From assembly GCA_002781185.1 (NCBI GenBank), contig PEUU01000025.1, forward strand, positions 1 through 46,013: 46,013 nucleotides of DNA, written 5' to 3'. Below, one piece after another: positions 1-46,013 of the stretch. The notes below the pieces were generated by a model, which worked only from the letters and a program-made list of their open reading frames with translations, searched no databases and had not been told where the DNA came from. Source of the DNA: Candidatus Jorgensenbacteria bacterium CG03_land_8_20_14_0_80_38_39 (GTDB lineage: Bacteria > Patescibacteriota > Minisyncoccia > UBA6257 > GWB1-50-10). The position numbers were made by a program, and so were the translations under genes. How positions within the stretch are numbered: position 1 is the stretch's first letter; the number at the start of each line of letters is the position of its first letter.

Positions 1-240
1 CCGAAGTCCGCCAGCAGGCGGATAAACTCCGCTCCCGCCGCCCTGCTCGTTCAGAGCAGAACCCAGCAAAAAAGTTTCCCTTTCCTTTTAGAAGAAAAGA
101 TCGGCGCGCGCAAATTAAAAAATGTGAAGAAAACTTTTTTGCGGGGTGGCGATCCGCCAGCTGGCGGAGAGCGGCGGCGGGGCGGAGCGTCAAAGTTCGC
201 AGTCCGGATTTTGCTCAAAGAAAGTTCGGATTTCGTCCAA
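1..240 (+). ncRNA. GC-rich structured region; unidentified candidate ncRNA, possibly truncated by the window edge
   Basis: A strongly GC-rich island in an AT-rich genome. Hairpins ccgccagcaggcgg (8..21), ctgctc-gttca-gagcag (43..59) and the palindrome ccgccagctggcgg (154..167). Long-range complementarity between ctccgctcccgccgcc (27..42) and gcggcggcggggcggag (171..187). No convincing CDS. Strand and identity are uncertain. Confidence 0.25.
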
Positions 241-557
241 CAAGACCGCCAAATACGATTTGTCGGAAGATGATTGATAATGTAAAAAAGATTTATAAAG
301 AGTAAATTTTTAAGTTTACCCCGTTAGCAAAATGAAGTTTTTGCTTCGGGGCAGATTTTAAAAAGGTGCGTTTAAAACTTGTTAAACGTAATCGCTTAGG
401 GTCACAAAATTTAGAAAGAAATATAAACGAATAAAACATTGATTCTATAATAAAAAATTGTCTCCATCAGGAAATCTACCACCGGGAGACAATCGTTGTT
501 GGATTAGGGGACTTGTTTTTTTCTTTTTTTTTGCTTTAATTAAATAAACAGGCAAAT

Positions 558-1061
558 ATTTTTCAATATTCTATAAACAACCAAATAAAAGCCGAGGAGC
601 TGCGAGTGATTGATGAAAAAGGCCAAAACTTGGGTATTTTTAAACTTGGAGAAGCTCTAAACTTAGCCCGAGAAAAAAATCTTGATTTGATTGAAATTTC
701 AGCCAGCGCCAATCCGCCGGTTGCCAAAATAATAAGTTTTGACAAATTCCGCTATCAAAAAGAAAAAGAAAAAAAGAAACAGCAGCAGACTCAAAAAACC
801 AAAGAATTGAAACAAATCCGAATTTCCCCCCGCGCCGCTTTAAATGACTTCCTCATTAAAGCCCGACAGGCAGAAAATTTCCTGAAAAACGGTCACCAAG
901 TGGAAATTAATTTGTTTTTAAGAGGCCGAGAAAAATTCAATAAAGAATGGAGCTTAAAAAAACTTGATGAATTTTTGAAAATGATAACCTTCCCTTATCA
1001 AATCACTTTGAAACCAAAAACCGGCGGTCGGGGCTTCGTCACCCAAATTTCGCCAAAATAA
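558..1061 (+). CDS. infC: Translation initiation factor IF-3, probably with a non-canonical ATT start
   Basis: The track ORF 606..1061 encodes the IF3 core. The frame is open back to the stop at 537..539. The upstream residues INNQIKAEELRVIDEKGQNLGI match the conserved IF3 N-terminus. No ATG, GTG or TTG lies in that stretch; ATT at 558 is the best initiator. Followed by rpmI-rplT as in the canonical operon. Confidence 0.85.
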   Translation: MFQYSINNQIKAEELRVIDEKGQNLGIFKLGEALNLAREKNLDLIEISASANPPVAKIISFDKFRYQKEKEKKKQQQTQKTKELKQIRISPRAALNDFLIKARQAENFLKNGHQVEINLFLRGREKFNKEWSLKKLDEFLKMITFPYQITLKPKTGGRGFVTQISPK

Positions 1062-1063
1062 TT

Positions 1064-1243
1064 ATGAGCACCAAAAGTCTTATTAAAAGAATAAAAATAA
1101 CCAAAAAAGGGAAAATCTTAAGAAGGGCCATGGGGTTAGGCCATAATAAAGCTCAAAAACGAACTGTTCAAATCAAACGCCGCCAAAAATTTCGCGGCTT
1201 GGATTTAAAGAAAAAAAATATTATCCGTTATTTAAACCGCTAA
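1064..1243 (+). CDS. rpmI: 50S ribosomal protein L35
   Basis: A 59-aa basic ORF, below the track cutoff: MSTKSLIKRIKITKKGKILRRAMGLGHNKAQKRTVQIKRRQKF... It starts 2 nt after the infC stop and ends 2 nt before rplT, the canonical position. Confidence 0.85.
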   Translation: MSTKSLIKRIKITKKGKILRRAMGLGHNKAQKRTVQIKRRQKFRGLDLKKKNIIRYLNR

Positions 1244-1245
1244 AT

Positions 1246-1590
1246 ATGACCAGAGTTAAAAGAGGGAAAATTGCCCGTAAAAAAAGAGAAAAAATTCTCA
1301 AATACACCAAGGGATTCAGATGGGGAAGAAAATCCAAAGAAAGAGCGGCTAAAGAAGCTCTTCTTCATGCTTTGAGCCGCCAATTTAAGGGCCGTAAAGA
1401 AAAGAAAAGAAATTATCGTCAGCTTTGGAATGTTAAAATAAACGCCGCTCTTCGGCCGGAAGGAATAAATTACAGCCGATTTATCAATGCTTTAAAAAAG
1501 AAAAAAATTGCCCTCAATAGAAAAATCCTGGCTGATTTGGCGGAAAACGAACCGGCAACCTTTAAAAAAATTGTTGAATTTGTAAAATAA
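1246..1590 (+). CDS. rplT: 50S ribosomal protein L20
   Basis: 114 aa beginning MTRVKRGKIARKKREKILKYTKGFRWGRK, a typical L20 N-terminus, in the infC-rpmI-rplT order. Confidence 0.95.
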   Translation: MTRVKRGKIARKKREKILKYTKGFRWGRKSKERAAKEALLHALSRQFKGRKEKKRNYRQLWNVKINAALRPEGINYSRFINALKKKKIALNRKILADLAENEPATFKKIVEFVK

Positions 1591-1593
1591 AAA

Positions 1594-1809
1594 ATGGCTC
1601 AAAAAACAACTATCAAAGGTTTTGAGGTTATTTACGATGACAATGCCTCAAGCGGTGTTTCTTATTTACGCGACAGCTTGGAATACGACGAGGCAATTAT
1701 TTTCTTTGACCGAGCCAGAAATTATGGCTCGGCTCCTTTTGAAGACCACAACGGCAATAATTTTACTTTAGTTTACCAAAACGGCGAATATTTTTTGAAC
1801 CGAAGATAA
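1594..1809 (+). CDS. Hypothetical small protein (71 aa) appended to the infC operon
   Basis: ATG lies 3 nt after the rplT stop. No motif recognised. The 3' end overlaps the convergent Ogt-like ORF by 47 nt. Confidence 0.45.
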   Translation: MAQKTTIKGFEVIYDDNASSGVSYLRDSLEYDEAIIFFDRARNYGSAPFEDHNGNNFTLVYQNGEYFLNRR

Positions 1810-2143
1810 AACAAAAACGCTTTAAATCAATCCGGCAATTTTTTATTTGAACTCCTTCTTTTTTTAAAATTCTTATTTTTTCTCTTTGCCCTTTAACATA
1901 GCCGCCAATAAATCCACTTGAACGAATCACCCGATGGCAGGGTATTTTTTCGCCCGCCAAAATTTTCCCTGAAAATTTAGGTGGGTAAAGATTTTTATTT
2001 TTGTTTAAAGCTTGACCGACTGCCCGAAAGGCCTGTGGCTGATTAATAATTCGGCTTATTTCTTTATAAGTTGAAACTTTGCCGGGCGGAATAAACTTTG
2101 CGGCGGTCCAAACTTTTTCTTTAAAACTTAATTTCTTTTTCAC
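1763..2143 (-). CDS. ogt: Methylated-DNA--protein-cysteine methyltransferase-like protein (DNA-binding/active-site domain only)
   Basis: PCHRV active-site motif (EKIPCHRVIRSSGFIGGY) preceded by a helix-turn-helix-like segment (VSTYKEISRII...AFRAVGQAL). It is short, with no N-terminal domain, and has an insertion before PCHRV. Confidence 0.7.
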   Translation of the reverse strand: MKKKLSFKEKVWTAAKFIPPGKVSTYKEISRIINQPQAFRAVGQALNKNKNLYPPKFSGKILAGEKIPCHRVIRSSGFIGGYVKGQREKIRILKKEGVQIKNCRIDLKRFCFIFGSKNIRRFGKLK

Positions 2144-2153
2144 TTTTTAACGT

Positions 2154-2570
2154 TTAACTGAATAAAACTTTGAAGGCTTTATTTAAAATGTTTTTTTGGT
2201 TTTGATAAATCAACATCCTTAAAGCTTCCCGATGGGAAAACCAGCCAAAACCTTGATGTTCAAAAGAAATCCTGATAATCGGATTTTTTGTTTCAGCCAA
2301 AAAATAAACTACAATTTTAAAAATCTTTCTTTTTTGCTGAGTAAAAATATAACGGTCGTAAACTTTAAATTTTTTGCTGAAAGTTAAATCGCCGGGACGC
2401 AAGCCGGTTTCTTCTTTAATTTCCCTTAAGGCGGCGGTATAAGAATCTTCTTCTTTTTCCAGCTTTCCCTTGGGGAAATTCCAATAACGGCCGCCGTGAT
2501 AAAGCAATAAAAATTTCGGCCCTTCTTTGGTTTTTCTGAAAATTATGATGCCGGCTGAAATTTCACGCAT
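2154..2570 (-). CDS. Nudix hydrolase
   Basis: Nudix box GKLEKEEDSYTAALREIKEETGL (GX5EX7REUXEEXGU). The start is taken at ATG 2570 (MREIS...); the track's TTG at 2588 falls inside an inverted-repeat arm. Confidence 0.8.
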   Translation of the reverse strand: MREISAGIIIFRKTKEGPKFLLLYHGGRYWNFPKGKLEKEEDSYTAALREIKEETGLRPGDLTFSKKFKVYDRYIFTQQKRKIFKIVVYFLAETKNPIIRISFEHQGFGWFSHREALRMLIYQNQKNILNKAFKVLFS

Positions 2571-2580
2571 AAATAAATCA

Positions 2581-2604
2581 CTAATCAATCTCTAATATTA
2601 TCTC
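2581..2604. repeat. Left arm of the inverted repeat bracketing the GxxExxY gene
   Basis: ctaatcaatctctaatattatctc; its partner at 3017..3040 reads ctaatcaatctctaattttatctc as a reverse complement (23 of 24 positions match). Confidence 0.8.
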
Positions 2605-2617
2605 TAATAATCTCGAA

Positions 2618-2995
2618 TTAGTCGCCTTTTAAAATTCTTTTAAATTGCAGATTATTTCTATTGAAATTTGCCAAAATGCCTAAAGAAGTATTAGTGGCCT
2701 TCAAATAAGCCAAAACTTGTTTCACATCACGAATATAAAATTTATTAGCCACCTTAATTTCTAATATAATTTTATCTTCTATTAAAAAATCAAGAAAATA
2801 TCTTCCTATAGAAATGCCCTTAAATGAAAGTGGAATACTTATCTGTTCTTTAAATTTTATATCTCTATTTTTAAATTCTTGAGAAACGGCTCGCTGATAA
2901 TATTTTTCTTGATAACCACCACCTAAGTTATTGTAAACATCAAAAAGAATACCGATTATCTTATAACTTAATTCTTTTTCAACTAATTTAGCCAT
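2618..2995 (-). CDS. GxxExxY family protein (PD-(D/E)XK-like; the family often encoded in 23S rRNA intervening sequences)
   Basis: 125 aa with GGGYQEKYYQRAV (the GxxExxY motif) and the family's overall pattern (LDFLIEDKIILEIK). Confidence 0.75.
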   Translation of the reverse strand: MAKLVEKELSYKIIGILFDVYNNLGGGYQEKYYQRAVSQEFKNRDIKFKEQISIPLSFKGISIGRYFLDFLIEDKIILEIKVANKFYIRDVKQVLAYLKATNTSLGILANFNRNNLQFKRILKGD

Positions 2996-3016
2996 ACTAA
3001 TTATTAGAGAACATTC

Positions 3017-3040
3017 GAGATAAAATTAGAGATTGATTAG
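3017..3040. repeat. Right arm of the inverted repeat bracketing the GxxExxY gene
   Basis: gagataaaattagagattgattag is the reverse complement of the 2581..2604 arm with one mismatch. Confidence 0.8.
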
Positions 3041-3043
3041 GGA

Positions 3044-4813
3044 TTATTTTAACATTTTTAACATCTTCTCCAATGGCCAGTAGTTAATAATGTCTTTTTT
3101 TTCAGCCCAACCCCGCCGGGCCTGACTAATGCCATATTCCAAATAAGGTAAATGGGTAACAGAATGAGCGTCAGAATCAATGGCAATTTTTACTCCGGCT
3201 TTTATAGCCAAATGGATATGGTCGTCTTTTAAATCCAGACGATTGGGGTAAGCGTTAACTTCCAAAACCGTTTTGGTTTTTTGGGCGGTTTTAATAATTT
3301 CTTCAATATCAAATTCGTAAGCTTCTCTTTTTTGAATGATCCGGCCCGAAGGATGAAATAAAATATCAACATTAGGATTGCTTATGGCTTTTTTAATTCT
3401 TTCGGTCTGCTCTTTTTTGGAAAGATTAAAATAAGAATGAATAGAAACTCCCACGACATCTAATTTGGCCAAAACTTCGTCCTTAATATCCAAACTGCCG
3501 TCTTTTAAGATATCGCATTCTGTGCCTTTTAGAATCTTAAATGGTTCGACTCGGCTCACCACGGGTTTTGAATTTTGTTCGTCAATTGACGAATTGAATT
3601 TTAAATTAAGCCGGTCAATTTCTTTTATTTGCTCCAGAAGTCTTTTTTCATCAAGACCATTGGCCATGGCCAGTCTTTTGGTGTGGTCGGTAATAGCAAT
3701 ATACTCCAAACCTTGCGCCATAGCTGCTTTAGCCATTTCTTCAATGGAATTTACGCCATCGGTCCAATTGGTTTGAACCTGCAAGTCCCCTAAAATTTCT
3801 CCGTAATCAATAAGTTTGGGAAGCTGATGGCGTCGAGCCAGTTCAATTTCTCCTTTGTTTTCCCGCATTTCCGGTTCAATGTAATCCAAGCCTAATTTTT
3901 CATAAATTTCTTCCTCGGTTTCACCGGCAATTTGTTTTTTTCCTTTAAACAAACCGTACTCATTCAGCTTGTAACCTTTCTTAAGGGCGATTTCCCTTAA
4001 AGCGACATTGTGGTCTTTAGAACCGGTGAAATAACTCAGAGCCGCGCCGTAAGATTTTTTTTCTACCACTCTCAAGTCAACATCCAAACCATTGTTTAAC
4101 TGAACCGCTGATTTAGTTAAACCCTTGGCATAAACTCTGGCGACTTCGGGCAAGGAAACAAAATAATCCATTACTGGCCGGGAATCGTTGGAAATAACTA
4201 AAATGTCCGCGTCACCAATAGTTTCTTTCCAGCGCCTGACCGAACCAGCCGCCACTAATCTTTCAACTTCTTTCAATTTTTTCAAACGCTCTTCCAAACT
4301 GCGAATCAATGACCTGGTAAACCCCAAAATAAAACGGCCGCTGGATTTTTTCAAAAACTTGATGCCTTCTAAAATGTTTTCTTCGGTTTTTTCCCCAAAG
4401 CCTTCAATTTTTCTGATTTTTCCGGTTTGGGCGGCTTTTTCCAAATCTTGAATATTTTTAATGCCCAGGGCTTCGTAAAGTTTTTTTAGGCTCTTTGGAC
4501 CTAAACCTTCAATTCTTCTTAGGGAAATTAAATCTAGGGGCGTTTGTTTTTTTAACTTTTCATAATACTTCAAATGGCCGGTTTTAATGAGCTCTTCAAT
4601 TTTTTCGGCAATGGAAACGCCGATTCCCGGAATGTCTTCAATAGCTTTTAAACCGCCATTTTTATAAATACTTTCCACTTCCTCTTCTAATTCTTCAATA
4701 ACCTCAGCAGCTTTTTCGTAAGCTCGAGGTTTAAAAGCCACGCTTTGCATTTCTAAATATTCCCCTATTTCTTTTAAAATTTCGGCAATTTGATGATTGC
4801 TAATCATACTCAC
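3044..4813 (-). CDS. polX: Family X DNA polymerase with C-terminal PHP domain (PolX)
   Basis: 589 aa. N-terminal HhH motifs (IPGIGVSIAEKI, IEGLGPKSLKKL), a Pol-beta-like core (GSVRRWKETIGDADILV), and a PHP domain (DLQVQTNWTDG...ITDHT...HSYF...DSDAHS). Confidence 0.85.
   Translation of the reverse strand: MSMISNHQIAEILKEIGEYLEMQSVAFKPRAYEKAAEVIEELEEEVESIYKNGGLKAIEDIPGIGVSIAEKIEELIKTGHLKYYEKLKKQTPLDLISLRRIEGLGPKSLKKLYEALGIKNIQDLEKAAQTGKIRKIEGFGEKTEENILEGIKFLKKSSGRFILGFTRSLIRSLEERLKKLKEVERLVAAGSVRRWKETIGDADILVISNDSRPVMDYFVSLPEVARVYAKGLTKSAVQLNNGLDVDLRVVEKKSYGAALSYFTGSKDHNVALREIALKKGYKLNEYGLFKGKKQIAGETEEEIYEKLGLDYIEPEMRENKGEIELARRHQLPKLIDYGEILGDLQVQTNWTDGVNSIEEMAKAAMAQGLEYIAITDHTKRLAMANGLDEKRLLEQIKEIDRLNLKFNSSIDEQNSKPVVSRVEPFKILKGTECDILKDGSLDIKDEVLAKLDVVGVSIHSYFNLSKKEQTERIKKAISNPNVDILFHPSGRIIQKREAYEFDIEEIIKTAQKTKTVLEVNAYPNRLDLKDDHIHLAIKAGVKIAIDSDAHSVTHLPYLEYGISQARRGWAEKKDIINYWPLEKMLKMLK
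3541..3593. repeat. Copy A of an in-frame GC-rich palindromic element, inside polX
   Basis: atggttcgacTcGgctcacca...gggttttgaatttt...aattgacgaa shares three blocks with 15949..16013. It encodes ...SSIDEQNSKPVVSRVEPF... on the minus strand. Confidence 0.7.
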
Positions 4814-4817
4814 AAAA

Positions 4818-5474
4818 TTAACCTATGGCCGGCGGCCGATGGTCGGGAATACCAACCGATTTTTTAATCACTGGTTCGGGAAGAATGAGCTTTGGCATGG
4901 TTATTAAAAAAATGATGCTGGTTAAAGAAAAAATACCGACTAAGATAAAAACAATACTGTAGCCAAACCAGTTAGCTAATAATCCGCCAATTAAACCGCT
5001 GATGCCGGAAGCAAAACCAATGGCCGTGCTGTCCAAAGACCAATCAAAGGAATAACGGCTTTTATCCAAGTGCCGAGAAAAAACCCCTGACCAAGCCGGC
5101 GTATAAATAGCAAAAGCAATGGCGTGAATCGCTTGAACCAAATAAAGAGCCGCCAGACTTCTCACGGCTAAAAAGGCAAAAGCCGCAAAACTGCTTAAAA
5201 TTAAACTGACAACTAAAGCGTAAAAATCATCTTTTTCGCCTTCAATTTTATCCAAAAGATTGGCAATTGGCAGCTGAACAGCGGATTTAATAATCCAATA
5301 AATAGCCGCGGCTAAACCCACTGTTCCTAAAGTGGCCCCGCTGATTTTATCAATAATAAAAATAGGAAAGATTGGACCTAAAAATCCCCAGGCGCCCATT
5401 ACAGCCAAATCAACAAAAATATAATTTCGGATTAATTTACTAACTTTAAGATTGATGTCAATTTTTATTTTCAT
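4818..5474 (-). CDS. Six-TM membrane protein resembling a half-size MFS transporter
   Basis: 218 aa with about six hydrophobic helices and an MFS-like loop (NLLDKIEGEKDD). Roughly half the length of a normal MFS protein. Confidence 0.45.
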   Translation of the reverse strand: MKIKIDINLKVSKLIRNYIFVDLAVMGAWGFLGPIFPIFIIDKISGATLGTVGLAAAIYWIIKSAVQLPIANLLDKIEGEKDDFYALVVSLILSSFAAFAFLAVRSLAALYLVQAIHAIAFAIYTPAWSGVFSRHLDKSRYSFDWSLDSTAIGFASGISGLIGGLLANWFGYSIVFILVGIFSLTSIIFLITMPKLILPEPVIKKSVGIPDHRPPAIG

Positions 5475-5493
5475 TTTTTTAAAAGCATTTTAT

Positions 5494-8001
5494 CTACTCA
5501 ACCAATTTAAATTGAAAATCATTGTTTTCAAAACTAACTTTTAAGGAGTTCCCCCGGCCGATTTCTTTCTTTAAGATTTTTTCCGAGAGCCGGCTTTTAA
5601 TTTTACTGGAAATAACTTGCCTCATGGGCCGAGCGCCGAAAACGGGGTTGTAACCCAACTCGGCAATTTCAGAAATTGCTCCTTCTTCAAAATCCAAACC
5701 AATGTTTTGGGTTTCCTTCAAACTTTTAGCCAGGTCGTTCAGTTGAATTTGAACAATGGATTTTATTTCTTGAAGCTCCAAATTGCGGAAAACAATAACA
5801 TCGGAGAAACGGTTTAGCAATTCCGGCTTAAAAATGCTGGTTAATTTTTTCTTCAATTCGTCGGCAATTGCTTCTATAGGCTGACCGGCTTCCAAATTTT
5901 TAACAATAAATTCAGAATGGGCGTTGCTAGTGGCAATAATGATAGTATTTTGAAAATCCACCAACCGGCCTAAACTGTCGGTCAATCTCCCTTCATCAAA
6001 AACCTGAAGAAACAAATTTAAAATATCCGGATGAGCTTTTTCAAACTCATCTAATAAAATCAAACTGTAAGGTTTTTGTAAAACCGAGTCAGTTAACGCC
6101 CCGCTAACATTGAAAGAAGGGGCGCCTAAAAAACGGCTGATGGTTTGTTTTTCCTGATACTCGGACATATCAAAACGAATCATGGCGTTTTCAGAACCAA
6201 ATTGAAGTTTGGCTAAAATTTTGGAAAGTTCGGTTTTGCCGACGCCGGTTGGTCCGACAAACAAAAAAGCCGCAATCGGTCCGCCTTTGCGAGCCAAACC
6301 GCTCCGATATTCTCTTAAGGCTTCCGCTACGGCGTTGACGGCCTGATTTTGATTAACCAAACGCTCATGAATTAATTTTTCTAAATCCAGCAATTGCTTA
6401 ATCTCTTTTTCGCCGGCCCTTTGAATGGGAATCTGACTTCTTTCTTCAGCCACGGCAATAACTAAATCTTCATCAACCCTTTTTAATCTTTGACGTGCAG
6501 CTTCGGCTAATGCCTGCTTAAGCAAATCTTCGGCGCTTAAGGGTAAAACTTTTTGACGAAAATAGCGGTAAGCTAATTCCACGGCTTTTTTTATGGCTTT
6601 GAAACTGATAAAAATTTTGTAACTTTTTTCCAAAATCAAGCTGTCAAAAACCAAAAACCTAACGGATTCTTCCTGAGTTAATTCTTGAACTTGAAGAACC
6701 TCAAACATACTAAAAATTTCGCTTCGGGGTTCAATCCATTGCTTTAATTCCCGGGGATAAGTTTCGGCAATAACCGGAAAGGCGCTGGATTTTAAAATCG
6801 GCAGGAAAATATCAATAGCATTTAAAAATTGAGGGCCGGCGGTCCGAAAAAGATTTTCAAAATTAGGAATGTGTAAGATAATGTTTCCGGCTTTAAATAT
6901 TTCGTCAACTATGGTTTTCAAACGACCGGCCAAAACATCCGGCGTGGCGCTGGCAACTAAAGAGCCAATATCCAAAGAAACCAGACGCTTATCAAAAAGA
7001 GCCGGCGGCACCTGGTCCTTAACAATTAAAAAAGCTAAATGGGCCACCAAGGCTGACTTGCCAACCCCGGGTTCGCCGACCAGCAAAGCATTGGGGCTGA
7101 CGGCTCGGCAAAGAATTTCCACTAATCTTTGAAATTCTTTATCGTGACCGATTAAAAAGCCGATTTTTTCATTTCTCGCCAAATCAGTTAAATCAGTGCT
7201 TAAGGAATCCAAAACCGATGTTGGTCGGCTGGTCCAAGCCCGGTTTATAACCCGATGACGCAAACGATAACTAAAATGGCCGAAACCGCCCAAGACTCTC
7301 GGCAGCTGCCGAAGTCGGGCAAATAAAGACGAGTAGCGGCCGAAAATTGAAGCTTCCCTAATATCCCCGGCCGAAAGATTAAAAAGTTCCAAAAGTTTTA
7401 TAAAGCAGGGCTGGGGAAAAGCCATTAAAGCCGAAAGAATGCTGTAAGGTTCAATAAATCTTTCGCCCATCAGCCCCGCCTCTTGAAAAGCCGCCATTAC
7501 TAATCCTTCGGTAAAGTTTTTTAAATCATTTTTCATTGCTGTTTCCTTTGACTGCTCTAAATATCCCTCCAATTTTTCTTCAAATTCTTTTAAAGAAATG
7601 TCTAATCGTTTAAAAATTTCCTTGATAGTCTCTTGTTCAATAAGTTCTTTCAAAAGCAAAACGTGAAAATCTTTTTTAAAAACCGAAGATTTTAAAAAGG
7701 CTTGCATTATGACTTGATGAGTTTTGGGCGTCAAATAATTAGCCAGGTTAATCTTTTTTTTCTTTGGTTCCCGCTTTAATTCTGATAATGATTTTTCGGC
7801 TTGACCAAAATGAGAAAGACGGTCAATTAAAAACAAACTCAAAAGCAAGCCAAGCCAGCGGAAAGCCAAAAAATCGGAAAAAAACAAAACCGGCAAACTG
7901 ACTGCTAAAATTGCATAAACTACATAAATGGAAATTTTGACGAGGGAATTCCCCAATAAACTTAAATTCAACAGCGGGTCGTAAAAATAAAATCTGTTCA
8001 T
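5494..8001 (-). CDS. Clp/Hsp100-family AAA+ ATPase with an N-terminal membrane anchor and a degenerate D1 Walker B
   Basis: 835 aa. Two N-terminal hydrophobic helices and Clp_N-like repeats. D1 Walker A is GEPGVGKSALV, but the Walker B position reads NIILHIPNFENLF instead of ...FIDELH. D2 is intact (GPTGVGKTELSK, LILLDEFEKAHPD, sensor/arginine region GARPMRQ). Confidence 0.8.
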   Translation of the reverse strand: MNRFYFYDPLLNLSLLGNSLVKISIYVVYAILAVSLPVLFFSDFLAFRWLGLLLSLFLIDRLSHFGQAEKSLSELKREPKKKKINLANYLTPKTHQVIMQAFLKSSVFKKDFHVLLLKELIEQETIKEIFKRLDISLKEFEEKLEGYLEQSKETAMKNDLKNFTEGLVMAAFQEAGLMGERFIEPYSILSALMAFPQPCFIKLLELFNLSAGDIREASIFGRYSSLFARLRQLPRVLGGFGHFSYRLRHRVINRAWTSRPTSVLDSLSTDLTDLARNEKIGFLIGHDKEFQRLVEILCRAVSPNALLVGEPGVGKSALVAHLAFLIVKDQVPPALFDKRLVSLDIGSLVASATPDVLAGRLKTIVDEIFKAGNIILHIPNFENLFRTAGPQFLNAIDIFLPILKSSAFPVIAETYPRELKQWIEPRSEIFSMFEVLQVQELTQEESVRFLVFDSLILEKSYKIFISFKAIKKAVELAYRYFRQKVLPLSAEDLLKQALAEAARQRLKRVDEDLVIAVAEERSQIPIQRAGEKEIKQLLDLEKLIHERLVNQNQAVNAVAEALREYRSGLARKGGPIAAFLFVGPTGVGKTELSKILAKLQFGSENAMIRFDMSEYQEKQTISRFLGAPSFNVSGALTDSVLQKPYSLILLDEFEKAHPDILNLFLQVFDEGRLTDSLGRLVDFQNTIIIATSNAHSEFIVKNLEAGQPIEAIADELKKKLTSIFKPELLNRFSDVIVFRNLELQEIKSIVQIQLNDLAKSLKETQNIGLDFEEGAISEIAELGYNPVFGARPMRQVISSKIKSRLSEKILKKEIGRGNSLKVSFENNDFQFKLVE

Positions 8002-8363
8002 ATTGAGGGATAAAAAACTTTATAAATTAAAAAAGGCGGAATTAAAAGCCAAACAATATACAAGACCAAAGCGGCGATTAAAATCAAACCGTAAACTAAA
8101 ATAGAAATCAAAACTCGGGAAGTCCGAAAAATAAATCCCAAAATATAACCCAAAAGGCTGTAATCTTGATAAAGAGGTTGAAAAAAAAATTTTAAAGTCA
8201 CCCGCAAAGCAAAGATTCTATCCAATCTTTCCAAAATATTAATGACGAAGTCTGAATACTTTAAAAAGCTTTTAAAGTACCAATGGCGGATAAATTCAAA
8301 AAGACGGTAAAAAAACCTTTCAATTAAATAAGAAATGGCAAAATCCGGTTTAACTAATTTCAT
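7998..8363 (-). CDS. Hypothetical small membrane protein, translationally coupled to the Clp-like ATPase
   Basis: 121 aa with C-terminal hydrophobic helices. Its stop overlaps the Clp-like start by 4 nt. Confidence 0.45.
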   Translation of the reverse strand: MKLVKPDFAISYLIERFFYRLFEFIRHWYFKSFLKYSDFVINILERLDRIFALRVTLKFFFQPLYQDYSLLGYILGFIFRTSRVLISILVYGLILIAALVLYIVWLLIPPFLIYKVFYPSI

Positions 8364-8390
8364 TACTATAATTATACTTTATTTTTTCCG

Positions 8391-9671
8391 CTAAAATAAG
8401 GATTTTTGAGCGGCCAAATTTTCTCGTTCGTTTTCTTCAAAAATCTTAATTTTCCCGTATTCGCCGTCGTAGCCAGGTTCAATATAAACCCTGCCTTGCC
8501 GCATTTTGATTACTCCCTCAGCAATGACTGGCGGAAGTTTTGACTTTAACTCTGCCTCGCTGGCATTAATTAAAATATTAAATTCTGAACCAAAGTTTTT
8601 AATCGCTTCTTCGTATTCTCTCCAAACTCCCTTAGTGTTTACCCCCAAATTTAAGCTTTCGGCAATTACTTCATCAAAAGGAATAAAACTATAATACGGC
8701 TTGGCCCAAGCTGGCTTGAATCCTATTGGTCGATCTTCAGGCGCAAGCTCATCAATTCTTGCCATAACCCCAACTGTAACCAGTTTGCCACAAACCGGAC
8801 AAAGCCCCCTGTGTTTTTTTGTTTCTTCTGGTGAAAATCTAATTTTACAGCCGGCATGGCCATCATAATGATAACGGCCTTCTTCTGGGAAAAATTCTAT
8901 CGTACCAATCAGTCTTTGATCACGAGCGCGAATCGCTTCCATTATTCCTTTATAAGACAAATCAGTGTCAAAAATAGTGGCTTCGCGGCCGATACGATGC
9001 AATGAATGCGAATCAGAACTGGAAATTATTGCTTTATTGTCTAAAAAGGGAATACGCCAGCACATTGGCGGGTCAGCGGACAAGCCAGTTTCTATTGCAA
9101 AAATATGCGATTCAAGTTCATCAAAACATTCGCGGAGCGAATCAAATCCAGATTTTGAGCCAAATACGCCAAAATACGGAGTCCAAACGTGAGCCGGAAT
9201 CAAAACACATTCAGGCGAAGCGGTAAGCAAAATTTTCAACAATTCTTTTGAGTCAATACCAATTATCGGCCGACCGTCAGATTTTAATTTGCCTACCCAG
9301 CCAAGTTGAACATTAATTTTTTCTACTATTTCAATTGAAGGTGCGTAAATCAAATGATGAACGCGCCGCACTTTATTATTTTTACTATAAATACAGCTAA
9401 TCTCGCCGCTTAAAATAAATCTGGTTTGGAGCGGATCAACGCCTGTTTTATCTTTTATAACAAATTTTTCTCTAATCTTAAAAAGCCCGGTTTCGGCTGG
9501 CTCTAATTTCTCTTTGATTTCCTCCAGCCAAAGCGGGTGGGTAAAATCGCCAGTGCCTAAAACTTTAATGCCTTTTTTCGCCCCCCAAAGAGCTAAATTT
9601 TCCAGCAACATCTGAGGACTCACTGCCCGAGCGTATTTTGAATGGATTTCTAGGTCAGCAATAAATTTCAT
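8391..9671 (-). CDS. PHP-like metal-dependent nuclease resembling endonuclease Q (TIGR00375-type)
   Basis: 426 aa. N-terminus ADLEIHSKYARAVS...GTGDFTHPLWL, a CxxC zinc-knuckle (GLCPVCGKLVTVGV) and SSDSHS. Length and motif order match my memory of EndoQ; not verified by search. Confidence 0.55.
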   Translation of the reverse strand: MKFIADLEIHSKYARAVSPQMLLENLALWGAKKGIKVLGTGDFTHPLWLEEIKEKLEPAETGLFKIREKFVIKDKTGVDPLQTRFILSGEISCIYSKNNKVRRVHHLIYAPSIEIVEKINVQLGWVGKLKSDGRPIIGIDSKELLKILLTASPECVLIPAHVWTPYFGVFGSKSGFDSLRECFDELESHIFAIETGLSADPPMCWRIPFLDNKAIISSSDSHSLHRIGREATIFDTDLSYKGIMEAIRARDQRLIGTIEFFPEEGRYHYDGHAGCKIRFSPEETKKHRGLCPVCGKLVTVGVMARIDELAPEDRPIGFKPAWAKPYYSFIPFDEVIAESLNLGVNTKGVWREYEEAIKNFGSEFNILINASEAELKSKLPPVIAEGVIKMRQGRVYIEPGYDGEYGKIKIFEENERENLAAQKSLF

Positions 9672-9674
9672 AGG

Positions 9675-9746
9675 CGTCCCTACGAGGAATCGAACCCCGA
9701 TCTCAAGCTCCGGAGGCTTACGCTCTATCCATTGAGCTATAGGGAC
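9675..9746 (-). tRNA. tRNA-Arg (anticodon CCG), no encoded CCA
   Basis: A 72-nt cloverleaf read by hand: acceptor GTCCCTA/TAGGGAC, D arm GCTC-AATGGATA-GAGC, anticodon arm TAAGC-CTCCGGA-GCTTG (U33, CCG, G37), T arm CGGGG-TTCGATT-CCTCG, discriminator G. Confidence 0.9.
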
Positions 9747-9817
9747 AAAAAATTAAATTTTAAAAGAGGAGGCATTAAAATTATACTCCCAAGAAAAGAC
9801 ATTTTCCAGCTTGGAAT

Positions 9818-10939
9818 TTAACCAACAAAAGTGACGACCCCGTAAATAAAAGCCAGGGCGAAAATAAAATAAAGAGGCCAAATTAACCAGGCTCGGCCAT
9901 CTTGAGGAAATGCCCGGCGCCACATAGTAATTATAAAAATTGCCTCCAAAGCCAAAAAAACATTACCCGCCAAACTAATAATCGCCAGAAAATTTCTTAA
10001 ACCGATTAAATAAAGAAGTGGAGGAAGAAAAAGAACCAGCAAAGCGCTGAAAAGACGCGAGAAACGCAAATCGGAAATTAAAGTTTCTCGCAGATTAATG
10101 CCCAAAATAAAATAAGACGTCCAAATGCCGATGAGCCCAATTAGGCCCAAAAGCGTCAAAACCAAGGGGGACAAAAAACCTAAACTATTAAAAGCTTCAG
10201 GAGAAATTTGAGGGTTTAAACGCAAAATTCCCAAAACAAAAATTAAATAAACAAAAGCCGGCAGAGCCGTGCCCCAAAAAATTATTTTAGCTAAAGGAAT
10301 TTTTTTCTTTTTATCCTGAAAACGATGATAAAATTCCACTACCTTGGAAATTGCCGGCCGACCGGTCAAAGAAAACAAAAGAGGACCAAAAGGCAAAAAA
10401 AAAGTTGACCAATTAAAATTTTTCCATAAAGGCACTTGAAAAGGCCGGTTCAGACCGAGAAAGATTATCAGTCCTAAAATCAAAAAAGTGCTCCCCAAAC
10501 CGAAAAATTCCGCCATTCCCAGCCAGGAAAGTTTGGCAAAAATGAAAAGAGAGCCAAGCAGCCAAAAAATCAAAAGAAAAATCCAGCCGCTGGAACCAAA
10601 AATTAATTGGCCGAAAACCGGCGCCAAAATAAGATAAATAGTCAAAGTTAAAATCAATTCCCCTAAAATCGCCAAGGCCGCCGGCAAGGAAATAAAAGAA
10701 GGAAGATATTTTTTAGTTAAATAAAAAAATTGGTAATTGCCTTTATTAATTTCCAAAAGCCGACCGTACATCCAATGAAGGACAAAATAAATTAAAGTAA
10801 AGGCAATTAAATAAAAAATGCCGTTGATTACACCCAAACGGCTAAAAATATAAGGCAAAGAAAAAACTCCGGCGCCAATAATAGTTCCCGCCAGCAAGAC
10901 AACGCTGAAAATAAAATCTTTAGATTCCCCTGACTTCAT
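9818..10939 (-). CDS. Polytopic membrane protein, amino-acid permease-like
   Basis: 373 aa with about 10-11 TM helices. The N-terminal GAGVFSLPYIF motif is typical of amino-acid/aromatic permease families. Confidence 0.5.
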   Translation of the reverse strand: MKSGESKDFIFSVVLLAGTIIGAGVFSLPYIFSRLGVINGIFYLIAFTLIYFVLHWMYGRLLEINKGNYQFFYLTKKYLPSFISLPAALAILGELILTLTIYLILAPVFGQLIFGSSGWIFLLIFWLLGSLFIFAKLSWLGMAEFFGLGSTFLILGLIIFLGLNRPFQVPLWKNFNWSTFFLPFGPLLFSLTGRPAISKVVEFYHRFQDKKKKIPLAKIIFWGTALPAFVYLIFVLGILRLNPQISPEAFNSLGFLSPLVLTLLGLIGLIGIWTSYFILGINLRETLISDLRFSRLFSALLVLFLPPLLYLIGLRNFLAIISLAGNVFLALEAIFIITMWRRAFPQDGRAWLIWPLYFIFALAFIYGVVTFVG

Positions 10940-11211
10940 TCAACCGGATAAACCAAATCACCTTCCCGGACTTTATTGCTGACTTTAATTCCCACTTCTT
11001 GGTTCTTTTTGGCGGCTTCAATGTCTTGATGGTCGTACTGCATAGAAACGATTTTTTCTTCAAAATCAGTCGTCACTCCCTTAAAATGAATTTCCTCTCC
11101 GGCTTTAACTACCTTATTGAATTTAACAATAGCCACCCCCAAACCGCCATAATAGTGAGTGACTTTTCCGATTGGCTTTAATTCTTTACTTGAAGTTTTT
11201 TTATTCGGCAT
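10936..11211 (-). CDS. Small EF-Tu domain-2-like beta-barrel protein (translation elongation factor-like protein)
   Basis: 91 aa: GKVTHYYGGLGVAIVKF...VKAGEEIHFKG...EGDLVY pattern. Overlaps the downstream permease start by 4 nt. Confidence 0.45.
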   Translation of the reverse strand: MPNKKTSSKELKPIGKVTHYYGGLGVAIVKFNKVVKAGEEIHFKGVTTDFEEKIVSMQYDHQDIEAAKKNQEVGIKVSNKVREGDLVYPVE

Positions 11212-11242
11212 AAAAATAAAATAATCTCGACCTTTATTTTAA

Positions 11243-11863
11243 TCAATGGTTATTATTTTTCTTTTCTTCTTCTTTGATTATTTCCACTAGCCGGTCTAAA
11301 AGTTCTTTGGGGTTACTGGAAAAAATAACTTTGCCAAAACCCCGATGAGCGGTATTAATTAAATCCTTTAAAGAATCAGCGATACCGCCGGTTCCTTCTA
11401 AAACTCCGATTGGTTTTTTGTCCTCAAAAGCAATGGTAAATTCATTCATTGTTCCCATTCGGCCGCAAATAGTAATAACAGCGTCGGAAGAGCGGATTAA
11501 AAGCAAATTGCGGCCGGCGTATTCAAAACCCGTATAAACTATCAAGTCGTGGTAATCAATGGGTAAATGGTAAGTTTTTAAATGAGCCGCTTTAGAAGCA
11601 GCCGGTGAAAGACCGATAACAATTCCGCCTTCTTCTTTGGCGCCTTTGGCGGCCCAATAAGGAATGCCGGTGGTCGCCCCGGTAACTAAAATCATTCCTC
11701 GGCGGGCAATTTCCCGACCCAAGGTTTCGGCTTTTTCTGTAGCGTCCAAAGAACAAAGACCGGTTTCCGCTGCTCCGGAAACGCAAATTTTATACTTCAA
11801 ATGATAACCGTAACTAACTATTTTCGGTTTGGTCGCTGTTTTAACAGCTGTTTTGATAGGCAT
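11243..11863 (-). CDS. LOG/TIGR00725-family Rossmann-fold protein
   Basis: CVSGAAETG...GMILVTGATTGIPYWAAKGAKEEGG..IGLSP and GTMNEF motifs are typical of the LOG/DprA-like fold family. Confidence 0.6.
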   Translation of the reverse strand: MPIKTAVKTATKPKIVSYGYHLKYKICVSGAAETGLCSLDATEKAETLGREIARRGMILVTGATTGIPYWAAKGAKEEGGIVIGLSPAASKAAHLKTYHLPIDYHDLIVYTGFEYAGRNLLLIRSSDAVITICGRMGTMNEFTIAFEDKKPIGVLEGTGGIADSLKDLINTAHRGFGKVIFSSNPKELLDRLVEIIKEEEKKNNNH

Positions 11864-11871
11864 TTTAAGAA

Positions 11872-13221
11872 TTATAACATGATAGTTTCAGCTGGGAAAG
11901 GCACTTCAGCATTAACCGCCAAATTATCTTTAATTTTTTGAGCTAAAGGCAAAGATTGTTCTTCTTCGCCTTGAACGACAAAAACTTTTTTCAAAGTAAA
12001 ACGCATTGGTTTTAACCATTCCAAAATTTGCAATTGGTCAGCATGAGCCGAATAACCGCTGATGGTTCTCGCTTGAACCTTAACCGGAACTTCTTCGCCA
12101 AAAATTTTTACGGTTTTGGCGCCATCCAAAATTTGTCTTCCCAAAGAACCTTTGGCTTGATAGCCAATGAATAAAATGGTGCTCTTGGGGTCAGGCAAGT
12201 AACGAAATTCATGATGCAAAATCCGGCCGCCGTGCGACATTCCGGAACCAGCAATAATCACTTTGGGCGGCGGCACGCTGTTAATTGTTTTTGATTCTTC
12301 AACTGTTAAGGTCTTTTTCAAACCCGGAAAATTAAACAAAGTATGGTCAATCATTAAAAACCTGTTTGTTTCTTCGTTGAAATATTCCCTAAATCCCTGA
12401 TAAGCTTGGCTTAATTTTATTGCCAAAGGACTGTCAACAAAAACCGGCACTTTGGGAAGACGTTTATTTTCCACCAGTTCGTTTAAATGAAAAAGCAAAT
12501 CCTGGGTTCTTTCCATAGCAAAAGCCGGAATCATTAAAGTGCCGCCGGCTTTAATCGTGTCTTCAATCACGTCTTCCAAAAGATCCCGAAGGGCGGCAGT
12601 TGGTTCATGAATTCTGTTGCCGTAAGTTGATTCTACCAAGCAATAATCGCCTTCTTCCAAATACTCCAGGGATTTAATCAAAGGCGGCGGCGTATTGCCC
12701 AAATCTCCCGAAAAAACTAAATTTTTACCCTCAACCGAAATCTCTATAAAACTTGAACCTAAAATGTGGCCGCTGTTTAAAAATCTAACTACCAAAGAAC
12801 CCAAAAAAATTTCTTGATGATAGTCAACCGTTTCCCAACAAGCCATTAATTTCTCAATGTCTTTTAAAGTATAAAGCTCATCCAATCCTTCTCTTTCCGC
12901 TTCTTTTTTAAGAATTTCTTCGGAATCTTCCAATATCAATTGAGCAAAGACCTTTGTTGGAGGAGTGGAAAAAACTTTCCCTTTAAAACCGTCTTTAATT
13001 AATTTTGGCAAACGACCGATATGGTCAAGATGACTGTGAGTAATAAAAACCGCTGTAATTTCCGAAGGGTCATAAGGAAAAAGTTTAAAGTTTTGGCGTT
13101 CGGCATAATGGCTGCCTTGTTCCAAGCCGCAGTCAATTAAAAATTTTTCTCCTTTTTTTGATTCTAAAAGGTAATTGGCACCGGTAACCATTCTTGCCCC
13201 ACCGCAAAAAGTTAATTTCAT
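11872..13221 (-). CDS. MBL-fold beta-CASP RNA-metabolising hydrolase (RNase J/CPSF-like)
   Basis: HSHLDH metallo-beta-lactamase motif (FITHSHLDHIGRLP), a beta-CASP region, and the C-terminal GYSAHAD motif. The start is taken at ATG 13221 (MKLTFCGGAR); the track's extension to 13290 is probably spurious. Confidence 0.75.
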   Translation of the reverse strand: MKLTFCGGARMVTGANYLLESKKGEKFLIDCGLEQGSHYAERQNFKLFPYDPSEITAVFITHSHLDHIGRLPKLIKDGFKGKVFSTPPTKVFAQLILEDSEEILKKEAEREGLDELYTLKDIEKLMACWETVDYHQEIFLGSLVVRFLNSGHILGSSFIEISVEGKNLVFSGDLGNTPPPLIKSLEYLEEGDYCLVESTYGNRIHEPTAALRDLLEDVIEDTIKAGGTLMIPAFAMERTQDLLFHLNELVENKRLPKVPVFVDSPLAIKLSQAYQGFREYFNEETNRFLMIDHTLFNFPGLKKTLTVEESKTINSVPPPKVIIAGSGMSHGGRILHHEFRYLPDPKSTILFIGYQAKGSLGRQILDGAKTVKIFGEEVPVKVQARTISGYSAHADQLQILEWLKPMRFTLKKVFVVQGEEEQSLPLAQKIKDNLAVNAEVPFPAETIML

Positions 13222-13359
13222 AAAAATAAGATAGACCTTAATATTATTGTAATATAAATCTAAGATTACTACTATTGGCGCTTTAGACATTATTCCGCAG
13301 ATAGGCTACTATAATACAAATCAAGTAGACCCTTAACAACTAGATAGGAGAGGCATCAA

Positions 13360-13647
13360 TTGAACGAGACGAAGGAAAAGAAATTTGTGGGGGTCGGAGA
13401 AATCCGATGCGGGAGGGAACGCAAATTATTTGTGAAATATCTTTGGGCTTATTCAGAACCGCAATTCCGAGGTAGAATTTTTCGGAAGCTAAGAGAAGAA
13501 TATCCAAATCTGAGCTTCCGCTATCCTGACTTAGTTCAGGTGGGAACCCCTCATTTTCTTTGGAAACCGTTTGAGACTAAAGAAATCACTAATCTTCCCA
13601 AAGAGGAAGTGAAAAAAATTGTTTCCACATTGCAAAAGCCGCTTTAG
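13360..13647 (+). CDS. Hypothetical basic protein (95 aa)
   Basis: TTG start 6 nt after a strong SD (ggagagg, 13347..13353). TAG stop embedded in a terminator hairpin. No motif recognised. Confidence 0.45.
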   Translation: MNETKEKKFVGVGEIRCGRERKLFVKYLWAYSEPQFRGRIFRKLREEYPNLSFRYPDLVQVGTPHFLWKPFETKEITNLPKEEVKKIVSTLQKPL

Positions 13648-13665
13648 CTTAAAGCGGCCTTTTTA
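13634..13665. terminator. Bidirectional rho-independent terminator between convergent genes
   Basis: aaaaGCCGCTTTAgctTAAAGCGGCctttt: a 9-bp GC-containing stem with an A-tract on one side and a T-tract on the other. Confidence 0.55.
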
Positions 13666-15063
13666 TCCTTTTATTACGCCAATTGGTTTTAAACGGGCAA
13701 CTTTTTTGGCAATCCCAACTTGCTGAACAACATTAACCACTTCTTCCACGTCTTTGTAAGCCATTGGCGCTTCTTCGGCCAAGCCAGCCATTGAACCCGA
13801 CCTCACGCTAATTCCCCTTTTCTCAAGCTCTTCTTTTAAAACTGATCCGCGAACAATTTTCTTGGCTTTAGTCCGAGACATTGTCCGGCCGGCGCCATGG
13901 CAACTTGAACCAAAACTTTCTTTGAAAGAAGCTTCGGTGCCAACTAAAACATATGAGGCCGTACCCATTGAGCCGGGAATTAAAACCGGCTGGTCAGGAA
14001 AAGCCCGCGTCGCGCCTTTACGATGAACCACTACCGGTGTTGAAAAATATTCTTCAACTTTGGCAATGTTATGGCTAAGGTCATAAATTAATAACAATTT
14101 GCGACTTTGGTTTTCGCCAAAAATTTGATCCCAAGCTTTTCTGACTTCCCAGGTAATTAGTTGCCGATTGGCCCAGGCAAAATTGGCGGCCGCTGACATT
14201 GCGGCAAAATAATCCTGTCCTTCTTTTGATTTAAATGGCGCGCAAGCAAGCTGGTTATCAGGCAATTGAATTTCATATTTTGAAAGAGAATTAAGCATTA
14301 ATTTTATATAATCCGTAGCCACTTGATGCCCCAAGCCCCGGCTGCCGCAATGCACCATAATGCAAATTTGATTTTCAAAAAGTCCAAGTTTTTGAACGGT
14401 AATTTTGTCAAAAATTTCATCAACTCTTTGAATTTCCACAAAATGATTGCCGGCGCCGATTGTTCCTAATTGGTCCCGGCCGCGGTCCTTGGCATATTGA
14501 GAAACCAATTCCGGATTGGCTTCTTTTAATTGGCCTTGGGATTCGCAATTTTTTAAATCTCTTTCCGTGGCATAACCTTTTTTAAACATCTCCTCTGCCC
14601 CACTTGCTAAAACAGCGTCAAGTTCTTTATTGGCTAATTTAAGCCGTCCGCCGCGACCCACGCCCGACGGCACTTCTTTATAAATCGCTGTTGTTAAATC
14701 AGGAATTTTATCTTTAATTTCATTGTAGGTTTTATCTGACTCCAAAACTCTGATACCGCAGTTGATATCAAATCCAATTCCGCCAGGAGAAATCACGCCG
14801 TTTTTTATATCCATTGCCGCCACCCCACCTATAGGAAACCCATAGCCAGCATGGATATCGGGCATAGCGAGCGAATACTTTTGAATGCCGGGAAGAGTGG
14901 CAACATTAACAACTTGTTCTAGCGATTCATCTTTTAAAATATCATTCAACATCTTTTCGCTGGCAAAAATCCGTCCGGGCACGCGCATATCAGAACGGCA
15001 ACTCTGAGGAATTTCCCAAATATAATCTGAAATTTTTTTTAAATCGTTTTTATTAATGAGCAT
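13663..15063 (-). CDS. rtcB: RNA-splicing ligase RtcB
   Basis: Full RtcB motif set: GFDINCG, GAGNHF, HCGSRGLGHQ, HRKGATRA, GSMGTASY, SSCHGAGR. The start is taken at ATG 15063 (MLINKNDL), because the track's start at 15087 would overlap the upstream small ORF. Confidence 0.9.
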   Translation of the reverse strand: MLINKNDLKKISDYIWEIPQSCRSDMRVPGRIFASEKMLNDILKDESLEQVVNVATLPGIQKYSLAMPDIHAGYGFPIGGVAAMDIKNGVISPGGIGFDINCGIRVLESDKTYNEIKDKIPDLTTAIYKEVPSGVGRGGRLKLANKELDAVLASGAEEMFKKGYATERDLKNCESQGQLKEANPELVSQYAKDRGRDQLGTIGAGNHFVEIQRVDEIFDKITVQKLGLFENQICIMVHCGSRGLGHQVATDYIKLMLNSLSKYEIQLPDNQLACAPFKSKEGQDYFAAMSAAANFAWANRQLITWEVRKAWDQIFGENQSRKLLLIYDLSHNIAKVEEYFSTPVVVHRKGATRAFPDQPVLIPGSMGTASYVLVGTEASFKESFGSSCHGAGRTMSRTKAKKIVRGSVLKEELEKRGISVRSGSMAGLAEEAPMAYKDVEEVVNVVQQVGIAKKVARLKPIGVIKG

Positions 15064-15067
15064 ATAT

Positions 15068-15241
15068 TTAATCCTTAAATTTCTCAATCACCAAATTTTC
15101 CTTCATTTTACGAATTAATACTTTCTCTTGGACTCGCCAACCCAGTTTTCTTACATACTCAATCGGCAACGTTATATAATAACTCCGTTTTGATTTCTGA
15201 ATATTCCTAATATTTTCATCATTTAAAGTTCTTCGACTCAT
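15068..15241 (-). CDS. AbrB/MazE/SpoVT-like small DNA-binding protein (57 aa) between archease and rtcB
   Basis: Hand-translated: MSRRTLNDENIRNIQKSKRSYYITLPIEYVRKLGWRVQEKVLIRKMKENLVIEKFKD. The YITLPIEYVRKLGW...V.I pattern resembles a swapped-hairpin AbrB-type domain. The stop lies 4 nt before the rtcB ATG. Below the track cutoff. Confidence 0.4.
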   Translation of the reverse strand: MSRRTLNDENIRNIQKSKRSYYITLPIEYVRKLGWRVQEKVLIRKMKENLVIEKFKD

Positions 15242-15245
15242 AATT

Positions 15246-15254
15246 TTATTATAC
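15246..15254 (-). promoter_or_regulatory. Extended -10 promoter (TGgTATAAT) giving a leaderless or near-leaderless transcript
   Basis: The minus strand reads tggtataataaaattATG. The -10 hexamer ends 7 nt before the ATG at 15241. No good -35. Confidence 0.35.
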
Positions 15255-15267
15255 CATATTTAAATAA

Positions 15268-15295
15268 GTTGCCCTAGGTTTAAACCTAGGGCAAC
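15268..15295. terminator. Perfect 28-nt palindrome downstream of archease (candidate terminator or operator)
   Basis: gttgccctaggttt|aaacctagggcaac is perfectly self-complementary. It lies between the archease stop (15333) and the extended -10 element. Confidence 0.4.
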
Positions 15296-15332
15296 TGATC
15301 AAAAATGAATCAATAAAGAAGGTGAGTAAGAA

Positions 15333-15749
15333 TTAAATGTCAAGGGTCAATATGACTTCAAAAATACCGCGCTTATTCTGCTCAATTTCGGCTTCATGAT
15401 AAGTAACCGCCTTTATATCTTCGTCAAAATAGTCAATAGGAAAACCGAAAATTTGGGTTTCTAAACTTTTTGGCGAAAATTTCAAAAACTTTATCCGGGG
15501 ATAAATTTTTCTGTTTATTTCGCTCCGGCTCAAAACCTCGTTCAAGAAATTCACTAAAAGAATGTTAATGTCTGGCGCCTCAATAACAATCTTTTCGTAT
15601 TCCCCGGGCCGCTTCTTGAATTTTTCATATTCCGGATAAAGGATAGCGGCTAACGCCAAAGCGGCACTTTGAAAAACTTCTTCTTCTGTATGACCCTGCA
15701 CTCTTATCCGCATATCGGCCGTATGCTCTAAAATTTTAAAAGGTATCAT
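15333..15749 (-). CDS. Archease (RtcB activator)
   Basis: 138 aa. The N-terminal FKILEHTADMRIRVQG motif and C-terminal VKAVTYHE are typical of archease. Clustered with rtcB. Confidence 0.85.
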   Translation of the reverse strand: MIPFKILEHTADMRIRVQGHTEEEVFQSAALALAAILYPEYEKFKKRPGEYEKIVIEAPDINILLVNFLNEVLSRSEINRKIYPRIKFLKFSPKSLETQIFGFPIDYFDEDIKAVTYHEAEIEQNKRGIFEVILTLDI

Positions 15750-17071
15750 AAATTAATCTCTTGAAGCGCTTTTTCCAAAGCCCGGCGTTCGCTCCAAGGA
15801 ATTCTTTGACCGCGAGCCAAGTGAATCCAGGGCTCGCTGCCCTTGCCGGTAACAATAACAGCATCGCCTTTTTTCGCCAGACTAACGGCCTTTTTAATAG
15901 CTTCTTGGCGGTCAATGATTTTATAAATATTGCGAATTTTGAATTTTGATGGTTCGACCCTGCTCACCATCAACCCTGAGCGTTGTCGAAGGGTTGAATT
16001 TTGAATTGACGAAAATCCCAATTCGATTTCGTCTAATATAATTTCTGGATTTTCGTCATAAGGGTCCTCGTTTGTTAAAATAATGGTTTGACAATACTCA
16101 GCGGCAATTTCTCCCATTACCGGCCGTTTCCACTTGTCCCGGCCGCCGCCAGCTGAACCTAAAACGCAAATTATTGAATGAGAAGAATGCTTCGCCTTAA
16201 TCATTGACTTTAGAGCTTGATAAACTTTTTCTAAAGAATCAGGGGTATGGGCATAATCAATTACGGCTAAAAATGGCGATTTTTGAATAAATTCAAAACG
16301 GCCGGGAAGACCGGAAAAATTATTTAAAGTATCTAAAATTATTTGCCCATCGATATTTTGAGAACGAGCAAAACTTACCGCCGCCGCGGCGTTTTCCAAA
16401 TTAAAATCCGCCAATAACCAATCGCCGATTCTTTGTCTGCCTTCCTCGGAATTTAAATTATAACGGCCCCCCAACTCTTCTTGAATAAACCTTCCCCGGC
16501 TAAAAAACACAATTTCTTTAGCCGGGATTGACCTTGTCGCCTCAACAAAGAAATGCTGATTACTATCATCTTCATTGATAAAAAAATATTTTTTCGGTTT
16601 TTTGGAATTGGCCAAAGAGCGGAAAAATCGGATTTTGGCTTCCCGGTATTTTTCAAAAGAACCGTGAGCTTCAATGTGTTCGGGCATTAAATTCAAAAAA
16701 ACTGCCGCGTCCCAATCAATGAATTTATGACGAAATTGGATGACTCCCTGAGAAGTAACTTCTATTAAAGCATACTGGCAACCGGCCTTAACCGCTCGCC
16801 GGAGAAATTTTTGGATAAAAAATCGGCCAGGCATAGTATTATTAGTCAAATTCAGCTCTTTTTTGTCATTTATTTGAAAATAAACCGAGGAACTCATAGC
16901 TATTTTCTTATTAGCCCGCCTTAAAATTTCCGCCATTAGCTCCAAAACCGTTGATTTACCTTTGGTGCCGGTAACGCCGACAACAAATAAACGCCGACTG
17001 GGAAAACCGAAAAAAATATTGCCAAAAAACGCCATTACCCAATGATAAATTGAATGAACTAGAGAAACCAT
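15746..17071 (-). CDS. murE: Mur ligase family protein, MurE-like
   Basis: P-loop GVTGTKGKSTV, DYAHTPDSL, NEDPYDENP and TGKGSE motifs in MurE order. It lacks a long N-terminal domain and carries the in-frame element near the C-terminus. Confidence 0.65.
   Translation of the reverse strand: MVSLVHSIYHWVMAFFGNIFFGFPSRRLFVVGVTGTKGKSTVLELMAEILRRANKKIAMSSSVYFQINDKKELNLTNNTMPGRFFIQKFLRRAVKAGCQYALIEVTSQGVIQFRHKFIDWDAAVFLNLMPEHIEAHGSFEKYREAKIRFFRSLANSKKPKKYFFINEDDSNQHFFVEATRSIPAKEIVFFSRGRFIQEELGGRYNLNSEEGRQRIGDWLLADFNLENAAAAVSFARSQNIDGQIILDTLNNFSGLPGRFEFIQKSPFLAVIDYAHTPDSLEKVYQALKSMIKAKHSSHSIICVLGSAGGGRDKWKRPVMGEIAAEYCQTIILTNEDPYDENPEIILDEIELGFSSIQNSTLRQRSGLMVSRVEPSKFKIRNIYKIIDRQEAIKKAVSLAKKGDAVIVTGKGSEPWIHLARGQRIPWSERRALEKALQEINL
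15949..16013. repeat. Copy B of the in-frame GC-rich palindromic element, inside the murE-like gene
   Basis: atggttcgacCcTgctcacca tcaaccctgagcgttgtcgaa gggttgaatttt g aattgacgaa. Internal hairpin TTCGAC-ccT-GCTCA...TGAGC-gtt-GTCGAA. It encodes ...SSIQNSTLRQRSGLMVSRVEPS... on the minus strand. Confidence 0.7.
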
Positions 17072-17076
17072 AAAAA

Positions 17077-17655
17077 TTAAATTCTGCTTAATAACTTTAA
17101 GGCTTGACGGAGCCGTTCTTCCAAAGTTTTAAATTCCGCGCCTAATTCTGATAAAACTTGCCGGACCTTAACTTGAGAATAACCCAAATTAACCAAAACT
17201 TCTTCTACTTCCCTATCAAGTTCTAAAGATTTGGATAAAGCCGGAGTGGTTTTTAATTGAATTTTATTTTGAAGTTCTAAAATCAAACGTTCAGCGCCTT
17301 TGCGGCCGAGGCCGGAAGCTCGGGTCAAAAAATCAATTCTCTTTTCAAGAATGGCAACCATTATTTTCTCCACCTTATCAATGCTTAAAATTGCCAAAGC
17401 GGTTCTGGGACCAATGCCGCTAATGCCGTTTAAAAGTTCGAAAAATTTCAACTCCTCTTTTTTCAAAAAACCGTAAAGTTCAAAATGGTCTTGACGAAAA
17501 TACAAAAAACAAAAAAACTCTGTTTCTTTTTTGGAAGGTTTCAATTTATTTAAATTTTCTCCAGTGGTAAAAACCTTAAAACTGATTCCGCCTTGTTTCA
17601 AAATTACAAAATCATTACCCTTTTCAGTTATTTGACCTTCTAGACTATAAAGCAT
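17077..17655 (-). CDS. ruvA: Holliday junction branch migration protein RuvA
   Basis: 192 aa. An OB-fold N-terminus (MLYSLEGQI...) and an HhH region (LNGISGIGPRTALAILS). Confidence 0.9.
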   Translation of the reverse strand: MLYSLEGQITEKGNDFVILKQGGISFKVFTTGENLNKLKPSKKETEFFCFLYFRQDHFELYGFLKKEELKFFELLNGISGIGPRTALAILSIDKVEKIMVAILEKRIDFLTRASGLGRKGAERLILELQNKIQLKTTPALSKSLELDREVEEVLVNLGYSQVKVRQVLSELGAEFKTLEERLRQALKLLSRI

Positions 17656-17705
17656 ACTTTTTTATTATATAAGAACAGGAAATAATTGCTAATAGCCCCT
17701 TTTAG

Positions 17706-17733
17706 TTGCAAAAAAAAATATTTCTGCCATAAT
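17706..17733 (+). promoter_or_regulatory. Candidate sigma-70 promoter of rpsT, implying a leaderless mRNA
   Basis: TTGCAA (17706..17711), a 16-nt spacer, then CATAAT (17728..17733). The -10 ends 6 nt before the rpsT ATG at 17740. Confidence 0.4.
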
Positions 17734-17739
17734 GTTTAT

Positions 17740-18012
17740 ATGCCGATAACCAAATCTGCTAAAAAAGCTCTTCACCAAAATATCAAAAGGCGAAAAATCA
17801 ATCTTCAAAGAAAGAAAAATTTAAAAGCCGTTATCAAAAAATATCGGCAACTTATTGCCGCCGGTCAATTAGAAGAAGCTAAAAAATATCTGTCTCAAGT
17901 TTATAAAACCATTGATAAAATTGCCAAAACCAAGTTTTTGAAAAAAGGCAAAGCCAACCGTCTTAAAGCCAAACTGGCTTCAAAATTGAAAGAAAAAAAT
18001 AAAGCCGTTTGA
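17740..18012 (+). CDS. rpsT: 30S ribosomal protein S20
   Basis: MPITKSAKKALHQNIKRRKINLQRK... is a typical S20 sequence. The start is taken at ATG 17740 rather than the track's upstream 17686. Confidence 0.9.
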   Translation: MPITKSAKKALHQNIKRRKINLQRKKNLKAVIKKYRQLIAAGQLEEAKKYLSQVYKTIDKIAKTKFLKKGKANRLKAKLASKLKEKNKAV

Positions 18013-18016
18013 GGCT

Positions 18017-18829
18017 TTATTTTATTGCCAAATCCAAAAGGGCTTCTTCGTAATCCAAATGGCCGGATTTAATTGAAATATCATAATCAGCCAAGATTTG
18101 AATTTTAGAAGAGGACGTCTGCTGATAAGCCAACGAATTAAAAATATAAGCCGGTTCTTCTTTTTGCAAAAAAAGAAATTCCAAAATTGCCAATCTCTCG
18201 GTCCAAAAATGACTAGCCCAAAATTTTTTTGCCATCAGCCAAATCTTTTCCCGAGAAGACCAAAAGAGCAACGACTTTAAATTTTCCAAAGAAATCGGCT
18301 GAGGGAAATTGACTAATTTTATTTTATCAAAAGCATTGCTCGCCGTCCAAGTTTTGTTATTTTCTTGAACGTCCAAAACATTTTTTAACCACTGCCAAGC
18401 CGAATAAGAAAATTTTAAAGACCGGCCAGCGGCTTCCTTTTTAAGAAAGGATTCCCAGAGATTTCCGATTAATACAGGGAAAGAAAAAAAGGTGCTTGGT
18501 TTTTTCGTTAAAAACTCAAATTCTTTTTTTGGTTCATTACCGTCGGAAATTAAAAGAAAGTTTTGAGAAGTTCTCAATTCTTTTTTTAAAACTTGAAGCC
18601 ACGGTTTCTCATTAACTTTAGTAGCTTCTTTAATAAGAACCACCTTAATCGGTTCAAAAATTGAAGGTTGATTTAAAAAATCCTTTACTTTAATCCAATC
18701 TTCCGGTTCACTTTCCAAATCAACAAATAATCTATCGGCTTGAGGATATTTTTCCTGATAAATTTTAATTAAAGAGAAAAATTTCTGCCTTCGGCGATAA
18801 GAATCCGGACCGAATAAAAAAATAATCAT
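18017..18829 (-). CDS. Possible DNA polymerase III delta subunit (HolA-like)
   Basis: 270 aa. The N-terminal IIFLFGPDSYRRRQ pattern resembles that of HolA. Weak evidence, from memory of family N-termini only. Confidence 0.35.
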   Translation of the reverse strand: MIIFLFGPDSYRRRQKFFSLIKIYQEKYPQADRLFVDLESEPEDWIKVKDFLNQPSIFEPIKVVLIKEATKVNEKPWLQVLKKELRTSQNFLLISDGNEPKKEFEFLTKKPSTFFSFPVLIGNLWESFLKKEAAGRSLKFSYSAWQWLKNVLDVQENNKTWTASNAFDKIKLVNFPQPISLENLKSLLFWSSREKIWLMAKKFWASHFWTERLAILEFLFLQKEEPAYIFNSLAYQQTSSSKIQILADYDISIKSGHLDYEEALLDLAIK

Positions 18830-19698
18830 TTATTTTGACACTTCGGACAATAATACACCGACCGTCCTTCCATTTTAGCTCTTTTAATTAAAGTTTGGCA
18901 ACGAAAACAGGGTTGATTTTCCCGACGATAAACTTTTAATTTCTGCTCATATTTCCCCGGCTGACCAGCCGTATCCCGATAATTGTCAACCGACGTTCCC
19001 CGGAATCTGAGAGCCTGATTCAAGACCTTTCCCAAGGCCAAATAAAGGTTTTTCCGCTCTTGAGGATTCAATTGAAAAGCTGATTTAAAAGGACAAATTT
19101 TGGCGGCCCATAAAATTTCATTGGAATAGATATTGCCGATGCCGCTAATAACATTTTGGTCCATTAAAACTTGCTTGATTTTTCTTTTTTCCTCTTGGAA
19201 TAAAGAAGAAAATTTTGCCAAGGTAAAGTCCTTGGTTAAGGGTTCAGGTCCTAAATTTTTTAAATCGGGCAAAGATTCAATTTCTTGAGCCGAACCAAAA
19301 ATAACCTTGGCAAATTTTCTCAAGTCCGATAGAGCTAACATTTGACCGTTATCCAAATAAAAAATCAAATGAATATAATCATTAACTTTTTCTCCAAGAA
19401 TTCCTTTGTCTCTTGGTTGGACTTGATTATTTTTTATTTGCCAGCGGCCGACTAAAAGATGGCCGGTTAATTTTTGATGAATGAGCAGAAGTCGGTTGTT
19501 GTTTAAGTCAATTAAAATGTTTTTTGCCCGGCGACGAATATTTTCAATTTTAGAATTTTTTATCTCTTCTTCAAATTGTTTAAAATTCGGACGCTGAACA
19601 ATTTTGGGCGTATCCGACCAAATTTTTAAAATTCGACGACCAACTATTTTTTTCTTTAAATCGTCAACAACGGTTTGAACTTCCGGTAATTCGGGCAT
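18826..19698 (-). CDS. mutM: Formamidopyrimidine-DNA glycosylase (Fpg/MutM)
   Basis: MPELPEV catalytic N-terminus, an H2TH region, and a C-terminal zinc finger CFRCQ...CPKCQ. Confidence 0.9.
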   Translation of the reverse strand: MPELPEVQTVVDDLKKKIVGRRILKIWSDTPKIVQRPNFKQFEEEIKNSKIENIRRRAKNILIDLNNNRLLLIHQKLTGHLLVGRWQIKNNQVQPRDKGILGEKVNDYIHLIFYLDNGQMLALSDLRKFAKVIFGSAQEIESLPDLKNLGPEPLTKDFTLAKFSSLFQEEKRKIKQVLMDQNVISGIGNIYSNEILWAAKICPFKSAFQLNPQERKNLYLALGKVLNQALRFRGTSVDNYRDTAGQPGKYEQKLKVYRRENQPCFRCQTLIKRAKMEGRSVYYCPKCQNK

Positions 19699-19936
19699 AT
19701 TCTTCTTTTAAAATTTTTTCTAATTCTTGATAAGAAATTAAAAAGGCCGACGGTTTAACAACAACTAAAAATTTTTTATTAGAAGATGAAGGGAGTTGTA
19801 AAATGTTTTTAATTCTTCTTCTTAAAAGATTGCGTTTAGTTGCCTTGGGGGCAGTTTTTTTACTAATGATAACGACGAGCGGAGCCTTTTGCTTCTGGGA
19901 AGAAGAAATTCTTAAAATAATCGGTAAATTAATCAA
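19664..19936 (-). CDS. rnpA: Ribonuclease P protein component
   Basis: RNR-type motif [13 protein letters not shown]. Located immediately downstream of rpmH. TTG start overlapping the rpmH TGA (TTGA). The 3' end overlaps the mutM start by 35 nt. Confidence 0.75.
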
Positions 19937-20067
19937 GGAACTATTTTCCCCCTGTTTTTTTGCCGTCGGCGCCTTAAAACCGCCCGACCGCCAGGCAAAC
20001 GTTGACGTTTCAAAAATCCGTGAGTTCTCTTTCTTTTTCTTTTTTTAGGTTGAAATGTTTGCGACAT
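19933..20067 (-). CDS. rpmH: 50S ribosomal protein L34
   Basis: Hand-translated 44 aa: [44 protein letters not shown]. Matches the conserved L34 pattern (TFQP...R.HGF..R). Below the track cutoff. Confidence 0.9.
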
Positions 20068-20117
20068 TTAATTATTACTATTATAGCAGAAAGTTCCCTT
20101 ATTTGAAAATAGAATTT

Positions 20118-20126
20118 TTCTCCACA
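20118..20126. promoter_or_regulatory. DnaA-box-like 9-mer upstream of dnaA
   Basis: ttctccaca differs at one position from the consensus TTATCCACA. Confidence 0.4.
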
Positions 20127-20213
20127 GTTAATTAACACTTAACCAACAAAAAAGCTTTTTAAAGGTATTGCCAAGGTTTAAAATGTCTTTATGATTAAGA
20201 TAAATTAAGACCG

Positions 20214-20243
20214 TTGAATTATTCAACACCCTCAAATTATAAT
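20214..20243 (+). promoter_or_regulatory. Candidate dnaA promoter
   Basis: TTGAAT (20214..20219), an 18-nt spacer, then TATAAT (20238..20243), about 30 nt upstream of the dnaA ATG. Confidence 0.35.
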
Positions 20244-20274
20244 TAAACTAAATAAAATTAAAACTTTTTAAGCT

Positions 20275-21663
20275 ATGATGAATAATTACAATGAACTTTG
20301 GAAAGCGGTTTTAGGAGAAGTTGAGGTCCAAATTTCCCGACCAAATTTTTTAACTTGGCTAAAACAAAGTCAAATTGTCGGCAAAGACGAAAAAGAAAAC
20401 ACCATTTTTGTTGGTTTGCCCAACAATTTCGCCAGAGAGTGGGTAAAAAATAAATACCATAAAATTATTTTTGGTTCTTTGCGCAATTTTGATAACTCTA
20501 TTAAGGGCGTGGAATATGTAATTTTTAATCCCGCCGGAACTGTTTTCTCGCCAATTTTAGAAAAAAAGTCAAAGACAGGCCTTGCTTCTGCTAATAAAGC
20601 TTCTCTGCCTCTTTTAGAGTTGAAAATTGATCCCAAAACCAATCTTAACCCTCGTTATACTTTTGAATCGTTTGTCGTCGGCTCTTCCAATGAACTAGCT
20701 CACGCCGCCGCCATGGCTATTGTCAAAGACATCGGTCAAAAATATAATCCCTTTTTTGTTTACGGCGGCGTTGGTTTGGGCAAAACCCATCTTCTTCAAG
20801 CGATGGGAAATGAAATTAAAAAATCTTATCAAAATAAAATCAATGTTTTTTACACCACTTCCGAAAAATTTGTTAGCGATGTTGTTTGGGCAATCCGCAA
20901 CAAACAAATGGACGACATTAAAAAGAAATATCGCAACGTTGACGTTTTAATTATTGACGACATTCAATTCATCGGCGGCAAAGAAAGAAGTGAAGAAGAA
21001 TTTTTCCATACTTTTAACGTTCTCTATGAAAACAATAAGCAAATTGTTATTTCTTCTGACCGGCCGCCGGGGGCCATTCCAACCTTAACCGAAAGGCTGC
21101 GTTCCCGTTTTGAAGGCGGTATGATTGCCGATATTACCTACCCCGATTATGAAATGAGGCTGGCTATTTTAAAAAATAAAGTTCAAGAAAGGAGCATTTT
21201 TATAGAAGACAAAATCCTGGAGCAAGTTGCTTTCAAAGTTCAGAAGAATATTCGGGAATTGGAAGGGGTTTTAAATAAAATCATTTTTTACCAAGAGTAT
21301 AAAAAAGAAAAAATTGACAATCAAAAATTAGAAGAAATTATTATTGAAGCCAGTCAAACTTCTTCAAAAAACGTCACCATTAACGATATTATTAAAGCGG
21401 TGACCGATTTTTATGAAGTTTCGCCTAATGAAATTGCCAACAGGAACCGCAAGCAAGAAATTGTTGAGCCCCGGCAAATAATTATGTACTTGTTAAGGGA
21501 AATTTTAAAACTTTCCTATCCTCATATTGGGGAAAGGCTGGGCAAAAGAGACCATACCACCGCCATTCACTCTTGCGAAAAAGTTGCCCGTGACATTAAC
21601 CGCAATGCGGCTTTTAATCAAAAAATAATGATGATTAAAGAAAAAATATACAAAATGTCATAA
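20275..21663 (+). CDS. dnaA: Chromosomal replication initiator protein DnaA
   Basis: 462 aa. AAA+ Walker A GGVGLGKTHLLQA, Walker B LIIDDIQF, and the C-terminal DNA-binding signature (DHTTAIHSCEKV). Confidence 0.97.
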   Translation: MMNNYNELWKAVLGEVEVQISRPNFLTWLKQSQIVGKDEKENTIFVGLPNNFAREWVKNKYHKIIFGSLRNFDNSIKGVEYVIFNPAGTVFSPILEKKSKTGLASANKASLPLLELKIDPKTNLNPRYTFESFVVGSSNELAHAAAMAIVKDIGQKYNPFFVYGGVGLGKTHLLQAMGNEIKKSYQNKINVFYTTSEKFVSDVVWAIRNKQMDDIKKKYRNVDVLIIDDIQFIGGKERSEEEFFHTFNVLYENNKQIVISSDRPPGAIPTLTERLRSRFEGGMIADITYPDYEMRLAILKNKVQERSIFIEDKILEQVAFKVQKNIRELEGVLNKIIFYQEYKKEKIDNQKLEEIIIEASQTSSKNVTINDIIKAVTDFYEVSPNEIANRNRKQEIVEPRQIIMYLLREILKLSYPHIGERLGKRDHTTAIHSCEKVARDINRNAAFNQKIMMIKEKIYKMS

Positions 21664-21820
21664 CCCGTGGATAACTTGAAGATTATTTTAAAAAAATTTA
21701 ATTTGTTTTATCTTTATCAACAACTTATTAAATACTTATTTTCTTTAAAAAGGATAAAAAAACATTTATCAATCTGCTTAAAAAATTATTAACCATTTTA
21801 TTCACAGTTCTACAACAACA
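21664..21820. promoter_or_regulatory. Candidate oriC segment in the dnaA-dnaN spacer
   Basis: Three 9-mers each one mismatch from TTATCCACA: cgtggataa (21666..21674, reverse orientation), ttatcaaca (21714..21722) and ttattcaca (21798..21806). Very AT-rich tracts lie between them (gattattttaaaaaaatttaatttg). Confidence 0.5.
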
Positions 21821-22924
21821 ATGAAATTAATAATATTAAAAAATAATTTATTGGAAGGACTAACAACTTTGGAAAAAGCTGTGGGAAACAATACAAATTT
21901 ACCAATTCTTAGAAATTTTTTAATTCAAACAGAAGGTAATAAAATAACTCTTATTTCTACTGACCTTGAAATAGCGGTTAAATATTTTCTTTCGGGAAAA
22001 ATAATTGAAAATGGAAAATTAACCGTCCCTTTTTTTATTGTCAATACCATTGCCAAAAATTTAACCAGCGAAAGAGTTGATTTAGAAACAAAAGAAAAAA
22101 AATTACTTATTAAAACCGACAATTATGAAGCCACTATTCAAGGTCAAGACCCGGAAGAATTTCCTATAATTCCCAAAATTAGCAATCAAGATAAATTCTT
22201 TAAATTTAAACTGGCGACTTTTAAAGAAAATTTAGCTAAAGTTTTAGCCGCCAGCCAATATTCTAATATTCGGCAAGAAATTAATGGCGTATTTTTTAAG
22301 TATGAAGAAAAAACCTTAAAATTAGCCGCGACTGACAGTTTTCGTTTGGCTGAAAAAACATACAATCAAGACCAACTTGAAAGTAATTTTGAGAAAATAA
22401 GTTTTATTCTTCCCTTGAAAACTGCTTATGAAATTTTAAGAATTCCCGACGGTCAAGAAATAATTGTTTTTATTGATGCCAATCAAGTCCTTTTTAAAAC
22501 AGAAAATCAGGAAATTATTTCTCGTTTAATTGACGGTCATTTTCCTGATTATCAATCAGTTATTCCTAAAGAATTTAAAACGGAATTAAGAATCAACCGT
22601 GAAGAGTTAATTAAGGCAATAAAACTAACAAGCGTTTTTTCCGGCGGAACCAATGATATTTCTTTAAAAATCAGTGATAATAAAAAGTTTTTAGAAATTT
22701 ATTCCAATAGCGACCAGTTAGGTGAAAATCGTTATTTAATCCCGGTGAAATTAAAAGGCGAACCATTTTCTTTGGTTCTTAATTGGCGTTATTTTATTGA
22801 TGGTTTAAAAATTTATCAAACCGAAGAAATAGATTTGGGTATTAATGAAGCCGACCGCCCTTTACTTATCAAATCTTCTAACGATTCTTCTTTGTTTTAT
22901 ATTTTAATGCCCTTGAAAAGTTAA
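21821..22924 (+). CDS. dnaN: DNA polymerase III beta sliding clamp
   Basis: 367 aa immediately after dnaA. Typical clamp N-terminus (MKLIILKNNLLEGL) and C-terminus (...LMPLKS). Confidence 0.95.
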   Translation: MKLIILKNNLLEGLTTLEKAVGNNTNLPILRNFLIQTEGNKITLISTDLEIAVKYFLSGKIIENGKLTVPFFIVNTIAKNLTSERVDLETKEKKLLIKTDNYEATIQGQDPEEFPIIPKISNQDKFFKFKLATFKENLAKVLAASQYSNIRQEINGVFFKYEEKTLKLAATDSFRLAEKTYNQDQLESNFEKISFILPLKTAYEILRIPDGQEIIVFIDANQVLFKTENQEIISRLIDGHFPDYQSVIPKEFKTELRINREELIKAIKLTSVFSGGTNDISLKISDNKKFLEIYSNSDQLGENRYLIPVKLKGEPFSLVLNWRYFIDGLKIYQTEEIDLGINEADRPLLIKSSNDSSLFYILMPLKS

Positions 22925-22934
22925 GAAAATAAAT

Positions 22935-25337
22935 TTATTTAGAAAAAACTATCATTGAAGTTTTTATAACCTCATTTGTTTGGTCGCTGACAATGAGTTC
23001 AATTAAGATTTGGGATGGGAAAGCGGAAGAGCCGATTTGGTAGGAAAAATGAAAGGAATTACCCTTTAGCGGTTTGGAAGTTAAAAGTTGATGATTCCAG
23101 TAAAGTTCCAGATTTTTTAAAGGATAAGGGCTGTGAATATCCGCCTTGATATTTAACGGTGAAGAAATAAAATCGCCATTTTTTGGCAGGACATTGGAGA
23201 TGCTTAATTGGTCGGGCATTTTTGGGCCAACGGCAGCGGCTGGCTGGGGTTTTGTTTGAAAAAGACGGGGAAAATTTTCTTGAGCCCAAGCCAAAACCCC
23301 TTTTTCCCAATTTGAAAATTGGGGGTCGTTTTCAGGATTTAAAGGGAAATCTCCCAAAGGGTCATTTTTATTGACAAAATATAAAATGGAATGAATTTGG
23401 GAAATGGTTTTGCCGTCAGAAGCGGTTTTATAAATAAATTGACCATTGAGCATTGGTTTGTCAGGAAGTGGCCAGGGATCGGGTTTTTCAAATAATTCCG
23501 GCTGGTAATTTTTTAAGGCTTCTTGCCAAAAAGCGCTCCAAATTGGGACGGCGGCCAAGATGCTACCGCCTTTGCGAACCATTGGTGAGTTATCATTGTT
23601 GCCAGCCCAAACCCCGACGGTTAAAAAAGGAGTGTAACCAAAAGCCCAAGCATCGTGATAATCATTGCTCGTGCCGGTTTTTAGAGCCACGTCGTAATCC
23701 GGGAAAAAGGTTAAGTTTAAGCTGTTTTGGTATAAGGGCGCCCGCAGGTCCTTGTCGGAAAGAATTTGGTTAATTAATTTGATGGGTTGAGGGTCAAAGA
23801 CTTTGGCGGCTTGGTCCTTATAGCTTTCCAAAATCTTTCCTTGGTTGTCCTCAACCTTAAGAATCAGGGCTTGTTCGTGTTTAATACCTTCTTGGCTCAA
23901 AACACTGTAGGCCTTAACCAAGTCAATTAATTTTATCGCTCCTCCTCCTAAAACCAATGATAAACCGTATTGATTTTTGCCTTCGGAAAGGGTGCTGATG
24001 CCAAAGTGATGGAGGGTTTTAATGACGTCGTCAACGCCGACGAGGTAAAGAACCTTGACTCCCAGGACATTGATTGATTGGGCCAGGGCTTCTTGAAAAG
24101 AAATTGGTCCTCGGAATTTGTCGTCAAAATTCAGCGGCGCGTAGCTGTGAACCGGATCGCCGGTAGTATCAAATTCAGTTTGGACGTCAAAAATTTGGGT
24201 TTGCGGCGGATAACCTTTTTGAAAAGCCAAAAGATAAACAAAAGGCTTTAAAGCTGAACCGGGTTGACGTAGGCCCTGAGTGGCGACATTGAAATTTCCT
24301 TCATTTTTTATGTCAAAATAATCTTTGGACCCGACTAAAGTCAAAATTTGACCGGTCTTTGAGTCTTCGGCCACTAAAGCCGCGTTCCCCCCCTGATAAA
24401 GTTCGGCGTTTCTTTCTGCTCCTTCCTTCACCACTCTTTCGGCAATTTGTTGGAGATTCCAATCTAAGGTGGTGATGACTTTCAAACCACCGCGCTCCAC
24501 TAAATCTTCGCCGTAGCGGTTAATCAGATAATCCTTGACCGTTAAAACAAAATGAGGAGCTTTTATTAAGCCAGCGGAGGGTGGAAAAATTTTCGCTTTT
24601 TCCACTTTCGCTTGGTCAGCGGTTTTTTGGTCAATACTTTTTAAACTAACCAAACGATCAAGAATATAATTTTTCCTTTCTTCCAATTCTTTTAAATGAT
24701 TGCCCCAAGGCGAATAATAACTTGGAGCCTTTGGTAAACTGGCTAAAATAGCGGCTTCAGTCAAAGTTAAATCCTTGGCTGATTTATGAAAATAATTTTG
24801 GGCAGCCGATTCAATGCCGTAAATATTGGAACCGTAAGGAATTTGGTTAAGGTAAAATTCCAAAATTTGATCCTTAGAATAAAGGGACTCTAAACGAATG
24901 GCCAAAATTAATTCTTTAATTTTGCGAGTGAGGGTTTTTTCCGGGCTTAAAAAAACATTTTTGGCTAATTGTTGAGTGATGGTTGAGCCGCCTTGGGTGA
25001 TTCGGCCTTCTTTCAAATTCGTCCAAAGAGCTCTTAGAATTGCTTTCCAATCAAAAGCCGGCTCATTATAAAATTCAGCATTTTCGGCCGCTAGAGTTGT
25101 GATGACGACATTTTTAGGAATTTCGGAAAAATTAATAACCGTTCTTTTTTCTTGGCCGTGGATTTCGTAAAGAAGAATTTTGCCGGTTCGGTCGTAAATT
25201 TTTGTTGATTGACTCAAAAGATAATTGCCGAATTCGTTGGGCGAAGGCAGGTTTTTGACAATTGAAGAAAGGTAAATAACGACCAAGGCGGTCAGTCCGA
25301 GTATTAAAATAAAAACAAGTCCGAGAGTTTTTTTCAT
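22935..25337 (-). CDS. Class A penicillin-binding protein (PBP1A-type transglycosylase/transpeptidase)
   Basis: GT51 motifs (EDxxFYxH-like AENAEFYNEP, GGSTITQQL, RKIKE). Transpeptidase motifs SALKP, a KTG triad (LKTGTSND) and a signal-anchor. The start is taken at ATG 25337 (MKKTLGLVF). Confidence 0.9.
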   Translation of the reverse strand: MKKTLGLVFILILGLTALVVIYLSSIVKNLPSPNEFGNYLLSQSTKIYDRTGKILLYEIHGQEKRTVINFSEIPKNVVITTLAAENAEFYNEPAFDWKAILRALWTNLKEGRITQGGSTITQQLAKNVFLSPEKTLTRKIKELILAIRLESLYSKDQILEFYLNQIPYGSNIYGIESAAQNYFHKSAKDLTLTEAAILASLPKAPSYYSPWGNHLKELEERKNYILDRLVSLKSIDQKTADQAKVEKAKIFPPSAGLIKAPHFVLTVKDYLINRYGEDLVERGGLKVITTLDWNLQQIAERVVKEGAERNAELYQGGNAALVAEDSKTGQILTLVGSKDYFDIKNEGNFNVATQGLRQPGSALKPFVYLLAFQKGYPPQTQIFDVQTEFDTTGDPVHSYAPLNFDDKFRGPISFQEALAQSINVLGVKVLYLVGVDDVIKTLHHFGISTLSEGKNQYGLSLVLGGGAIKLIDLVKAYSVLSQEGIKHEQALILKVEDNQGKILESYKDQAAKVFDPQPIKLINQILSDKDLRAPLYQNSLNLTFFPDYDVALKTGTSNDYHDAWAFGYTPFLTVGVWAGNNDNSPMVRKGGSILAAVPIWSAFWQEALKNYQPELFEKPDPWPLPDKPMLNGQFIYKTASDGKTISQIHSILYFVNKNDPLGDFPLNPENDPQFSNWEKGVLAWAQENFPRLFQTKPQPAAAVGPKMPDQLSISNVLPKNGDFISSPLNIKADIHSPYPLKNLELYWNHQLLTSKPLKGNSFHFSYQIGSSAFPSQILIELIVSDQTNEVIKTSMIVFSK

Positions 25338-25359
25338 TATTGGCAATATTAAGATTAAC

Positions 25360-25398
25360 ACAAAACCCCCGGCTCGTTTAGGGATTGGGGGTTTTGTA
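25360..25398. other. GC-clamped hairpin between the acidic micro-ORF and the PBP1A gene
   Basis: acaaaaccccc-(17 nt)-gggggttttgt, an 11-bp stem. No canonical U-tract follows on the minus strand, so its function is unclear. Confidence 0.35.
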
Positions 25399-25407
25399 AA
25401 AATAAAT

Positions 25408-25578
25408 TTAAATTTCTTCGTCTATATCCGGTTCTTCTTCCTCTTCTTCTTCCTCTTCTTGAATGTCATTATCTGAATCATCGTCGGCCGGATTAGGAGA
25501 AAAATCATCGTCTTTTTTTTTCGGTTCGGTATTTAAATCTTCGTCATTTAGAAATTCATCGTCTCTTTTTTTGGCCAT
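25408..25578 (-). CDS. Highly acidic micro-protein (56 aa)
   Basis: Hand-translated: MAKKRDDEFLNDEDLNTEPKKKDDDFSPNPADDDSDNDIQEEEEEEEEEPDIDEEI. It has its own near-consensus promoter. Below the track cutoff. A low-complexity ORF could be fortuitous. Confidence 0.35.
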   Translation of the reverse strand: MAKKRDDEFLNDEDLNTEPKKKDDDFSPNPADDDSDNDIQEEEEEEEEEPDIDEEI

Positions 25579-25639
25579 AACTTATCTTTTTAATTAATGG
25601 GGCAAAGCTTTAAAAACGACCTTTTATTATTATGGACAT

Positions 25640-25667
25640 AGTATAATCAACGACTAAATTATGTCAA
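25640..25667 (-). promoter_or_regulatory. Candidate sigma-70 promoter for the acidic micro-ORF/PBP1A unit
   Basis: The minus strand reads TTGACA, a 16-nt spacer, then TATACT. The -35 overlaps the 3' end of ruvC. Confidence 0.45.
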
Positions 25668-26141
25668 CTTAATATTTTTGTAAGAAGAGCTGATGGCAAT
25701 GGCTAAGGCGTCGGTAATGTCATCAATTTTGGGAATTTGATTTTTGTTTAAGTGAAGGAAAAAACTGACCATTTTGGCTACCCCTTTTTTGTCGGCTCGA
25801 CCGTCGCCGGTAAGGGCTTTTTTTATTTCCGGCGGCGTCATTTCAATAAAAGGAATTTTTTGTTCTAAAATAGCGGCGATAATAATTCCTCGCGATTGAG
25901 CCACCTCTAAACCGGTTTTTTGATTTTTAACAAAATAAATTTTTTCTAAACCAATTAAATCAGGCCGGATTTCCCTTAAAAGTTTTTTAAAACTTTTTTG
26001 AACCGCCAAAAGCCTTTGTTCTGCGGGGTGAGAAGGAAAATTTAACAAGCCGCTTTTTAAGTAAAACAGTTGATTTTTTTCTTGACGAATTGCGCCGTAG
26101 CCGATGCGAACGCTGCCCGGGTCAATGCCCAAAATAATCAT
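25659..26141 (-). CDS. ruvC: Crossover junction endodeoxyribonuclease RuvC
   Basis: MIILGIDPGSVRIGYGAI N-terminus with the catalytic Asp; the C-terminal DDITDALAIAI motif. Confidence 0.9.
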   Translation of the reverse strand: MIILGIDPGSVRIGYGAIRQEKNQLFYLKSGLLNFPSHPAEQRLLAVQKSFKKLLREIRPDLIGLEKIYFVKNQKTGLEVAQSRGIIIAAILEQKIPFIEMTPPEIKKALTGDGRADKKGVAKMVSFFLHLNKNQIPKIDDITDALAIAISSSYKNIKLT

Positions 26142-26151
26142 TAAATTTTAT

Positions 26152-26682
26152 TTAAGCGTTAGTGAATACTTTTTGAACGTCGTCATGATTTTCTAAAATT
26201 CCAATTAAATCTTGAAGTTTCTTTTTATCTTCTTCATTAAGAGGTTGTTGAAATTTTGCCCGCCATTCGGTTTGAGTTTGGTCGGGTTCAAAATGCCAGC
26301 GGACGCTTCCGGGTTCAGCCAATTTAGTGTTATTTTCTTTAAGCAAATGTTTAATTTCGGCTATGGTCCGCTGTTTATTGTTGGTGATGATTTGAATTAA
26401 AATAGCTGTTCCGCCCGGCCCGTAAGCTTCTAAGGTTAAATCTTCCAGATTTTGAATAGCTTCATCAGCCCTTTTTACGGCTCGTTCAATGGTTTCTTGG
26501 GGGATTTGATGCTCTTTGGCTTTTTCAACGGCGGTTCTTAAACGGGGATTAAATTGAGGATTGGGTTCTAGCCGGCCGGCGGCGACAATAGCGGCTATAA
26601 GTTTGGAAAAAACCCGCCCTCTTTTTTGGTCAGTTGTTTTCTTTTTGATTTTTATTTGTTTCCAATGGCTATGACCGGCCAT
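26152..26682 (-). CDS. YebC/PmpR-family protein (short form)
   Basis: MAGHSHWKQIKIKKKTTDQKRGRVFSKL N-terminus and C-terminal DDVQKVFTN. At 176 aa it is clearly shorter than the usual ~240 aa. Confidence 0.85.
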   Translation of the reverse strand: MAGHSHWKQIKIKKKTTDQKRGRVFSKLIAAIVAAGRLEPNPQFNPRLRTAVEKAKEHQIPQETIERAVKRADEAIQNLEDLTLEAYGPGGTAILIQIITNNKQRTIAEIKHLLKENNTKLAEPGSVRWHFEPDQTQTEWRAKFQQPLNEEDKKKLQDLIGILENHDDVQKVFTNA

Positions 26683-26683
26683 A

Positions 26684-28042
26684 TTATGATTCTTTTTGAG
26701 TTATTTCCCGGCTGGGGATTAAACTATAATCTAGGGGTAAAGTGAAATAAACAGTTGTTCCGCGGCCCAAAATTGATTCAATGCCGATTTGGCCGCCATG
26801 TTGGTCAATAATATTTTTGGTTATATAAAGACCCAAGCCGCTGCCGTTGGGATTTACAGAAATGATGTTGGAGCCGCGGAAAAATTTTTGGAAAATATTT
26901 TTTAGTTCCTCGGGAGCAATGCCAAAGCCGGTATCTTCAACATTAACTTTAACAAAAGGCTGGTCCCTGATTTTTTCAATAGTAATAGTTAAACGGCCGT
27001 TTTCAGTATTATATTTAATGGCATTATCAATAATATTTGCCAAAGCCATGCCTAATTTTTGTTGGTCTATTTTTACTTTTATCGGCAGAGTCGGTTTTTC
27101 AAAGTAAACATTAAGACCGCGTTCTTTAGCTAAAGGCAGGGCTTCTCCTAAAATTATTTGGATAAAATTAATTAAATCAACTTCTTCAAATTGATAACCG
27201 AAGCGTCCTTCTTCCATTTGGGCGACATTCAACAAATCGTTAACAATTTTTAAAGCTCGAGTAGAAGCCTGAAAACCTTTCTGGACACTTTCTTTTAAGT
27301 CCGGTTTGTCCGACACATCTTTGATTAAATTTTCAAAAGTCCAATTAATGGCTGTAAGCGGCGTCCGCAATTGATGGGCAGCGACACTAACAAATTCGCT
27401 TTTTGAACGCAGGGCTGCCTTTTCTCGGGTTTGGTCATGAATGACTTTGATGAAATTTAAAGCCCGACCGTTTTTATCCAAAATGCGGCTTAAGGTGGTT
27501 TTTAATTCTAAAAGAGGATTTTCAAAATTTAAAATAACAACTTGCGGCCAGGAGTCGGTTTCGGAAATTTGTCTCAAGGAAGGCGCTAAAGAAGGGAAAA
27601 TAGTTTGAGCTAAAATGCGGAAACGGTTGTTTTTAGCTAAACTCGGCTCAATTTTTTTGCCAAGCATTTCTTCGGCTGTCAATTGAAAGATTTTTTCCGC
27701 CGCCGGATTAAATGTTTTTAAGTAAAAATCCGGGTCATAAATAACTATTCCATCTTGAAAATTCTGAATAATTGTCTGTAAAACTTGACCACTTAATTCT
27801 TTTTCCGGTTTTGATTGAACGCCCTTAAAACTATTGAAAATAGTCATCAAGGTTAAGACCATTAAAATCGGCAAGCTGATGCCAATTATTATTGGCGGTA
27901 AGTAAAAAATATCAATGATTAAAAGGACGGCAATTAAAACTATAAAAAGAATCAAAAAAACGATTGACGGCTCGCGGCCGAAAGGGTTATTTTTCCGTTT
28001 TAAAAGAGACATTGATTTAAATTTTATTCCATTTCTCCCCAA
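26684..28042 (-). CDS. Membrane-bound PAS-domain sensor histidine kinase (no adjacent response regulator)
   Basis: Two TM helices and a PAS-like region. H-box SVAAHQLRTPLTAI, N box DNAIKY, G boxes EDTGFGI and GSGLGL. An alternative start at M11 (28012) would remove the overlap with polA. Confidence 0.8.
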   Translation of the reverse strand: MGRNGIKFKSMSLLKRKNNPFGREPSIVFLILFIVLIAVLLIIDIFYLPPIIIGISLPILMVLTLMTIFNSFKGVQSKPEKELSGQVLQTIIQNFQDGIVIYDPDFYLKTFNPAAEKIFQLTAEEMLGKKIEPSLAKNNRFRILAQTIFPSLAPSLRQISETDSWPQVVILNFENPLLELKTTLSRILDKNGRALNFIKVIHDQTREKAALRSKSEFVSVAAHQLRTPLTAINWTFENLIKDVSDKPDLKESVQKGFQASTRALKIVNDLLNVAQMEEGRFGYQFEEVDLINFIQIILGEALPLAKERGLNVYFEKPTLPIKVKIDQQKLGMALANIIDNAIKYNTENGRLTITIEKIRDQPFVKVNVEDTGFGIAPEELKNIFQKFFRGSNIISVNPNGSGLGLYITKNIIDQHGGQIGIESILGRGTTVYFTLPLDYSLIPSREITQKES

Positions 28043-30495
28043 TTTTTTCCTTGTTCAGTTTCAATTTGGAGCGGAATAGATAAAGGGAAAATTTCTTCCA
28101 TTGTTTTTTTAATATGGAGTTTTGCAATTTCCAGCATATCATCTTTAATTTCAAACAGCAATTCATCATGAAGAGATAAAACCATTTTAACCTTATTTTC
28201 CCATTTCTTTTCTTGGACGTCTTTAAAAATTTTAATCATGCTCATTTTTAGGATATCAGCCCCTAAGCTTTGAATGGGCATATTAATAGCCGCCCTTTCC
28301 ATTTCTGATTGAATGCGGGGAAGGGTAGAAATAATGTCCCAAAACCACCGCCGCCGGCCGTTAAGATTTTTGATATAACCAAAAGTTCTAACCTCGGCTT
28401 TGATTTTTTCCTGCCAAATTTTAATTTTAGGAAAATGGCGGAAGTATTCTTCAATAAACTTTTTAGCCTCGGCTTCGTTTAAACCAGCGGCTTGGGCAAA
28501 AGATTTAGCGCCAATGCCGTAAATAATTCCAAAATTAAGGGTTTTACCCAATCGCCTGAGAGAGTCGGTAATTTGTTCCGGCGGCAAATGAAGCACCTCG
28601 GAAGCAGTTACTTGATGGATGTCCTGGTTTTGTTTAAAAACCTCTTTTAATTTATCGTCTTCCGACAATTCGGCTAAAAGCCGCAGTTCCAGTTGGGAAT
28701 AGTCAAAAGAAACTAAGTGCCACCCTTTTTCAGCTTCAAAAGTTTCTCTTAAGAATTTTGCCCAAACTGACTCTTGAGGAATGCTTTGAAGATTGGGTTT
28801 TTCCGAACTGAGACGGCCGGTGGAAGTGCCTGTTTGCAAAAAATGGGTATGCAGCCGGCCATCCTTGCCCAAAAGTTTTAAAATTGGTTCAACGTAGGTA
28901 TTTTTTATTTTTGTTGCCTCTCGATATTTTAAAATTAAATCAACCAAAGGATATCCATTTTTAAGTTGGTTTAAAATTGCTTCAGCCGTAGAAAAAAAGC
29001 CGCTGGCGGTTTTTCTACTTTTGGGGAATTGAATTTTTAATTTTTCATACAAAATTTGGCTTAATTGTTTGGGCGAATTAAGGTTAAAAACCAGGCCTGT
29101 TTCTTGATAAATTTTTTGGACCAAGGATTTTGATTCCAGAAGAAGCTTTTGGCGCAGTTTTTTTAATTTTATTTGATTAATATGAACGCCTCTTTCTTCT
29201 AAAGAAAGAAGAATCTTAATTAAAGGCATTTCCACTTCCCTAAAAACATAATTTAAACCGTAACTTTCTAATTTTTGGTTTAAGAAAAAATAAAGTTCTT
29301 TTAAAATTGACCCCCTTTCGCTTTCTTGGAAATTTTTTTGCAAAAAGCGTTGGTAGAGGATATCCAGGGAATAATTTTCTTGTCCCGAGTCAATAAGCCA
29401 AGCGGCTATTTTTAAATCAAACAAAGGTTCCCTAACCTCCACCTTGGCTTTTTTTAGTTCTTCCAAAAGTTTATGCCAGTCAAAAGCAATTTTTAGCCAG
29501 TTGCCGGCAAGTTTCTTTTTTAAATTTAAAGCCGTTTCCAAGTCAGAAATAATTAAAATTTGGTTTGTTTCAATTATGTCCATTGGCGCCGGCTTTGGGG
29601 ATTTTGTTTGAAAAAGAGTTTGGTTAGGCAGGGGCTGATTGATTATTCTTTTAATTAAACTTTGAAATCCCAAGAGGCCGAAATATTTGACAACCTTTTC
29701 TAGGGGCAAGCCCGGATAATCCAAAGTTTTAAGATTAATTTTAAGAGGCACTTTATCGGAGAGGACGGCTAGTTTTTTAGAAAAAAGGGCTTTTTCTTTT
29801 TGAGGAAGAATTTTTTTAGCCAAAGAATCCGCGGGGTTAATTTTTAAAAAAACATTTTCTAAGTTTTTGTATTGAGAAAGAAGCCGGCTGGCGGTTTTGG
29901 GCCCAATGCCGGAAATTCCCGGAAGGTTATCCGAAGGGTCGCCAACCAAGCCTTTGTAGTCATTAAGTTGATGAGGTTTTAAACTAAAGCGTTCAACAAC
30001 CGCCTTTTCGTTATAAGTAAATGTTTCGCTTACCCCTTTTTTAAGGAATTGAACAACCACTTTGTCTTTTTCCACTAACTGAAGAGCATCAAGATCGCCG
30101 GTTAAAATGACTATTTTGAGGTCAGGAGTTTTTTTGAATTTTTTGGCTAAAGTGGCAATAACGTCATCGGCTTCAAAGCCGGCTTTTTCAAAAGTCCTGA
30201 TGCCGAATTTTTCAAAAAGTTCGTGAGCTTTAATAATTTGGCTGATTAATTCCTTAGCCGCGGGGAGCCGGTGGGCTTTGTAACCTTCAAACATTTCTTT
30301 GCGGAAGGTTGTTTCCGGTCGGTCAAAAGCCGCGGCCAGGTAATCGGGTTTTTGTTCTTTGATGATTTTTATTAAAATGCTTGCCAGTCCGTAAAGAGCA
30401 TTAACCATTTCCCCTTGCGGCGAGGTTAAAGCCGGCAGGGCGTGGAAAGCGCGGTGAATTAAGCCGTTGGCGTCAATAAGAAGAAGAGTTTTCAT
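28024..30495 (-). CDS. polA: DNA polymerase I
   Basis: 823 aa. A 5' nuclease domain (LLIDANGLIHRAFHA, GDLDALQL, GIGPKTA). Family A polymerase motifs (DYSQLELRLLA, RRLGKTLNFGIIYG, SLHDELLFE). The central exo-like region lacks an obvious DxE ExoI motif. Confidence 0.95.
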   Translation of the reverse strand: MKTLLLIDANGLIHRAFHALPALTSPQGEMVNALYGLASILIKIIKEQKPDYLAAAFDRPETTFRKEMFEGYKAHRLPAAKELISQIIKAHELFEKFGIRTFEKAGFEADDVIATLAKKFKKTPDLKIVILTGDLDALQLVEKDKVVVQFLKKGVSETFTYNEKAVVERFSLKPHQLNDYKGLVGDPSDNLPGISGIGPKTASRLLSQYKNLENVFLKINPADSLAKKILPQKEKALFSKKLAVLSDKVPLKINLKTLDYPGLPLEKVVKYFGLLGFQSLIKRIINQPLPNQTLFQTKSPKPAPMDIIETNQILIISDLETALNLKKKLAGNWLKIAFDWHKLLEELKKAKVEVREPLFDLKIAAWLIDSGQENYSLDILYQRFLQKNFQESERGSILKELYFFLNQKLESYGLNYVFREVEMPLIKILLSLEERGVHINQIKLKKLRQKLLLESKSLVQKIYQETGLVFNLNSPKQLSQILYEKLKIQFPKSRKTASGFFSTAEAILNQLKNGYPLVDLILKYREATKIKNTYVEPILKLLGKDGRLHTHFLQTGTSTGRLSSEKPNLQSIPQESVWAKFLRETFEAEKGWHLVSFDYSQLELRLLAELSEDDKLKEVFKQNQDIHQVTASEVLHLPPEQITDSLRRLGKTLNFGIIYGIGAKSFAQAAGLNEAEAKKFIEEYFRHFPKIKIWQEKIKAEVRTFGYIKNLNGRRRWFWDIISTLPRIQSEMERAAINMPIQSLGADILKMSMIKIFKDVQEKKWENKVKMVLSLHDELLFEIKDDMLEIAKLHIKKTMEEIFPLSIPLQIETEQGKNWGEME

Positions 30496-30500
30496 AAAAA

Positions 30501-30962
30501 TTATTTATTTTTTGTTTTGATAAGAATAAGACGTTGATTGATTTCTTTTCCGTGCTGAAAAGTGAGCCAAATGGCATTTTTGGGCAGTAAATTTTTGATT
30601 TTTTCCGCCCATTCAATAAGAACAATGTTTTGGGGATTTTTAATAATTTTATCAAATTCCAAAATTTTTAAGTCTTTTCGGGAACTTGAACGATAAAAGT
30701 CAAAATGATAAAGATAGCATTTTTGAGAAGCAGAAAAAAATTTTCTCATGATGAGAAACGTCGGACTGGTAATTCTTTTTTTAATGCCGAAGCTTTTGAT
30801 AAAACCGCGGATAAAAGTTGTTTTGCCGGACCCCAATTCGCCCATCAAACCCAAGACCAAAGCTCCTTGAGAGCGAGGTTTTTTTTCTAAAATAGTTTGG
30901 ACAAAAAGGCGGGCAATTTTTTGAGTGGATTGCCAAGAAGAACTTTTTAATTTAAAACTCAT
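30501..30962 (-). CDS. tsaE: tRNA t6A37 biosynthesis ATPase TsaE
   Basis: 153 aa. P-loop GELGSGKTTFIRGF followed by SPTF and HFDFYR motifs typical of TsaE/YjeE. Confidence 0.8.
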   Translation of the reverse strand: MSFKLKSSSWQSTQKIARLFVQTILEKKPRSQGALVLGLMGELGSGKTTFIRGFIKSFGIKKRITSPTFLIMRKFFSASQKCYLYHFDFYRSSSRKDLKILEFDKIIKNPQNIVLIEWAEKIKNLLPKNAIWLTFQHGKEINQRLILIKTKNK

Positions 30963-30966
30963 TGAT

Positions 30967-31986
30967 TTAAATTAAAGCCGAGCAACGGTTAATTTTTAAA
31001 TGTTCGTAAGCCAGAGGAGTGGCTAAACGGCCGGCCGGCGTTCTTTTAAGCATTCCTAAACTCATTAAAAACGGTTCGTAAACTTCTTCAATAGTTTCAA
31101 TTTCTTCGTTTAAGGCCGCTCCTAAAGTTTTTAAACCCACTGGCCCGCCGTTGAACTTTTTTATCAAAACTTCCAAAAAATAGCGGTCGGTTTTTTCCAA
31201 ACCTTTTTCGTCAATTTCCAATAAGGTCAAAGTTTCTTGAACGGCTTTTTCATCAATAATTGACCGGCTATTTACCTGGATGTAATCGCGGCAGCGTTTT
31301 AATAAACGGTTGGCCACGCGGGGCGTAAAACGCGAGGATTGGGCCAATTTTTTGGCCGCCTTTTCAGTAATTTCCGCTTTTAAAATTTTAGCCGATCGCC
31401 TAATTATTTTTTCCAAATCCGAAGGATTGTAATAGTCAAGCTTAAAAGTGCCGCCAAAGCGGGAACGTAAAGGAGAAGAAAGTAAATTGATTTTGGTTGT
31501 CGCCGCAATTAAAGTGAAAGAGGCTAAATCTAGAGAAATGGTTCGCGCCGACGGTCCTTTGCCGATAATCAAATGCAGTTTTTGGGTTTCCATGGCCGGA
31601 TAAAGGGATTCCTCAATGGTTTTGTTAATTCGGTGAGCTTCATCAATAAAAAGGATTTCAAAGGGTTCCAAATTGCTTAAAATGGCGGCTAAATCGCCAG
31701 TTTTTTCCAAAGCCGGACCAGCTGTCGTTTTAATGTTGGCTTTCATTTCTTTGGCAATCAAGTAAGCTAGAGTGGTTTTACCCAAACCAGCTTGGCCGTA
31801 AAGCAACAGATGGTCGCAGGTTTCGTTTCTTTGTTTAGCGGCATCAATAATTAAACGCAAATTGCGTTTGACGTTTTCTTGGCCGACATAATCGTCCCAG
31901 CATTTCGGCCTGAGCATTGATTCTAAATTTTGGTCCTCAAGTTTTTTTTCCATTTTTGAAATTTGAAAGGCGTTGACAAACGTCAT
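30967..31986 (-). CDS. ruvB: Holliday junction DNA helicase RuvB
   Basis: LRPKCWDDYVGQ, Walker A GQAGLGKTTLA, Walker B LFIDEAHR and a winged-helix C-terminus. The start may be M12 (31953). Confidence 0.95.
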   Translation of the reverse strand: MTFVNAFQISKMEKKLEDQNLESMLRPKCWDDYVGQENVKRNLRLIIDAAKQRNETCDHLLLYGQAGLGKTTLAYLIAKEMKANIKTTAGPALEKTGDLAAILSNLEPFEILFIDEAHRINKTIEESLYPAMETQKLHLIIGKGPSARTISLDLASFTLIAATTKINLLSSPLRSRFGGTFKLDYYNPSDLEKIIRRSAKILKAEITEKAAKKLAQSSRFTPRVANRLLKRCRDYIQVNSRSIIDEKAVQETLTLLEIDEKGLEKTDRYFLEVLIKKFNGGPVGLKTLGAALNEEIETIEEVYEPFLMSLGMLKRTPAGRLATPLAYEHLKINRCSALI

Positions 31987-32039
31987 TAAATATGCTAAAC
32001 TACTTACAGTTAATTATAAATAAAGAATGGCTTTAATTA

Positions 32040-32170
32040 AAGACCTGGGGGTAAAGGATTTATTCTTAGTCTTAGGATGATTTGGCTTTGGCTGAATCTC
32101 TCCTCGGAATAATCCTGTTTTTCTGAGCTTTCGGAAATTTTTCAAGCCTCCATGGCTTGCCCCCAGATCT
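32040..32170. ncRNA. Candidate structured RNA or leader in the pilB-ruvB spacer
   Basis: A 188-nt spacer is unusually long for this genome. Nested complementarity: agacctggggg (32040..) pairs with cccccagatct (..32170), aggatttattc with gaataatcct, and there is a local hairpin aagcc-tccat-ggctt. No family recognised. Confidence 0.2.
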
Positions 32171-32174
32171 TTGA

Positions 32175-33842
32175 TTATGACCATTCAAGGGGACCGGTTA
32201 ATCTTTCTACCTCAGCCAAAGAAGTTATGCCCTGCAGCGCTTTTAGCAAGCTGTCTTCCTGCATTGTTACCATTTCTTGTTTTTTGGCGGCGGCTTTTAA
32301 ATCAATTTCTGTTGGGTTTTGGTAAATTAACTCTTCCATTTTTTGGTTAATGACAAAAAGTTCAAAAATGGAAGTTCGGCCTTTATAACCAAAGCCGCCG
32401 CATTGGTCGCAGCCCCGAGGTTCATAAATTTTAAAATTTTCTAGAGGTTTTTTATCAACGCGGCTGGGCAAATTTTTAATAAAGTTTTTAATTTTTTCGT
32501 TTAGAGATTGGTCAATCCTTTTTTCAACTTTGCAGACCGGGCAAAGGAGCCGAATTAATCTTTGGGCAATAACCAAACTTAAGGCCGGACCCAAAATTTG
32601 ACTTTTAACGCCTAAATCTATTAAACGCGGAATCGCGCCGACAGCATCGTTGGTATGAAGAGTGGAAAAAACCGTGTGGCCGGTTAAAGAAGCGTTCATG
32701 GCAATTTCCGCTGTTTCTTTGTCTCTGATTTCGCCCACCAAAACCACATCCGGGTCTTGGCGCAAAATTGACCTGAGACCGCTGGCAAAAGTATAGCCGG
32801 CGCCCGGGTCAACTTGGGTTTGAGAAATTCCAGACAAATGATATTCTACCGGGTCTTCAATGGTGATAATTTTGATTTCCGGTTTGAAAATAAACTTTAA
32901 AAAAGCGTAAAGAGTGGTTGTTTTGCCCGAACCGGTCGGCCCGGTATTTAAAATTAAACCATTGGGTTTTTTAATTTCTTTTTTGACAATTTCCAAATCG
33001 TCGGTCCGCCAGCCCAATTCTTCCAAATTAACTTTTAAAGATTCTGGGTCCAGAATTCTTAAAACCACTGTTTCGCCCCATTCCGAGGGAATAACCGAAG
33101 CTCTGATTTCAATTTCCCGACTAGTTGTTTTGATGGTAAAACGTCCGTCTTGAGGTTGGTCGTGAATGTTAAGTTTTAAATTGGAAAGAAGCTTAAGGCG
33201 AGAAATAAGGGACTGGTAAGTTTTTAGAGGAAGTTTTTCATAAGCCGAATGAAGCAAGCCGTCAATTCTTAACCGCAGGAGGCCTTTTTCTTCAGTTGGC
33301 TCTAGATGAATATCCGAGGCTTTCAAAGATAAAGAGCCGGCTAAAATAATTTCTAAAATTTGGGAAGTTAATTTGCTTTTGGATTCGTCAATCGTTTGGT
33401 TTAGAGCCGTTAAAGTTTTAATATTTTCCTGAAAGGTTTTGAGTCTTTGAGGTTCAATATCAACTTGACCGCTAATTTCTTTCCCCTCTTCAACCGCGTA
33501 TTGGTAATAATTCCAAACCGCTTTGAGACCGGAAAGGGAAGTAATAAAAATATGGAGATTATATTTTTGTTTTAAGCGAATAATTAGTTTTTGGGTTTCA
33601 GTATTTTGAGGATCAAAAGCCGCCAAAACTAAATCGTTTTTGATTGCTTGAAGCCCGGCGGCTAAACTTTTTTTAGCTTCTTCTTCGGGAATAAGGGTTA
33701 GGGCTTTAATTTCAATCGGCGTTTTGCCGCCGACCGGGTTTAAATAAGGCAAATGGAGTTTAGCTGCTCGGCGTTGGGCGTCTTGCTCTTCAGCTTTGCG
33801 CCGCTGTTTTGTTAGTTCTTCTCCTAAGTTAAAATCAGCCAT
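32175..33842 (-). CDS. GspE/PilB-family secretion ATPase (type II secretion/type IV pilus assembly)
   Basis: 555 aa. Walker A GPTGSGKTTTL, Asp box, Walker B VVLVGEIRD, His box, and a tetracysteine motif CPVC...CDQC typical of PilB/GspE. Confidence 0.85.
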   Translation of the reverse strand: MADFNLGEELTKQRRKAEEQDAQRRAAKLHLPYLNPVGGKTPIEIKALTLIPEEEAKKSLAAGLQAIKNDLVLAAFDPQNTETQKLIIRLKQKYNLHIFITSLSGLKAVWNYYQYAVEEGKEISGQVDIEPQRLKTFQENIKTLTALNQTIDESKSKLTSQILEIILAGSLSLKASDIHLEPTEEKGLLRLRIDGLLHSAYEKLPLKTYQSLISRLKLLSNLKLNIHDQPQDGRFTIKTTSREIEIRASVIPSEWGETVVLRILDPESLKVNLEELGWRTDDLEIVKKEIKKPNGLILNTGPTGSGKTTTLYAFLKFIFKPEIKIITIEDPVEYHLSGISQTQVDPGAGYTFASGLRSILRQDPDVVLVGEIRDKETAEIAMNASLTGHTVFSTLHTNDAVGAIPRLIDLGVKSQILGPALSLVIAQRLIRLLCPVCKVEKRIDQSLNEKIKNFIKNLPSRVDKKPLENFKIYEPRGCDQCGGFGYKGRTSIFELFVINQKMEELIYQNPTEIDLKAAAKKQEMVTMQEDSLLKALQGITSLAEVERLTGPLEWS

Positions 33843-34020
33843 TTATTTTAAAATAGCGGTTTTTTCTCTGATTGACAAGACCTTAGAGGTTGAATTCAAG
33901 AAGCTAACGCAACAAGATTTAATGCGCGGTTGTATCTAATAACAACACGATCGTAGTCTTATTAGATATTAAAATTACAAAGATAAACTTGCCTAGATAT
34001 TTTAAAGTTTTTTATTCTCC

Positions 34021-34049
34021 TTGACTTCTGTTTGTTGATTTGGTATAAT
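34021..34049 (+). promoter_or_regulatory. Consensus sigma-70 promoter with an extended -10
   Basis: TTGACT (34021..34026), a 17-nt spacer, then TATAAT (34044..34049) preceded by TGg. Followed by the SD taggaggg (34088..34095), 7 nt before ATG 34103. Confidence 0.65.
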
Positions 34050-34102
34050 GTGGTTAGTTAACGAACCTTGAAAATTTGGTATAAGAATAGGAGGGATTTG
34101 CC

Positions 34103-35053
34103 ATGAAAGCGCTTTTTGGTTGTTTGCTTGTCTTGGTTTTGTTCAGCAGTGGTTGTTACACTGTAACAATCCCAAGTGAAGGTGAAACTTATGAATCTTA
34201 TGATTCAACAGTTTTACAAGTTTCACAATCTGCAATCCAGTTAGGGTTTTGGTGTTGCCCAAGTTACTGGAGTTACCAGTACCCTTACTATGGCTATGCT
34301 CGGGGGTATTGGTGGAACGGCTGGCCAGGGGGTTCATATCCTCTGTATAGAGGATATGGATACGCTAATGGCTGGCTCTGGCATAATGGTTGGCCAGTGG
34401 CTTGGAGTGGCTACGGTTACGGCTACGGTTACGGCTACGGATATCCTTATGCCTATGGATCTGTCCTGAGCGGAGCGAATGGATGGGGCGATTGGGATAA
34501 CCAGAACTGGTTTGACCAAAGTCGCTGGCGAACAAGAAATTTCGGCGCCACTCGCGGTAGCGGCTTAAGAGGAACTGATCGTGCTAGCGCAGGAAGCGGC
34601 AGTTCTTTTACTGGAGAGCGAGCTTCTCGCCCGGGTTCAACTCGGAGCGGTTTTTCTAGCCCAAGTTGGGGTAGGACTAGAGAGCGAGCACGAGCAGTTG
34701 AAGTGGCTAAGTCATCGCGACCTTCAAGGACAGAAACTACTAGAACTTCGCCTCATAGAGGTCGTAACGGCACGGTGCGTCAGCAGCCCGGTGCTCAGTC
34801 ACAGAAACCAGAAATCAGGTCACCTCAGAAGCCGCGGGATGAACGTAATCGCCAGCGGGATTACCGGAATTATTCTCCGAGTCATTCCTCCGGTGACAGT
34901 CGTTCAACTAGCGGCCATCCAGCTTATTCTCCGCCGAGCTATCCCCGTTCTTCAAGCGGGCGCCCAAGTTATTCACCGACACCGAGGAGTAATTCGGGTC
35001 GGAGCGCTCTCTCAACACCAAGAGGAAGTTTGGGCTTTACTCGCCGGCGATAA
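34103..35053 (+). CDS. Low-complexity putative lipoprotein: W/Y/G-rich N-half, R/S/P-rich C-half
   Basis: Signal peptide with a lipobox-like sequence, MKALFGCLLVLVLFSSGC. The (GY)n run GYGYGYGYGYGYPYAYG is encoded by ggctacggttac repeats (34408..34443). The C-half contains SR/RS/YSP motifs. Visibly GC-richer than its flanks, with a strong promoter, SD and terminator. Confidence 0.6.
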   Translation: MKALFGCLLVLVLFSSGCYTVTIPSEGETYESYDSTVLQVSQSAIQLGFWCCPSYWSYQYPYYGYARGYWWNGWPGGSYPLYRGYGYANGWLWHNGWPVAWSGYGYGYGYGYGYPYAYGSVLSGANGWGDWDNQNWFDQSRWRTRNFGATRGSGLRGTDRASAGSGSSFTGERASRPGSTRSGFSSPSWGRTRERARAVEVAKSSRPSRTETTRTSPHRGRNGTVRQQPGAQSQKPEIRSPQKPRDERNRQRDYRNYSPSHSSGDSRSTSGHPAYSPPSYPRSSSGRPSYSPTPRSNSGRSALSTPRGSLGFTRRR

Positions 35054-35060
35054 TGTTTTT

Positions 35061-35110
35061 ACTCCGTTGTTTGAGTTTCGACTCGGCAACGGAGTTTTTA
35101 TTTTTTCTTT
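35061..35110 (+). terminator. Rho-independent terminator of the lipoprotein gene
   Basis: ACTCCGTTG-ttt-GAGT-TTCG-ACTC-gg-CAACGGAGT (a two-tier stem with a UUCG tetraloop), followed by tttttatttttttctttt. Confidence 0.7.
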
Positions 35111-35145
35111 TGCCCGCTTAGTTTAAAGTGATTTAGATAAAATTT

Positions 35146-35172
35146 TTAGATAGATTAGATAGATTAGATAGA
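35146..35172. repeat. Tandem 9-mer repeat (ttagataga x3)
   Basis: Three perfect head-to-tail copies. A related atttagataa lies at 35131..35140. Confidence 0.8.
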
Positions 35173-35200
35173 CAGCAAAAAAACAAAGAAAAAATCTTAT

Positions 35201-35234
35201 CCTCAATCTTGTATCATATGATACAAGATTGAGG
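35201..35234. repeat. Perfect 34-bp palindrome
   Basis: cctcaatcttgtatcat|atgatacaagattgagg is perfectly self-complementary. It lies downstream of the already terminated lipoprotein gene. Confidence 0.85.
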
Positions 35235-35279
35235 ACAGTCATTTTTATCTTATTTTACTCTATCGTCTATTCTATTTTG

Positions 35280-35367
35280 TTCTTCCACTGTGGTTGAACT
35301 ATTTTATTTTACTCTTTCATTTTTCAATTGGACTATTCTATTTATTCTTCCATTGTGGTTGGACTAT
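35280..35367. repeat. Pair of 23-nt direct repeats upstream of yidC
   Basis: ttcttccactgtggttgaactat (35280..35302) and ttcttccattgtggttggactat (35345..35367) match at 21 of 23 positions. The surrounding ~60-nt units also resemble each other (ttttactct...tattctattt). Confidence 0.75.
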
Positions 35368-35414
35368 GAAGAAAATAACTTGGCTTTTTTCAAAGAAATC
35401 ATTAGAATAAAGCA

Positions 35415-36113
35415 ATGGCTTATTTGTATCAAACTTATATTTATCAGCCGATTTTACAAGCTTTAATTTTTATTTACCATAATTTAGCTTTTCACGATTT
35501 AGGGCTGGCAATTATTATTTTGACGACTTTAATCAGAATAATTCTTTTGCCCTTGTTTTATAAAGGCGCCAAAGACCAAACTTTGCTTCAGCGACTTTCT
35601 CCTCAAATTAAAAAAATTCAGGGTGACCATAAAGACAATAAAGAAAAACAAGCCAAGGCCTTAATGAATTTTTACCGCGAGCATCGGGTTAATCCTTTTT
35701 CCGGAATTTTGCTTTTAATTTTGCAGCTCCCGATTATTATCGCCTTATATCAAGTCTTTTTGAAAGGTTTGTCAGCGGAGATTTTTGGCAATCAAATGTT
35801 TTTGGGTCTGATTAATTTAGGGCAAAAAAATCTTTGGCTGGCTGCTTTTGCCGCTTTAATTCAGTTCTTTTACGGTCGGCTTTCAATGGCTCCTCAGCCG
35901 GCCGGTCAATCAGGACAAGCAGTTAATCAAAAAACCGCTTTTAATCCTCAAGCCTCAGTAACCAAAATGATGACTTGGATGGGTCCATTTTTGACACTTT
36001 TTATTTTGGTTTCTTTGCCGGCTGCCATTGGCTTGTACTGGGGAATTTCCACGGTATTTTCCTTGGCTCAGCAACTGGTCATTAATAAAAAGATTCATCA
36101 GCAATTTAAATAA
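35415..36113 (+). CDS. yidC: Membrane protein insertase YidC (short, Gram-positive-like form)
   Basis: 232 aa. Has the conserved R in TM1 (TTLIRIILLPL), the KMQxLQPxxxxIQ-like QRLSPQIKKIQ, NPFSG, and the C-terminal LPAAIGLYW. Confidence 0.9.
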   Translation: MAYLYQTYIYQPILQALIFIYHNLAFHDLGLAIIILTTLIRIILLPLFYKGAKDQTLLQRLSPQIKKIQGDHKDNKEKQAKALMNFYREHRVNPFSGILLLILQLPIIIALYQVFLKGLSAEIFGNQMFLGLINLGQKNLWLAAFAALIQFFYGRLSMAPQPAGQSGQAVNQKTAFNPQASVTKMMTWMGPFLTLFILVSLPAAIGLYWGISTVFSLAQQLVINKKIHQQFK

Positions 36114-36122
36114 ATTAAGTTT

Positions 36123-36557
36123 ATGGAAAATTCTTCAGAAAAAATAAAAACCTTAATTAATTTAATGGGATTTCCCGAGGCCGAAGTTTTGATTGATAAA
36201 GAACATCGGCGGATTTCCCTTTTAATAGAAGACGAACTGGTCAACAAAAAAATTCCCTGGCTTTTGCCGCCCCTGGAACTTTTAATCAATTTAATTATTA
36301 AAAAAGAAGGAGAACCATTTAATTTTTCCCTTGACCTTAATTATTATCGCAAGGAAAGGGAAAGATTAATTGTGGAACTGGCTCGGGCCGCGGCTCATAA
36401 GGCAATGTTGACCAAGCAGTCGGTTGAATTGCCGCCAATGAATGCTTACGAAAGGCGTTTGGTTCATTTGGAAATTGCCACTCATCCTTCGCTTAAAACT
36501 GAAAGCCTTGGTCAGGGGAAAGAACGCCATGTGGTCATCAAACACTTGGAAGAATAG
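36123..36557 (+). CDS. Jag/KhpB-type R3H-domain RNA-binding protein
   Basis: R3H motif region ERRLVHLEIATHPSLKTESLGQGKERHVVI. Canonical position directly after yidC. Confidence 0.8.
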   Translation: MENSSEKIKTLINLMGFPEAEVLIDKEHRRISLLIEDELVNKKIPWLLPPLELLINLIIKKEGEPFNFSLDLNYYRKERERLIVELARAAAHKAMLTKQSVELPPMNAYERRLVHLEIATHPSLKTESLGQGKERHVVIKHLEE

Positions 36558-36572
36558 ATGTTATTCAAAATA

Positions 36573-36614
36573 AAAAATTAAAAACCAAAAATAAAAAATA
36601 CAAAAAACACAAAC
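36573..36614. repeat. Left arm of an A-rich inverted repeat bracketing the four-helix-bundle gene
   Basis: aaaaattaaaaaccaaaaataaaaaatacaaaaaacacaaac resembles the reverse complement of 37027..37066 (aaaaatgaaaaaccaaaaaccaaaaactaaaaacataaac). Low complexity, so chance similarity is possible. Confidence 0.5.
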
Positions 36615-36632
36615 GCAAAAATGTAAAAATTT

Positions 36633-37019
36633 ATGGTTGATAGAAAAAATCTAAAGCGAGAATTTAAGCTCAGAATTTATCGCTATGTGATACGACTTTT
36701 AAAATTTTTAGTTAAATTACCAAATGAGCCGGTAACCCGCGAAATTAAAAGTCAACTGACCAGAAGCGGCACATCAATTGGCGCAAATTATTTTGAAGCC
36801 GAAGGAGCCAGTTCTAAAAAAGACTACTAGAATTATTTCGCCATCGCCTTAAAATCAACTAATGAATCAAAATTTTGGTTGGCTGTTTTGAAAGATAGCA
36901 ATTTACTACCAGAAGAATTAAAATCAGAATCTGAACATCTTTTAAAAGAAACGGGTGAAATTGCTAACATTTTTGCCTCAAGTATTTTAACTATGAAAGG
37001 TAAAAGAAAAATTTTTTAA
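36633..37019 (+). pseudogene. Four-helix-bundle protein (23S rRNA IVS-protein family) interrupted by an in-frame TAG
   Basis: The first part, ...LTRSGTSIGANYFEAEGASSKKDY, stops at TAG 36828..36830. The same frame continues NYFAIALKSTNESKFWLAVLKD...GEIANIFASSILTMKGKRKIF to TAA 37017..37019. Both halves together match the family pattern and the ~125-aa length. Confidence 0.7.
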
Positions 37020-37026
37020 GTTTTTA

Positions 37027-37066
37027 GTTTATGTTTTTAGTTTTTGGTTTTTGGTTTTTCATTTTT
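37027..37066. repeat. Right arm of the inverted repeat bracketing the four-helix-bundle gene
   Basis: gtttatgtttttagtttttggtttttggtttttcattttt; see the left arm at 36573..36614. Confidence 0.5.
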
Positions 37067-38188
37067 CTAGTATCCGCCTAAAGGAAATTCGTAAAGATAA
37101 TTGTCGTAGCGATTGATAAAGTAAAGGACGCCGTCCGGCGTAATTCTTGCGTTTGTTGCGTCAATAGCCGGAATGTTTTCTTGGCTGCTCATAAAAATTT
37201 GATTCATATCGCCACTTTCTAAATCATTGACAAATAAAGCGTCCAAAGAATAAGTTTTGCGAGAAAAATAATCATCAGGCAAAGTTGAATCCGGCAGAGT
37301 TAAGGATGAAGGGACAAAACAATAAATCGTGTTTAAATAACTGTCGCATTTTTGAGGAAAAGTCGGCGGCAAAGAAAATTGCTTTTGGTTATTAATGGCG
37401 AAAAACCGGTAAGGCAGACTGTATTTGAATAAATATTGATTGTCCTGGCTATGATAGAGCATTAAACCCAATTCCGGACCATAAAGGGTTTGAAAAGATA
37501 AGGTTTTCAAATCAAGTTTCCAAACTTTGCCGCGGTAAGAAGCCGAGGGCTTTTCCATAATTAAAAGTTGGTCGGGCGCTTGCCATTTTAAATCAATGTC
37601 TTTGAAGCGGAAGTCGCTAATAATAATTTTTATTTTCGGCGGCGAGCTTTGAAGGTCAATATTGGCAAGGCTGATATTTTGTTGATTTTTTACGAGACCA
37701 ATAAGATTATGGTCTGAATCTGCCCAAGTAGCTTCTAATAAATCCGCAGGCAGAGGCCGCCAAGTCCGGTCATTAATATCAAAAATTCCCCATTGGGGTT
37801 GGCGAGGGTCGCCAAAAGCCATTAAAATTTCTTGAGCGCTAGGCGAGGGAATAATGGAATTAATGGCGGAAAAAGTTTGGGAAGAATAAAGAATGTCTTC
37901 TCCGGCTTTGGCATTATAAACTTCTCCTTTGGGGGTTAAATAAAAAATTTCTTCGGTTTCAGGAGAAAGCCAATAATTAAAAATTGGCCGGTCAGAAATT
38001 TTTTGAGGAGCCGGTTTATTTGCCTCTGTTGGCTGAATTGAACCTGGAGTTTGGATTGAAGGAGGCGAAATTATTTTTTTAGGCGTGGAAATTTGTCCCC
38101 AGAGCCAATAAACAGTTACAGCCAGAACCACTATTATCGCCAAAATAATTAAAATTTTATATAAAGGTTTCATAATTAGTTGGTGCAA
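37067..38188 (-). CDS. Signal-anchored extracytoplasmic protein; last gene of the T4SS-like operon
   Basis: 373 aa. One N-terminal TM helix (ILIILAIIVVLAVTVYWLW), then a beta-rich domain with a propeller-like feel. The start overlaps the upstream gene by 13 nt. Confidence 0.5.
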   Translation of the reverse strand: MHQLIMKPLYKILIILAIIVVLAVTVYWLWGQISTPKKIISPPSIQTPGSIQPTEANKPAPQKISDRPIFNYWLSPETEEIFYLTPKGEVYNAKAGEDILYSSQTFSAINSIIPSPSAQEILMAFGDPRQPQWGIFDINDRTWRPLPADLLEATWADSDHNLIGLVKNQQNISLANIDLQSSPPKIKIIISDFRFKDIDLKWQAPDQLLIMEKPSASYRGKVWKLDLKTLSFQTLYGPELGLMLYHSQDNQYLFKYSLPYRFFAINNQKQFSLPPTFPQKCDSYLNTIYCFVPSSLTLPDSTLPDDYFSRKTYSLDALFVNDLESGDMNQIFMSSQENIPAIDATNARITPDGVLYFINRYDNYLYEFPLGGY

Positions 38189-38874
38189 ATTTTTAAATCA
38201 TCATCATAAAGTTTCTCAGTCTTGTCAGTAATCTTTTCTGGCAAGTCAATTTGTTTGAAAAGATAACATAAAATAGTAAAATTGCCTTTGGTTAGAGAAA
38301 AAGGAATAAAATGAGGGCCGGTGTCAGGAGTAGAAACGGAGCCAGTTCCGTAAAACAAGTAATAAAAGTATTTAGTGCCTTTGTGGTCAGTCCAGTTTAT
38401 TTTTTTGCACTTAGCGAGTGTTTCTTGAAAATCTTTATAATCATCGCCGCAGATAGCCCTAGAAGTGGTAGTAGCAATAGGCTGTGTTGAGGTGACCCCG
38501 CTGATTTGCAAAGTCACCAACTGGGGATTAATTGTTGTTAAGATTAAATAAGCGCCAAAAAGAAGAAGCAAGCCCCAAAGAGCTGAATAGATTCTGCCCA
38601 AAGCGTCTCTTTTTTTATCCGGCGAAGCGGCAGACATAACCGCGTATTGGACAGCGCCGAAAACAATCATTACCAAAGCCAGCATTCCGACAATGCCCAA
38701 GCCGAAATTGTAAAGGCCCTGAATATAAGTGAAAAGATAATTAGGGTTTTGCTTGAGAATTTCAGGAGTGACGTCGGGGAATGTAGATGTAGCCGCTTGA
38801 GCTTGGTTTTTTATAGCCAAAAATGTCCCCCAAAGAAAAAAATTAATAATTAAAAATATAACAATTTTTTTCAT
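38176..38874 (-). CDS. VirB2/TrbC-like T4SS pilin candidate with a Cys-containing C-terminal extension
   Basis: Signal peptide ending AQA|AT. Two hydrophobic helices separated by a short polar loop (GIVGMLALVMIVFGAVQYAVMSAASPDKKRDALGRIYSALWGLLLLFGAYLILTTINPQL), which is the VirB2/T4SS-pilin topology. About 100 extra C-terminal residues with 4 Cys. Confidence 0.5.
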   Translation of the reverse strand: MKKIVIFLIINFFLWGTFLAIKNQAQAATSTFPDVTPEILKQNPNYLFTYIQGLYNFGLGIVGMLALVMIVFGAVQYAVMSAASPDKKRDALGRIYSALWGLLLLFGAYLILTTINPQLVTLQISGVTSTQPIATTTSRAICGDDYKDFQETLAKCKKINWTDHKGTKYFYYLFYGTGSVSTPDTGPHFIPFSLTKGNFTILCYLFKQIDLPEKITDKTEKLYDDDLKICTN

Positions 38875-39563
38875 TGACTCAGATAAAAAGTTAAACTTGT
38901 TTCCTGAGGCGGAATTAAAGGACTGGTTTTGTTTTCCACCCCGGCGCCGATTCTAAAGCTATTATCAGTATTAGCCCAATCTTTGCTTACAGTTAAAATC
39001 ACCGGATTTTGGTTGTTTAATTCTTTTTGAAAATGAAGATTAATTTTCCAGAAGAAATTAAAATCCTGAAAATTGTTAGCATTGAAAAAATAAGGAACAG
39101 AACGAAGAACTATTTGTTCCCCTTCTTTAAAAGTTTTGATTGGCGAAGGGTAATCAATAATTACTTGAGGTTCAGCAATATTAACGCTGACGCTGTTGCC
39201 GTAATTGTTTTGTTCCAGTTGAATCTCCGTTCTCACTAAATAAGGGCCGAGCCAGTTTACCGGGACATTAATTAAAATTTCTTTTAAGCCAATTCCCCGA
39301 TTAAAATATTTATTGTTAACATACCAAAGAAAGTCCGCCTTGCTGATGTCAATAATTTTATTATCTTTTATTAATTCGGCGCTTACTAAAATTGGAGTCA
39401 TCGGCGTGGCTAGGGCTTTTAAGGGGTAATCAGCGGGGAAATAATTATTGGCTTGCCAGGTTAAAATGACTTGAGTTGAAGGTTCGGAAGTTTGGGCTTT
39501 GGCTTGAACCAACAATCCCAGAGAAATAATGATTATGATAAAAGTTAAAATTTTCTTTTTCAT
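38871..39563 (-). CDS. Secreted hypothetical protein in the T4SS-like operon
   Basis: 230 aa. Signal peptide MKKKILTFIIIIISLGLLVQAKA. 4-nt overlaps on both sides. Confidence 0.5.
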   Translation of the reverse strand: MKKKILTFIIIIISLGLLVQAKAQTSEPSTQVILTWQANNYFPADYPLKALATPMTPILVSAELIKDNKIIDISKADFLWYVNNKYFNRGIGLKEILINVPVNWLGPYLVRTEIQLEQNNYGNSVSVNIAEPQVIIDYPSPIKTFKEGEQIVLRSVPYFFNANNFQDFNFFWKINLHFQKELNNQNPVILTVSKDWANTDNSFRIGAGVENKTSPLIPPQETSLTFYLSQ

Positions 39564-41335
39564 TTTTGTTGTTCTTCCATGCCTTGTTCTTCTAAACCTT
39601 TGGCGGCTAAAATTTGTTCGGGATTAGTGGTAATAATCTGGTCCTCGGTATAAGAAGGAATGATTTTGATGGCCGCTCTTTTTAAACCGGCAAAAAATAA
39701 ACCTTCGCCAATGCCAGCTTCCAGAAGAAGAGCTTTTTCACCTTCGGTTAAATCAAAAGTTTTAGCCACAATATCAATATTGGCCGGCGCTTGCTTAAGC
39801 AATAATTGAATGGTGGAATTGGTGATAATCGGTCGGCCGTATTCGGAAGTTAAGAAATCGTTGACGTCTTGGGTAATGGTTGTTACCCCCAAATAATATT
39901 TTCGGCAGCGTTTAACCAGACCAAAGAGGAAAGCGGCGCTGTCTTTATATTTCATCATCCACCAAGCTTCATCAATTATCAAAATCCGGCGTTTTAGTTT
40001 TGAGCGAATGAGATTCCAAATGAAGTTTAAAATAACATACATTGCAATCGGTCTGAGTTCGCTTTCCAAATCCCGAATGGAAAAAACTATCAAGCGATTT
40101 TTAATGTCAACATTGGTTGGTTGATTGGTAAAACCGGCATAAGAGCCGTGAGTGAATTTATCCAAGCGTTGGGCTAAGGAACGGCCGCCCTCGGTATTTT
40201 GAAGAACAGTTTGAAAATCTTCAAAAAGCGGCGGTTGAAGTTCGGTTGAGCCGAAATTTTCCGGCGTGATATCGCGGGAAGCATAAACGTCGTTAAGAGC
40301 CCGGTCTAAAAGCGCATCTTCTTCGGGCGTGATTTCTCCAAGCATTAATTCAATTAAGCCGGTTAAGTTTAAAATGTGGGATTTAAAAACATCGGCCGGC
40401 TCTTCATTTTCGGGAATAATGGGAATGTCAAAGGGATTAACGTGTTTTTCCGAAGTGAGGGAAATTTTAAACACTGAACCGCCAACCGCGTCCGCCAAAG
40501 TTTGATATTCATTTTCCGGGTCAATAACAATAACATCGGTTCCAATCATCATTGAACGGATAATTTCTAATTTGGTGGCATAAGATTTACCGCTGCCGGC
40601 CTTGGCGAAAACAACCGAGTTCGCGTTCTCCAAAGAAAAGCGGTCAAAAATAATCAAACTGTTATTATGAAGATTTAAACCGTAAAGAACTCCTTTGTCC
40701 GAACTTAATTCCGGCGAAACAAAGGGAAATAATGATGAAGCTGGCAAAGTATTAAGGGGAGTGTAAATGCCTAATTTGTCTTGACCAAAAGGGAAAACTG
40801 AATTTAAACCTTCAATTTGGCGGAAAAGAGCCGCTTTAAGATAAACCAATTTACTTTCCAACCGAGAAGTTAAGGTGTTTTCTAATTTTGATAATTCTTC
40901 TAAAGTGGTGCCGTAAATAGTGATATAAACTCCGACCTCAAACATTTTTTCTCGGGCTTGCTGAAGCGCGTCTCTAAGATTTTCTATGTCTTCGTGGGCG
41001 GTTTCCAGAAGCGGGTCGCGCACCATTCCTTTTTCTCCTTTTTCTCCCATTTCCGCTTCAATTTCCGCCACTCGTTTTCTTAAGCTTTTAAGGGCTAAAG
41101 CCACATCCAAAGGATGCATAAAAATACTAATATCCATCATTTCGGTCAGCTCAATAATTGAAGAAAACCAGCCGCTTGAAAGGTAGCGGGGATAAGTGAA
41201 GATAAAAAAGGATTTAGCGAAATAATCGCCCAATTTCAAATAGTTGGATTCTATTTTTAAACCGGCCGGCGCTATTACTTGAACCGTGTCAGCCGCCGAA
41301 GGCTTATAAGCTTGAGGCAATTTTATTTTAACCAT
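39560..41335 (-). CDS. VirB4/TraC-like T4SS ATPase (C-terminal part of a split VirB4)
   Basis: 591 aa. Walker A FAKAGSGKSYATK, Walker B RILIIDEAWWMM. The upstream segment LKLGDYFAKSFFIFTYPRYLSSGW is typical of the VirB4 middle region. Confidence 0.8.
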   Translation of the reverse strand: MVKIKLPQAYKPSAADTVQVIAPAGLKIESNYLKLGDYFAKSFFIFTYPRYLSSGWFSSIIELTEMMDISIFMHPLDVALALKSLRKRVAEIEAEMGEKGEKGMVRDPLLETAHEDIENLRDALQQAREKMFEVGVYITIYGTTLEELSKLENTLTSRLESKLVYLKAALFRQIEGLNSVFPFGQDKLGIYTPLNTLPASSLFPFVSPELSSDKGVLYGLNLHNNSLIIFDRFSLENANSVVFAKAGSGKSYATKLEIIRSMMIGTDVIVIDPENEYQTLADAVGGSVFKISLTSEKHVNPFDIPIIPENEEPADVFKSHILNLTGLIELMLGEITPEEDALLDRALNDVYASRDITPENFGSTELQPPLFEDFQTVLQNTEGGRSLAQRLDKFTHGSYAGFTNQPTNVDIKNRLIVFSIRDLESELRPIAMYVILNFIWNLIRSKLKRRILIIDEAWWMMKYKDSAAFLFGLVKRCRKYYLGVTTITQDVNDFLTSEYGRPIITNSTIQLLLKQAPANIDIVAKTFDLTEGEKALLLEAGIGEGLFFAGLKRAAIKIIPSYTEDQIITTNPEQILAAKGLEEQGMEEQQK

Positions 41336-41347
41336 TATTTTTTTTGT

Positions 41348-42031
41348 TTATTCTTTGTTTTTTTCAGACCTTTCAGGCAGGGATATTTTTCTTTCGGTTA
41401 ATTGGGGATTATATAAATTATAAAATAATTCGATTAATTCTTCATCGTTTAAAATAGCGGCTTTTAATCCTATTTGGTTCAAGGCGCTTAAAACCTGGTC
41501 GGTTCTTTCGCTTAATTGCTGAAGAGACTGAGAAGAAGTCAATTCAGTGTTCGGTTGGGAAGTTTTTTTCTTTTTAATAAATTGGAAAAGACCGGAGAGT
41601 CCCCCGCCGCCGAAACCGCCAGCTGCTTGAATATTTATGGGACTGGCATCATAAGTGACAACAACGAAGAATTTTTTGGTAATAATGGCGTTTTGTTCCA
41701 CAAAAGTTCTAATAAAATTAACGTACTCGTCAAGCTGGATTTTTAAAAGTTCGTTAGGTTCTTTTTCTTTAAACTCGGCCATCTTTTGAAGATAGTTTTC
41801 AATGTTAATTTTCCGGGAATGAATGAAAAATTGAATTGGAAAATCAAGCATGTTCAAAAAATTTTGGAAACCGCTGGTTATTAGATTTTGCTCGGTTTCG
41901 GATTTTAAATCAAAGTTGATTCCGCTCGTAATTAAAATTTGGCGCAAACCGCCGCCTTTTAAATAAACAACGCTGTCGCGGATTTCTTTAACTTCTACAA
42001 ATTGTTGAGTTGAAGGTTGAGAGCTATTCAT
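41348..42031 (-). CDS. VirB4 N-terminal-domain-like protein (first part of a split VirB4)
   Basis: 227 aa. FVEVKEIRDSVVYLKGGGLRQILITSGINFDLKSETEQNLITSGFQNFLNMLDFPIQFFIHS resembles the N-terminal region of Gram-positive VirB4 homologues (from memory of the family pattern). The stop lies 12 nt before the ATPase ATG. Confidence 0.5.
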   Translation of the reverse strand: MNSSQPSTQQFVEVKEIRDSVVYLKGGGLRQILITSGINFDLKSETEQNLITSGFQNFLNMLDFPIQFFIHSRKINIENYLQKMAEFKEKEPNELLKIQLDEYVNFIRTFVEQNAIITKKFFVVVTYDASPINIQAAGGFGGGGLSGLFQFIKKKKTSQPNTELTSSQSLQQLSERTDQVLSALNQIGLKAAILNDEELIELFYNLYNPQLTERKISLPERSEKNKE

Positions 42032-42117
42032 TGATTATATTTTGAGAGTGTTGATAAGACTTCGGCTGACATGCTCGGGATGAAACTATTGAATAGTTAT
42101 TCAATAGTTTTACTTTA

Positions 42118-42597
42118 TCAATAATTGACTTTTTTGACAATTTTCTTTTCGCCGGTTTTTTCCCGAATTAAACCGTAGCGAGATGGCGTTTTTTGAACCG
42201 GAGGATGTTTCGGGGCGGTCATAATTCTTTGAGCCGCGGCTTTTAGTTTTTCTTGAAAACTCAATTGTTTCCGGTTTTTTTCTAAAAAGTCTTCGGGGAT
42301 TTCTAAGGTGGTTTGAGGAATTTCTCTTCCCCAAAGATAAATTTTCGGCCGCCAAAAATACTTAATGGCCGAGATTAAAATAAGAGGAAAACTTTGGCCG
42401 TTAATTTTTAAAAAAGCAAAAGCCAAAGCCAGAACTCCGACAATTAAAGTGATAATGAACCAAACAAAAAAATTAAAAATAGAAAAAGCCAAGAAGCTGA
42501 TGCCGGCGGCCGCGCCGATGTAAAAAAATTGGACCAAAGTTAAAGGGCCGACGATTTTCGGTTTGGTTTCAATAAATTGAGGAACTTGGAATTCCAT
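42118..42597 (-). CDS. PrgI-family (VirB3-like) small membrane protein
   Basis: 159 aa. N-terminus FQVPQFIETKPKIVGPLTLVQFFYIG followed by two TM helices, matching the PrgI-family signature and its position upstream of VirB4. Confidence 0.55.
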   Translation of the reverse strand: MEFQVPQFIETKPKIVGPLTLVQFFYIGAAAGISFLAFSIFNFFVWFIITLIVGVLALAFAFLKINGQSFPLILISAIKYFWRPKIYLWGREIPQTTLEIPEDFLEKNRKQLSFQEKLKAAAQRIMTAPKHPPVQKTPSRYGLIREKTGEKKIVKKVNY

Positions 42598-42600
42598 TTT

Positions 42601-43719
42601 TTAGCGTAGGTCAATAATGTTGCCCTCTACTTTGACCTGATTTTGGGAGTCTTTGGAGTTTTTAGAAGAAGGTTTTGGGTTTAAGGTTGGAAAAACCGGC
42701 GGGCTTTCGGTTTTTGGAGCTTCGGTTTTTGGAACTTCGGGTTTTGGAACCGCGGGTTTTGTTTCGGCTAGTTTTTCTAAAGGAATTTTAAAAGCTTCCA
42801 AAACAGGTTCTTTTTCAAGAATTGGTTTTGGAGAAACAATAACATCTTCTTTTTTTTCAAAAGGTTTTTCAAAAGGTTTTTCAAAAGGGTTGAGAGGGGT
42901 TCTAAATTCGCTGTAATGAACTATTCTTTTTGGCGGCGTTTCAATTTTTGATTTAAGGGTCTCAAGTTTGGTTAAAATTGTTTCCGGGGAACTTACTTCC
43001 GCTTTGACGGTCTCAGACAACGGTTTGGGGAAGACCTTTTTAAATAATTGAAAAGGCAGAGAGAAAGTTTTAAGAAAAGGCTTGGATTTTTTCTCAATGG
43101 GTTTGGCAACCTGTTCCAGAGGTCGCTCTTGTTGGAGAATAAAAGGCGCGGGTTTGGTTTTTAACCTTTCAGTCAAGGGAACTACTGGTATTGTTACCGG
43201 TTTAACCAAAGGTTTTTCCGCTTTGGAAATTTTGACTTCCGCGGCCGGTTTTTCTTCAGCGCTTACTTTAATTTGTTTTAAGGGTAGAGTTTCTTCTTTT
43301 TTCTCAATAATTTCTTCCAGAGAAATCGTTTCTTCCTTAGGGAGAATCCCAAATTGTTTTTCAAATTCTTCATCTTCTTTTTGAATTTCTTCCAAAGTTT
43401 TAGCGTCCGAGACATCAAATTCATTTAAATTAATTCCCCAGCTTTCCAAATCATGGCGCTTTGGCTCCAAGATTTTTTCTTTAATTTCTCGGCTAATGGC
43501 TTTGGCGCGAAATTGACTCGCCGGAATTTCTTTGGCTAGAGCGGAAATAAAATCTTTGATTAATAATTCTTTTGTTTCCAGTTGAAACAGCAATTCGGGA
43601 ATGGCGTCAATATTATAAAATCCGCTTCTTTTATTAATGTCAGCGATAAAAGCAATTACCCGGGGAGAACTGAAATATTCACGGATTCTTTCGGGAATAT
43701 TTTGAATATCAATAGCCAT
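42601..43719 (-). CDS. P/E/K-rich repeat protein with a structured N-terminal domain
   Basis: 372 aa with no TM. The tandem FEKPFEKPFEK is encoded by 3 x 12 nt (42854..42889). PKPEVPKTEAPKTE is encoded by ~15-nt repeats (about 42706..42765). Confidence 0.5.
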   Translation of the reverse strand: MAIDIQNIPERIREYFSSPRVIAFIADINKRSGFYNIDAIPELLFQLETKELLIKDFISALAKEIPASQFRAKAISREIKEKILEPKRHDLESWGINLNEFDVSDAKTLEEIQKEDEEFEKQFGILPKEETISLEEIIEKKEETLPLKQIKVSAEEKPAAEVKISKAEKPLVKPVTIPVVPLTERLKTKPAPFILQQERPLEQVAKPIEKKSKPFLKTFSLPFQLFKKVFPKPLSETVKAEVSSPETILTKLETLKSKIETPPKRIVHYSEFRTPLNPFEKPFEKPFEKKEDVIVSPKPILEKEPVLEAFKIPLEKLAETKPAVPKPEVPKTEAPKTESPPVFPTLNPKPSSKNSKDSQNQVKVEGNIIDLR

Positions 43720-43724
43720 TTTAA

Positions 43725-45740
43725 TTAAGGAGTGTAAGAAATAGTGTTTCGCCAGTGCGGCCTTTGGGAAGCGGATTCATAATTAGACCAGGCCCTATTT
43801 TTATCCGGCTCGGATTTTATGGCGTCCAGCTTGGACTTTAAGCTTTTGTCAGTAGTTTGTTTTTGCTTAATAAGATTTGCGAGCTTCGCTTGAGCGGCTT
43901 GCTTGGCTGCGCCAGCGGGAGCTGCTTGGGCTAATGAGTTTTGGTCGGCGATATCTTGTTTTAATGTGTCTATAGTTTTTTGGTATTTTTTAATGTCCTC
44001 AATTTCCATAAATCCTTTGTTTAGATCATTATCGCCCAGGGTTGTAATCCAGGCAGCAGCAACAGCATCTTTCTTTTCTTTAGGAGCAAAATCTAATTGG
44101 CTAATATGATTTAGGGAAAGATTATTAGCGATTTCCGGCTTTCCCAAACTTTCCTTGTTGAGGTCAGAAACATCTGGAACCCTTTTCATTACTTGTCCAA
44201 TGTCTTTATTGAAAGCTTGGGCATATTGCGGCTGATGTTTTAAGAACTCGTCGCCGCTGTTGGTTTGTTTTAAGGCCTTCAGGATTCTGTCTTGTGTTGA
44301 TTTCTTCAATTTGTCCCAGGCGCCTTTTTTCTCTGCTATAGCCAAACCCAAGCCGCTTAATTCTTGAGGTCTAGCTGTTGGCATTTGGCGATCAGCAGTC
44401 GCCACCAAATCTTCGGAAGTTCGGGACTTGGCTTTTTTGTATTCCTCTTCCGTTCCTTTGGCGAGTTTTTCTTTAGCTCGGCTAGAAACGCCGGAAATAC
44501 CAGTGAAAGCCCGACCAACAACAGGAATTGTTCTTAATTCCTTGCCAAATATTTTTTTGCCTCCGGCTCTTTCTAGAGCAGTTTTACCTTCTTCATCAGT
44601 TCTGGCGGTTAAAAGCCTGTCGCGACCACTGGCTGCTTTTCTGCCGGCCCAGGCCTTGGTCTTACTGCCCATTGCTTTACCTTGGGTTCCCGCCCATTTA
44701 ACAGTCGTGTCGGCAAAACCTATGCCCATACTTTGAGCCGCGATTAAACCTCCGACTAAAATTGCCAAAATTAAAAACATTTGAGCGCCTTGAGTAAAAA
44801 TAGTTTCCAAAGGTCCGGCAAGGCCCAAATACATATCTGATTGTATAATCGTAATGGGATGGTCTTTTAAAACTTGAGCGCTTCTGACAGCTAAATAAAC
44901 GAAAAAAGAGGCCGCCGGCGCAAAAAATACCCATTTGATAAAACTATTCCACCATTTTTTTGTTTGTTCGCTCCATTGGGGCACAATCCAAAAAAGCCAG
45001 GTAATAGGCGAAATAACTAAAAGAAAAGAAAGCTCAAAAAATCTAATGAAAAACAAAATAGCCAGAATAAAAAGAACTATTGCTCCGACGACAGTAAAAA
45101 GAAAAGTAAATAATATGCTGGCGATGCCAATGAAAAAAGCCTCACCAACATTTTCAAAATCAGGCGGCGGTGATGGCGTCGTCGGGTTAGTTGAAGCCAT
45201 TAAAAGTTTTTGAATATCAAAAGCTCCGGCTAAAGTGACGGCTAAATTTTTGGGGCTGATACTGGCGGCGTTGAGGAAAAATTGGGTGAAGACATTGGCA
45301 AAATCAATAAAAACTTTGCCAATAAGCAAGCTGAAATTAACCAAAACCGCGGCGACAATTAATTTTGACAAAAGGTCTTTGGCTCCGTATTTTTGAATTC
45401 TTAAAATTGTGGCAAAAGCAATAATAATAATGACTAAAACAAAACCTAAGTTCGCAATATCCCTAACAATGCCCCAGCCAATGCTTACCACGGGATTAGC
45501 CGAACTGACAATGTGGAGATTTATATCAAAGGCTATATTGACAAACATACTAGCCAAACTAAAAAGCAGTCCGCCTATCCAGCCAATGACAGAATTAACA
45601 ACGGTAAAGAAAAGGTTTAAAGCATTGAATAAAATTTTTGTTTCACCAAACAGTGCTCCTGCTGGCAGAGGAATAGCAACAAAAATAAAAATTAAAAAAA
45701 CAGCGGCAAGCCAAAAGTTTTTAAAAAAATTCTTTTTCAT
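43725..45740 (-). CDS. VirB6/TrbL-like polytopic membrane protein with a long hydrophilic C-terminal domain
   Basis: A signal/TM segment plus about 6-7 TM helices over the first ~340 aa, then ~330 hydrophilic residues. First gene of the operon. The start is taken at ATG 45740 (MKKNFFKNFW), not the track's TTG at 45764. Confidence 0.45.
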   Translation of the reverse strand: MKKNFFKNFWLAAVFLIFIFVAIPLPAGALFGETKILFNALNLFFTVVNSVIGWIGGLLFSLASMFVNIAFDINLHIVSSANPVVSIGWGIVRDIANLGFVLVIIIIAFATILRIQKYGAKDLLSKLIVAAVLVNFSLLIGKVFIDFANVFTQFFLNAASISPKNLAVTLAGAFDIQKLLMASTNPTTPSPPPDFENVGEAFFIGIASILFTFLFTVVGAIVLFILAILFFIRFFELSFLLVISPITWLFWIVPQWSEQTKKWWNSFIKWVFFAPAASFFVYLAVRSAQVLKDHPITIIQSDMYLGLAGPLETIFTQGAQMFLILAILVGGLIAAQSMGIGFADTTVKWAGTQGKAMGSKTKAWAGRKAASGRDRLLTARTDEEGKTALERAGGKKIFGKELRTIPVVGRAFTGISGVSSRAKEKLAKGTEEEYKKAKSRTSEDLVATADRQMPTARPQELSGLGLAIAEKKGAWDKLKKSTQDRILKALKQTNSGDEFLKHQPQYAQAFNKDIGQVMKRVPDVSDLNKESLGKPEIANNLSLNHISQLDFAPKEKKDAVAAAWITTLGDNDLNKGFMEIEDIKKYQKTIDTLKQDIADQNSLAQAAPAGAAKQAAQAKLANLIKQKQTTDKSLKSKLDAIKSEPDKNRAWSNYESASQRPHWRNTISYTP

Positions 45741-45804
45741 AATTTGGCAGTTAAATCTTGGCAATTTCGTAACAAGAAAATCTCGCCTTTTAAAAGTTTA
45801 ATTT

Positions 45805-46013
45805 TTAGGGAGGACATTTTGGCAATTGACTTATAGTTTTGTTAATTTGGTCTAGCAAATCTTGAGAAGTACTTTTAAAAGAAACCGAGTTGTTATAATG
45901 CTGCTCTATGGCGGAGGAAAGGATGACTAAATCTCTCGCGTTAGTGATGGTATTTAATTTATTTCGGTCGTCAGTGAGATTTGTTTGAGTTAAAGCCAGA
46001 CTGGCAAAAACTT
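45805..46013 (-). CDS. Partial CDS (C-terminal fragment, continues beyond the window)
   Basis: The minus-strand frame is open from the window edge to TAA (45805..45807): ...LTQTNLTDDRNKLNTITNARDLVILSSAIEQHYNNSVSFKSTSQDLLDQINKTISQLPKCPP. Function unknown. Confidence 0.4.
   Translation of the reverse strand, partial: VFASLALTQTNLTDDRNKLNTITNARDLVILSSAIEQHYNNSVSFKSTSQDLLDQINKTISQLPKCPP

What the first reader, a model, noticed from the sequence alone, without database searches (positions are those of the whole stretch)
3541..3593. Short GC-rich palindromic element inserted in-frame in two unrelated genes (copy in polX)
The + strand 3541..3593 shares three ordered blocks with 15949..16013 in the MurE-like gene: atggttcgacNcNgctcacca, gggtt(tt)gaatttt and aattgacgaa. 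The two copies differ by 12 nt net, so both keep the reading frame.

Both copies lie on the coding (minus) strand and add a similar peptide:
- PolX: FNSSIDEQNSKPVVSRVEPFKI
- Mur: FSSIQNSTLRQRSGLMVSRVEPSKFKI

In PolX the insert sits in the PHP domain between EIDRLN and ILKGTECDIL. As I remember PolX homologues, only a few residues separate these motifs. This behaviour (a small palindromic repeat colonising ORFs in-frame) is known from Rickettsia palindromic elements. I am not aware of it being described for CPR-type genomes.
Basis: partly seen in the sequence, partly recalled or inferred. Interest (0 to 1): 0.75.

Follow-up and report, generated by a model that had tools for sequence, protein, structure and literature searches.

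The report
Tiny hairpin repeats inserted inside genes
Two essential-type genes of a Candidatus Jorgensenbacteria genome each carry a 24- or 48-base hairpin repeat that is read through as extra protein loop, and the repeat belongs to a very widespread, apparently undescribed family of miniature insertion elements that mostly sit inside genes.

Summary
GGTTCGACNNNGCTCACCA occurs exactly twice in 46 kb, against 0.05 expected.

- **Lineage-specific inserts.** About 110 PolX relatives and 119 Mur-ligase relatives lack the extra residues. A relative's DNA shows the PolX insert is exactly 24 nt (one box). The Mur insert is 48 nt: two inverted boxes, bounded by TTGA on both sides.
- **Surface loops.** In AlphaFold models both inserts are low-confidence coils between a helix and a strand.
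- **Conserved hairpin loop.** The shared core TTCGAC-N3-GCTCA is a 14-nt loop closed by a covarying stem. It occurs in many phyla, not only CPR.
- **Mostly inside genes.** I collected 71 canonical copies of the 48-nt subfamily from metagenomes.
  - 66 are exactly 48 nt and 67 follow TTGAT.
  - 43 lie deep inside long ORFs of diverse housekeeping genes.
  - All four stop-free frames are used, and none breaks an ORF.
- **A third gene.** A 97%-identical sister copy sits in frame in a ValRS gene of a probably related genome.

Blocks 2 and 3 are target tract and a separate palindrome module, not part of the element. The family is also not CPR-specific.

The mobilising enzyme is unknown. I found no match in Rfam and no description in the searchable literature. 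I class it as a new variant of a known kind.

The parts
3542..3565 (+). 24-nt single-box unit TGGTTCGACTCGGCTCACCACGGG inserted in polX. The gene is on the - strand and reads it as PVVSRVEP, residues 417-424.
   Evidence: The empty site in relative P0014 reads CAA AAT TCA AAA|TTT AGG. The window has the same flanks with exactly 24 nt between them. It is absent from about 110 relatives. The one-box profile gives E 2.7e-6.
3545..3558 (+).
3566..3577 (+). Heptamer-type tract TTTTGAATTTTG (encodes QNSK). It is the ancestral target sequence, not part of the insert.
   Evidence: Present in relatives' DNA and protein, as QNSKF.
3578..3593 (+). 16-nt perfect palindrome TTCGTCAATTGACGAA. It makes up most of NSSIDE (residues 407-412; its outer two bases lie in the F406 and Q413 codons). 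It is a lineage-specific gain of 12 nt and a second repeated module.
   Evidence: Relatives have 2 residues (KN or KK) here. Window 3571-3602 is 94% identical over 32 nt to a stretch next to the ValRS copy in L206/L307.
15950..15997 (+). 48-nt two-box unit inserted in the MurE-like gene. It is a 44-nt core plus TTGA. The gene is on the - strand and reads it as STLRQRSGLMVSRVEP, residues 359-374.
   Evidence: It is absent from 119 relatives. Removing it restores colinearity with their GFSQIPNSKFQISKNYWKILDR. The two-box profile scores 61.5 bits, E 1.8e-18. The identical locus appears in another sample as L266.
15946..15949 (+). TTGA immediately 5' of the unit. The same 4 nt end the unit at 15994-15997. 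This is either a target-site duplication or a TTGA-specific target.
   Evidence: The insertion point has a 4-nt rotational ambiguity. The left flank is TTGAT in 67 of 71 canonical copies, and the right flank is TTGAN in 62 of 71.
15953..15966 (+). Core 1 (TTCGACCCTGCTCA), a loop closed by TTGATGG/CCATCAA.
15977..15990 (-). Core 2 (TTCGACAACGCTCA on the - strand), a loop closed by TCAACCC/GGGTTGA. It is the inverted copy of core 1.
   Evidence: The stem position shows Y:R covariation, 39 T-A and 12 C-G with 1 exception.
15939..16005 (+). 67-nt stretch (unit plus heptamer flanks) that is 97% identical to the in-frame copy in a ValRS gene (L206/L307).
3044..4813 (-). Host gene 1: PolX (family X polymerase plus PHP domain). 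The ORF is intact.
   Evidence: 3AU2 matches at E 1e-137. AlphaFold model has mean pLDDT 89.
15746..17071 (-). Host gene 2: MurE-like Mur ligase. The ORF is intact.
   Evidence: 4BUB matches at E 3e-46. AlphaFold model has mean pLDDT 88.7.

Best explanation
These are copies of a non-autonomous miniature insertion element that spreads at the DNA level.

**Anatomy.** Its building block is a short hairpin: a conserved 14-nt loop, TTCGAC-N3-GCTCA, closed by a stem whose sequence is free to vary. One block makes a 24-nt unit (polX). Two inverted blocks sharing a middle strand make a 48-nt unit (murE).

**Insertion.** The 48-nt unit integrates directly 3' of TTGA and itself ends in TTGA. It often lands in short tandem heptamer-type tracts. 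Both window targets were the same string, CAAAATTCAAAATT.

**Why it survives in genes.** The units are 24 and 48 nt, so they never shift the frame. Four of the six frames of the 48-nt unit have no stop codon. An insertion in a surface loop is therefore simply translated as 8 or 16 extra residues and tolerated. Copies that break genes are lost.

**What is shown.**
- The insertion and its exact boundaries.
- Absence from relatives.
- Placement in loops.
- The family-wide unit length and the TTGA flank.
- Use of all four open frames.
- A near-identical sister copy in a third gene.

**What is inferred.**
- Mobility in trans.
- Recognition of the folded hairpin loop by an unknown enzyme.
- Integration through the TTGA that pairs with the element's internal TCAA.
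For: - **Lineage-specific inserts with exact boundaries:**
- **Loop placement.** pLDDT is below 50 at PolX 412-420 and Mur 365-369, each between a helix and a strand.
- **Family breadth.** They hold 74 additional cores against about 0.6 expected.
- **Conserved loop, covarying stem.**
  - 50 of 75 unbiased cores have a stem of at least 3 bp, against 7.8 expected.
  - 71% of cells are paired against 45% in shuffles, and 0 of 500 shuffles reach that.
  - The covariation score is 0.644 against 0.209; slid controls give 0.10-0.20.
- **The 48-nt subfamily.** At least 119 metagenome loci.
  - 66 of 71 units are 48 nt and 67 of 71 have TTGAT on the left.
  - 43 of 71 lie in long ORFs, and all four open frames are used.
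  - None of the 71 interrupts an ORF. All five units that are not 48 nt lie outside the deep-ORF set.
- **Host genes are real and diverse.** They include radical SAM enzymes, GluRS, LpxB, PolA, IspG, QueA, ValRS, EPSP synthase, SecDF and Obg. Genome loci add ABC-F, transketolase and UvrD.
- **Amplification.** Tandem 48-nt arrays occur, and protein P0241 has three in-frame copies.
- **Sister copy.** A 67-nt stretch in ValRS is 97% identical, including the otherwise rare N3 triplets CCT and GTT.
- **Target context.** Flanking tandem repeats occur at 13.5% of copies against 0.5% of control positions.
- **Non-autonomous.** No recurrent neighbouring gene was found.
Against: - No transposase or other candidate enzyme was found in the window's small ORFs or near 239 loci.
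- I found no filled-versus-empty polymorphism within the species. All variants at 99-100% identity carry the insert.
- The element's orientation shows no bias relative to GC skew or local coding strand, 32 against 34. That argues against an IS200/IS605-like mechanism using the lagging-strand template.
- As single RNA strands the two window copies do not fold significantly better than shuffles (z -0.5 to -1.8).
- The PolX unit has neither a TTGA flank nor an internal complement of its flank. It may therefore move or arise differently from the 48-nt unit.
Confidence: 0.8

Rival explanations
1. It is a classical cut-and-paste MITE moved by a DDE transposase. On this reading the 44-nt core has imperfect 9-nt terminal inverted repeats (TGGTTCGAC and the reverse complement of its 3' end, TCCTTCGAC) and makes a 4-bp TTGA target-site duplication.
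For: - The two boxes are inverted at the ends of the core, and TTGA lies on both sides.
- There is no strand bias.
- Tandem copies share a single TTGAT.
Against: - At 44 nt it would be smaller than any MITE listed in the 2024 review (PMC10969869).
- The flank is almost always the same TTGA.
- In other subfamilies the flank changes together with the internal complement: TTAAT/ATTAA, TCAT/ATGA, CTGGT/ACCAG. A passive duplication does not predict that.
- Single-box 24-nt units and single hairpins with variable stems have no inverted ends.
- No parent insertion sequence with these ends was seen.
Confidence: 0.2
2. It spreads by recombination rather than transposition. Ectopic gene conversion or microhomology-templated repair between heptamer-repeat tracts would copy the hairpin, together with some flank, from one locus to another.
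For: - Both window targets are the same ancestral string, CAAAATTCAAAATT.
- Identity between the Mur and ValRS copies runs beyond the 48-nt unit into the flanks, 67 nt at 97%.
- PolX's derived TTCGTCAATT equals Mur's ancestral flank. The palindrome module also accompanies the ValRS copy.
- Flanking tandem repeats are enriched 27-fold.
Against: - Most of the 71 canonical copies have unrelated flanks beyond TTGA(T).
- The unit length is sharply fixed at 48 nt.
- The same unit occurs in contigs of very different G+C content (0.33-0.64) and, judging by host genes such as LpxB and cytochrome b, in non-CPR hosts. Intragenomic conversion cannot explain that.
Confidence: 0.15
3. It is a selected functional module rather than selfish DNA. 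It could be an mRNA or ssDNA hairpin bound by a conserved factor for regulation, or a useful peptide motif.
For: - The loop sequence is conserved across phyla, with stem covariation of the kind seen in functional RNAs.
- Some boxes abut start codons.
Against: - All four open frames and both orientations are used inside ORFs, so no single peptide is selected.
- Hosts and positions are unrelated.
- There is no Rfam match.
- Folding of the window copies is not significant.
- Tandem amplification and nesting are typical of selfish repeats.
Confidence: 0.08
4. The insert is removed or skipped during expression. That could be ribosomal bypassing as for mitochondrial 'byp' elements or T4 gene 60, or excision from the RNA. 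The identical TCA codons flanking the Mur unit would serve as take-off and landing sites.
For: The Mur unit is flanked by identical TCA codons, and a hairpin is present.
Against: - None of the 71 copies sits in a stop-containing frame or breaks a frame. All 43 deep in-ORF copies are stop-free and 48 nt. That pattern fits insertions that must be translated, not ones that are skipped.
Confidence: 0.03

Closest known systems
Rickettsia palindromic elements (RPE; Ogata et al. 2000, as summarised in PMC10969869)
   Same: A small palindromic repeat inserted in frame into many unrelated housekeeping genes. It adds a peptide at sites compatible with the protein fold, and no transposase is associated.
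   Different: - RPEs are about 150 bp and fall into ten families. Each is reported to encode a conserved peptide, and they are confined to Rickettsia.
- These units are 24 or 48 nt and show no RPE-like consensus.
- They are read in four different frames.
- They have a conserved loop with a variable stem.
- They occur across many phyla.
REP / REPIN elements and intragenic REPs (GTAG- or CGTC-tagged stem-loops; PMC3733652, PMC3116915)
   Same: Stem-loops of 20-40 nt, often in inverted pairs, suspected to be mobilised in trans. Some lie inside genes, including aminoacyl-tRNA synthetase and repair genes.
   Different: - REPs have a conserved stem plus a terminal GTAG or CGTC tag, and are mainly extragenic and downstream of genes.
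- Here the loop is conserved and the stem varies.
- There is no terminal tag.
- Most copies of the 48-nt subfamily are intragenic.
- No RAYT (REP-associated tyrosine transposase) gene was seen.
Small dispersed repeats (SDR) of Nostoc (Elhai et al. 2008, Genome Res 18:1484). Recalled from memory; the paper could not be opened.
   Same: Mobile units of 21-27 nt, found nested in one another and inside tandem heptamer repeats. The 24-nt unit, nesting, heptamer context and hits in Nostoc contigs (L099, L107) all match that description.
   Different: I could not compare sequences. SDRs were described only for cyanobacteria, and not as predominantly in-frame intragenic elements.
IS200/IS605-derived miniature elements (PATE-type) and their HUH Y1 transposases. 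From general knowledge.
   Same: Hairpin-based elements that insert 3' of a fixed tetra- or pentanucleotide. ISDra2 uses TTGAT. The target is recognised by pairing with an internal guide, and no terminal inverted repeats are required.
   Different: - Those elements are usually longer than 100 bp, with two different end hairpins.
- They show strong bias for the lagging-strand template. No strand bias was seen here.
- No TnpA gene was found.
Mitochondrial 'byp' elements and T4 gene 60 bypassing. From general knowledge.
   Same: Short, GC-rich hairpin insertions (27-55 nt) inside coding sequence, flanked by matching codons.
   Different: Byps are skipped by the ribosome and often contain stops. 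Here every intragenic copy is open and a multiple of three nucleotides long.

Membership tests
Rickettsia palindromic elements | In-frame insertion into unrelated protein-coding genes at sites compatible with the fold | tested here: met
   PolX, MurE-like and ValRS, plus 43 of 71 metagenome copies.
Rickettsia palindromic elements | Element of about 100-150 bp belonging to one of the RPE consensus families, each encoding one conserved peptide (PMC10969869) | tested here: not met
   Units are 24 and 48 nt. Four different reading frames are used.
Rickettsia palindromic elements | CGTC tetranucleotide at one end (PMC3733652) | tested here: not met
   The 53-column consensus of the unit has no terminal CGTC or GACG. 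Only the separate PolX palindrome TTCGTCAATTGACGAA contains CGTC.
REP / REPIN | GTAG (or CGTC) tag at one end of a stem-loop with a conserved stem | tested here: not met
   Stems vary and the loop is conserved. GTAG occurs only inside the loop of box 2, when N3 is GTA.
REP / REPIN | Predominantly extragenic location | tested here: not met
   43 of 71 copies lie deep inside ORFs, and many of the rest are near ORF ends.
REP / REPIN | Cognate RAYT gene in the genome | not testable with these tools
   Only 46 kb of the genome is available. The ten small (125-176 aa) window ORFs scanned against Pfam include none, and no gene family recurs near the 239 loci.
MITE (DDE-mobilised) | Terminal inverted repeats | tested here: inconclusive
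   The 44-nt core ends in inverted boxes, 9 nt with 2 mismatches. The 24-nt unit has none.
MITE (DDE-mobilised) | Target-site duplication | tested here: inconclusive
   TTGA lies on both sides, with only one TTGA in the reconstructed empty site. It is equally compatible with TTGA-specific insertion of a unit that ends in TTGA. The PolX unit has a duplication of at most 1 nt.
MITE (DDE-mobilised) | Parent insertion sequence sharing the termini | not tested
   No collection-wide search for such an element was possible. None lies adjacent in the 239 loci.
IS200/IS605-type miniature element | Insertion 3' of a fixed short target that pairs with an internal guide | tested here: met
   TTGAT lies 5' of the unit in 67 of 71 copies, and an internal ATCAA is complementary to it. 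Other subfamilies change flank and centre together. This is sequence evidence only.
IS200/IS605-type miniature element | Strand-specific insertion (lagging-strand template) | tested here: not met
   32 against 34 relative to GC skew and to the local coding strand. GC skew over short loci is a noisy proxy.
Cyanobacterial SDR elements | 21-27-nt units, nested, within tandem heptamers, with presence/absence between relatives | tested here: met
   - 24-nt unit and 24-nt tandem arrays in L004, L062 and L109.
- Nesting in L005, L008, L012, L027, L063, L076 and L092.
- Tandem-repeat context at 13.5% against 0.5%.
- The defining features themselves are recalled from memory.
Cyanobacterial SDR elements | Sequence identity to one of the eight published SDR families | not testable with these tools
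   The paper (PMC2527708) is not held. No held paper contains the box sequence.

The most novel reading that the evidence does not exclude
The TTCGAC-N3-GCTCA hairpin defines an undescribed superfamily found across bacteria. At 24 and 48 nt its units may be the smallest mobile elements known. Unit lengths that are multiples of three, together with mostly stop-free frames, would be an adaptation for living inside coding sequence in gene-dense genomes. The units would be moved by a still unidentified, widely distributed enzyme that recognises the loop. They would be a general source of loop insertions in housekeeping proteins of CPR, Omnitrophota and other uncultivated lineages.
Probability: 0.4. 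Interest if true: 0.8.

Novelty: new variant of a known kind. Interest (0 to 1): 0.65.

Why it matters
- **Annotation.** It gives a concrete, testable origin for the short lineage-specific loop insertions that litter proteins of CPR and other uncultivated bacteria. Alignments, protein-family models and structure predictions should mask these segments.
- **Generality.** Protein-coding palindromes, known as a curiosity of Rickettsia, would be a widespread phenomenon.
- **An unknown enzyme.** A sharply defined substrate is now available: a 14-nt loop, a free stem and a TTGA target. It can be used to look for the enzyme that moves the element.
- **Minimal size.** A 24- or 48-nt unit would sit at the lower size limit for mobile DNA.
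- **Practical use.** The units mark recent insertion events and could serve for strain typing in metagenomes.

Tried and rejected
- **Stable RNA structure.** Folding of the two window copies on both strands gave z-scores of only -0.5 to -1.8. The window copies alone do not argue for structure.
- **Rfam.** Gathering and permissive scans found nothing but one tRNA and noise.
- **tRNA 3'-end or T-arm mimic.** GGTTCGAnnCC...ACCA looks like one, but the box is 19 nt where a real T-arm plus acceptor end needs about 25, and the T-stem partners are not conserved. This rests on reasoning.
- **Hammerhead-like core (CUGAnGA...GAAA).** The positions do not fit.
- **Long hairpin pairing box 1 with box 2.** The N3 positions vary independently: 16-37 gives C-G 21, T-G 11, C-A 8, T-A 5. 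It is not supported. The supported structure is one stem per loop.
- **IS200/IS605-like strand bias.** Not seen.
- **Associated gene.** All-against-all clustering of ORFs in 120 genome loci and 119 metagenome loci gave only common housekeeping families. The window's small ORFs include no transposase.
- **Peptide searches.**
  - A chimeric 41-aa probe found nothing in the word-indexed database, so that search was wasted.
  - The exhaustive HMMER search with 36 aa gave one hit, P0241.
- **Literature.** Searches by box sequence, by translated peptides and by keywords found no description. Elhai 2008 could not be opened.
- **Viral contigs.** The 66 hits are near the number expected by chance for the collection's size, which is my own estimate. 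Several are a conserved phage gene, but some are genuine two-box elements, such as L150 and L183.
- **Same genome or not.** I could not establish whether the ValRS contig belongs to the window's genome. The only support is tetranucleotide similarity (r 0.981, best of 37 loci) and the shared rare N3 signature.
Full report
**Observation**

The + strand carries GGTTCGACTCGGCTCACCA at 3543-3561 and GGTTCGACCCTGCTCACCA at 15951-15969. These are the only matches in 46 kb even when three mismatches are allowed. The expectation is 0.05, and none of 100 dinucleotide shuffles reaches two.

The 14-nt core TTCGACNNNGCTCA occurs three times. The third copy is inverted at 15977-15990, against 0.34 expected. 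Profile HMMs built from copies in unrelated organisms find these sites and nothing else in the window.

The host ORFs are a PolX at 3044-4813 (-) and a MurE-like ligase at 15746-17071 (-). PolX matches 3AU2 at E 1e-137, and the ligase matches 4BUB at E 3e-46. One near-identical PolX (99% identity, P0010) is named Candidatus Jorgensenbacteria bacterium CG_4_8_14_3_um_filter_38_10.

**Are the inserts lineage-specific, and where exactly are they?**

- **PolX, protein level.** About 110 relatives at 64-72% identity read LN(L/S)KFK(K/N)QN(S/I)KF(K/R)ILKG. The window reads LNLKF[NSSIDE]QNSK[PVVSRVEP]FKILKG. T. thermophilus PolX has about six residues here, against 22 in the window.
- **PolX, DNA level.** The DNA of relative P0014 gives the empty site. 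It reads CAA AAT TCA AAA|TTT AGG, and the window has the same flanks with exactly 24 nt between them: CCCGTGGTGAGCCGAGTCGAACCA, window 3542-3565. A second gain of 12 nt upstream creates a perfect 16-nt palindrome, TTCGTCAATTGACGAA, at 3578-3593.
- **Mur ligase.** The 119 relatives lack 16 residues. Removing them gives GFSSIQNSKFKIRNIYKIIDR, which is colinear with their GFSQIPNSKFQISKNYWKILDR. T. maritima MurE has 7 residues where the window has 30.
- **Mur insert anatomy.** The insert is 48 nt (15950-15997). It is a 44-nt core of two inverted boxes plus TTGA, and another TTGA lies directly 5' of it. This leaves a 4-nt ambiguity in the insertion point.
- **Shared target.** Both genes were hit in the same ancestral string, CAAAATTCAAAATT, which encodes QNSKF.

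AlphaFold2 models put both inserts in low-confidence coil:

| Protein | Mean pLDDT | Coil | pLDDT < 50 | Flanked by |
|---|---|---|---|---|
| PolX | 89 | 409-424 | 412-420 | helix 388-408, strand 425-434 |
| MurE-like | 88.7 | 362-373 | 365-369 | helix 342-361, strand 381-384 |

**The family**

The 19-nt box is not lineage-specific. They come from Bacteroidota, Omnitrophota, Patescibacteria (including another Jorgensenbacteria), Ignavibacteria, Planctomycetota, Chloroflexota, Acidobacteriota, Cyanobacteria and others.

By my own estimate, chance alone would give a few hundred matches in a collection of 596 billion bases. The hits are nevertheless clearly non-random:

- T precedes the box in 114 of 122 cases.
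- The same 0.86 Mb holds 74 further TTCGAC-N2-3-GCTCA cores, against about 0.6 in shuffles.
- The bases flanking those unselected cores pair with each other. Fifty of 75 have a stem of at least 3 bp, against 7.8 expected, and the stem sequences differ widely.

On 38 unbiased cores a formal count gives the following:

| Measure | Observed | Shuffled | Shuffles reaching observed |
|---|---|---|---|
| Cells paired | 71% | 45% | 0 of 500 |
| Covariation score | 0.644 | 0.209 | 0 of 500 |

Slid controls give covariation scores of 0.10-0.20. The building block is therefore a hairpin with a conserved 14-nt loop and a free stem.

Further features of the family:

- Boxes are often nested in the centre of other boxes.
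- Boxes also occur in tandem arrays of period 24.
- 47 of 130 boxes lie in long open frames.
- Pfam confirms real host genes: ABC-F, transketolase of a Paceibacterota genome, UvrD, FAD-binding oxidoreductase, FecR and a 4Fe-4S (ferredoxin-type) domain protein.

**The 48-nt subfamily**

I scanned metagenomes with the box1-box2 junction of the Mur copy, GCTCACCATCAAYCCTGAGC.

Properties of the 71 canonical copies:

- 66 have a unit of exactly 48 nt.
- The left flank is TTGAT in 67, and the right flank is TTGA followed by any base in 62.
- One stem position covaries: 39 T-A, 12 C-G and 1 exception.
- 43 lie inside long ORFs, with at least 30 codons on each side.
- No copy interrupts an otherwise intact ORF.
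- The five units of 47 or 49 nt all lie outside the deep-ORF set.

All four stop-free frames are used:

| Peptide read | Copies |
|---|---|
| INPSTxLRIDGExSRTIK | 21 |
| STLRLRSGLMVSxVEPSK (the window's frame) | 9 |
| IDGSTSLTINPExSRRID | 11 |
| LMVRLRSPSxLSEVEGLT | 2 |

Host ORFs include radical SAM enzymes, GluRS, LpxB, DNA polymerase A, IspG, QueA, ValRS, EPSP synthase, cytochrome b, SecDF, Obg, FemAB and YbeY. Some of these are not CPR-type genes.

Tandem 48-nt arrays occur, and one EPSP-synthase-like protein (P0241) has three in-frame copies. Short tandem repeats of 6-9 nt flank 13.5% of copies, against 0.5% of control positions. The window's copies also sit in (GAATTTT)n-type tracts.

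**A third gene**

Contigs L206 and L307 carry a ValRS gene with YPLVKN[LTLRQRSGLMVSRVEPSKFNPSTDEQN]YIVVATTRPET. T. thermophilus ValRS has four residues at that point.

- The DNA is 97% identical over 67 nt to window 15939-16005. This includes the N3 triplets CCT and GTT, which no other of the 52 distinct copies shares.
- Next to it lies a 32-nt stretch that is 94% identical to the PolX palindrome module, window 3571-3602.
- L307 has the highest tetranucleotide correlation with the window among 37 loci, r 0.981. It probably comes from the same or a closely related genome, but this is not proven.
- Near-identical copies in unrelated genes are the strongest sign of recent copying.

**How it works**

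*Shown:*
- DNA-level insertion with exact boundaries.
- Unit lengths of 24 and 48 nt.
- A TTGA(T) flank matched by an internal ATCAA.
- A conserved loop with a covarying stem.
- Read-through in whichever frame is open.
- Placement in loops.

*Inferred:*
- The units are non-autonomous. They would be moved in trans by an enzyme that recognises the folded loop and joins the unit next to TTGA.
- Multiples of three and stop-free frames let them persist in gene-dense genomes.

*Unresolved:* the enzyme.
- An IS200/IS605-like single-strand mechanism fits the fixed target and its internal complement. It predicts strand bias, which was not seen (32 against 34).
- A DDE-type MITE fits the inverted ends and TTGA on both sides. 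It does not fit the single-box units or the co-variation of flank and centre between subfamilies.
- Recombination between heptamer tracts may contribute. The Mur/ValRS identity reaches into the flanks, and PolX's derived TTCGTCAATT equals Mur's ancestral flank.
- Ribosomal bypassing or RNA excision is unlikely, because no copy sits in a stop-containing frame.

**Comparison with known families**

- **RPEs.** The behaviour is that of Rickettsia palindromic elements. Those are about 150 bp, and 44 insertions were reported in unrelated R. conorii genes, nearly half of them within ORFs as translational fusions (PMC10969869). It also resembles the intragenic REPs of proteobacteria (PMC3733652).
- **Membership fails on defining features.** The size is wrong, there is no terminal GTAG or CGTC tag, the loop rather than the stem is conserved, and most copies are intragenic.
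- **SDRs.** From memory, the closest match in anatomy is the 21-27-nt small dispersed repeats of Nostoc (Elhai et al. 2008). Those too are nested and sit in heptamer repeats. The paper could not be read here.
- **Databases and literature.** Rfam has no match. No held paper contains the box or its peptides. A keyword search for palindromic in-frame repeats in the Candidate Phyla Radiation found nothing relevant.

**Verdict**

I class it as a new variant of a known kind: protein-coding miniature palindromic insertion elements. Interest is 0.65.

Noticed in passing
window 2570-3051 (gene 2618-2995, - strand): A PD-(D/E)XK nuclease gene (Pfam PDDEXK_3, E 1e-33) is flanked by inverted repeats of about 45-75 nt (arms 2570-2644 and 2977-3051, 73% complementary). 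It sits between the NUDIX gene and polX. In relative L122 those two genes overlap with nothing between them; in L121 they lie about 225 nt apart with no gene called between them. It looks like a small inserted gene cassette. It has no sequence link to the box element.
   Followed up: partly
L206:2-2083 (-) and L307 (metagenome contigs): A ValRS gene carries an in-frame two-box copy 97% identical to the window's Mur copy, with the PolX-type palindrome module beside it. The same ValRS has a second heptamer-like extra segment (ISNSQFLISKQIQNSS) where T. thermophilus ValRS has a gap.
   Followed up: partly
PolX relatives P0020, P0043, P0061, P0074, P0100; Mur relatives P0161, P0172, P0173, P0180, P0185, P0193, P0224: Other CPR lineages have different short extra peptides at exactly the same two loops, for example SASGG, FAKASEDK, RQGRGSPEAA, SSFGGQSS and APRGQSPFAG. 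These loops look like repeated landing sites for several kinds of small repeat.
   Followed up: no
genome loci L014, L024, L025, L050, L067 and others: In about 5% of occurrences the box ends exactly at the start codon of a real gene on the opposite strand (...GTCGAACC|ATG). Examples are a GxGxxG oxidoreductase and a SucC-like protein. The element's conserved terminal AT supplies or abuts the ATG.
   Followed up: partly
P0241; loci L216, L259, L287, L308, L004, L062, L109: There are tandem in-frame arrays of the units. P0241, an EPSP-synthase-like protein, has three 16-residue copies. Bacteroidales ABC-F (L004) and other genes hold 24-nt arrays.
   Followed up: partly
viral contigs L150/L183, L132, L135, L153, L155, L164, L166, L172, L176: Genuine box elements, some flanked by AT-rich perfect palindromes or short tandem repeats, occur on contigs classified as viral. 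Phages are a possible vehicle between hosts. The total hit count is near chance and includes a conserved phage gene.
   Followed up: partly
window 15746-17071: The MurE-like ligase is 441 aa and aligns only from residue 89 of T. maritima MurE. It appears to lack the N-terminal domain of canonical MurE, as do its CPR relatives of 400-450 aa.
   Followed up: no
window 42118-42597 (- strand) and neighbouring large ORFs (39560-41335, 43725-45764): A small ORF matches the PrgI family (E 4e-7) and lies among large ORFs. This may be a conjugation or type IV secretion-like cluster. The neighbours were not annotated.
   Followed up: no
window 15746-17071 versus cluster representative P0121: The population variant P0121 reads QNLTLRQ where the window reads QNSTLRQ. 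By inference from the protein difference, the TTGA at the unit's end would be TTAA in that variant, as it is in the ValRS copy.
   Followed up: no

What the first reader, a model, noticed from the sequence alone, without database searches (positions are those of the whole stretch)
15949..16013. Longer copy of the in-frame palindromic element in the murE-like gene, with an intact hairpin
This copy retains a 21-nt segment missing from the PolX copy. With it the element folds as TTCGAC-cct-GCTCA-(10 nt)-TGAGC-gtt-GTCGAA, a two-tier hairpin that is GC-rich against an AT-rich gene. It lies in the C-terminal domain between DEIELGF and IYKIIDRQEAIKKA. MurE proteins, as I recall them, have a short loop in the corresponding region. 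The PolX copy looks like a decayed or deleted derivative, which suggests an older insertion there.
Basis: partly seen in the sequence, partly recalled or inferred. Interest (0 to 1): 0.65.

Follow-up and report, generated by a model that had tools for sequence, protein, structure and literature searches.

The report
Selfish double-hairpin repeat inside murE
A 48-base repeat made of two small DNA hairpins sits in frame inside the essential cell-wall gene murE of a tiny groundwater bacterium. It belongs to a very widespread repeat family tied to small GIY-YIG nuclease genes and is found in essential genes of such bacteria about as often as chance placement predicts.

Summary
At window 15946-15997 murE (minus strand, Candidatus Jorgensenbacteria) carries a 48-nt, 16-codon insertion that 119 homologues below 63% identity lack. 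Solved MurE structures have about 7 residues where this protein has 30. An AlphaFold model leaves the insert as a low-confidence coil.

It is one copy of a large family defined by a 13-14-nt word, TTCGAC-N2-3-GCTCA. The word sits in the loop of short stems whose arms covary. The murE copy is the "double" form, two opposed stem-loops sharing a middle arm. I found at least 119 metagenome loci with this form, mostly on low-GC contigs.

About 59% of the copies lie in frame in genes such as ValRS, GluRS, ArgRS, PriA and ScpA, against 64% for random windows. Four reading frames are used, so the DNA is conserved and not a peptide.

Single-unit copies flank small GIY-YIG nuclease genes, on both sides in some loci, in several phyla including Patescibacteria. 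This resembles the published Ssn/NTS architecture, although the element fails the published SRM search pattern.

The PolX copy is a 24-nt half-unit. Both window copies sit in (AAATTCA)n-like sequence encoding QNSKFKI. It is a new variant of known kinds.

The parts
15746..17071 (-). Host gene murE (UDP-MurNAc-tripeptide synthetase, 441 aa). It is intact and reads through the element.
   Evidence: TIGR01085 at 311 bits, Mur_ligase_M and Mur_ligase_C. AlphaFold model has pLDDT 90.9 and pTM 0.90.
15946..15997 (+). The whole double element: TTGATGG-L-CCATCAACCC-L'-GGGTTGA. The net insertion is 48 nt, or 16 codons (TLRQRSGLMVSRVEPS). Its boundaries are ambiguous within the TTGA found at both ends (15946-15949 and 15994-15997).
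   Evidence: Alignment with 120 MurE homologues. Removing 48 nt leaves SSIQNS|KFKIRNIYK, 15 residues between GF and IIDR, the same length as in the closest homologues. The same 42-nt core occurs in at least 119 metagenome loci.
15953..15966 (+). Word L, TTCGACCCTGCTCA. This is the family-defining motif TTCGAC-N3-GCTCA and forms the loop of stem-loop 1.
   Evidence: Invariant in 62 aligned copies, in part because the search required it. It is also the motif next to GIY-YIG genes.
15946..15973 (+). Stem-loop 1: TTGATGG / CCATCAA around word L.
   Evidence: DNA fold -5.4 kcal/mol, z -4.2. Three covarying pairs across 62 copies; 0 of 500 shuffles reach the observed value.
15977..15990 (+). Word L', TGAGCGTTGTCGAA. 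This is the same motif in reverse complement and forms the loop of stem-loop 2.
15970..15997 (+). Stem-loop 2: TCAACCC / GGGTTGA around word L'. It shares TCAA with stem-loop 1.
   Evidence: DNA fold -6.8 kcal/mol, z -3.6. It is the stem chosen in the RNA MFE of the coding strand. Four covarying pairs; 0 of 500 shuffles reach the observed value.
15934..15949 (+). Left flank: heptamer tandem GAATTTT GAATTTT GA, encoding ..KFKI.. on the coding strand.
   Evidence: Period-7 enrichment in the flanks of 103 copies, 0.354 against 0.265 in background.
15994..16009 (+). Right flank: heptamer tandem TTGAATT TTGAATT GA, encoding ..IQNS.. on the coding strand. With the left flank it forms the 12-nt direct repeat GAATTTTGAATT.
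15992..15997 (+). Codons 359-360 (TCA ACC on the - strand), the outer arm and junction. This is a polymorphism hot spot: S359L, S359stop and T360A in near-identical population variants.
3542..3565 (+). PolX copy: a 24-nt half-unit, TGG-TTCGACTCGGCTCA-CCACGGG, giving PVVSRVEP in frame in the PHP domain of PolX (gene 3044..4813, -).
   Evidence: Alignment with 120 PolX homologues reading ..QNSKF(R/K)ILKG without it.
3578..3593 (+). A 16-nt perfect palindrome, TTCGTCAATTGACGAA, next to the PolX copy. It accounts for 4 further extra codons (SSID). It is part of a 33-nt module also found beside the ValRS copy (L135/L239).

Best explanation
The segment is a non-autonomous, selfish DNA repeat. It is one 48-nt "double" unit of a pan-bacterial hairpin-repeat family whose signature is the word TTCGAC-N2-3-GCTCA, held in the loop of a short stem with variable, covarying arms.

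What is shown:
- It is an insertion relative to every homologue below 63% identity.
- It is repeated in this community and across many phyla.
- Its DNA is conserved, and no peptide is.
- Its two stem-loops are kept by compensatory changes.
- Its unit length is a multiple of three (48 nt, or 45 nt in a sister class).
- In low-GC, mostly Patescibacteria-like contigs it lies in genes about as often as random positions do.
- It expands and contracts in tandem: 2, 3 or 4 units in one ScpA gene.
- Single-unit copies flank genes for small (about 90-105 aa) single-domain GIY-YIG nucleases, in some loci on both sides and in inverted orientation.

What is inferred:
- The word-in-a-loop hairpin is the single-stranded-DNA recognition site of such a nuclease, as shown biochemically for SsnA and NTS in Neisseria (PMC11893778).
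- Cutting beside the hairpin, followed by repair, template switching or slippage at short homologies, spreads and amplifies the unit. The outer arm TTGA(T/A) and heptamer-periodic A/T-rich sequence would supply those homologies.

In murE the unit landed in (AAATTCA)n-like sequence encoding IQNS|KFKI, in a surface loop between helix 342-359 and strand 382-384 of the C-terminal domain. There it is translated as a disordered 16-residue loop and tolerated. No nuclease gene lies in about 65 kb around it, so this copy is most likely an orphan passenger.
For: - Insertion: only the same-species cluster has it among 120 MurE homologues. PDB MurE chains 4bub and 7d27 have 7 residues where this protein has 30. 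In the AlphaFold model residues 361-370 have pLDDT 52, against 90.9 overall.
- Family: at least 120 genome loci in many phyla and at least 119 metagenome loci with the exact double architecture.
- Local repetition: contig depth over 15952-15993 rises about 14-fold in groundwater runs, and contigs break there.
- Structure: stem-loop 1 and stem-loop 2 have 3 and 4 covarying pairs, with 42 and 65 cells changed on both sides against 16 and 24 in shuffles (0 of 500). The slid controls collapse.
- DNA-level conservation: 58 of 115 copies are inside spanning ORFs, in four different frames and both orientations.
- Coding placement: in low-GC loci, 42 of 71 copies of the 48-nt class and 6 of 10 of the 45-nt class are in ORFs, against 322 of 500 random windows. 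None of the 5 copies whose length is not a multiple of 3 are in ORFs.
- Hosts: by my reading of the sequences these are ValRS, GluRS, ArgRS, PriA, AroA, a MiaB-like protein and ScpA.
- Tandem polymorphism: 4, 3, 2 and 2 units between identical flanks.
- GIY-YIG link: unbiased clustering of neighbouring ORFs gave the small GIY-YIG protein as the only family that recurs across unrelated loci from different phyla. It matches PF01541 at 61-75 bits. The word lies within 13-125 nt of the gene in L010, L057, L060, L103 and L145.
- Independent check: in loci fetched by the protein, not by the motif, the word is present in L242 (Levybacteria, a Patescibacteria lineage), L253 and L250, a variant in L243, other repeats in L254, and none in L252.
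- Published precedent for hairpin repeats cut as ssDNA by small GIY-YIG nucleases and for the repeat-gene-repeat architecture: PMC11893778.
Against: - No GIY-YIG gene is in the window or in about 19 kb of extra flank from the same genome, and the rest of the genome could not be searched.
- The element does not match the published SRM search pattern, while the NTS control does.
- The GIY-YIG ORFs were not shown to belong to the Ssn clade (cd10448). Their nearest solved relatives are UPF0213 proteins.
- Only about 5 of 240 motif-fetched loci carry the nuclease gene.
- A nuclease alone does not explain insertion, and no empty-site allele or excision joint was found.
- The sequences used for covariation are partly related by descent.
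Confidence: 0.68

Rival explanations
1. It is an ordinary MITE- or REP-like element moved by a transposase (DDE, or an HUH/RAYT enzyme acting on hairpins). The two words would be terminal inverted repeats and the flanking direct repeat a target-site duplication. The GIY-YIG association would be incidental or secondary.
For: - The words L and L' form a 14-bp imperfect inverted repeat around a 10-nt spacer.
- The copy is flanked by direct repeats: TTGA, or the 12-nt GAATTTTGAATT.
- About 10% of copies have direct repeats of 9 nt or more, against about 1% in permutations.
- REPIN/RAYT systems have a similar logic (PMC3116915).
Against: - No transposase or RAYT family recurs near copies in 1.7 Mb of loci.
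- The "duplications" covary with the middle arm of the element, which a target duplication cannot do.
- The long direct repeats are all heptamer tandems and are present in only a minority of copies.
- A 62-nt insertion (50 + 12) would break the murE frame, whereas 48 nt fits the homologue alignment.
Confidence: 0.15
2. The insert is kept because it acts at the RNA or translation level. The mRNA hairpin could pause ribosomes or regulate murE, or the 48 nt could be bypassed between the identical TCA codons at its two ends, as in phage T4 gene 60.
For: - The insertion is bounded by TCA A..TCA A.
- The coding-strand RNA forms the stem-loop 2 hairpin at the 5' junction.
- One population variant (L121) has a stop codon (TAA) exactly at that junction.
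- Mobile elements that encode bypass signals are known (10.1101/2022.08.31.505936; title and abstract only).
Against: - Copies are open in four frames in dozens of unrelated genes and never need bypass.
- Copies between genes are equally common.
- The RNA fold is not significantly stable in context (z -1.8).
- The stop variant is a single low-coverage 1.6-kb contig.
Confidence: 0.05
3. The 16 residues are a lineage-specific functional loop of MurE, selected at the protein level, and the DNA repeat is coincidental.
For: The insert is in frame, is kept in all 441-aa variants of the species cluster, and sits near the C-terminal domain that binds the incoming amino acid.
Against: - The same DNA is read in four frames and two orientations in other genes, giving unrelated peptides.
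- It is predicted to be disordered.
- Three of the eight known amino-acid changes in the species hit its first two codons, one of them a stop.
- It is absent from all homologues below 63% identity.
Confidence: 0.04

Closest known systems
NTS / Ssn-related motifs (SRM) with SsnA, a small GIY-YIG single-strand-specific nuclease (Chenal et al. 2025, PMC11893778)
   Same: - Short hairpin-forming repeats present in many copies.
- Genes for about 95-aa single-domain GIY-YIG proteins flanked by the repeat, in some loci on both sides.
- Wide spread across phyla.
- Different nuclease sub-clades have different cognate hairpins (L254 and L243 against L103, L242 and L253).
   Different: - The sequence does not fit the published SRM pattern (0 matches, while the NTS control matches).
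- Here the loop is conserved and the stem varies, whereas in NTS the stem (TTCCCGCG/CGCGGGAA) is conserved.
- NTS is rarely inside genes (2% in N. meningitidis, per the paper), whereas about 59% of these copies are.
- A doubled 48-nt in-frame unit and tandem arrays are not described there.
- Cleavage was not tested here.
Rickettsia palindromic elements (RPE; Ogata et al. 2000 and 2002, as summarised in PMC10969869)
   Same: Palindromic repeats inserted in frame into unrelated housekeeping genes of a small, reduced genome. They are translated as extra loops that are compatible with the fold.
   Different: - RPEs are about 100-150 bp, are reported to encode a conserved peptide, and are specific to Rickettsia.
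- This unit is 48 nt, is read in four frames, and occurs in Patescibacteria and, as single units, in many phyla.
- Sequence similarity to RPE consensus sequences was not tested.
- Ogata 2002 called protein-coding palindromes unique to Rickettsia.
REP / REPIN elements with RAYT transposases (PMC3116915, PMC3337134)
   Same: Short palindromes, doublets in inverted orientation that form a larger hairpin, a cognate gene flanked by the repeats, and within-genome amplification.
   Different: - REPs are extragenic.
- Their enzyme is an HUH tyrosine transposase, and none was found near these copies.
- The sequence and loop/stem logic differ.
IS200/IS605 single-strand transposition with guide-target pairing (own knowledge; also cited in PMC11893778)
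   Same: Hairpins recognised as ssDNA. The idea that a short internal sequence pairs with the target could explain why the middle arm matches both flanks.
   Different: There is no TnpA or TnpB. The element is 48 nt with no coding capacity. The pairing idea is untested here.

Membership tests
Ssn-related motif (SRM) sensu Chenal et al. 2025 | Matches the published degenerate search pattern HGTCWYN(0-2)YYVSBRHN(0-5)WNVSBRGN(0-2)RNCYNB | tested here: not met
   The regex matches the NTS control. It matches none of the element forms, gives 0 hits in the window, and gives 0 hits next to any of the 11 GIY-YIG loci.
Ssn-related motif (SRM) sensu Chenal et al. 2025 | A 20-50-nt inverted repeat likely to form a hairpin | tested here: met
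   Stem-loops 1 and 2 have 7-bp stems with 3-4 covarying pairs. Fold z-scores are -4.2 and -3.6.
Ssn-related motif (SRM) sensu Chenal et al. 2025 | Flanks genes for small single-domain GIY-YIG nucleases, often on both sides | tested here: met
   Met for the family: L010, L057, L060, L103, L145, L242, L253 and L250. Not met for the window copy itself: there is no such gene in about 65 kb.
Ssn-related motif (SRM) sensu Chenal et al. 2025 | The associated nuclease belongs to the Ssn clade (CDD cd10448) | not tested
   CDD was not available. The ORFs match Pfam PF01541 only and no NCBIfam model. Their nearest PDB relatives are UPF0213 proteins 1ywl and 1zg2.
Ssn-related motif (SRM) sensu Chenal et al. 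2025 | Bound and cut as single-stranded DNA by the cognate nuclease | not testable with these tools
   This needs biochemistry.
Rickettsia palindromic elements (RPE) | A palindromic repeat inserted in frame in unrelated protein-coding genes | tested here: met
   murE and polX in the window. Across the family, 58 of 115 copies lie in spanning ORFs, including aminoacyl-tRNA synthetases, PriA and ScpA.
Rickettsia palindromic elements (RPE) | Sequence similarity to an RPE family consensus, and about 100-150 bp in length | tested here: not met
   The unit is 48 nt (45 nt in a sister class), so the length criterion is not met. Similarity to RPE consensus sequences was not tested because no RPE sequences were on hand.
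Rickettsia palindromic elements (RPE) | Encodes a conserved peptide in one frame | tested here: not met
   Four frames are used, giving INPSTxLRxDGExSRTI, DGSTxLTINPExSRRID, STLRLRSGLMVSxVEPS and LMVRLRSPSxLSxVEGL.
REP / REPIN | Extragenic location | tested here: not met
   59% of low-GC copies are inside ORFs, close to the 64% seen for random windows.
REP / REPIN | A cognate RAYT (HUH Y1 transposase) flanked by the repeats | tested here: not met
   No such family appeared among recurrent neighbours in about 240 loci. Absence from whole genomes was not tested.
MITE | Terminal inverted repeats plus a target-site duplication of fixed length | tested here: inconclusive
   L and L' are inverted repeats. 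The flanking direct repeats vary from 3 to 12 nt and covary with the middle arm.
MITE | A parent insertion sequence with matching ends | tested here: not met
   No transposase gene was seen beside copies. The only flanked gene is the small GIY-YIG ORF.

The most novel reading that the evidence does not exclude
In the gene-dense genomes of Patescibacteria, a hairpin repeat served by a small GIY-YIG single-strand nuclease has evolved a doubled unit of exactly 16 (or 15) codons, open in four of six frames. This lets it colonise and expand inside essential genes as freely as between them. Its insertion sites would be chosen by pairing between the unit's middle arm and A/T-rich, heptamer-periodic target DNA. 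That would make it a second, independent and much more widespread case of "protein-coding palindromes", so far held to be unique to Rickettsia, with a candidate enzyme attached.
Probability: 0.3. Interest if true: 0.8.

Novelty: new variant of a known kind. Interest (0 to 1): 0.62.

Why it matters
- In-frame colonisation of essential genes by palindromic selfish DNA would not be a Rickettsia curiosity. It would be common in the Candidate Phyla Radiation (Patescibacteria), whose genomes have almost no intergenic space.
- It gives a concrete, testable pairing of nuclease and site: the small GIY-YIG gene and the TTCGAC-N2-3-GCTCA loop. This extends the newly described Ssn ssDNA-nuclease family to a different hairpin logic, with a conserved loop and a free stem.
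- It explains many odd GC-rich "loops", spurious peptides and contig breaks in assembled Patescibacteria genomes.
- It offers a natural catalogue of protein loops that tolerate 16 to 64 extra residues.

Tried and rejected
- **Known RNA families.** Rfam gave nothing for the element (E-value mode) or for 12 related loci at gathering threshold, apart from tRNAs. A tRNA-like reading of GGTTCGA..CCA was considered. ARAGORN finds only tRNA-Arg at 9673-9746, and by my own inspection the stems do not fit a T-arm.
- **Literature.** Searches for the translated peptides and for the DNA words found no paper. No paper links Rickettsia palindromic elements with GIY-YIG. None of the six papers found by the one Candidate Phyla Radiation search appears, from its title and abstract, to describe such in-frame repeats.
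- **Supplements.** The supplementary files of the Ssn paper are not held.
- **Empty site.** All 12 members of the murE cluster and all PolX variants carry the inserts. Logan contigs of four groundwater runs show no joint skipping the element.
- **Other copies in this genome.** There are only two in the 46-kb window. About 19 kb of extra flank added one doubtful one-mismatch word in ksgA.
- **Target-site duplication.** A 12-nt duplication model was rejected because a 62-nt insertion breaks the frame and the repeats are heptamer tandems.
- **Immediately adjacent arms in single units.** The result is modest, 22 arms of 3 bp or more against 8 expected, because CCATGAC is itself part of a consensus. 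The cleaner test came from the double copies.
- **Search limit.** The last protein search, with a GIY-YIG query, returned only 36 hits because of its word filter.
Full report
**1. What is at the coordinates**

The ORF at window 15746..17071 (minus strand, 441 aa) is a MurE-type Mur ligase. It scores 311 bits against TIGR01085 and matches Mur_ligase_M and Mur_ligase_C. Cluster members are named Candidatus Jorgensenbacteria from groundwater (PJA95046.1, PIW97530.1).

The sequence TTCGACCCTGCTCA-CCATCAACCC-TGAGCGTTGTCGAA is at 15953-15990. It is 55% G+C in a gene of 40%. The protein reads ..DEIELGF SSIQNS TLRQRSGLMVSRVEPS KFKIRNIYKIIDRQ...

The second copy is in the PolX gene (3044..4813, minus strand) at 3541-3566. 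It shares ATGGTTCGACyCkGCTCACCA and lacks 21 nt of the murE copy. No further copy is in the window.

**2. It is an insertion**

Among 120 MurE homologues, only the same-species cluster has the segment. The nearest others (at most 63% identity) have 15 residues between GF and ILDR, where the window has 31. Removing 48 nt gives SSIQNS|KFKIRNIYK. This has the same length as the nearest homologues' LETVTPRLKMRNYFK and aligns with it.

Solved MurE structures (4bub, 7d27) have 7 residues where the window has 30. An AlphaFold2 model built from 74 sequences has pLDDT 90.9 and pTM 0.90. It leaves residues 360-381 as coil, with pLDDT 52 for residues 361-370, between helix 342-359 and strand 382-384.

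In PolX, 110 homologues at 64-72% identity read ..LNSKFKxQNSKF(R/K)ILKGTECD. The window reads LNLKFN-SSID-EQNSK-PVVSRVEP-FKILKG. That is a 24-nt insert plus 12 further nucleotides that complete a perfect 16-nt palindrome, TTCGTCAATTGACGAA.

**3. Both sites are the same kind of sequence**

The murE insert lies in ATT CAA AAT TCA ^ AAA TTC AAA ATT. The PolX insert lies in CAA AAT TCA AAA ^ TTT AAG ATT.

Insert-free homologues carry NSKFQI or NSKFRI at the same places. Examples are MurE P0033, P0071, P0074 and P0106, and PolX P0145, P0180, P0226 and P0243. This sequence is a tandem of the heptamer AAATTCA, which translates cyclically as KFKIQNS. The window has GAATTTT repeated on the left and TTGAATT repeated on the right.

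Across 103 independent copies from metagenomes, the flanks are enriched in period-7 self-similarity (0.354 against 0.265; other periods show much less excess, 0.02-0.05). About 10% of copies have direct repeats of 9-12 nt made of such heptamers, against about 1% in permutations.

**4. The family**

The pattern ATGGTTCGACNNNGCTCACCA hit at least 120 loci in GTDB species genomes. My own estimate of the chance expectation is about 17. The hits span Bacteroidota, Omnitrophota, Patescibacteria lineages (Saccharibacteria, Peregrinibacteria, Microgenomates, Jorgensenbacteria), Nostoc, Chloroflexota, Clostridia, spirochaetes and others.

The common denominator is the word TTCGAC-N2-3-GCTCA, closed by GG..CC or CC..GG.

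The window's architecture is x-ATGG-L-CCAT-x'-CC-L'-GG-x. A 32-specified-base pattern for it found at least 119 metagenome loci, giving 115 non-redundant copies. Most are on contigs of 34-47% G+C from groundwater and sediment. One (L202) is the murE copy itself in another sample.

In four groundwater runs that hold this genome, contig depth over 15952-15993 is about 14 times that of the flanks, and contigs break there. No Rfam family matches.

**5. Which hairpin is conserved**

I used a gap-free alignment of 62 distinct double copies with 8-nt flanks. The search did not constrain the flanks or the 4-nt middle segment.

- Stem-loop 1 (columns 4-10 with 25-31) has three covarying pairs: GC 33 / AU 23, UA 52 / CG 7, and UA 52 / CG 8.
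- Stem-loop 2 (columns 28-34 with 49-55) has four: UA 33 / CG 27, AU 50 / GC 9, AU 49 / GC 6, and CG 32 / UA 23.
- In both, 0 of 500 shuffles reach the observed number of two-sided changes or the covariation score, and the slid controls collapse.
Its 11 fixed pairs were imposed by the search, and its three free positions show no covariation (494 of 500 shuffles score at least as high).

For the window copy the three folds are close in energy: -5.4, -6.8 and -7.6 kcal/mol, each with z below -3.6. The ensemble is split among them. The two stem-loops share four bases, so they either compete or form on opposite strands.

**6. DNA is conserved, not a peptide, and coding DNA is not avoided**

Of the 115 copies, 58 lie in ORFs that span them by at least 40 codons on each side. 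They occur in both orientations and in four frames:

| Peptide form | Copies |
|---|---|
| INPSTxLRxDGExSRTI and its 45-nt sister | 28 |
| DGSTxLTINPExSRRID | 13 |
| STLRLRSGLMVSxVEPS (the window's frame) | 10 |
| LMVRLRSPSxLSxVEGL | 3 |
| other forms, on high-GC contigs | 4 |

In low-GC loci, 42 of 71 copies of the 48-nt class and 6 of 10 of the 45-nt class are in ORFs, against 322 of 500 random windows. The five copies whose length is not a multiple of three are all outside ORFs.

By my reading of their sequences, the hosts include ValRS (L135/L239), GluRS (L132), ArgRS (L208), PriA (L123), AroA (L170), a MiaB-like enzyme (L128) and ScpA (L130). Single units also sit in frame in Mur ligases and a transketolase-like gene of other Patescibacteria lineages.

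In the ScpA locus, identical flanks enclose 4, 3, 2 and 2 tandem 48-nt units in four samples. The unit therefore expands and contracts on population time scales.

**7. The associated gene**

I clustered all ORFs lying within 400 nt of a word across the loci. Apart from orthologous neighbourhoods, only one family recurs across unrelated loci from different phyla. It is a 90-105-aa single-domain GIY-YIG protein (PF01541, 61-75 bits) found in L010, L060, L103 and L145, with a truncated one in L057.

In L103 the gene is preceded by GGACATGG-TGAGCTTGTCGAA-CCATGATC and followed by TTCATGG-TTCGACTACGCTCA-CCATGTCC, which are inverted copies.

Loci fetched by the protein, not by the motif, give an independent check:
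- The word flanks the gene in L242 (Candidatus Levybacteria) and L253.
- Degenerate copies flank it in L250.
- A variant hairpin is present in L243.
- Other repeats are present in L254.
- None is present in L252.

No transposase family recurs near copies.

This is the architecture that Chenal et al. (PMC11893778) described for NTS-ssnA-NTS. They showed that SsnA and three homologues bind their hairpin repeat only as single-stranded DNA and cut just upstream of it.

The present word does not fit their SRM search pattern, which does match NTS in my control. I could not test whether these ORFs fall in their clade (cd10448). The nearest solved relatives are UPF0213 proteins.

**8. Mechanism proposed**

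Shown: the items in sections 2 to 7.

Inferred: the loop word in a free stem is the ssDNA recognition site of a cognate small GIY-YIG nuclease. Nicking beside the hairpin, followed by repair or template switching at short homologies, spreads the unit and changes its tandem number. The outer arm TTGA(T/A) and heptamer-periodic A/T-rich DNA would supply those homologies. Units of 48 or 45 nt, open in four of six frames, survive inside genes when they land in surface loops.

The murE copy is most likely an orphan passenger. No GIY-YIG gene is in the window or in about 19 kb of added flank from the same genome.

The PolX copy is either a hairpin-mediated deletion derivative or a single unit of the common ..CCAC(A/G)GG type.

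A third copy, in a ValRS gene (L135/L239), is identical to the murE copy over 57 nt. It is followed by a 33-nt module that also precedes the PolX half-unit. Whether it belongs to the same genome is not proven.

**9. Open points**

- Three of the eight amino-acid-changing differences among near-identical murE variants hit codons 359-360, at the outer arm: S359L, T360A, and a stop in ENA contig L121 that splits the gene into 358 + 74 aa.
- The middle arm matches both flanks. This would follow either from selection on both stem-loops or from choice of the target by pairing.
- No empty site was found.

**10. Comparison and verdict**

The element works like the SRM/NTS-Ssn system and like REPINs. 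It sits in genes like Rickettsia RPEs (about 150 bp, nearly half of them in ORFs; PMC10969869). It is not a member of any of them by the features I could test.

I rate it a new variant of known kinds. The single copy is ordinary selfish DNA. The family behind it is widespread, was not described in any paper I could find, and comes with a testable enzyme.

Noticed in passing
L121 (ENA ERZ27293344 k141_536158), corresponding to window 15992-15997: A population variant of murE has TCA ACC changed to TAA GCC at the 5' junction of the element. The stop splits the gene into 358-aa and 74-aa ORFs. Together with S359L and T360A in other variants, 3 of the 8 known amino-acid changes fall in two codons.
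   Followed up: partly
L122 (JGI 3300025826, Ga0210033_1050799), corresponding to window ~16033: This contig is identical to the window up to ..PEIIL. It then diverges into unrelated sequence about 35 nt upstream of the element, which could be a strain rearrangement or an assembly chimera.
   Followed up: no
window 1-211: A long G+C-rich imperfect inverted repeat lies in an apparently intergenic stretch at the window edge: CCGCCAGCAGGCGG..CTCCGCTCCCGCCGCC.. on one arm and ..GGCGGCGGGGCGGAG..CCGCCAGCTGGCGG on the other. There is no Rfam match. It may be another repeat family.
   Followed up: partly
MurE homologues P0041, P0052, P0053, P0060, P0065, P0073, P0104; PolX homologues P0151, P0192, P0205, P0231: Other Patescibacteria carry different extra segments in exactly the same two loops, for example SFAKASEDK, SASYGAGK and GGGSSFGGQSS. 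They look like translations of other G+C-rich repeats, so these loops appear to be recurrent landing sites.
   Followed up: no
L130, L137, L131, L142 (ScpA gene): A tandem array of the 48-nt unit has 4, 3, 2 and 2 copies between identical flanks in different samples. This is an in-frame minisatellite adding 32-64 residues to ScpA.
   Followed up: yes
window 3578-3593; L135/L239: The 33-nt module AAAATTCAAT(C/T)CGTCAA(C/T)TGACGAACAAAAT, with the small palindrome CGTCA..TGACG, accompanies both the PolX half-unit and the ValRS full unit. Its relation to the element is unclear.
   Followed up: partly
window ~32600-46013 (L246/L247): This stretch holds a block of conjugation or type-IV-secretion-like genes (TrbL_3, PrgI, TraC-like, TraG-type P-loop ATPase, T4SS pilin). 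In a sister contig (L247), resolvase and serine-recombinase genes and a RadC gene lie just beyond the end of the window.
   Followed up: no
L248/L249, about 9 kb upstream of the window start: The isoleucyl-tRNA synthetase of this genome is 1206 aa long, with a histidine-phosphatase (His_Phos_1) Pfam hit between two tRNA-synt_1 hits. A TaqI-like restriction gene, a methylase fused to LexA/S24 domains, and a ThsB-TIR gene lie nearby.
   Followed up: no
window ~20000-22000: GC skew changes sign from negative to positive near 21 kb. This could mark a replication origin or terminus.
   Followed up: no
L254 and L243: Other small GIY-YIG genes are flanked by different hairpin repeats (GTCATCCCGACCGGAGCGAAGCGGAGTGGAGGGAC.. 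and TGTCACATCGAGCCTGTCGAGATGCGACAG). Neither matches the published SRM pattern, which suggests many nuclease-hairpin pairs remain uncatalogued.
   Followed up: partly

Follow-up and report, generated by a model that had tools for sequence, protein, structure and literature searches.

The window, a stretch of 46,013 nucleotides, carries on its forward strand an ORF of 316 amino acids (34103..35053), exactly where a preliminary description of this DNA had placed it. Every assembly has a gene call for the ORF, which encodes the putative precursor of a lipoprotein from an unannotated, low-complexity family. It lies in the replication-origin region and adjoins the yidC and jag genes. The exact protein is present in 64 blocks of groundwater metagenomes, and a strain-level comparison found strains to be ~99.9% identical, with no difference at all in the ORF or its flanks. 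A locus from a sister species (L056) displays full synteny with the window; the adjoining ATPase is 76% identical, and the same slot holds an orthologue of 117 amino acids (P0121) with the same promoter, 5′ untranslated region (5′UTR), Shine–Dalgarno sequence (SD), and terminator. The ORF at 34103..35053 is a genuine gene that is vertically maintained in a groundwater Patescibacterium, of a Parcubacteria/Paceibacteria lineage close to Jorgensenbacteria.

The preliminary description had judged the expression signals of this gene to be the best in the window, and the promoter, SD, and terminator are indeed present as described. The promoter (34021..34049, forward strand) is of the sigma-70 type, reads TTGACT-17-TATAAT with an extended -10 TG, and matches at 11/12 positions. 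It is the best promoter of the whole window and the sole 11/12 site there with an extended -10. Its -35, spacer end, and -10 (TTGACTT...TTTGGTATAATG) are kept in the sister species. The inferred 5′UTR (34056..34102, forward strand, start position assumed) contains a CTTGAAAAyTTkGTA stretch that, together with the SD, is conserved in the L056 alignment, and it forms no stable fold (z = +0.8). The SD, AGGAGG at 34089-34094, is located 8 nt ahead of the ATG. In a survey of 60 genes from the strain (33 in the window and 27 further genes), only one real start was preceded by GGAGG at the spacing of an SD, namely, that of the 316-residue gene. A search for the 16S rRNA of the strain, which would hold the anti-SD, extended 10 kb past both window ends and retrieved only tmRNA and tRNAs. 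An anti-SD motif has been reported for just 48% of Parcubacteria (PMC9297842); the SD described here is relevant to the question of whether Parcubacteria poor in SDs retain SD/anti-SD pairing for particular genes.

Downstream of the ORF is an intrinsic terminator (35062..35107, forward strand), formed by a hairpin at 35062-35094 with a bulged two-part stem and a UUCG loop, followed by the T-run UUUUUAUUUUUU. The hairpin has a folding energy of -19.5 kcal/mol (z = -5.6; 0/200 shuffles folded equally well) and is conserved in the sister species with one compensatory change, U-A to C-G. We also considered the hairpin as a dispersed repeat element and rejected this idea: it is single in the window, and three copies are found solely in the sister's intergenic region. 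With promoter, SD, and terminator all kept in the sister species, this is a real gene with unusually strong and conserved expression signals.

Low-complexity ORFs are frequently spurious, and a second ORF of 181 amino acids (34581..35126) overlaps the one under study. These two points raise the alternative that the 316-residue ORF is a non-coding by-product of a GC-rich segment or that 34581..35126, which the preliminary description had named as a possible conserved frame, is the true one. Several observations make this vanishingly unlikely. The codon-position GC of the 316-residue ORF (0.50/0.65/0.41) displays strong 3-periodicity, with position 3 following the AT bias of the genome; its SD lies at the correct spacing, and its frame preserves the signal peptide, the lipobox, and several motifs across five proteins. 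The alternative ORF starts with GTG, lacks an SD, and reads through the terminator hairpin, and it is not the conserved frame, as the in-register motifs common to the homologues all fall in the 316-residue frame.

The ORF encodes a four-part lipoprotein precursor composed of a signal peptide with a lipobox, an acidic spacer, an aromatic block of ~90 residues, and a basic tail of ~175 residues. The signal peptide and lipobox (MKALFGCLLVLVLFSSG followed by Cys18) span 34103..34156 on the forward strand. We applied a PS51257-type rule that requires a positive n-region, an uncharged hydrophobic h-region, and [LIVMFWSTAG]2-[LIVMFYSTAGCQ]-[AGS]-C, with the cysteine at approximately residue 15-35. 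The protein has K2, the h-region ALFGCLLVLVLF, and SSG-C18, and the corresponding regular expression is true in 5/5 family members. The lipobox LFSSGC proposed in the preliminary description thus fits the PROSITE PS51257-type rule and ends at Cys18. A stricter form, [LVI][ASTVI][GAS]C, does not match because position -3 is Ser rather than the canonical Leu, Val, or Ile. Cys18 and the following Tyr19 are invariant among the family members. Genes for Lgt and LspA are absent from the window and its 20 kb of extensions.

The mature region matches the order noted in the preliminary description, a W/Y/G block followed by an R/S/P tail, preceded by a polar/acidic spacer. The spacer (residues 19-50; 34157..34252, forward strand) is net negative in all members and contains a GETYESYDS motif, matched by GDVDEGYDS in one relative (the L065 ORF). 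The aromatic/Gly block (approximately residues 51-138; 34253..34516, forward strand) is 17% Tyr, 17% Gly, and 10% Trp and features PSYW, WWNGWPGG, WHNGWPVAW, (GY)n, and NGWGDWDNQNWF; its GYGY run is encoded by a 12-nt tandem repeat, GGCTACGGTTAC x3, retrieved by direct-repeat listing (34409..34444, forward strand). The tail (residues 139-316; 34517..35050, forward strand) is basic, has an Arg/Ser/Pro/Gly/Thr composition (22% Ser, 19% Arg, and 10% Pro), and ends in RRR. Near its start is the family motif W-RTRNFGATRGSG (residues 142-154; 34526..34564, forward strand), which reads WQNREFGSTRGSG in two homologues, P0122 and P0123, and whose invariant columns are W142, R145, F147, G148, T150, R151, G152, S153, and G154. 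Further along, a QRDYRN motif (34853-34870) conforms to the QR.YR[DN] pattern found in register in P0122 and P0123. The strings PAYSPPSYP and PSYSPTPRS in the tail represent isolated YSP/PSY occurrences, with no tandem repeat there. Overall, the protein contains 36 Arg versus 3 Lys and carries a net charge of about +21 to +22. AlphaFold returned a model with a pLDDT of 41 and a pTM of 0.18, a prediction of disorder; the tail is below 50 pLDDT, and a single beta-hairpin is predicted within the aromatic block (residues 85-106; pLDDT about 64 at best). The mature protein is therefore predicted to be mostly disordered.

Comparison with the sister species indicates which of these parts are most strongly retained. 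P0121 shares with the 316-residue protein an MKA...GC-Y start, an aromatic block, and a basic end. The local alignment of residues 52-115 to P0121 scores 111, a value reached by 0/500 shuffles, which average 40-44 (sd about 8); with shuffles that preserve composition in 10-residue blocks, the comparison of the two proteins gives z = 5.2. The aromatic block is the segment best conserved with the sister. P0121 is missing some 200 residues, among them the greater part of the tail. At least one lineage thus manages without the long tail, which counts against mechanisms in which the tail is essential. Other lipobox-containing ORFs sit in the ATPase-adjacent slot of related Patescibacteria. Four small divergent lipoproteins (from L007, L058, L010, and L054) were evaluated as diverged orthologues and rejected, all pairwise z values being ≤2.1. 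A GTDB scan using the ATPase covered 49 Patescibacterial loci, and in none of these did the 316-residue gene, yidC, or jag lie beside the ATPase gene.

More distant relatives were retrieved by a profile search, which found P0122 (E = 5.6e-4) and P0123 (E = 0.056), while a metagenome scan based on a three-sequence alignment, for which the search patterns were poor ones of the GYGY type, added only one further member, the L065 ORF. These three long relatives (357-358 aa for P0122 and P0123, 283 aa for the L065 ORF) are encoded on diderm contigs of 60-66% GC from soil or sediment. All members follow a common block plan: lipobox, Cys-Tyr-Thr, acidic spacer, Tyr/Gly/Trp block, and basic tail. The W..R.FG.TRGSG motif recurs in the two closest homologues, P0122 and P0123; PS.[WY] and a GYGY-type block are in register across the family; and each of the three long relatives has RR or R-P at its C terminus. 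Shuffles preserving local composition gave z = 4.6 for P0123 (0/300) and z = 2.9 for P0122 (1/300), such that the ordered blocks lie in register at shuffle z values of 2.9-5.2 across the comparisons. The diderm homology comprises the two E-values above together with motif matches that fall within biased composition. The diderm members also have a longer acidic spacer, poly-Gly ends, and no SD. The 316-residue protein belongs to a small, unannotated family with members in the sister species and, on these modest statistics, in a few GC-rich diderms.

Single-sequence searches, both word-indexed and by exhaustive phmmer against 1.84 billion representatives, gave no match to the 316-residue protein; the representative collection does not contain the exact sequence itself. 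In a control, a copy of the protein with 60% of its residues randomized scored E = 1e-52, demonstrating that the null result is not an artifact of HMMER bias. Nothing meaningful was found for the protein in Pfam at E-values up to 5, in NCBIfam at E-values up to 1, or among PDB sequences, and Rfam returned one sub-threshold chance match on the locus. The preliminary description had found the protein closer to adhesive or condensate-forming low-complexity proteins than to any bacterial family familiar to it, and the protein does match no curated family of Pfam or NCBIfam. A literature search found no described analogue; PMC13194787 deals with lipoproteins of the host, not with Patescibacterial ones. 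Judged from these sequence searches, the family is apparently previously undescribed. Viewed as a whole, the identification of this lipoprotein gene, spanning the gene itself and its architecture, family, composition, and signals, is very probably correct.

The composition of the gene had led the preliminary description to call it GC-richer than everything around it and to propose horizontal acquisition. The former holds for total GC, which is 0.517 compared to 0.29-0.42 in the 31 other long ORFs of the window, but not at synonymous sites. The GC3 of 0.408 lies inside the range of the neighbors, and the expected value under their codon usage is 0.460±0.027 (z = -1.9). Likewise, the total GC of 0.519 compares to an expectation of 0.534±0.010 for this protein encoded with the neighbors' codon usage. 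The excess GC is located at codon position 2. Among family members, GC2 is 0.65 for the 316-residue ORF and 0.63-0.67 in the three GC-rich homologues, while GC3 rises from 0.41 for the 316-residue ORF to 0.66 where the host has 60% GC and 0.81-0.83 where it has 65-66% GC. As GC2 is about constant and GC3 tracks the host, the GC-richness of the gene is attributable to the amino acid composition of the family.

A recent foreign genomic islet, in which the TAGATA repeats on either side form the borders of a GC-rich insert, is therefore highly improbable. Such an origin would be in keeping with the difference in total GC (0.52 versus about 0.38), the status of the gene as the sole SD-led one, the clustering of TAGATA copies on both sides, and the lack of any further homologue in 0.89 Mb of Patescibacterial loci. 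However, neither GC3 nor total GC exceeds what host codon usage predicts, and the gene has no integrase, tRNA, or target-site duplication next to it. Moreover, the orthologue of the sister species occupies the equivalent syntenic slot and is served by the same promoter and terminator. As the diderm homologues have no SD, they were not the source of the one found here. A recent horizontal transfer of the gene is refuted by these observations.

An older event is a different matter. The family may be native to GC-rich diderms and may have entered the ancestor of the window species and its sister, followed by full amelioration. Known members are scattered, occurring in two sister Patescibacteria and on GC-rich diderm contigs; a family member occurs near the ATPase gene in 0/49 other Patescibacteria, and the 1.84 billion representative proteins yielded no other match. 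The diderm copies share a conserved gene context, with a YjbH-like gene upstream and a FadL-like gene (FadL/Toluene_X) downstream in L062, L064, and L065; the YjbH match is sub-threshold at 15-22 bits versus Pfam's 24. Neither the window nor the sister nor any other Patescibacterial DNA examined has this context, and it is therefore restricted to the diderm members. In other lineages, the ATPase-adjacent slot is filled by unrelated lipoprotein genes, signifying that the slot turns over. Conversely, five sequences cannot establish the direction or the fact of a transfer, low-complexity families are hard to detect such that absence elsewhere is weak evidence, and the similarity could be partly compositional convergence. 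We thus view an ancient inter-phylum transfer as a tentative possibility. This reading is compatible with the role that we favor for the protein below. Given that the diderm homologues are encoded beside outer-membrane genes missing here, function may differ between the two settings.

The gene is flanked by repeats on both sides, and the TAGATA sites are exactly at the positions listed in the preliminary description. Upstream, an inverted-repeat search retrieved an imperfect inverted repeat (33933..33968, no strand assigned) with 18-nt arms that are 83% complementary, arm ends that contain TAGATA, and the center ACGATCGT; as RNA, it folds weakly (z = -1.6). At the equivalent position, the sister species has a perfect palindrome whose arms differ but whose center, ACGATCGT, is kept. 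A motif scan located a third upstream copy at 33994..33999 (forward strand). Downstream, 35134..35172 (forward strand) contains a TAGATA copy plus a 3 x TTAGATAGA tandem repeat, and the equivalent in L056 is a single ATTTTTAGATAAA. Farther along, the perfect 34-bp palindrome reported at 35201..35234 (no strand assigned) is real; it is preceded by an A-tract, followed by a T-tract, and folds at -24.8 kcal/mol (z = -7.7). No second copy occurs in the window. The palindrome lies within a stretch of ~190 bp missing from L056 and is a candidate bidirectional terminator-like element or insulator. Upstream of the yidC promoter, 35276..35367 (forward strand) holds two 27-nt direct repeats with CCAyTGTGG, 65 nt apart, which are unique to this site in the window and have no counterpart in L056.

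The clustering of TAGATA beside the gene is statistically real. Of nine intergenic copies, seven are within the 621 nt flanking the gene (binomial P about 6e-7, rising to 6e-5 when the 9-bp tandem repeat is treated as one copy). These figures, along with the placement of two copies as the ends of an inverted repeat and the presence of one copy on each side in the sister, would fit operators of a dedicated regulator for the 316-residue gene and/or yidC. We nonetheless find this doubtful. The window-wide count of TAGATA is at chance level (12 observed versus 11.7 expected), three of the copies make up a single slippage-type 9-bp tandem repeat missing in the sister, and the arms of the upstream palindrome differ in sequence in L056. 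Furthermore, no copy overlaps the -35 to -10 region, and no regulator gene is adjacent. An explanation of the TAGATA repeats through the replication origin was rejected, as DnaA-box-like sites cluster elsewhere, between dnaA and dnaN (21.67-21.81 kb).

Overall, the best explanation is that the gene encodes an abundant, lipid-anchored, disordered envelope protein with a self-associating aromatic block and a polyanion-binding tail, a reading to which we assign a probability of about 0.5. The protein would be abundantly produced, acylated at Cys18, and anchored on the outer side of the cytoplasmic membrane. The aromatic block may function as a self-associating "sticker" module, and the polycationic, Arg-rich tail could bind anionic polymers; candidate ligands are polymers of the wall or teichoic type, exopolysaccharide, extracellular DNA, and the host-cell surface. 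Sticker and tail together might then generate a membrane-anchored, disordered envelope or adhesive layer, although this mechanism is decidedly more tentative. The proposed polyanion-binding or adhesive role derives solely from composition. The suggestions made in the preliminary description, a surface glue for an epibiotic lifestyle or a regulated matrix protein, are reasonable guesses.

The aromatic block lends itself to a further interpretation, in which (GY)n and NGWP segments form cross-beta fibrils of a curli- or Fap-like matrix and the anchor and tail just position the fiber. The block is rich in Tyr and Gly with a GYGYGYGYGYGY run, its only predicted secondary structure is the beta-hairpin, and the same segment is the one best conserved with the sister. 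Set against these features, the model confidence for the hairpin is low, imperfect repeats of the curli/Fap type (CsgA or FapC) are absent with no Pfam match at E up to 5, and no secretion or nucleator partner genes are present nearby. A functional amyloid is accordingly unlikely.

The envelope-protein reading can be placed alongside several known systems. Like bacterial lipoproteins that are substrates of Lgt and LspA, all family members have an N-terminal Lys followed by a hydrophobic core and a lipobox Cys at position 18-24, and the mature part starts with a flexible region. Unlike typical lipoproteins, the mature 316-residue protein is nearly all low-complexity with no folded domain, and its putative lipobox has Ser at -3. 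Tyr-Arg sticker grammar drives self-association in FUS/hnRNPA1-type proteins. The protein resembles the eukaryotic prion-like/RGG proteins FUS and hnRNPA1 in pairing a Tyr/Gly aromatic segment, including GYG repeats, with an Arg-rich segment, but differs in having a secretion signal and predicted lipid anchor where those proteins associate with nucleic acid in the cytoplasm, in lacking RGG triplets and RRM or zinc-finger domains, and in showing no homology. The analogy concerns mechanism only. YjbE and GfcA, from the E. coli exopolysaccharide operons yjbEFGH and gfcABCD, are secreted proteins of small size and low complexity. The diderm homologues alone are comparable to them, as low-complexity secreted proteins encoded beside a YjbH-like gene; the family has no sequence similarity to YjbE/GfcA, and the Patescibacterial loci have no such partner genes. 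Short PSY, YSP, and SYP strings in the tail recall mussel foot proteins and the RNA polymerase II CTD, but the protein has no decapeptide or heptad periodicity, is Lys-poor, and has no associated tyrosinase, so this resemblance is compositional only.

Patescibacteria are ultrasmall and mostly episymbiotic, and to our knowledge, almost nothing is known of their surface chemistry beyond type IV pili. The 316-residue gene looks built for very high expression, given the best promoter of the window and the sole SD among 60 genes, both kept in the sister. Its product is thus a concrete candidate for a main component of the envelope, or of adhesion, in a Patescibacterium. The locus also holds a methodological lesson: a conspicuous GC "island" can be a pure amino acid effect, with GC2 constant across hosts and GC3 following each host. 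An unannotated family shared with GC-rich diderms provides a handle for experiments in tractable hosts. At the speculative end, and in our view a long shot, the family could represent a cross-phylum group of fully disordered, lipid-anchored envelope proteins with an acidic spacer, an aromatic sticker, and a poly-arginine tail, whose Patescibacterial member was captured from diderms, came under the strongest promoter and the sole SD of the 60 genes surveyed, and forms a condensate-like adhesive coat that captures extracellular DNA or glues the ultrasmall cell to its host. If true, this would constitute an extracellular bacterial use of Tyr-Arg phase-separation grammar.

The lipoprotein gene occupies 34103..35053 (+), begins with ATG, and encodes the 316-amino acid protein originally reported. 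Its total GC content of 0.517 exceeds the 0.29-0.42 of the 31 other long ORFs, and the most GC-rich 500-nt window of the 46 kb (0.552) falls at 34501-35000. The GC enrichment noted in the preliminary description is therefore real for total composition but does not hold at synonymous sites. Codon-position GC (GC1/GC2/GC3) is 0.50/0.65/0.41, compared with a GC2 of 0.27-0.42 and a GC3 of 0.22-0.41 in neighboring genes, which locates the excess at codon position 2. Re-encoding the protein with the codon usage of its neighbors gave an expected total GC of 0.534±0.010 (observed, 0.519) and an expected GC3 of 0.460±0.027 (observed, 0.408). Because the observed values lie at or below these expectations, the GC-richness comes entirely from amino acid content (Gly, Arg, Ser, Pro, Trp, Ala, Thr), with synonymous positions slightly AT-richer than expected, if anything. 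A recent foreign insertion was rejected, as GC and GC3 are at or below what host codon usage predicts, the outcome that the preliminary description had itself named as refuting horizontal acquisition, which can no longer be argued from GC content. The exact protein was found in 64 groundwater metagenome assembly blocks; the strains are ~99.9% identical, with neither the gene nor its flanks showing any variation.

The PilB/GspE-type ATPase encoded beside the lipoprotein gene shares 65-68% identity with proteins assigned to Candidatus Jorgensenbacteria, Paceibacterota, and Patescibacteria, and the neighboring genes identify the host, by sequence, as a Patescibacterium. The closest ATPase relative (P0002, 76% identity) resides on a 155-kb contig of a sister species (L056), where the gene order matches: T4SS genes, IVP, jag, yidC, X, ATPase, ruvB, tsaE, and polA. 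Position X is a 117-amino acid ORF, P0121, which begins MKAF..LAGC|Y, followed by a Tyr/Trp/Gly block (GYYYYYDG, YYGWPVGHVGYSY) and, at the end, a short Arg/Ser/Asn tail. Residues 52-115 of the lipoprotein align to P0121 with a score of 111, against a shuffle mean of 40-44 (sd about 8; 0/500 shuffles equal), and z is 5.2 when shuffles keep composition in 10-residue blocks. P0121 lost, or never acquired, some 200 residues, among them the greater part of the tail. This shortfall shows tail length to be evolutionarily plastic, which fits the short DNA duplications within the longer tail and a 12-nt GYGY repeat.

Conservation extends to the expression signals. The promoter, TTGACT-17-TATAAT with an upstream TG, matches at 11 of 12 positions and is the sole such extended -10 site in the window; the sister species retains TTGACTT...TTTGGTATAATG, followed by a shared 5'UTR stretch, CTTGAAAAyTTkGTA. 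An AGGAGG Shine-Dalgarno (SD) sequence lies 8 nt upstream of the ATG and is conserved before P0121. The terminator at 35062-35094, a bulged hairpin capped by a UUCG loop and preceding UUUUUAUUUUUU, folds at -19.5 kcal/mol (z = -5.6); the sister keeps this hairpin (CTCCGyTGTTTGAGTTT...CArCGGAG), differing by a single compensatory change, U-A to C-G. Together, the protein similarity and these conserved non-coding signals establish that the 316-amino acid frame and its gene are conserved, which refutes the rival proposal that 34581..35126 is the conserved frame. That 181-amino acid overlapping ORF is a shadow ORF: it starts with GTG, has no SD, and crosses the terminator.

The SD is exceptional for this genome. 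Upstream of each of the other 32 window genes, AGGAGG is matched at no more than 4 of 6 positions, and the only other GGAGG with a start codon at SD spacing is internal to polA. Another 27 genes sampled from this strain, rplT, infC, and rpmI among them, likewise lack a perfect SD, so that AGGAGG at SD spacing precedes 1 of 60 genes in an otherwise essentially SD-less sample. At the sister locus, it precedes 1 of 17 genes, namely P0121. An anti-SD motif has been detected in only 48% of Parcubacteria (PMC9297842). That a perfect, correctly spaced SD persists in both species despite 5'UTR indels suggests that it is in use, and SD and promoter together suggest that this gene in particular is geared to high output. 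The early impression of strong expression signals is upheld for the promoter, SD, and terminator, and the gene is probably expressed at high levels. Downstream, yidC is apparently leaderless: a promoter-like TTGGCT-17-TAGAAT (window 35380-35417) ends 6 nt before its ATG at 35415, without an SD, and the sister has the same arrangement (TTGGCT-17-TAAAAT and then the yidC ATG, L056 ~7003-7040).

The flanking motifs initially described, TAGATA copies and a perfect 34-bp palindrome, are present at the positions given. Window-wide, TAGATA is not enriched (12 observed vs 11.7 expected); 7 of the 9 intergenic copies lie within the 621 nt flanking the gene (P ~6e-7, or 6e-5 with the 9-bp tandem repeat counted as one). 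The intergenic region past the terminator is ~190 bp longer than its sister counterpart, and the extra stretch holds 3 x TTAGATAGA (a single ATTTTTAGATAAA in the sister), the 34-bp palindrome, and two 27-nt repeats. The palindrome is preceded by an A-tract and followed by a T-tract, which makes it resemble a bidirectional terminator. Upstream, a palindrome is centered on ACGATCGT in both species, with differing arms. The clustering is real and partly conserved; it may mark a regulator site, the region may insulate yidC from the strong lipoprotein promoter, or the copies may reflect slippage-prone AT-rich DNA. The sister intergenic region packs three copies of the terminator-type hairpin (CTCCGyTG...CArCGGAG with its T-run) into 700 bp (L056 7122-7150, 7632-7654, and 7758-7784) and also carries a 32-amino acid hydrophobic ORF that has no counterpart in the window.

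Single-sequence homology searches with the lipoprotein returned no matches, and the sequence itself is absent from the collections searched; a HMMER artefact was checked and ruled out. A two-protein profile (the lipoprotein and P0121) retrieved P0122 (358 amino acids, E = 5.6e-4) and P0123 (357 amino acids, E = 0.056), and a metagenome scan added a 283-amino acid ORF on contig L065, all on 60-66% GC diderm contigs. The members share one ordered plan, opening with a signal peptide and a lipobox whose Cys is followed by Tyr-Thr (SSGC|YTV in the lipoprotein, FSGC|YTQ in the L065 ORF, QGC|YTQ in P0122 and P0123). An acidic spacer is common to the family (GETYESYDS corresponding to GDVDEGYDS of L065), followed by PS.[WY] and a 60-90-residue block with 6-11 aromatics per 20 residues and GYGYGYPYYGYG-type runs. 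The lipoprotein, P0122, and P0123 also share W-(R/Q)(T/N)R(N/E)FG(A/S)TRGSG and, within the tail, QR.YR[DN]. Long tails strongly favor Arg over Lys (29-36 R vs 0-7 K) and terminate in RR, or R-P in P0122. The low-complexity lipoprotein originally recognized is confirmed, with its lipobox, aromatic, and Arg-rich blocks in family-wide order.

Whole-sequence shuffles gave z = 12-14 for the lipoprotein, and local-composition shuffles gave z = 4.6 for P0123 (0/300) and 2.9 for P0122 (1/300). We read this similarity as genuine, fast-evolving homology, with modest statistics that would also accommodate partial convergence. The three GC-rich homologs have a GC2 of 0.63-0.67 and the lipoprotein gene one of 0.65, and GC3 tracks the host (0.41 here, 0.66 in the 60% GC contig, 0.81-0.83 in the 65-66% GC contigs). 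No family member matched Pfam at E up to 5, NCBIfam gave no match for the lipoprotein, the PDB held no sequence relatives of a three-member profile, and a five-member HMM found no further copies among 3,161 ORFs of 0.89 Mb of Patescibacterial loci. The protein belongs to a small family with no description in Pfam, NCBIfam, or the literature searched, common to the sister species and, more distantly, GC-rich diderms. An ancient transfer between such diderms and Patescibacteria is possible. We place the probability of this identification of gene, architecture, and family at roughly 85%.

On the diderm contigs, the family gene sits between two conserved neighbors (L062 2913-6487; L064 1300-4950; L065 30-2005). 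Upstream is a conserved secreted protein of ~270-300 amino acids (three copies, 42-80% identical), each copy with a weak, sub-threshold YjbH-like match at identical profile positions; the downstream neighbor encodes an outer-membrane barrel of FadL/Toluene_X type that clears the Pfam cutoff. The three genes may form an uncharacterized outer-membrane system. Neither partner was found across the 0.89 Mb of Patescibacterial DNA.

The window is a replication-origin region, with dnaA and dnaN at 20.3-22.9 kb and a cumulative GC-skew minimum nearby. Three DnaA-box-like 9-mers (one mismatch each) occupy the dnaA-dnaN spacer (21666-21806), the likely oriC. In other Patescibacteria, lipobox ORFs also diverge from the PilB-type ATPase gene (L007 5382-5810(-), L058 3544-3978(-), L010 5089-5847(-), and L054 5385-5825(-)). 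They are mutually unrelated (all pairwise z ≤2.1), and the three of four measured are each GC-richer than their own locus (0.54-0.58 vs 0.43-0.47). This looks like a fast-turnover lipoprotein slot, and because its occupants are unrelated, adjacency to the ATPase gene is probably functionally meaningless. In relatives (L007, L058, L060), the ATPase gene directly adjoins a RuvA-X-Fpg block; in the window (17077-33842), dnaA-dnaN and an inverted block (PBP1, ruvC, yebC, histidine kinase, polA, tsaE, ruvB, and ATPase, transcribed against the replication direction) separate the two. Gene order suggests that the lipoprotein-ATPase arrangement arose by an origin-proximal inversion.

Immediately downstream of the lipoprotein gene are yidC and jag. 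The 23S_rRNA_IVP (four-helix-bundle) gene past jag encodes 65 amino acids here (36633-36830), 72 in two other strains (L004 and L006, 8531-8749), and 160 in another (L005 8531-9013), evidently a strain-level truncation or frameshift polymorphism. A chromosomal type IV secretion-like cluster conserved beside yidC-jag in both species (window 37067-45740; L070 of the same strain, 10001-18674) encodes TrbL_3, PrgI-like, TraC-like, VirB4/TraG-type ATPase, and T4SS pilin proteins; in some strains, a resolvase gene lies past it (L071). What looks like a small defence islet lies in the same strain just past the left end of the window (L066 15055-18653): it comprises paired ThsB_TIR and 8xMP genes together with a TaqI-type restriction-modification module whose methyltransferase is fused to LexA.

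AlphaFold2, run on a shallow three-sequence alignment and thus weak evidence, gave a model with mean pLDDT 41 and pTM 0.18. Besides the signal-peptide helix, its only elements are a predicted β-hairpin at residues 85-106, the NGWLWHNGWPVAWSGYGYG core conserved with the sister, and a predicted helix (residues 245-255) at the QRDYRN motif. The model is consistent with a largely disordered mature protein, which has only 8% Ile/Leu/Val/Met. The gene product is a bacterial lipoprotein of unusual acidic/aromatic/poly-Arg architecture, predicted to be fully disordered. The protein combines a family-conserved secretion/lipidation signal, conserved block architecture, and strong Arg-borne positive charge. 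A role as a lipid-tethered aromatic/polycationic envelope protein is tentative, and we put it well short of even odds. Under such a mechanism, Lgt/LspA processing would leave Cys18 as a tether to the outer face of the membrane, the Tyr/Trp/Gly block could make multivalent aromatic contacts leading to self-association or a small β structure, and the Arg/Ser/Pro/Gly tail would bind polyanions, for example wall polymers, exopolysaccharide, extracellular DNA, or a host cell surface.

Follow-up and report, generated by a model that had tools for sequence, protein, structure and literature searches.

Introduction

Relaxase-less, origin-proximal type IV secretion systems (T4SS) have been described across ~2,400 genomes of ultra-small bacteria in papers from 2023 to 2025. 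Quinonero-Coronel 2025 (PMC12102498) reported a Patescibacteria clade with a TrsD, PrgI, VirB6 and VirB2 repertoire, without a relaxase and located near dnaA and ksgA. According to the same survey, VirD4-like proteins are encoded elsewhere in most Patescibacteria genomes, and Patescibacteria are probably without an outer membrane. Their T4SS have also been reviewed (PMC12857230). In Southlakia epibionticum, the T4SS cluster SEML1_0005-0019 is essential for epibiotic growth (Wang 2023, PMC10633639). Its gene order is VirB6, X, PrgI, 0009, VirB4 and then exported proteins (PMC10633639), and 0009 has been called a TrsD homologue (PMC12102498).

Here we analysed a window of 46,013 nucleotides from Candidatus Jorgensenbacteria bacterium CG03_land_8_20_14_0_80_38_39. 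The parent contig of 51.6 kb was all of this organism's sequence that we examined, and conservation was counted over 80 related loci. The locus is very probably the form that the chromosomal 'Patescibacteria-clade' T4SS takes in Paceibacteria, and most likely serves host-cell transfer rather than conjugation. The non-conjugative interpretation is already published (PMC12102498, PMC10633639) and not new. Since relaxase-less, origin-proximal systems are described in ~2,400 genomes, we regard the locus as an ordinary member of a known T4SS.

Results and discussion

An earlier note on this DNA had reported eight co-directional minus-strand genes, and ORF calling confirmed them at 37067-45764. The note had read them, in order, as a VirB6/TrbL-like polytopic protein, a P/E/K-rich repeat protein, a PrgI/VirB3-like protein, a VirB4 N-domain ORF, a VirB4 ATPase, a secreted 230-aa protein, a VirB2-like pilin and a signal-anchored beta-rich protein, and each named assignment was supported by the analyses below. 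The close packing it described (overlaps of 4-13 nt or gaps of at most 12 nt) holds with a single exception, an 86-nt gap between the PrgI and the TrsD-like gene. Elsewhere, neighbouring genes are 5, 3 or 12 nt apart or overlap by 4 nt (two pairs), and one pair has either a 13-nt overlap or a 2-nt gap. The operon does not begin at 45764, as had been assumed, but continues upstream in the same direction with u569 and then u268. The last ~68 codons of u569 (45805-46013, minus strand) are cut by the window edge; on the parent contig (L081) the gene spans 4036-5745, and the window ends at position 5537. Thus, the proposed minimal VirB2/3/4/6 set is chromosomal as stated, but it is part of a conserved ten-gene cassette cut by the window rather than a minimal set.

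Starting from ksgA, the cassette runs u268 (268 aa), u569 (569 aa), VirB6, the 372-aa gene, PrgI, TrsD, VirB4, the 230-aa gene, the pilin and the propeller gene, after which convergent jag-yidC form the other flank. All ten genes are intact. Their order from ksgA to jag-yidC is repeated in dozens of Paceibacteria species-level genomes, and the arrangement is not due to chance. GC content of the cassette (0.37-0.41) is the same as in the flanks. The surroundings are chromosomal housekeeping DNA, and the GC-skew switch coincides with dnaA-dnaN at a distance of 15.4 kb. Gene order and composition mark the cassette as conserved by vertical descent, with core genes on either side and oriC close by.

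With other Patescibacteria-clade T4SS the locus shares an MPF_FATA-related VirB4, a separate TrsD-like ORF, and PrgI/VirB3, VirB6-like and VirB2-like pilin genes beside virB4. Common to both is also a chromosomal position near dnaA and ksgA, with relaxase and coupling protein not nearby. The core order of S. epibionticum (VirB6, X, PrgI, TrsD, VirB4, exported proteins) is kept as well. However, there is one pilin gene here versus a six-gene array in this Saccharimonadia exemplar, and protein lengths are far smaller (for VirB6, 679 versus 1088 aa). S. epibionticum also encodes a lysozyme/peptidase (VirB1-like) and an NTF2-like (VirB8-like) protein, neither of which was recognised here by sequence-profile searches. 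Instead, we found a membrane-anchored beta-propeller, a 230-aa double-domain protein, u268 and u569. In 8 supplementary files of Wang 2023, the word 'propeller' occurs 7 times, all in one file, and the two passages seen deal with DNA gyrase.

Pfam and NCBIfam scans of all window ORFs of at least 100 aa agreed with the earlier note in finding no relaxase, VirD4, VirB1, VirB8/9/10 or VirB11. Nor was a relaxase, coupling protein (T4CP) or VirB11 found in the 51.6-kb parent contig; a coupling protein may be encoded at a more distant site. Together with the housekeeping context, these absences agree with the note's non-conjugative reading, by which conjugation is less likely than DNA uptake, host-cell attachment or effector/nutrient exchange; the function itself is inferred. 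The note had added that an integrase, a relaxase and a coupling protein just outside the window would make the locus an ordinary integrated conjugative element (ICE). Superficially, the first of these exists. A large serine recombinase (Resolvase, Recombinase and Zn_ribbon_recom) lies ~3.9 kb upstream of VirB6 and abuts a tRNA-Ser gene, and the VirB4 belongs to the CD1110 family, typical of Gram-positive conjugative elements. The cluster could then be part or a remnant of an ICE that lacks a relaxase and a coupling protein or encodes them elsewhere. We consider this very unlikely. A frameshift interrupts the recombinase, which is located at the contig end, beyond ksgA and the tRNA gene and outside the cassette. 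It has a counterpart in 0 of the 80 related loci, although the cassette, ksgA and jag-yidC are conserved there, a distribution that identifies the recombinase as strain-specific. Moreover, the window contains no copy of the tRNA-Ser 3' end, and no compositional break was seen. Separately, the window encodes a 555-aa PF00437 ATPase at 32175-33842, which belongs to the PilB/GspE type (462 bits) rather than to VirB11 (50 bits).

The VirB4 ATPase (39560-41335, minus strand, 591 aa) passed the cut-off of NCBIfam conju_CD1110 (380.6 versus 325 bits; CD1110 / MPF_FATA type) and also matched Pfam P-loop_TraG (87 bits) and AAA_10. The GSGKS and IIDEAW motifs noticed earlier are its Walker A (residue 247) and Walker B (ILIIDEAW, residue 451). 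The best 80 VirB4 relatives, with 53-80% identity, all stem from Patescibacteria, mostly Paceibacteria, in line with the reduced, CPR-like host that had been proposed. Outside the CPR, the best relatives are CD1110-type plasmid VirB4s of Firmicutes and Actinobacteria. The machine is very probably of a monoderm type, with the MPF_FATA conjugation systems of both phyla as its relatives. Gram-positive CD1110-type systems share with it the VirB4 family, the closest solved structure (PDB 4ag5, VirB4 component-like protein, E 4.4e-44), PrgI and TrsD homologues and a monoderm design without VirB7/9/10. In contrast to them, the locus has no relaxase, T4CP, VirB1-type hydrolase or PrgB-type adhesin, is not on a mobile element and reaches a VirB4 identity of 28-34% only, whereas it carries a VirB2-like pilin that they lack (PMC12102498, PMC12857230).

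Upstream of VirB4, the 227-aa ORF (41348-42031, minus strand) matched NCBIfam TrsD (E 1.2e-8; its 35 bits do not reach the cut-off of 200), positions 99-234 of VirB4_plasma (E 5.9e-8) and, in precomputed annotation, Pfam PF26593 TraC-like. These matches identify it as the equivalent of the VirB4 N-terminal domain on its own ORF. In the window both ORFs share one frame and are separated by a single in-frame TAA plus 12 nt, and five of 76 loci carry an uninterrupted, fused ORF of 770-821 aa. One might therefore suspect a decaying, non-functional relic with a VirB4 broken into 227-aa and 591-aa pieces. This is hardly conceivable: the two are separate in 71 of the 76 loci, among which every relative frame and each of the stop codons TAA, TGA and TAG occur, and this points to an old, maintained gene architecture. 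A separate TrsD protein is also reported in the published survey (PMC12102498), the Walker motifs are preserved, and neither the ten intact genes nor their order across dozens of species fits decay.

The PrgI protein (42118-42597, minus strand, 159 aa) exceeded the cut-off of Pfam PF12666 PrgI (30.9 versus 27 bits, E 4e-7), has two N-terminal TM helices (15-33 and 45-63) and was found in 73 of 80 loci. PrgI, the TrsD-like protein and VirB4 tile in order on the 894-residue Mycoplasma VirB3-VirB4 fusion model NF045975 (19-118, a weak match with E 0.005; 99-234; 296-893). They are thus collinear with the Mbov_0397 fusion ATPase of the Mycoplasma ICE, and the pilin gave a sub-threshold match to its Mbov_0395 pilin-like model. 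However, every score against the Mycoplasma models stayed below the equivalog cut-off, three separate genes replace the fusion, and the Mycoplasma system, a named ICE family, is conjugative.

The VirB6-like protein (43725-45764, minus strand) has 679 aa from a TTG, or 671 aa if translation starts with the ATG at 45740, as annotated on the parent contig. Approximately seven hydrophobic helices (residues 1-340) precede a K/A/E-rich helical C-terminal extension of ~300 aa. When the 679-aa protein was scanned directly with hmmscan, no VirB6/TrbL model of Pfam matched, but precomputed annotation gave PF19590 TrbL_3, as it did for most of 304 homologues. Residues 1-371 were modelled with AF2 (pLDDT 81.9), and the best 7 Foldseek matches in the PDB were all TrwI/VirB6 chains of R388 (8rtd, 8rt9, 7o3v; E 7.8e-4 to 5e-2). 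The similarity was moderate, with TM 0.34-0.62 on the target. TrbL_3 and the structural model together identify the protein as VirB6-like. The MPF_T systems R388 Trw and Agrobacterium VirB share this fold, the VirB2-type pilin topology and the VirB3-VirB4 partnership. Unlike them, the locus lacks VirB5, VirB7-10 and VirB11, and its VirB6 carries the long helical C-terminal extension and is only 11-14% identical to TrwI.

The pilin (38176-38874, minus strand, 232 aa) scored 31.1 bits for Pfam PF18895 T4SS_pilin (residues 47-114), where the cut-off is 26.6; the match to NCBIfam Mbov_0395 pilin-like had an E value of 5.9e-6, below cut-off. A signal peptide and hydrophobic helices at 57-75 and 97-115 are followed by a non-conserved C-terminal extension of ~115 aa with 4 Cys. 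Relatives align over residues ~45-125 only, in ORFs of ~100 to >500 aa. The gene was found in 65 of 80 loci, at times in 2-4 copies.

What, then, might such a machine transport? One candidate function is DNA uptake, as in Helicobacter ComB or archaeal Ced, with DNA from the environment or the host feeding a cell unable to make nucleotides. A T4SS without relaxase or T4CP in a reduced-genome organism would suit this role, T4SS loci of the class ABY1 adjoin comF, recG and radA (PMC12102498), and VirB4 showed weak, sub-threshold similarity to CedB (E 1.8e-11) and CedD (E 1.9e-4). Yet the CedB score of 43 bits is far below both its cut-off of 700 and the CD1110 score, and no competence genes flank the cassette. 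Competence of S. epibionticum requires ComEC as well as type IV pili, and comEC deletion ends transformation but not viability, whereas the T4SS is essential (PMC10633639, PMC12857230). We therefore consider DNA uptake improbable. Most likely, the machine serves the passage of macromolecules between ultra-small cell and host cell, by effector export, uptake of host material or both. Host-cell transfer is preferred over conjugation because relaxase and coupling protein are absent from the cassette, the cassette is vertically conserved near oriC and the S. epibionticum homologue is essential.

From the architecture of R388 and Gram-positive T4SS we infer how the directly observed, conserved parts might work together. 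The two-piece VirB4 motor (TrsD-like N-domain and 591-aa ATPase) would act on the cytoplasmic side of the membrane, held there by the two-helix PrgI/VirB3. The polytopic VirB6-like protein may form the membrane platform or channel and partner VirB4. On this platform the VirB2-like pilin, pulled from the membrane, would polymerise into a pilus or tube. The five proteins of unnamed families are probably the cell-wall-spanning and host-contact parts, a role filled elsewhere by VirB8, VirB1 and adhesins. Four of them (u268, u569, the 230-aa double-domain protein and the beta-propeller) are predicted to be exported or membrane-anchored, and the K/E/P-rich protein to be cytoplasmic.

The secreted u569 contains 8 Cys, a run of 31 Gly and a helical C-terminal part. 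It gave no match in Pfam, NCBIfam or PDB sequences; homologues lie directly upstream of VirB6, as here, in 40-42 of 80 related loci. The 372-aa protein (42601-43719, minus strand; K 14%, E 14%, P 11%) lacks TM segments and a signal peptide and belongs to no family in Pfam or NCBIfam. Its conserved N-terminal domain of ~110 aa precedes a low-complexity tail with short repeats, and the gene contains tandem repeats of 12 nt x3 (42853-42888) and 15 nt x3.7 (42706-42761). By jackhmmer, 58 of 80 loci have a homologue at this place, with VirB6 and PrgI as its neighbours, the N-terminal ~110 residues being most often covered. The 230-aa protein (38871-39563, minus strand) starts with a hydrophobic segment (5-23) followed by AKAQ, a signal peptide or anchor. 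Two weakly similar, beta-rich halves of ~95 aa follow (hhalign probability 79%, E 1.6e-5). It has no sequence match in Pfam, NCBIfam or PDB. Of 1.84 billion cluster representatives, 2,686 belong to its family at E<=1e-3, nearly all of the best 150 being 220-250 aa long, and 54 of 80 loci carry a homologue immediately downstream of VirB4. Homologue searches thus identify the 230-aa and 372-aa proteins as members of conserved, unnamed families.

The last gene (37067-38188, minus strand) encodes 373 aa, or 368 aa from the ATG at 38173. Its AF2 model, built with 44 sequences (pLDDT 90.9, pTM 0.83), predicts a membrane-anchored protein with an N-terminal TM helix, a P-rich linker of ~30 aa and a seven-bladed beta-propeller. 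No Pfam domain was found in any of 45 homologues. Foldseek matches in the PDB were generic propellers (eIF3i, tricorn, TolB, WDR5, DPP-IV; E 1e-10 to 1e-7). The protein has a conserved Cys pair (C281, C290), and its gene closes the cassette in 50 of 80 loci.

Core proteins of the secretion system

The locus is a genuine type IV secretion system (T4SS) gene cluster, but an ordinary example of a system that has been described before. An ORF call found the eight co-directional minus-strand ORFs that the earlier note had claimed for 37067-45764 (g1 to g8). Tight packing, also claimed there, was seen at the other junctions, which have gaps of 3-12 nt or overlaps of 4-13 nt, but 86 nt separate g3 (159 aa, 42118-42597) from g4 (227 aa, 41348-42031).

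Profile searches identified the central proteins. We found that g3 matches PrgI/VirB3 (30.9 bits, Pfam gathering threshold 27), while g7 (232 aa, 38176-38874) matches T4SS_pilin PF18895 (31.1 bits, Pfam gathering threshold 26.6). With 380.6 bits against an NCBIfam equivalog cut-off of 325, the ATPase g5 (591 aa, 39560-41335) is assigned to the VirB4-like conjugal ATPases of the CD1110 family. It carries both VirB4 motifs reported before, GSGKS at residue 247 and ILIIDEAW at residue 451, and its sole sequence relative in the PDB is the VirB4 component-like protein 4ag5 (E 4.4e-44). For g4 we obtained a TrsD match (NCBIfam, E 1.2e-8), a match to the N-terminal part of a Mycoplasma ICE VirB4 model, and a precomputed Pfam match to TraC-like PF26593.

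On the 894-residue Mycoplasma ICE model of a VirB3-VirB4 fusion, g3, g4 and g5 cover positions 19-118, 99-234 and 296-893 in this order, the g3 match being weak (E 0.005). The three genes therefore correspond to VirB3, the VirB4 N-domain and the VirB4 C-terminal part. The TrsD-like and VirB4 ORFs are separate in 71 of 76 related loci, among which every relative frame and each of the three stop codons occurs. Thus, the in-frame TAA between them in the window is a normal gene boundary and no lesion; translational read-through or a sequencing error at this codon was rejected on the same grounds. In the remaining five loci (L028, L031, L053, L059 and L065) the two are fused into single ORFs of 770-821 aa, so that the protein encoded in two pieces in the window occurs there naturally at full length.

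The assignment of g1 (43725-45764; 679 aa, or 671 aa from the ATG at 45740) came from two other lines. Like most of its 304 homologues, g1 has a precomputed match to TrbL_3 (PF19590), and it contains seven hydrophobic segments. An AlphaFold2 model of residues 1-371 (pLDDT 81.9) was compared with the whole PDB, and its seven best matches were all TrwI/VirB6 chains of the R388 T4SS (best E 7.8e-4, probability 1.00), at a moderate TM score of 0.34-0.62 normalised to the target. A direct hmmscan of g1 against a local Pfam copy gave no TrbL match. Pfam and NCBIfam scans of g1 and 32 homologues yielded no usable VirB6 match, with coiled-coil noise and PF04610 in one of the 32 (E 0.0019). The full-length g1 profile retrieved coiled-coil proteins only from the PDB sequences, because the search was driven by the C-terminal extension. 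We accept g1 as an extended VirB6 with a K/A/E-rich helical tail of about 300 aa. The similarity to VirB3, VirB2 and VirB6 on which the earlier note had staked its reading of the 159-, 232- and 671-aa proteins is thus present, through profile scores above threshold for the first two and through TrbL_3 and the TrwI fold for the third.

The pilin g7 is encoded two genes 3' of virB4 and has a canonical signal peptide and a two-helix core, followed by a C-terminal extension of 115 aa with four Cys that is not conserved among relatives and may be a variable, surface-displayed domain. This four-Cys part (residues ~116-232, 38176-38526) does not align to relatives, and the length of stop-to-stop ORFs of orthologous pilins varies between about 100 and more than 500 aa.

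A ten-gene cassette at a fixed chromosomal position

The parent contig of the window (ENA ERZ27293391 k141_878560, 51.6 kb, locus L081) revealed that the cassette runs past the window edge. A gene for a 569-aa protein (u569) ends within the window, at positions 45805-46013; 5' of it lies the gene for a 268-aa protein (u268), overlapping by 4 nt, and then ksgA. For the synteny comparison across Patescibacteria that had been proposed in the earlier note, six-frame ORFs of 80 related loci were searched with BLAST and jackhmmer, and one gene order recurred: ksgA, u268, u569, VirB6, g2, PrgI, TrsD, VirB4, g6, pilin, propeller (g8), then convergent jag-yidC. Many of the loci are cut by contig ends; matches were found in 38 of the 80 for u268, 42 for u569, 61 for g1, 58 for g2, 73 for g3, 76 for g4, 80 for g5, 54 for g6, 65 for g7 and 50 for g8. 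All 80 loci are from Patescibacteria, and most belong to the Paceibacteria lineages Jorgensen-, Wolfe-, Lipton-, Harrison-, Azam-, Nealson-, Portnoy- and Spechtbacteria. The position of the cassette is fixed between the same core genes, ksgA on one side and yidC-jag on the other, and its GC content is that of its flanks. The dnaA-dnaN pair (dnaA, 20275-21663) is 15.4 kb away.

Is the cluster an integrative conjugative element? According to the earlier note, the cluster would be an ordinary integrative conjugative element (ICE) if a relaxase, a coupling protein and an integrase lay just beyond the window. A large serine recombinase with Resolvase, Recombinase and Zn_ribbon_recom domains does indeed lie upstream of the cassette, about 3.9 kb 5' of VirB6 and outside the window (L081:338-1946). 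However, it is split by a frameshift into ORFs of 187 aa and 348/369 aa at the very end of the contig. Its 3' end abuts the 3' end of tRNA-Ser(cga), and it lies beyond both this tRNA gene and ksgA as seen from the cassette; this side, 3' of the tRNA gene, points away from the T4SS. Moreover, a homologue was found in none of the 80 related loci, and no copy of the tRNA-Ser 3' end was detected in the window, where cassette and surroundings do not differ in GC content. These features, together with the fixed neighbours of the cassette, do not fit an element that is bounded by an integrase and att sites and patchily present among related genomes. Finally, neither a relaxase (MOB) nor a type IV coupling protein (VirD4/TcpA) was present among the window ORFs of at least 100 aa or the called genes of the 51.6-kb contig. 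We therefore rejected the ICE interpretation. The recombinase is an unrelated, strain-specific feature; it probably marks the border of an integrated element peculiar to this strain, at which the assembly broke off. The earlier observation that the window lacks a relaxase, VirD4, VirB1, VirB8/9/10 and VirB11 was borne out, as no such domain was found there.

Relation to described systems

Of 3,035 Patescibacteria genomes surveyed by Quinonero-Coronel et al. 2025 (PMC12102498), 2,417 encoded VirB4, almost always within one clade nested in MPF_FATA. In that survey virB4 was adjoined by TrsD, PrgI/VirB3, VirB6 and VirB2-like pilins, relaxases were almost absent, homologues of type IV coupling proteins were rarely linked to virB4, and the loci of Paceibacteria and Microgenomatia lay near dnaA, dnaN and ksgA. 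From this the authors derived co-option of the system for a function other than conjugation. Our locus shares these features: a separate TrsD-like gene beside virB4, PrgI/VirB3 and VirB6 homologues and a VirB2-like pilin nearby, an origin-proximal site, and no linked relaxase or coupling protein in the window and the 51.6-kb contig. Pairwise identity of g5 is 53-80% with 80 Patescibacteria orthologues that share its gene neighbourhood and at most 34% with plasmid VirB4s, the best being of the Firmicutes/Actinobacteria CD1110 type (28-34%). These sequence identities are consistent with membership of the monophyletic Patescibacteria VirB4 clade nested in MPF_FATA.

Southlakia epibionticum does not grow as an epibiont without its homologous cluster, as Tn-seq showed (Wang et al. 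2023, PMC10633639); this cluster has the same core order and pilins and is without recognisable coupling or relaxase proteins. The S. epibionticum protein SEML1_0005 is exported and essential and contains two Ig-like domains. What the earlier note had observed and how it had interpreted it thus coincide with published conclusions (PMC12102498, PMC10633639). DNA uptake is a different function considered for such systems. Against the models of the DNA-uptake T4SS (Ced), g5 stayed below threshold (CedB, 43 bits versus 700; CedD, 20 bits versus 600), and no competence genes are adjacent to the cassette. In a FEMS review of Patescibacteria T4SS work (2025, PMC12857230), which covers published genetics in Saccharimonadia, deletion of comEC is reported to remove competence and to leave viability unaffected, which argues against an essential DNA-uptake role. 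According to a 2026 preprint, tubes that may be T4SS pili are seen where a cultivated strain of Minisyncoccota (Patescibacteria) is in contact with its host.

Work published in 2023-2025 sets this class of system apart: no other T4SS has been reported as essential for its carrier organism, no other monoderm T4SS appears to make a VirB2 pilus, and exploitation of hosts by ultra-small CPR bacteria has in it a prime candidate mechanism. Our locus is one more Paceibacteria example. The analysis adds modestly a precise ten-gene definition of the Paceibacteria cassette, between ksgA and jag-yidC, a predicted fold for one 'grey' gene (g8), and the placement of another, g6, in a family with 2,686 cluster representatives. 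The remaining interest lies in five conserved accessory families of the cassette.

Accessory proteins and proposed mechanism

The structure model of g8 (37067-38188; 373 aa, or 368 aa from the ATG at 38173; pLDDT 90.9) predicts a seven-bladed beta-propeller that a proline-rich linker connects to an N-terminal membrane helix. Its structural matches are generic propellers (eIF3i, tricorn, TolB, WDR5 and DPP-IV), and a Cys pair is conserved. The exported protein g6 (230 aa, 38871-39563) has a signal peptide, after which it falls into two beta-rich halves that resemble each other weakly (hhalign probability 79%). It has no sequence match in Pfam, NCBIfam or the PDB. Its family profile collected 2,686 cluster representatives (E<=1e-3), of which the best 150 are nearly all 220-250 aa long. 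We considered g6 as a candidate for the missing VirB8-like protein (NTF2 fold); judged from its sequence, the two halves would better fit two putative beta-sandwich domains. Both g6 and the propeller are targets for structural work on the extracellular part of the machine.

Of the other three proteins, g2 (372 aa, 42601-43719) is cytoplasmic and K/E/P-rich with short tandem repeats, and its N-terminal domain of ~110 aa is conserved in 58 of the 80 loci. The secreted u569 has eight Cys, a run of 31 Gly and a helical C-terminus, and u268 is membrane-anchored. Searching PDB sequences with the family profiles of g6, g8 and u569 gave nothing meaningful, and Pfam and NCBIfam scans of u268 and u569, including 25 u569 homologues singly, gave no consistent family. 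The uninterrupted glycine run of u569 (~31 residues) is encoded by GGC/GGT repeats outside the window (L081:5221-5337) and joins the Cys-containing domain to the helical C-terminal part.

Gene content, topology predictions and conservation are the basis from which we propose a mechanism, by analogy with the R388 and Gram-positive T4SSs. A VirB4 hexamer, its N-domain supplied in trans, would dock on PrgI/VirB3 and a membrane platform of VirB6. Pilin would be pulled from the membrane and polymerised on VirB6, and the exported or anchored u268, u569, g6 and propeller would form the wall-crossing and host-contact parts. Following the literature, the machine would most likely serve host-dependent exchange of macromolecules, not conjugation. 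A bolder version seems unlikely to us: u268, the Cys-rich poly-Gly u569, the K/E/P-rich g2, the double-domain g6 and the propeller would be an undescribed envelope-spanning and host-docking module that replaces VirB8, VirB1 and adhesins, with the hypervariable C-terminal domain of the pilin setting host specificity and the machine importing host macromolecules (for example RNA or nucleotides) into the parasite.

Chromosomal neighbourhood

The rest of the window is ordinary housekeeping DNA with infC, rplT, PolX, ClpB, a minus-strand pair of RtcB RNA ligase and archease (13663-15749), a MurC-like ligase, RuvA, RuvB, RuvC, Fpg, holA, dnaA, dnaN, PBP1, PolA, TsaE, a PilB-type ATPase, yidC and jag. 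The PilB-type ATPase (555 aa, PF00437, 32175-33842, minus strand) was considered as a VirB11 and rejected, as it is of the PilB/GspE type (462 bits for PilB versus 50 bits for VirB11). This type IV pilus assembly ATPase stands alone between RuvB and a low-complexity ORF, with no other pilus genes adjacent, about 3 kb from the cassette. A 316-aa plus-strand ORF (34103-35053) has a lipoprotein-like N-terminus (…LFSSGC) and no Pfam or NCBIfam family; its remainder is of extremely low complexity, Y/G/W-rich in the first half and S/R/P-rich in the second.

Promoter and terminator scans returned no more sites than in shuffled sequence and were not used. An imperfect (TTTTTAG)n tandem repeat of ~6.7 copies (37014-37066) directly follows the stop codon of g8, the last gene of the cassette. 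In the spacer between this gene and jag, a 65-aa plus-strand ORF (36633-36830) weakly matches 23S rRNA intervening-sequence (four-helix-bundle) proteins and is apparently truncated. The GC skew changes sign at dnaA-dnaN (~19000-23000), with a cumulative minimum near 21-23 kb, which fits an oriC there. To the right of dnaA-dnaN (22935-45764) the minus strand carries almost every gene, the entire T4SS operon among them; these genes would therefore be transcribed head-on to replication from this putative origin.
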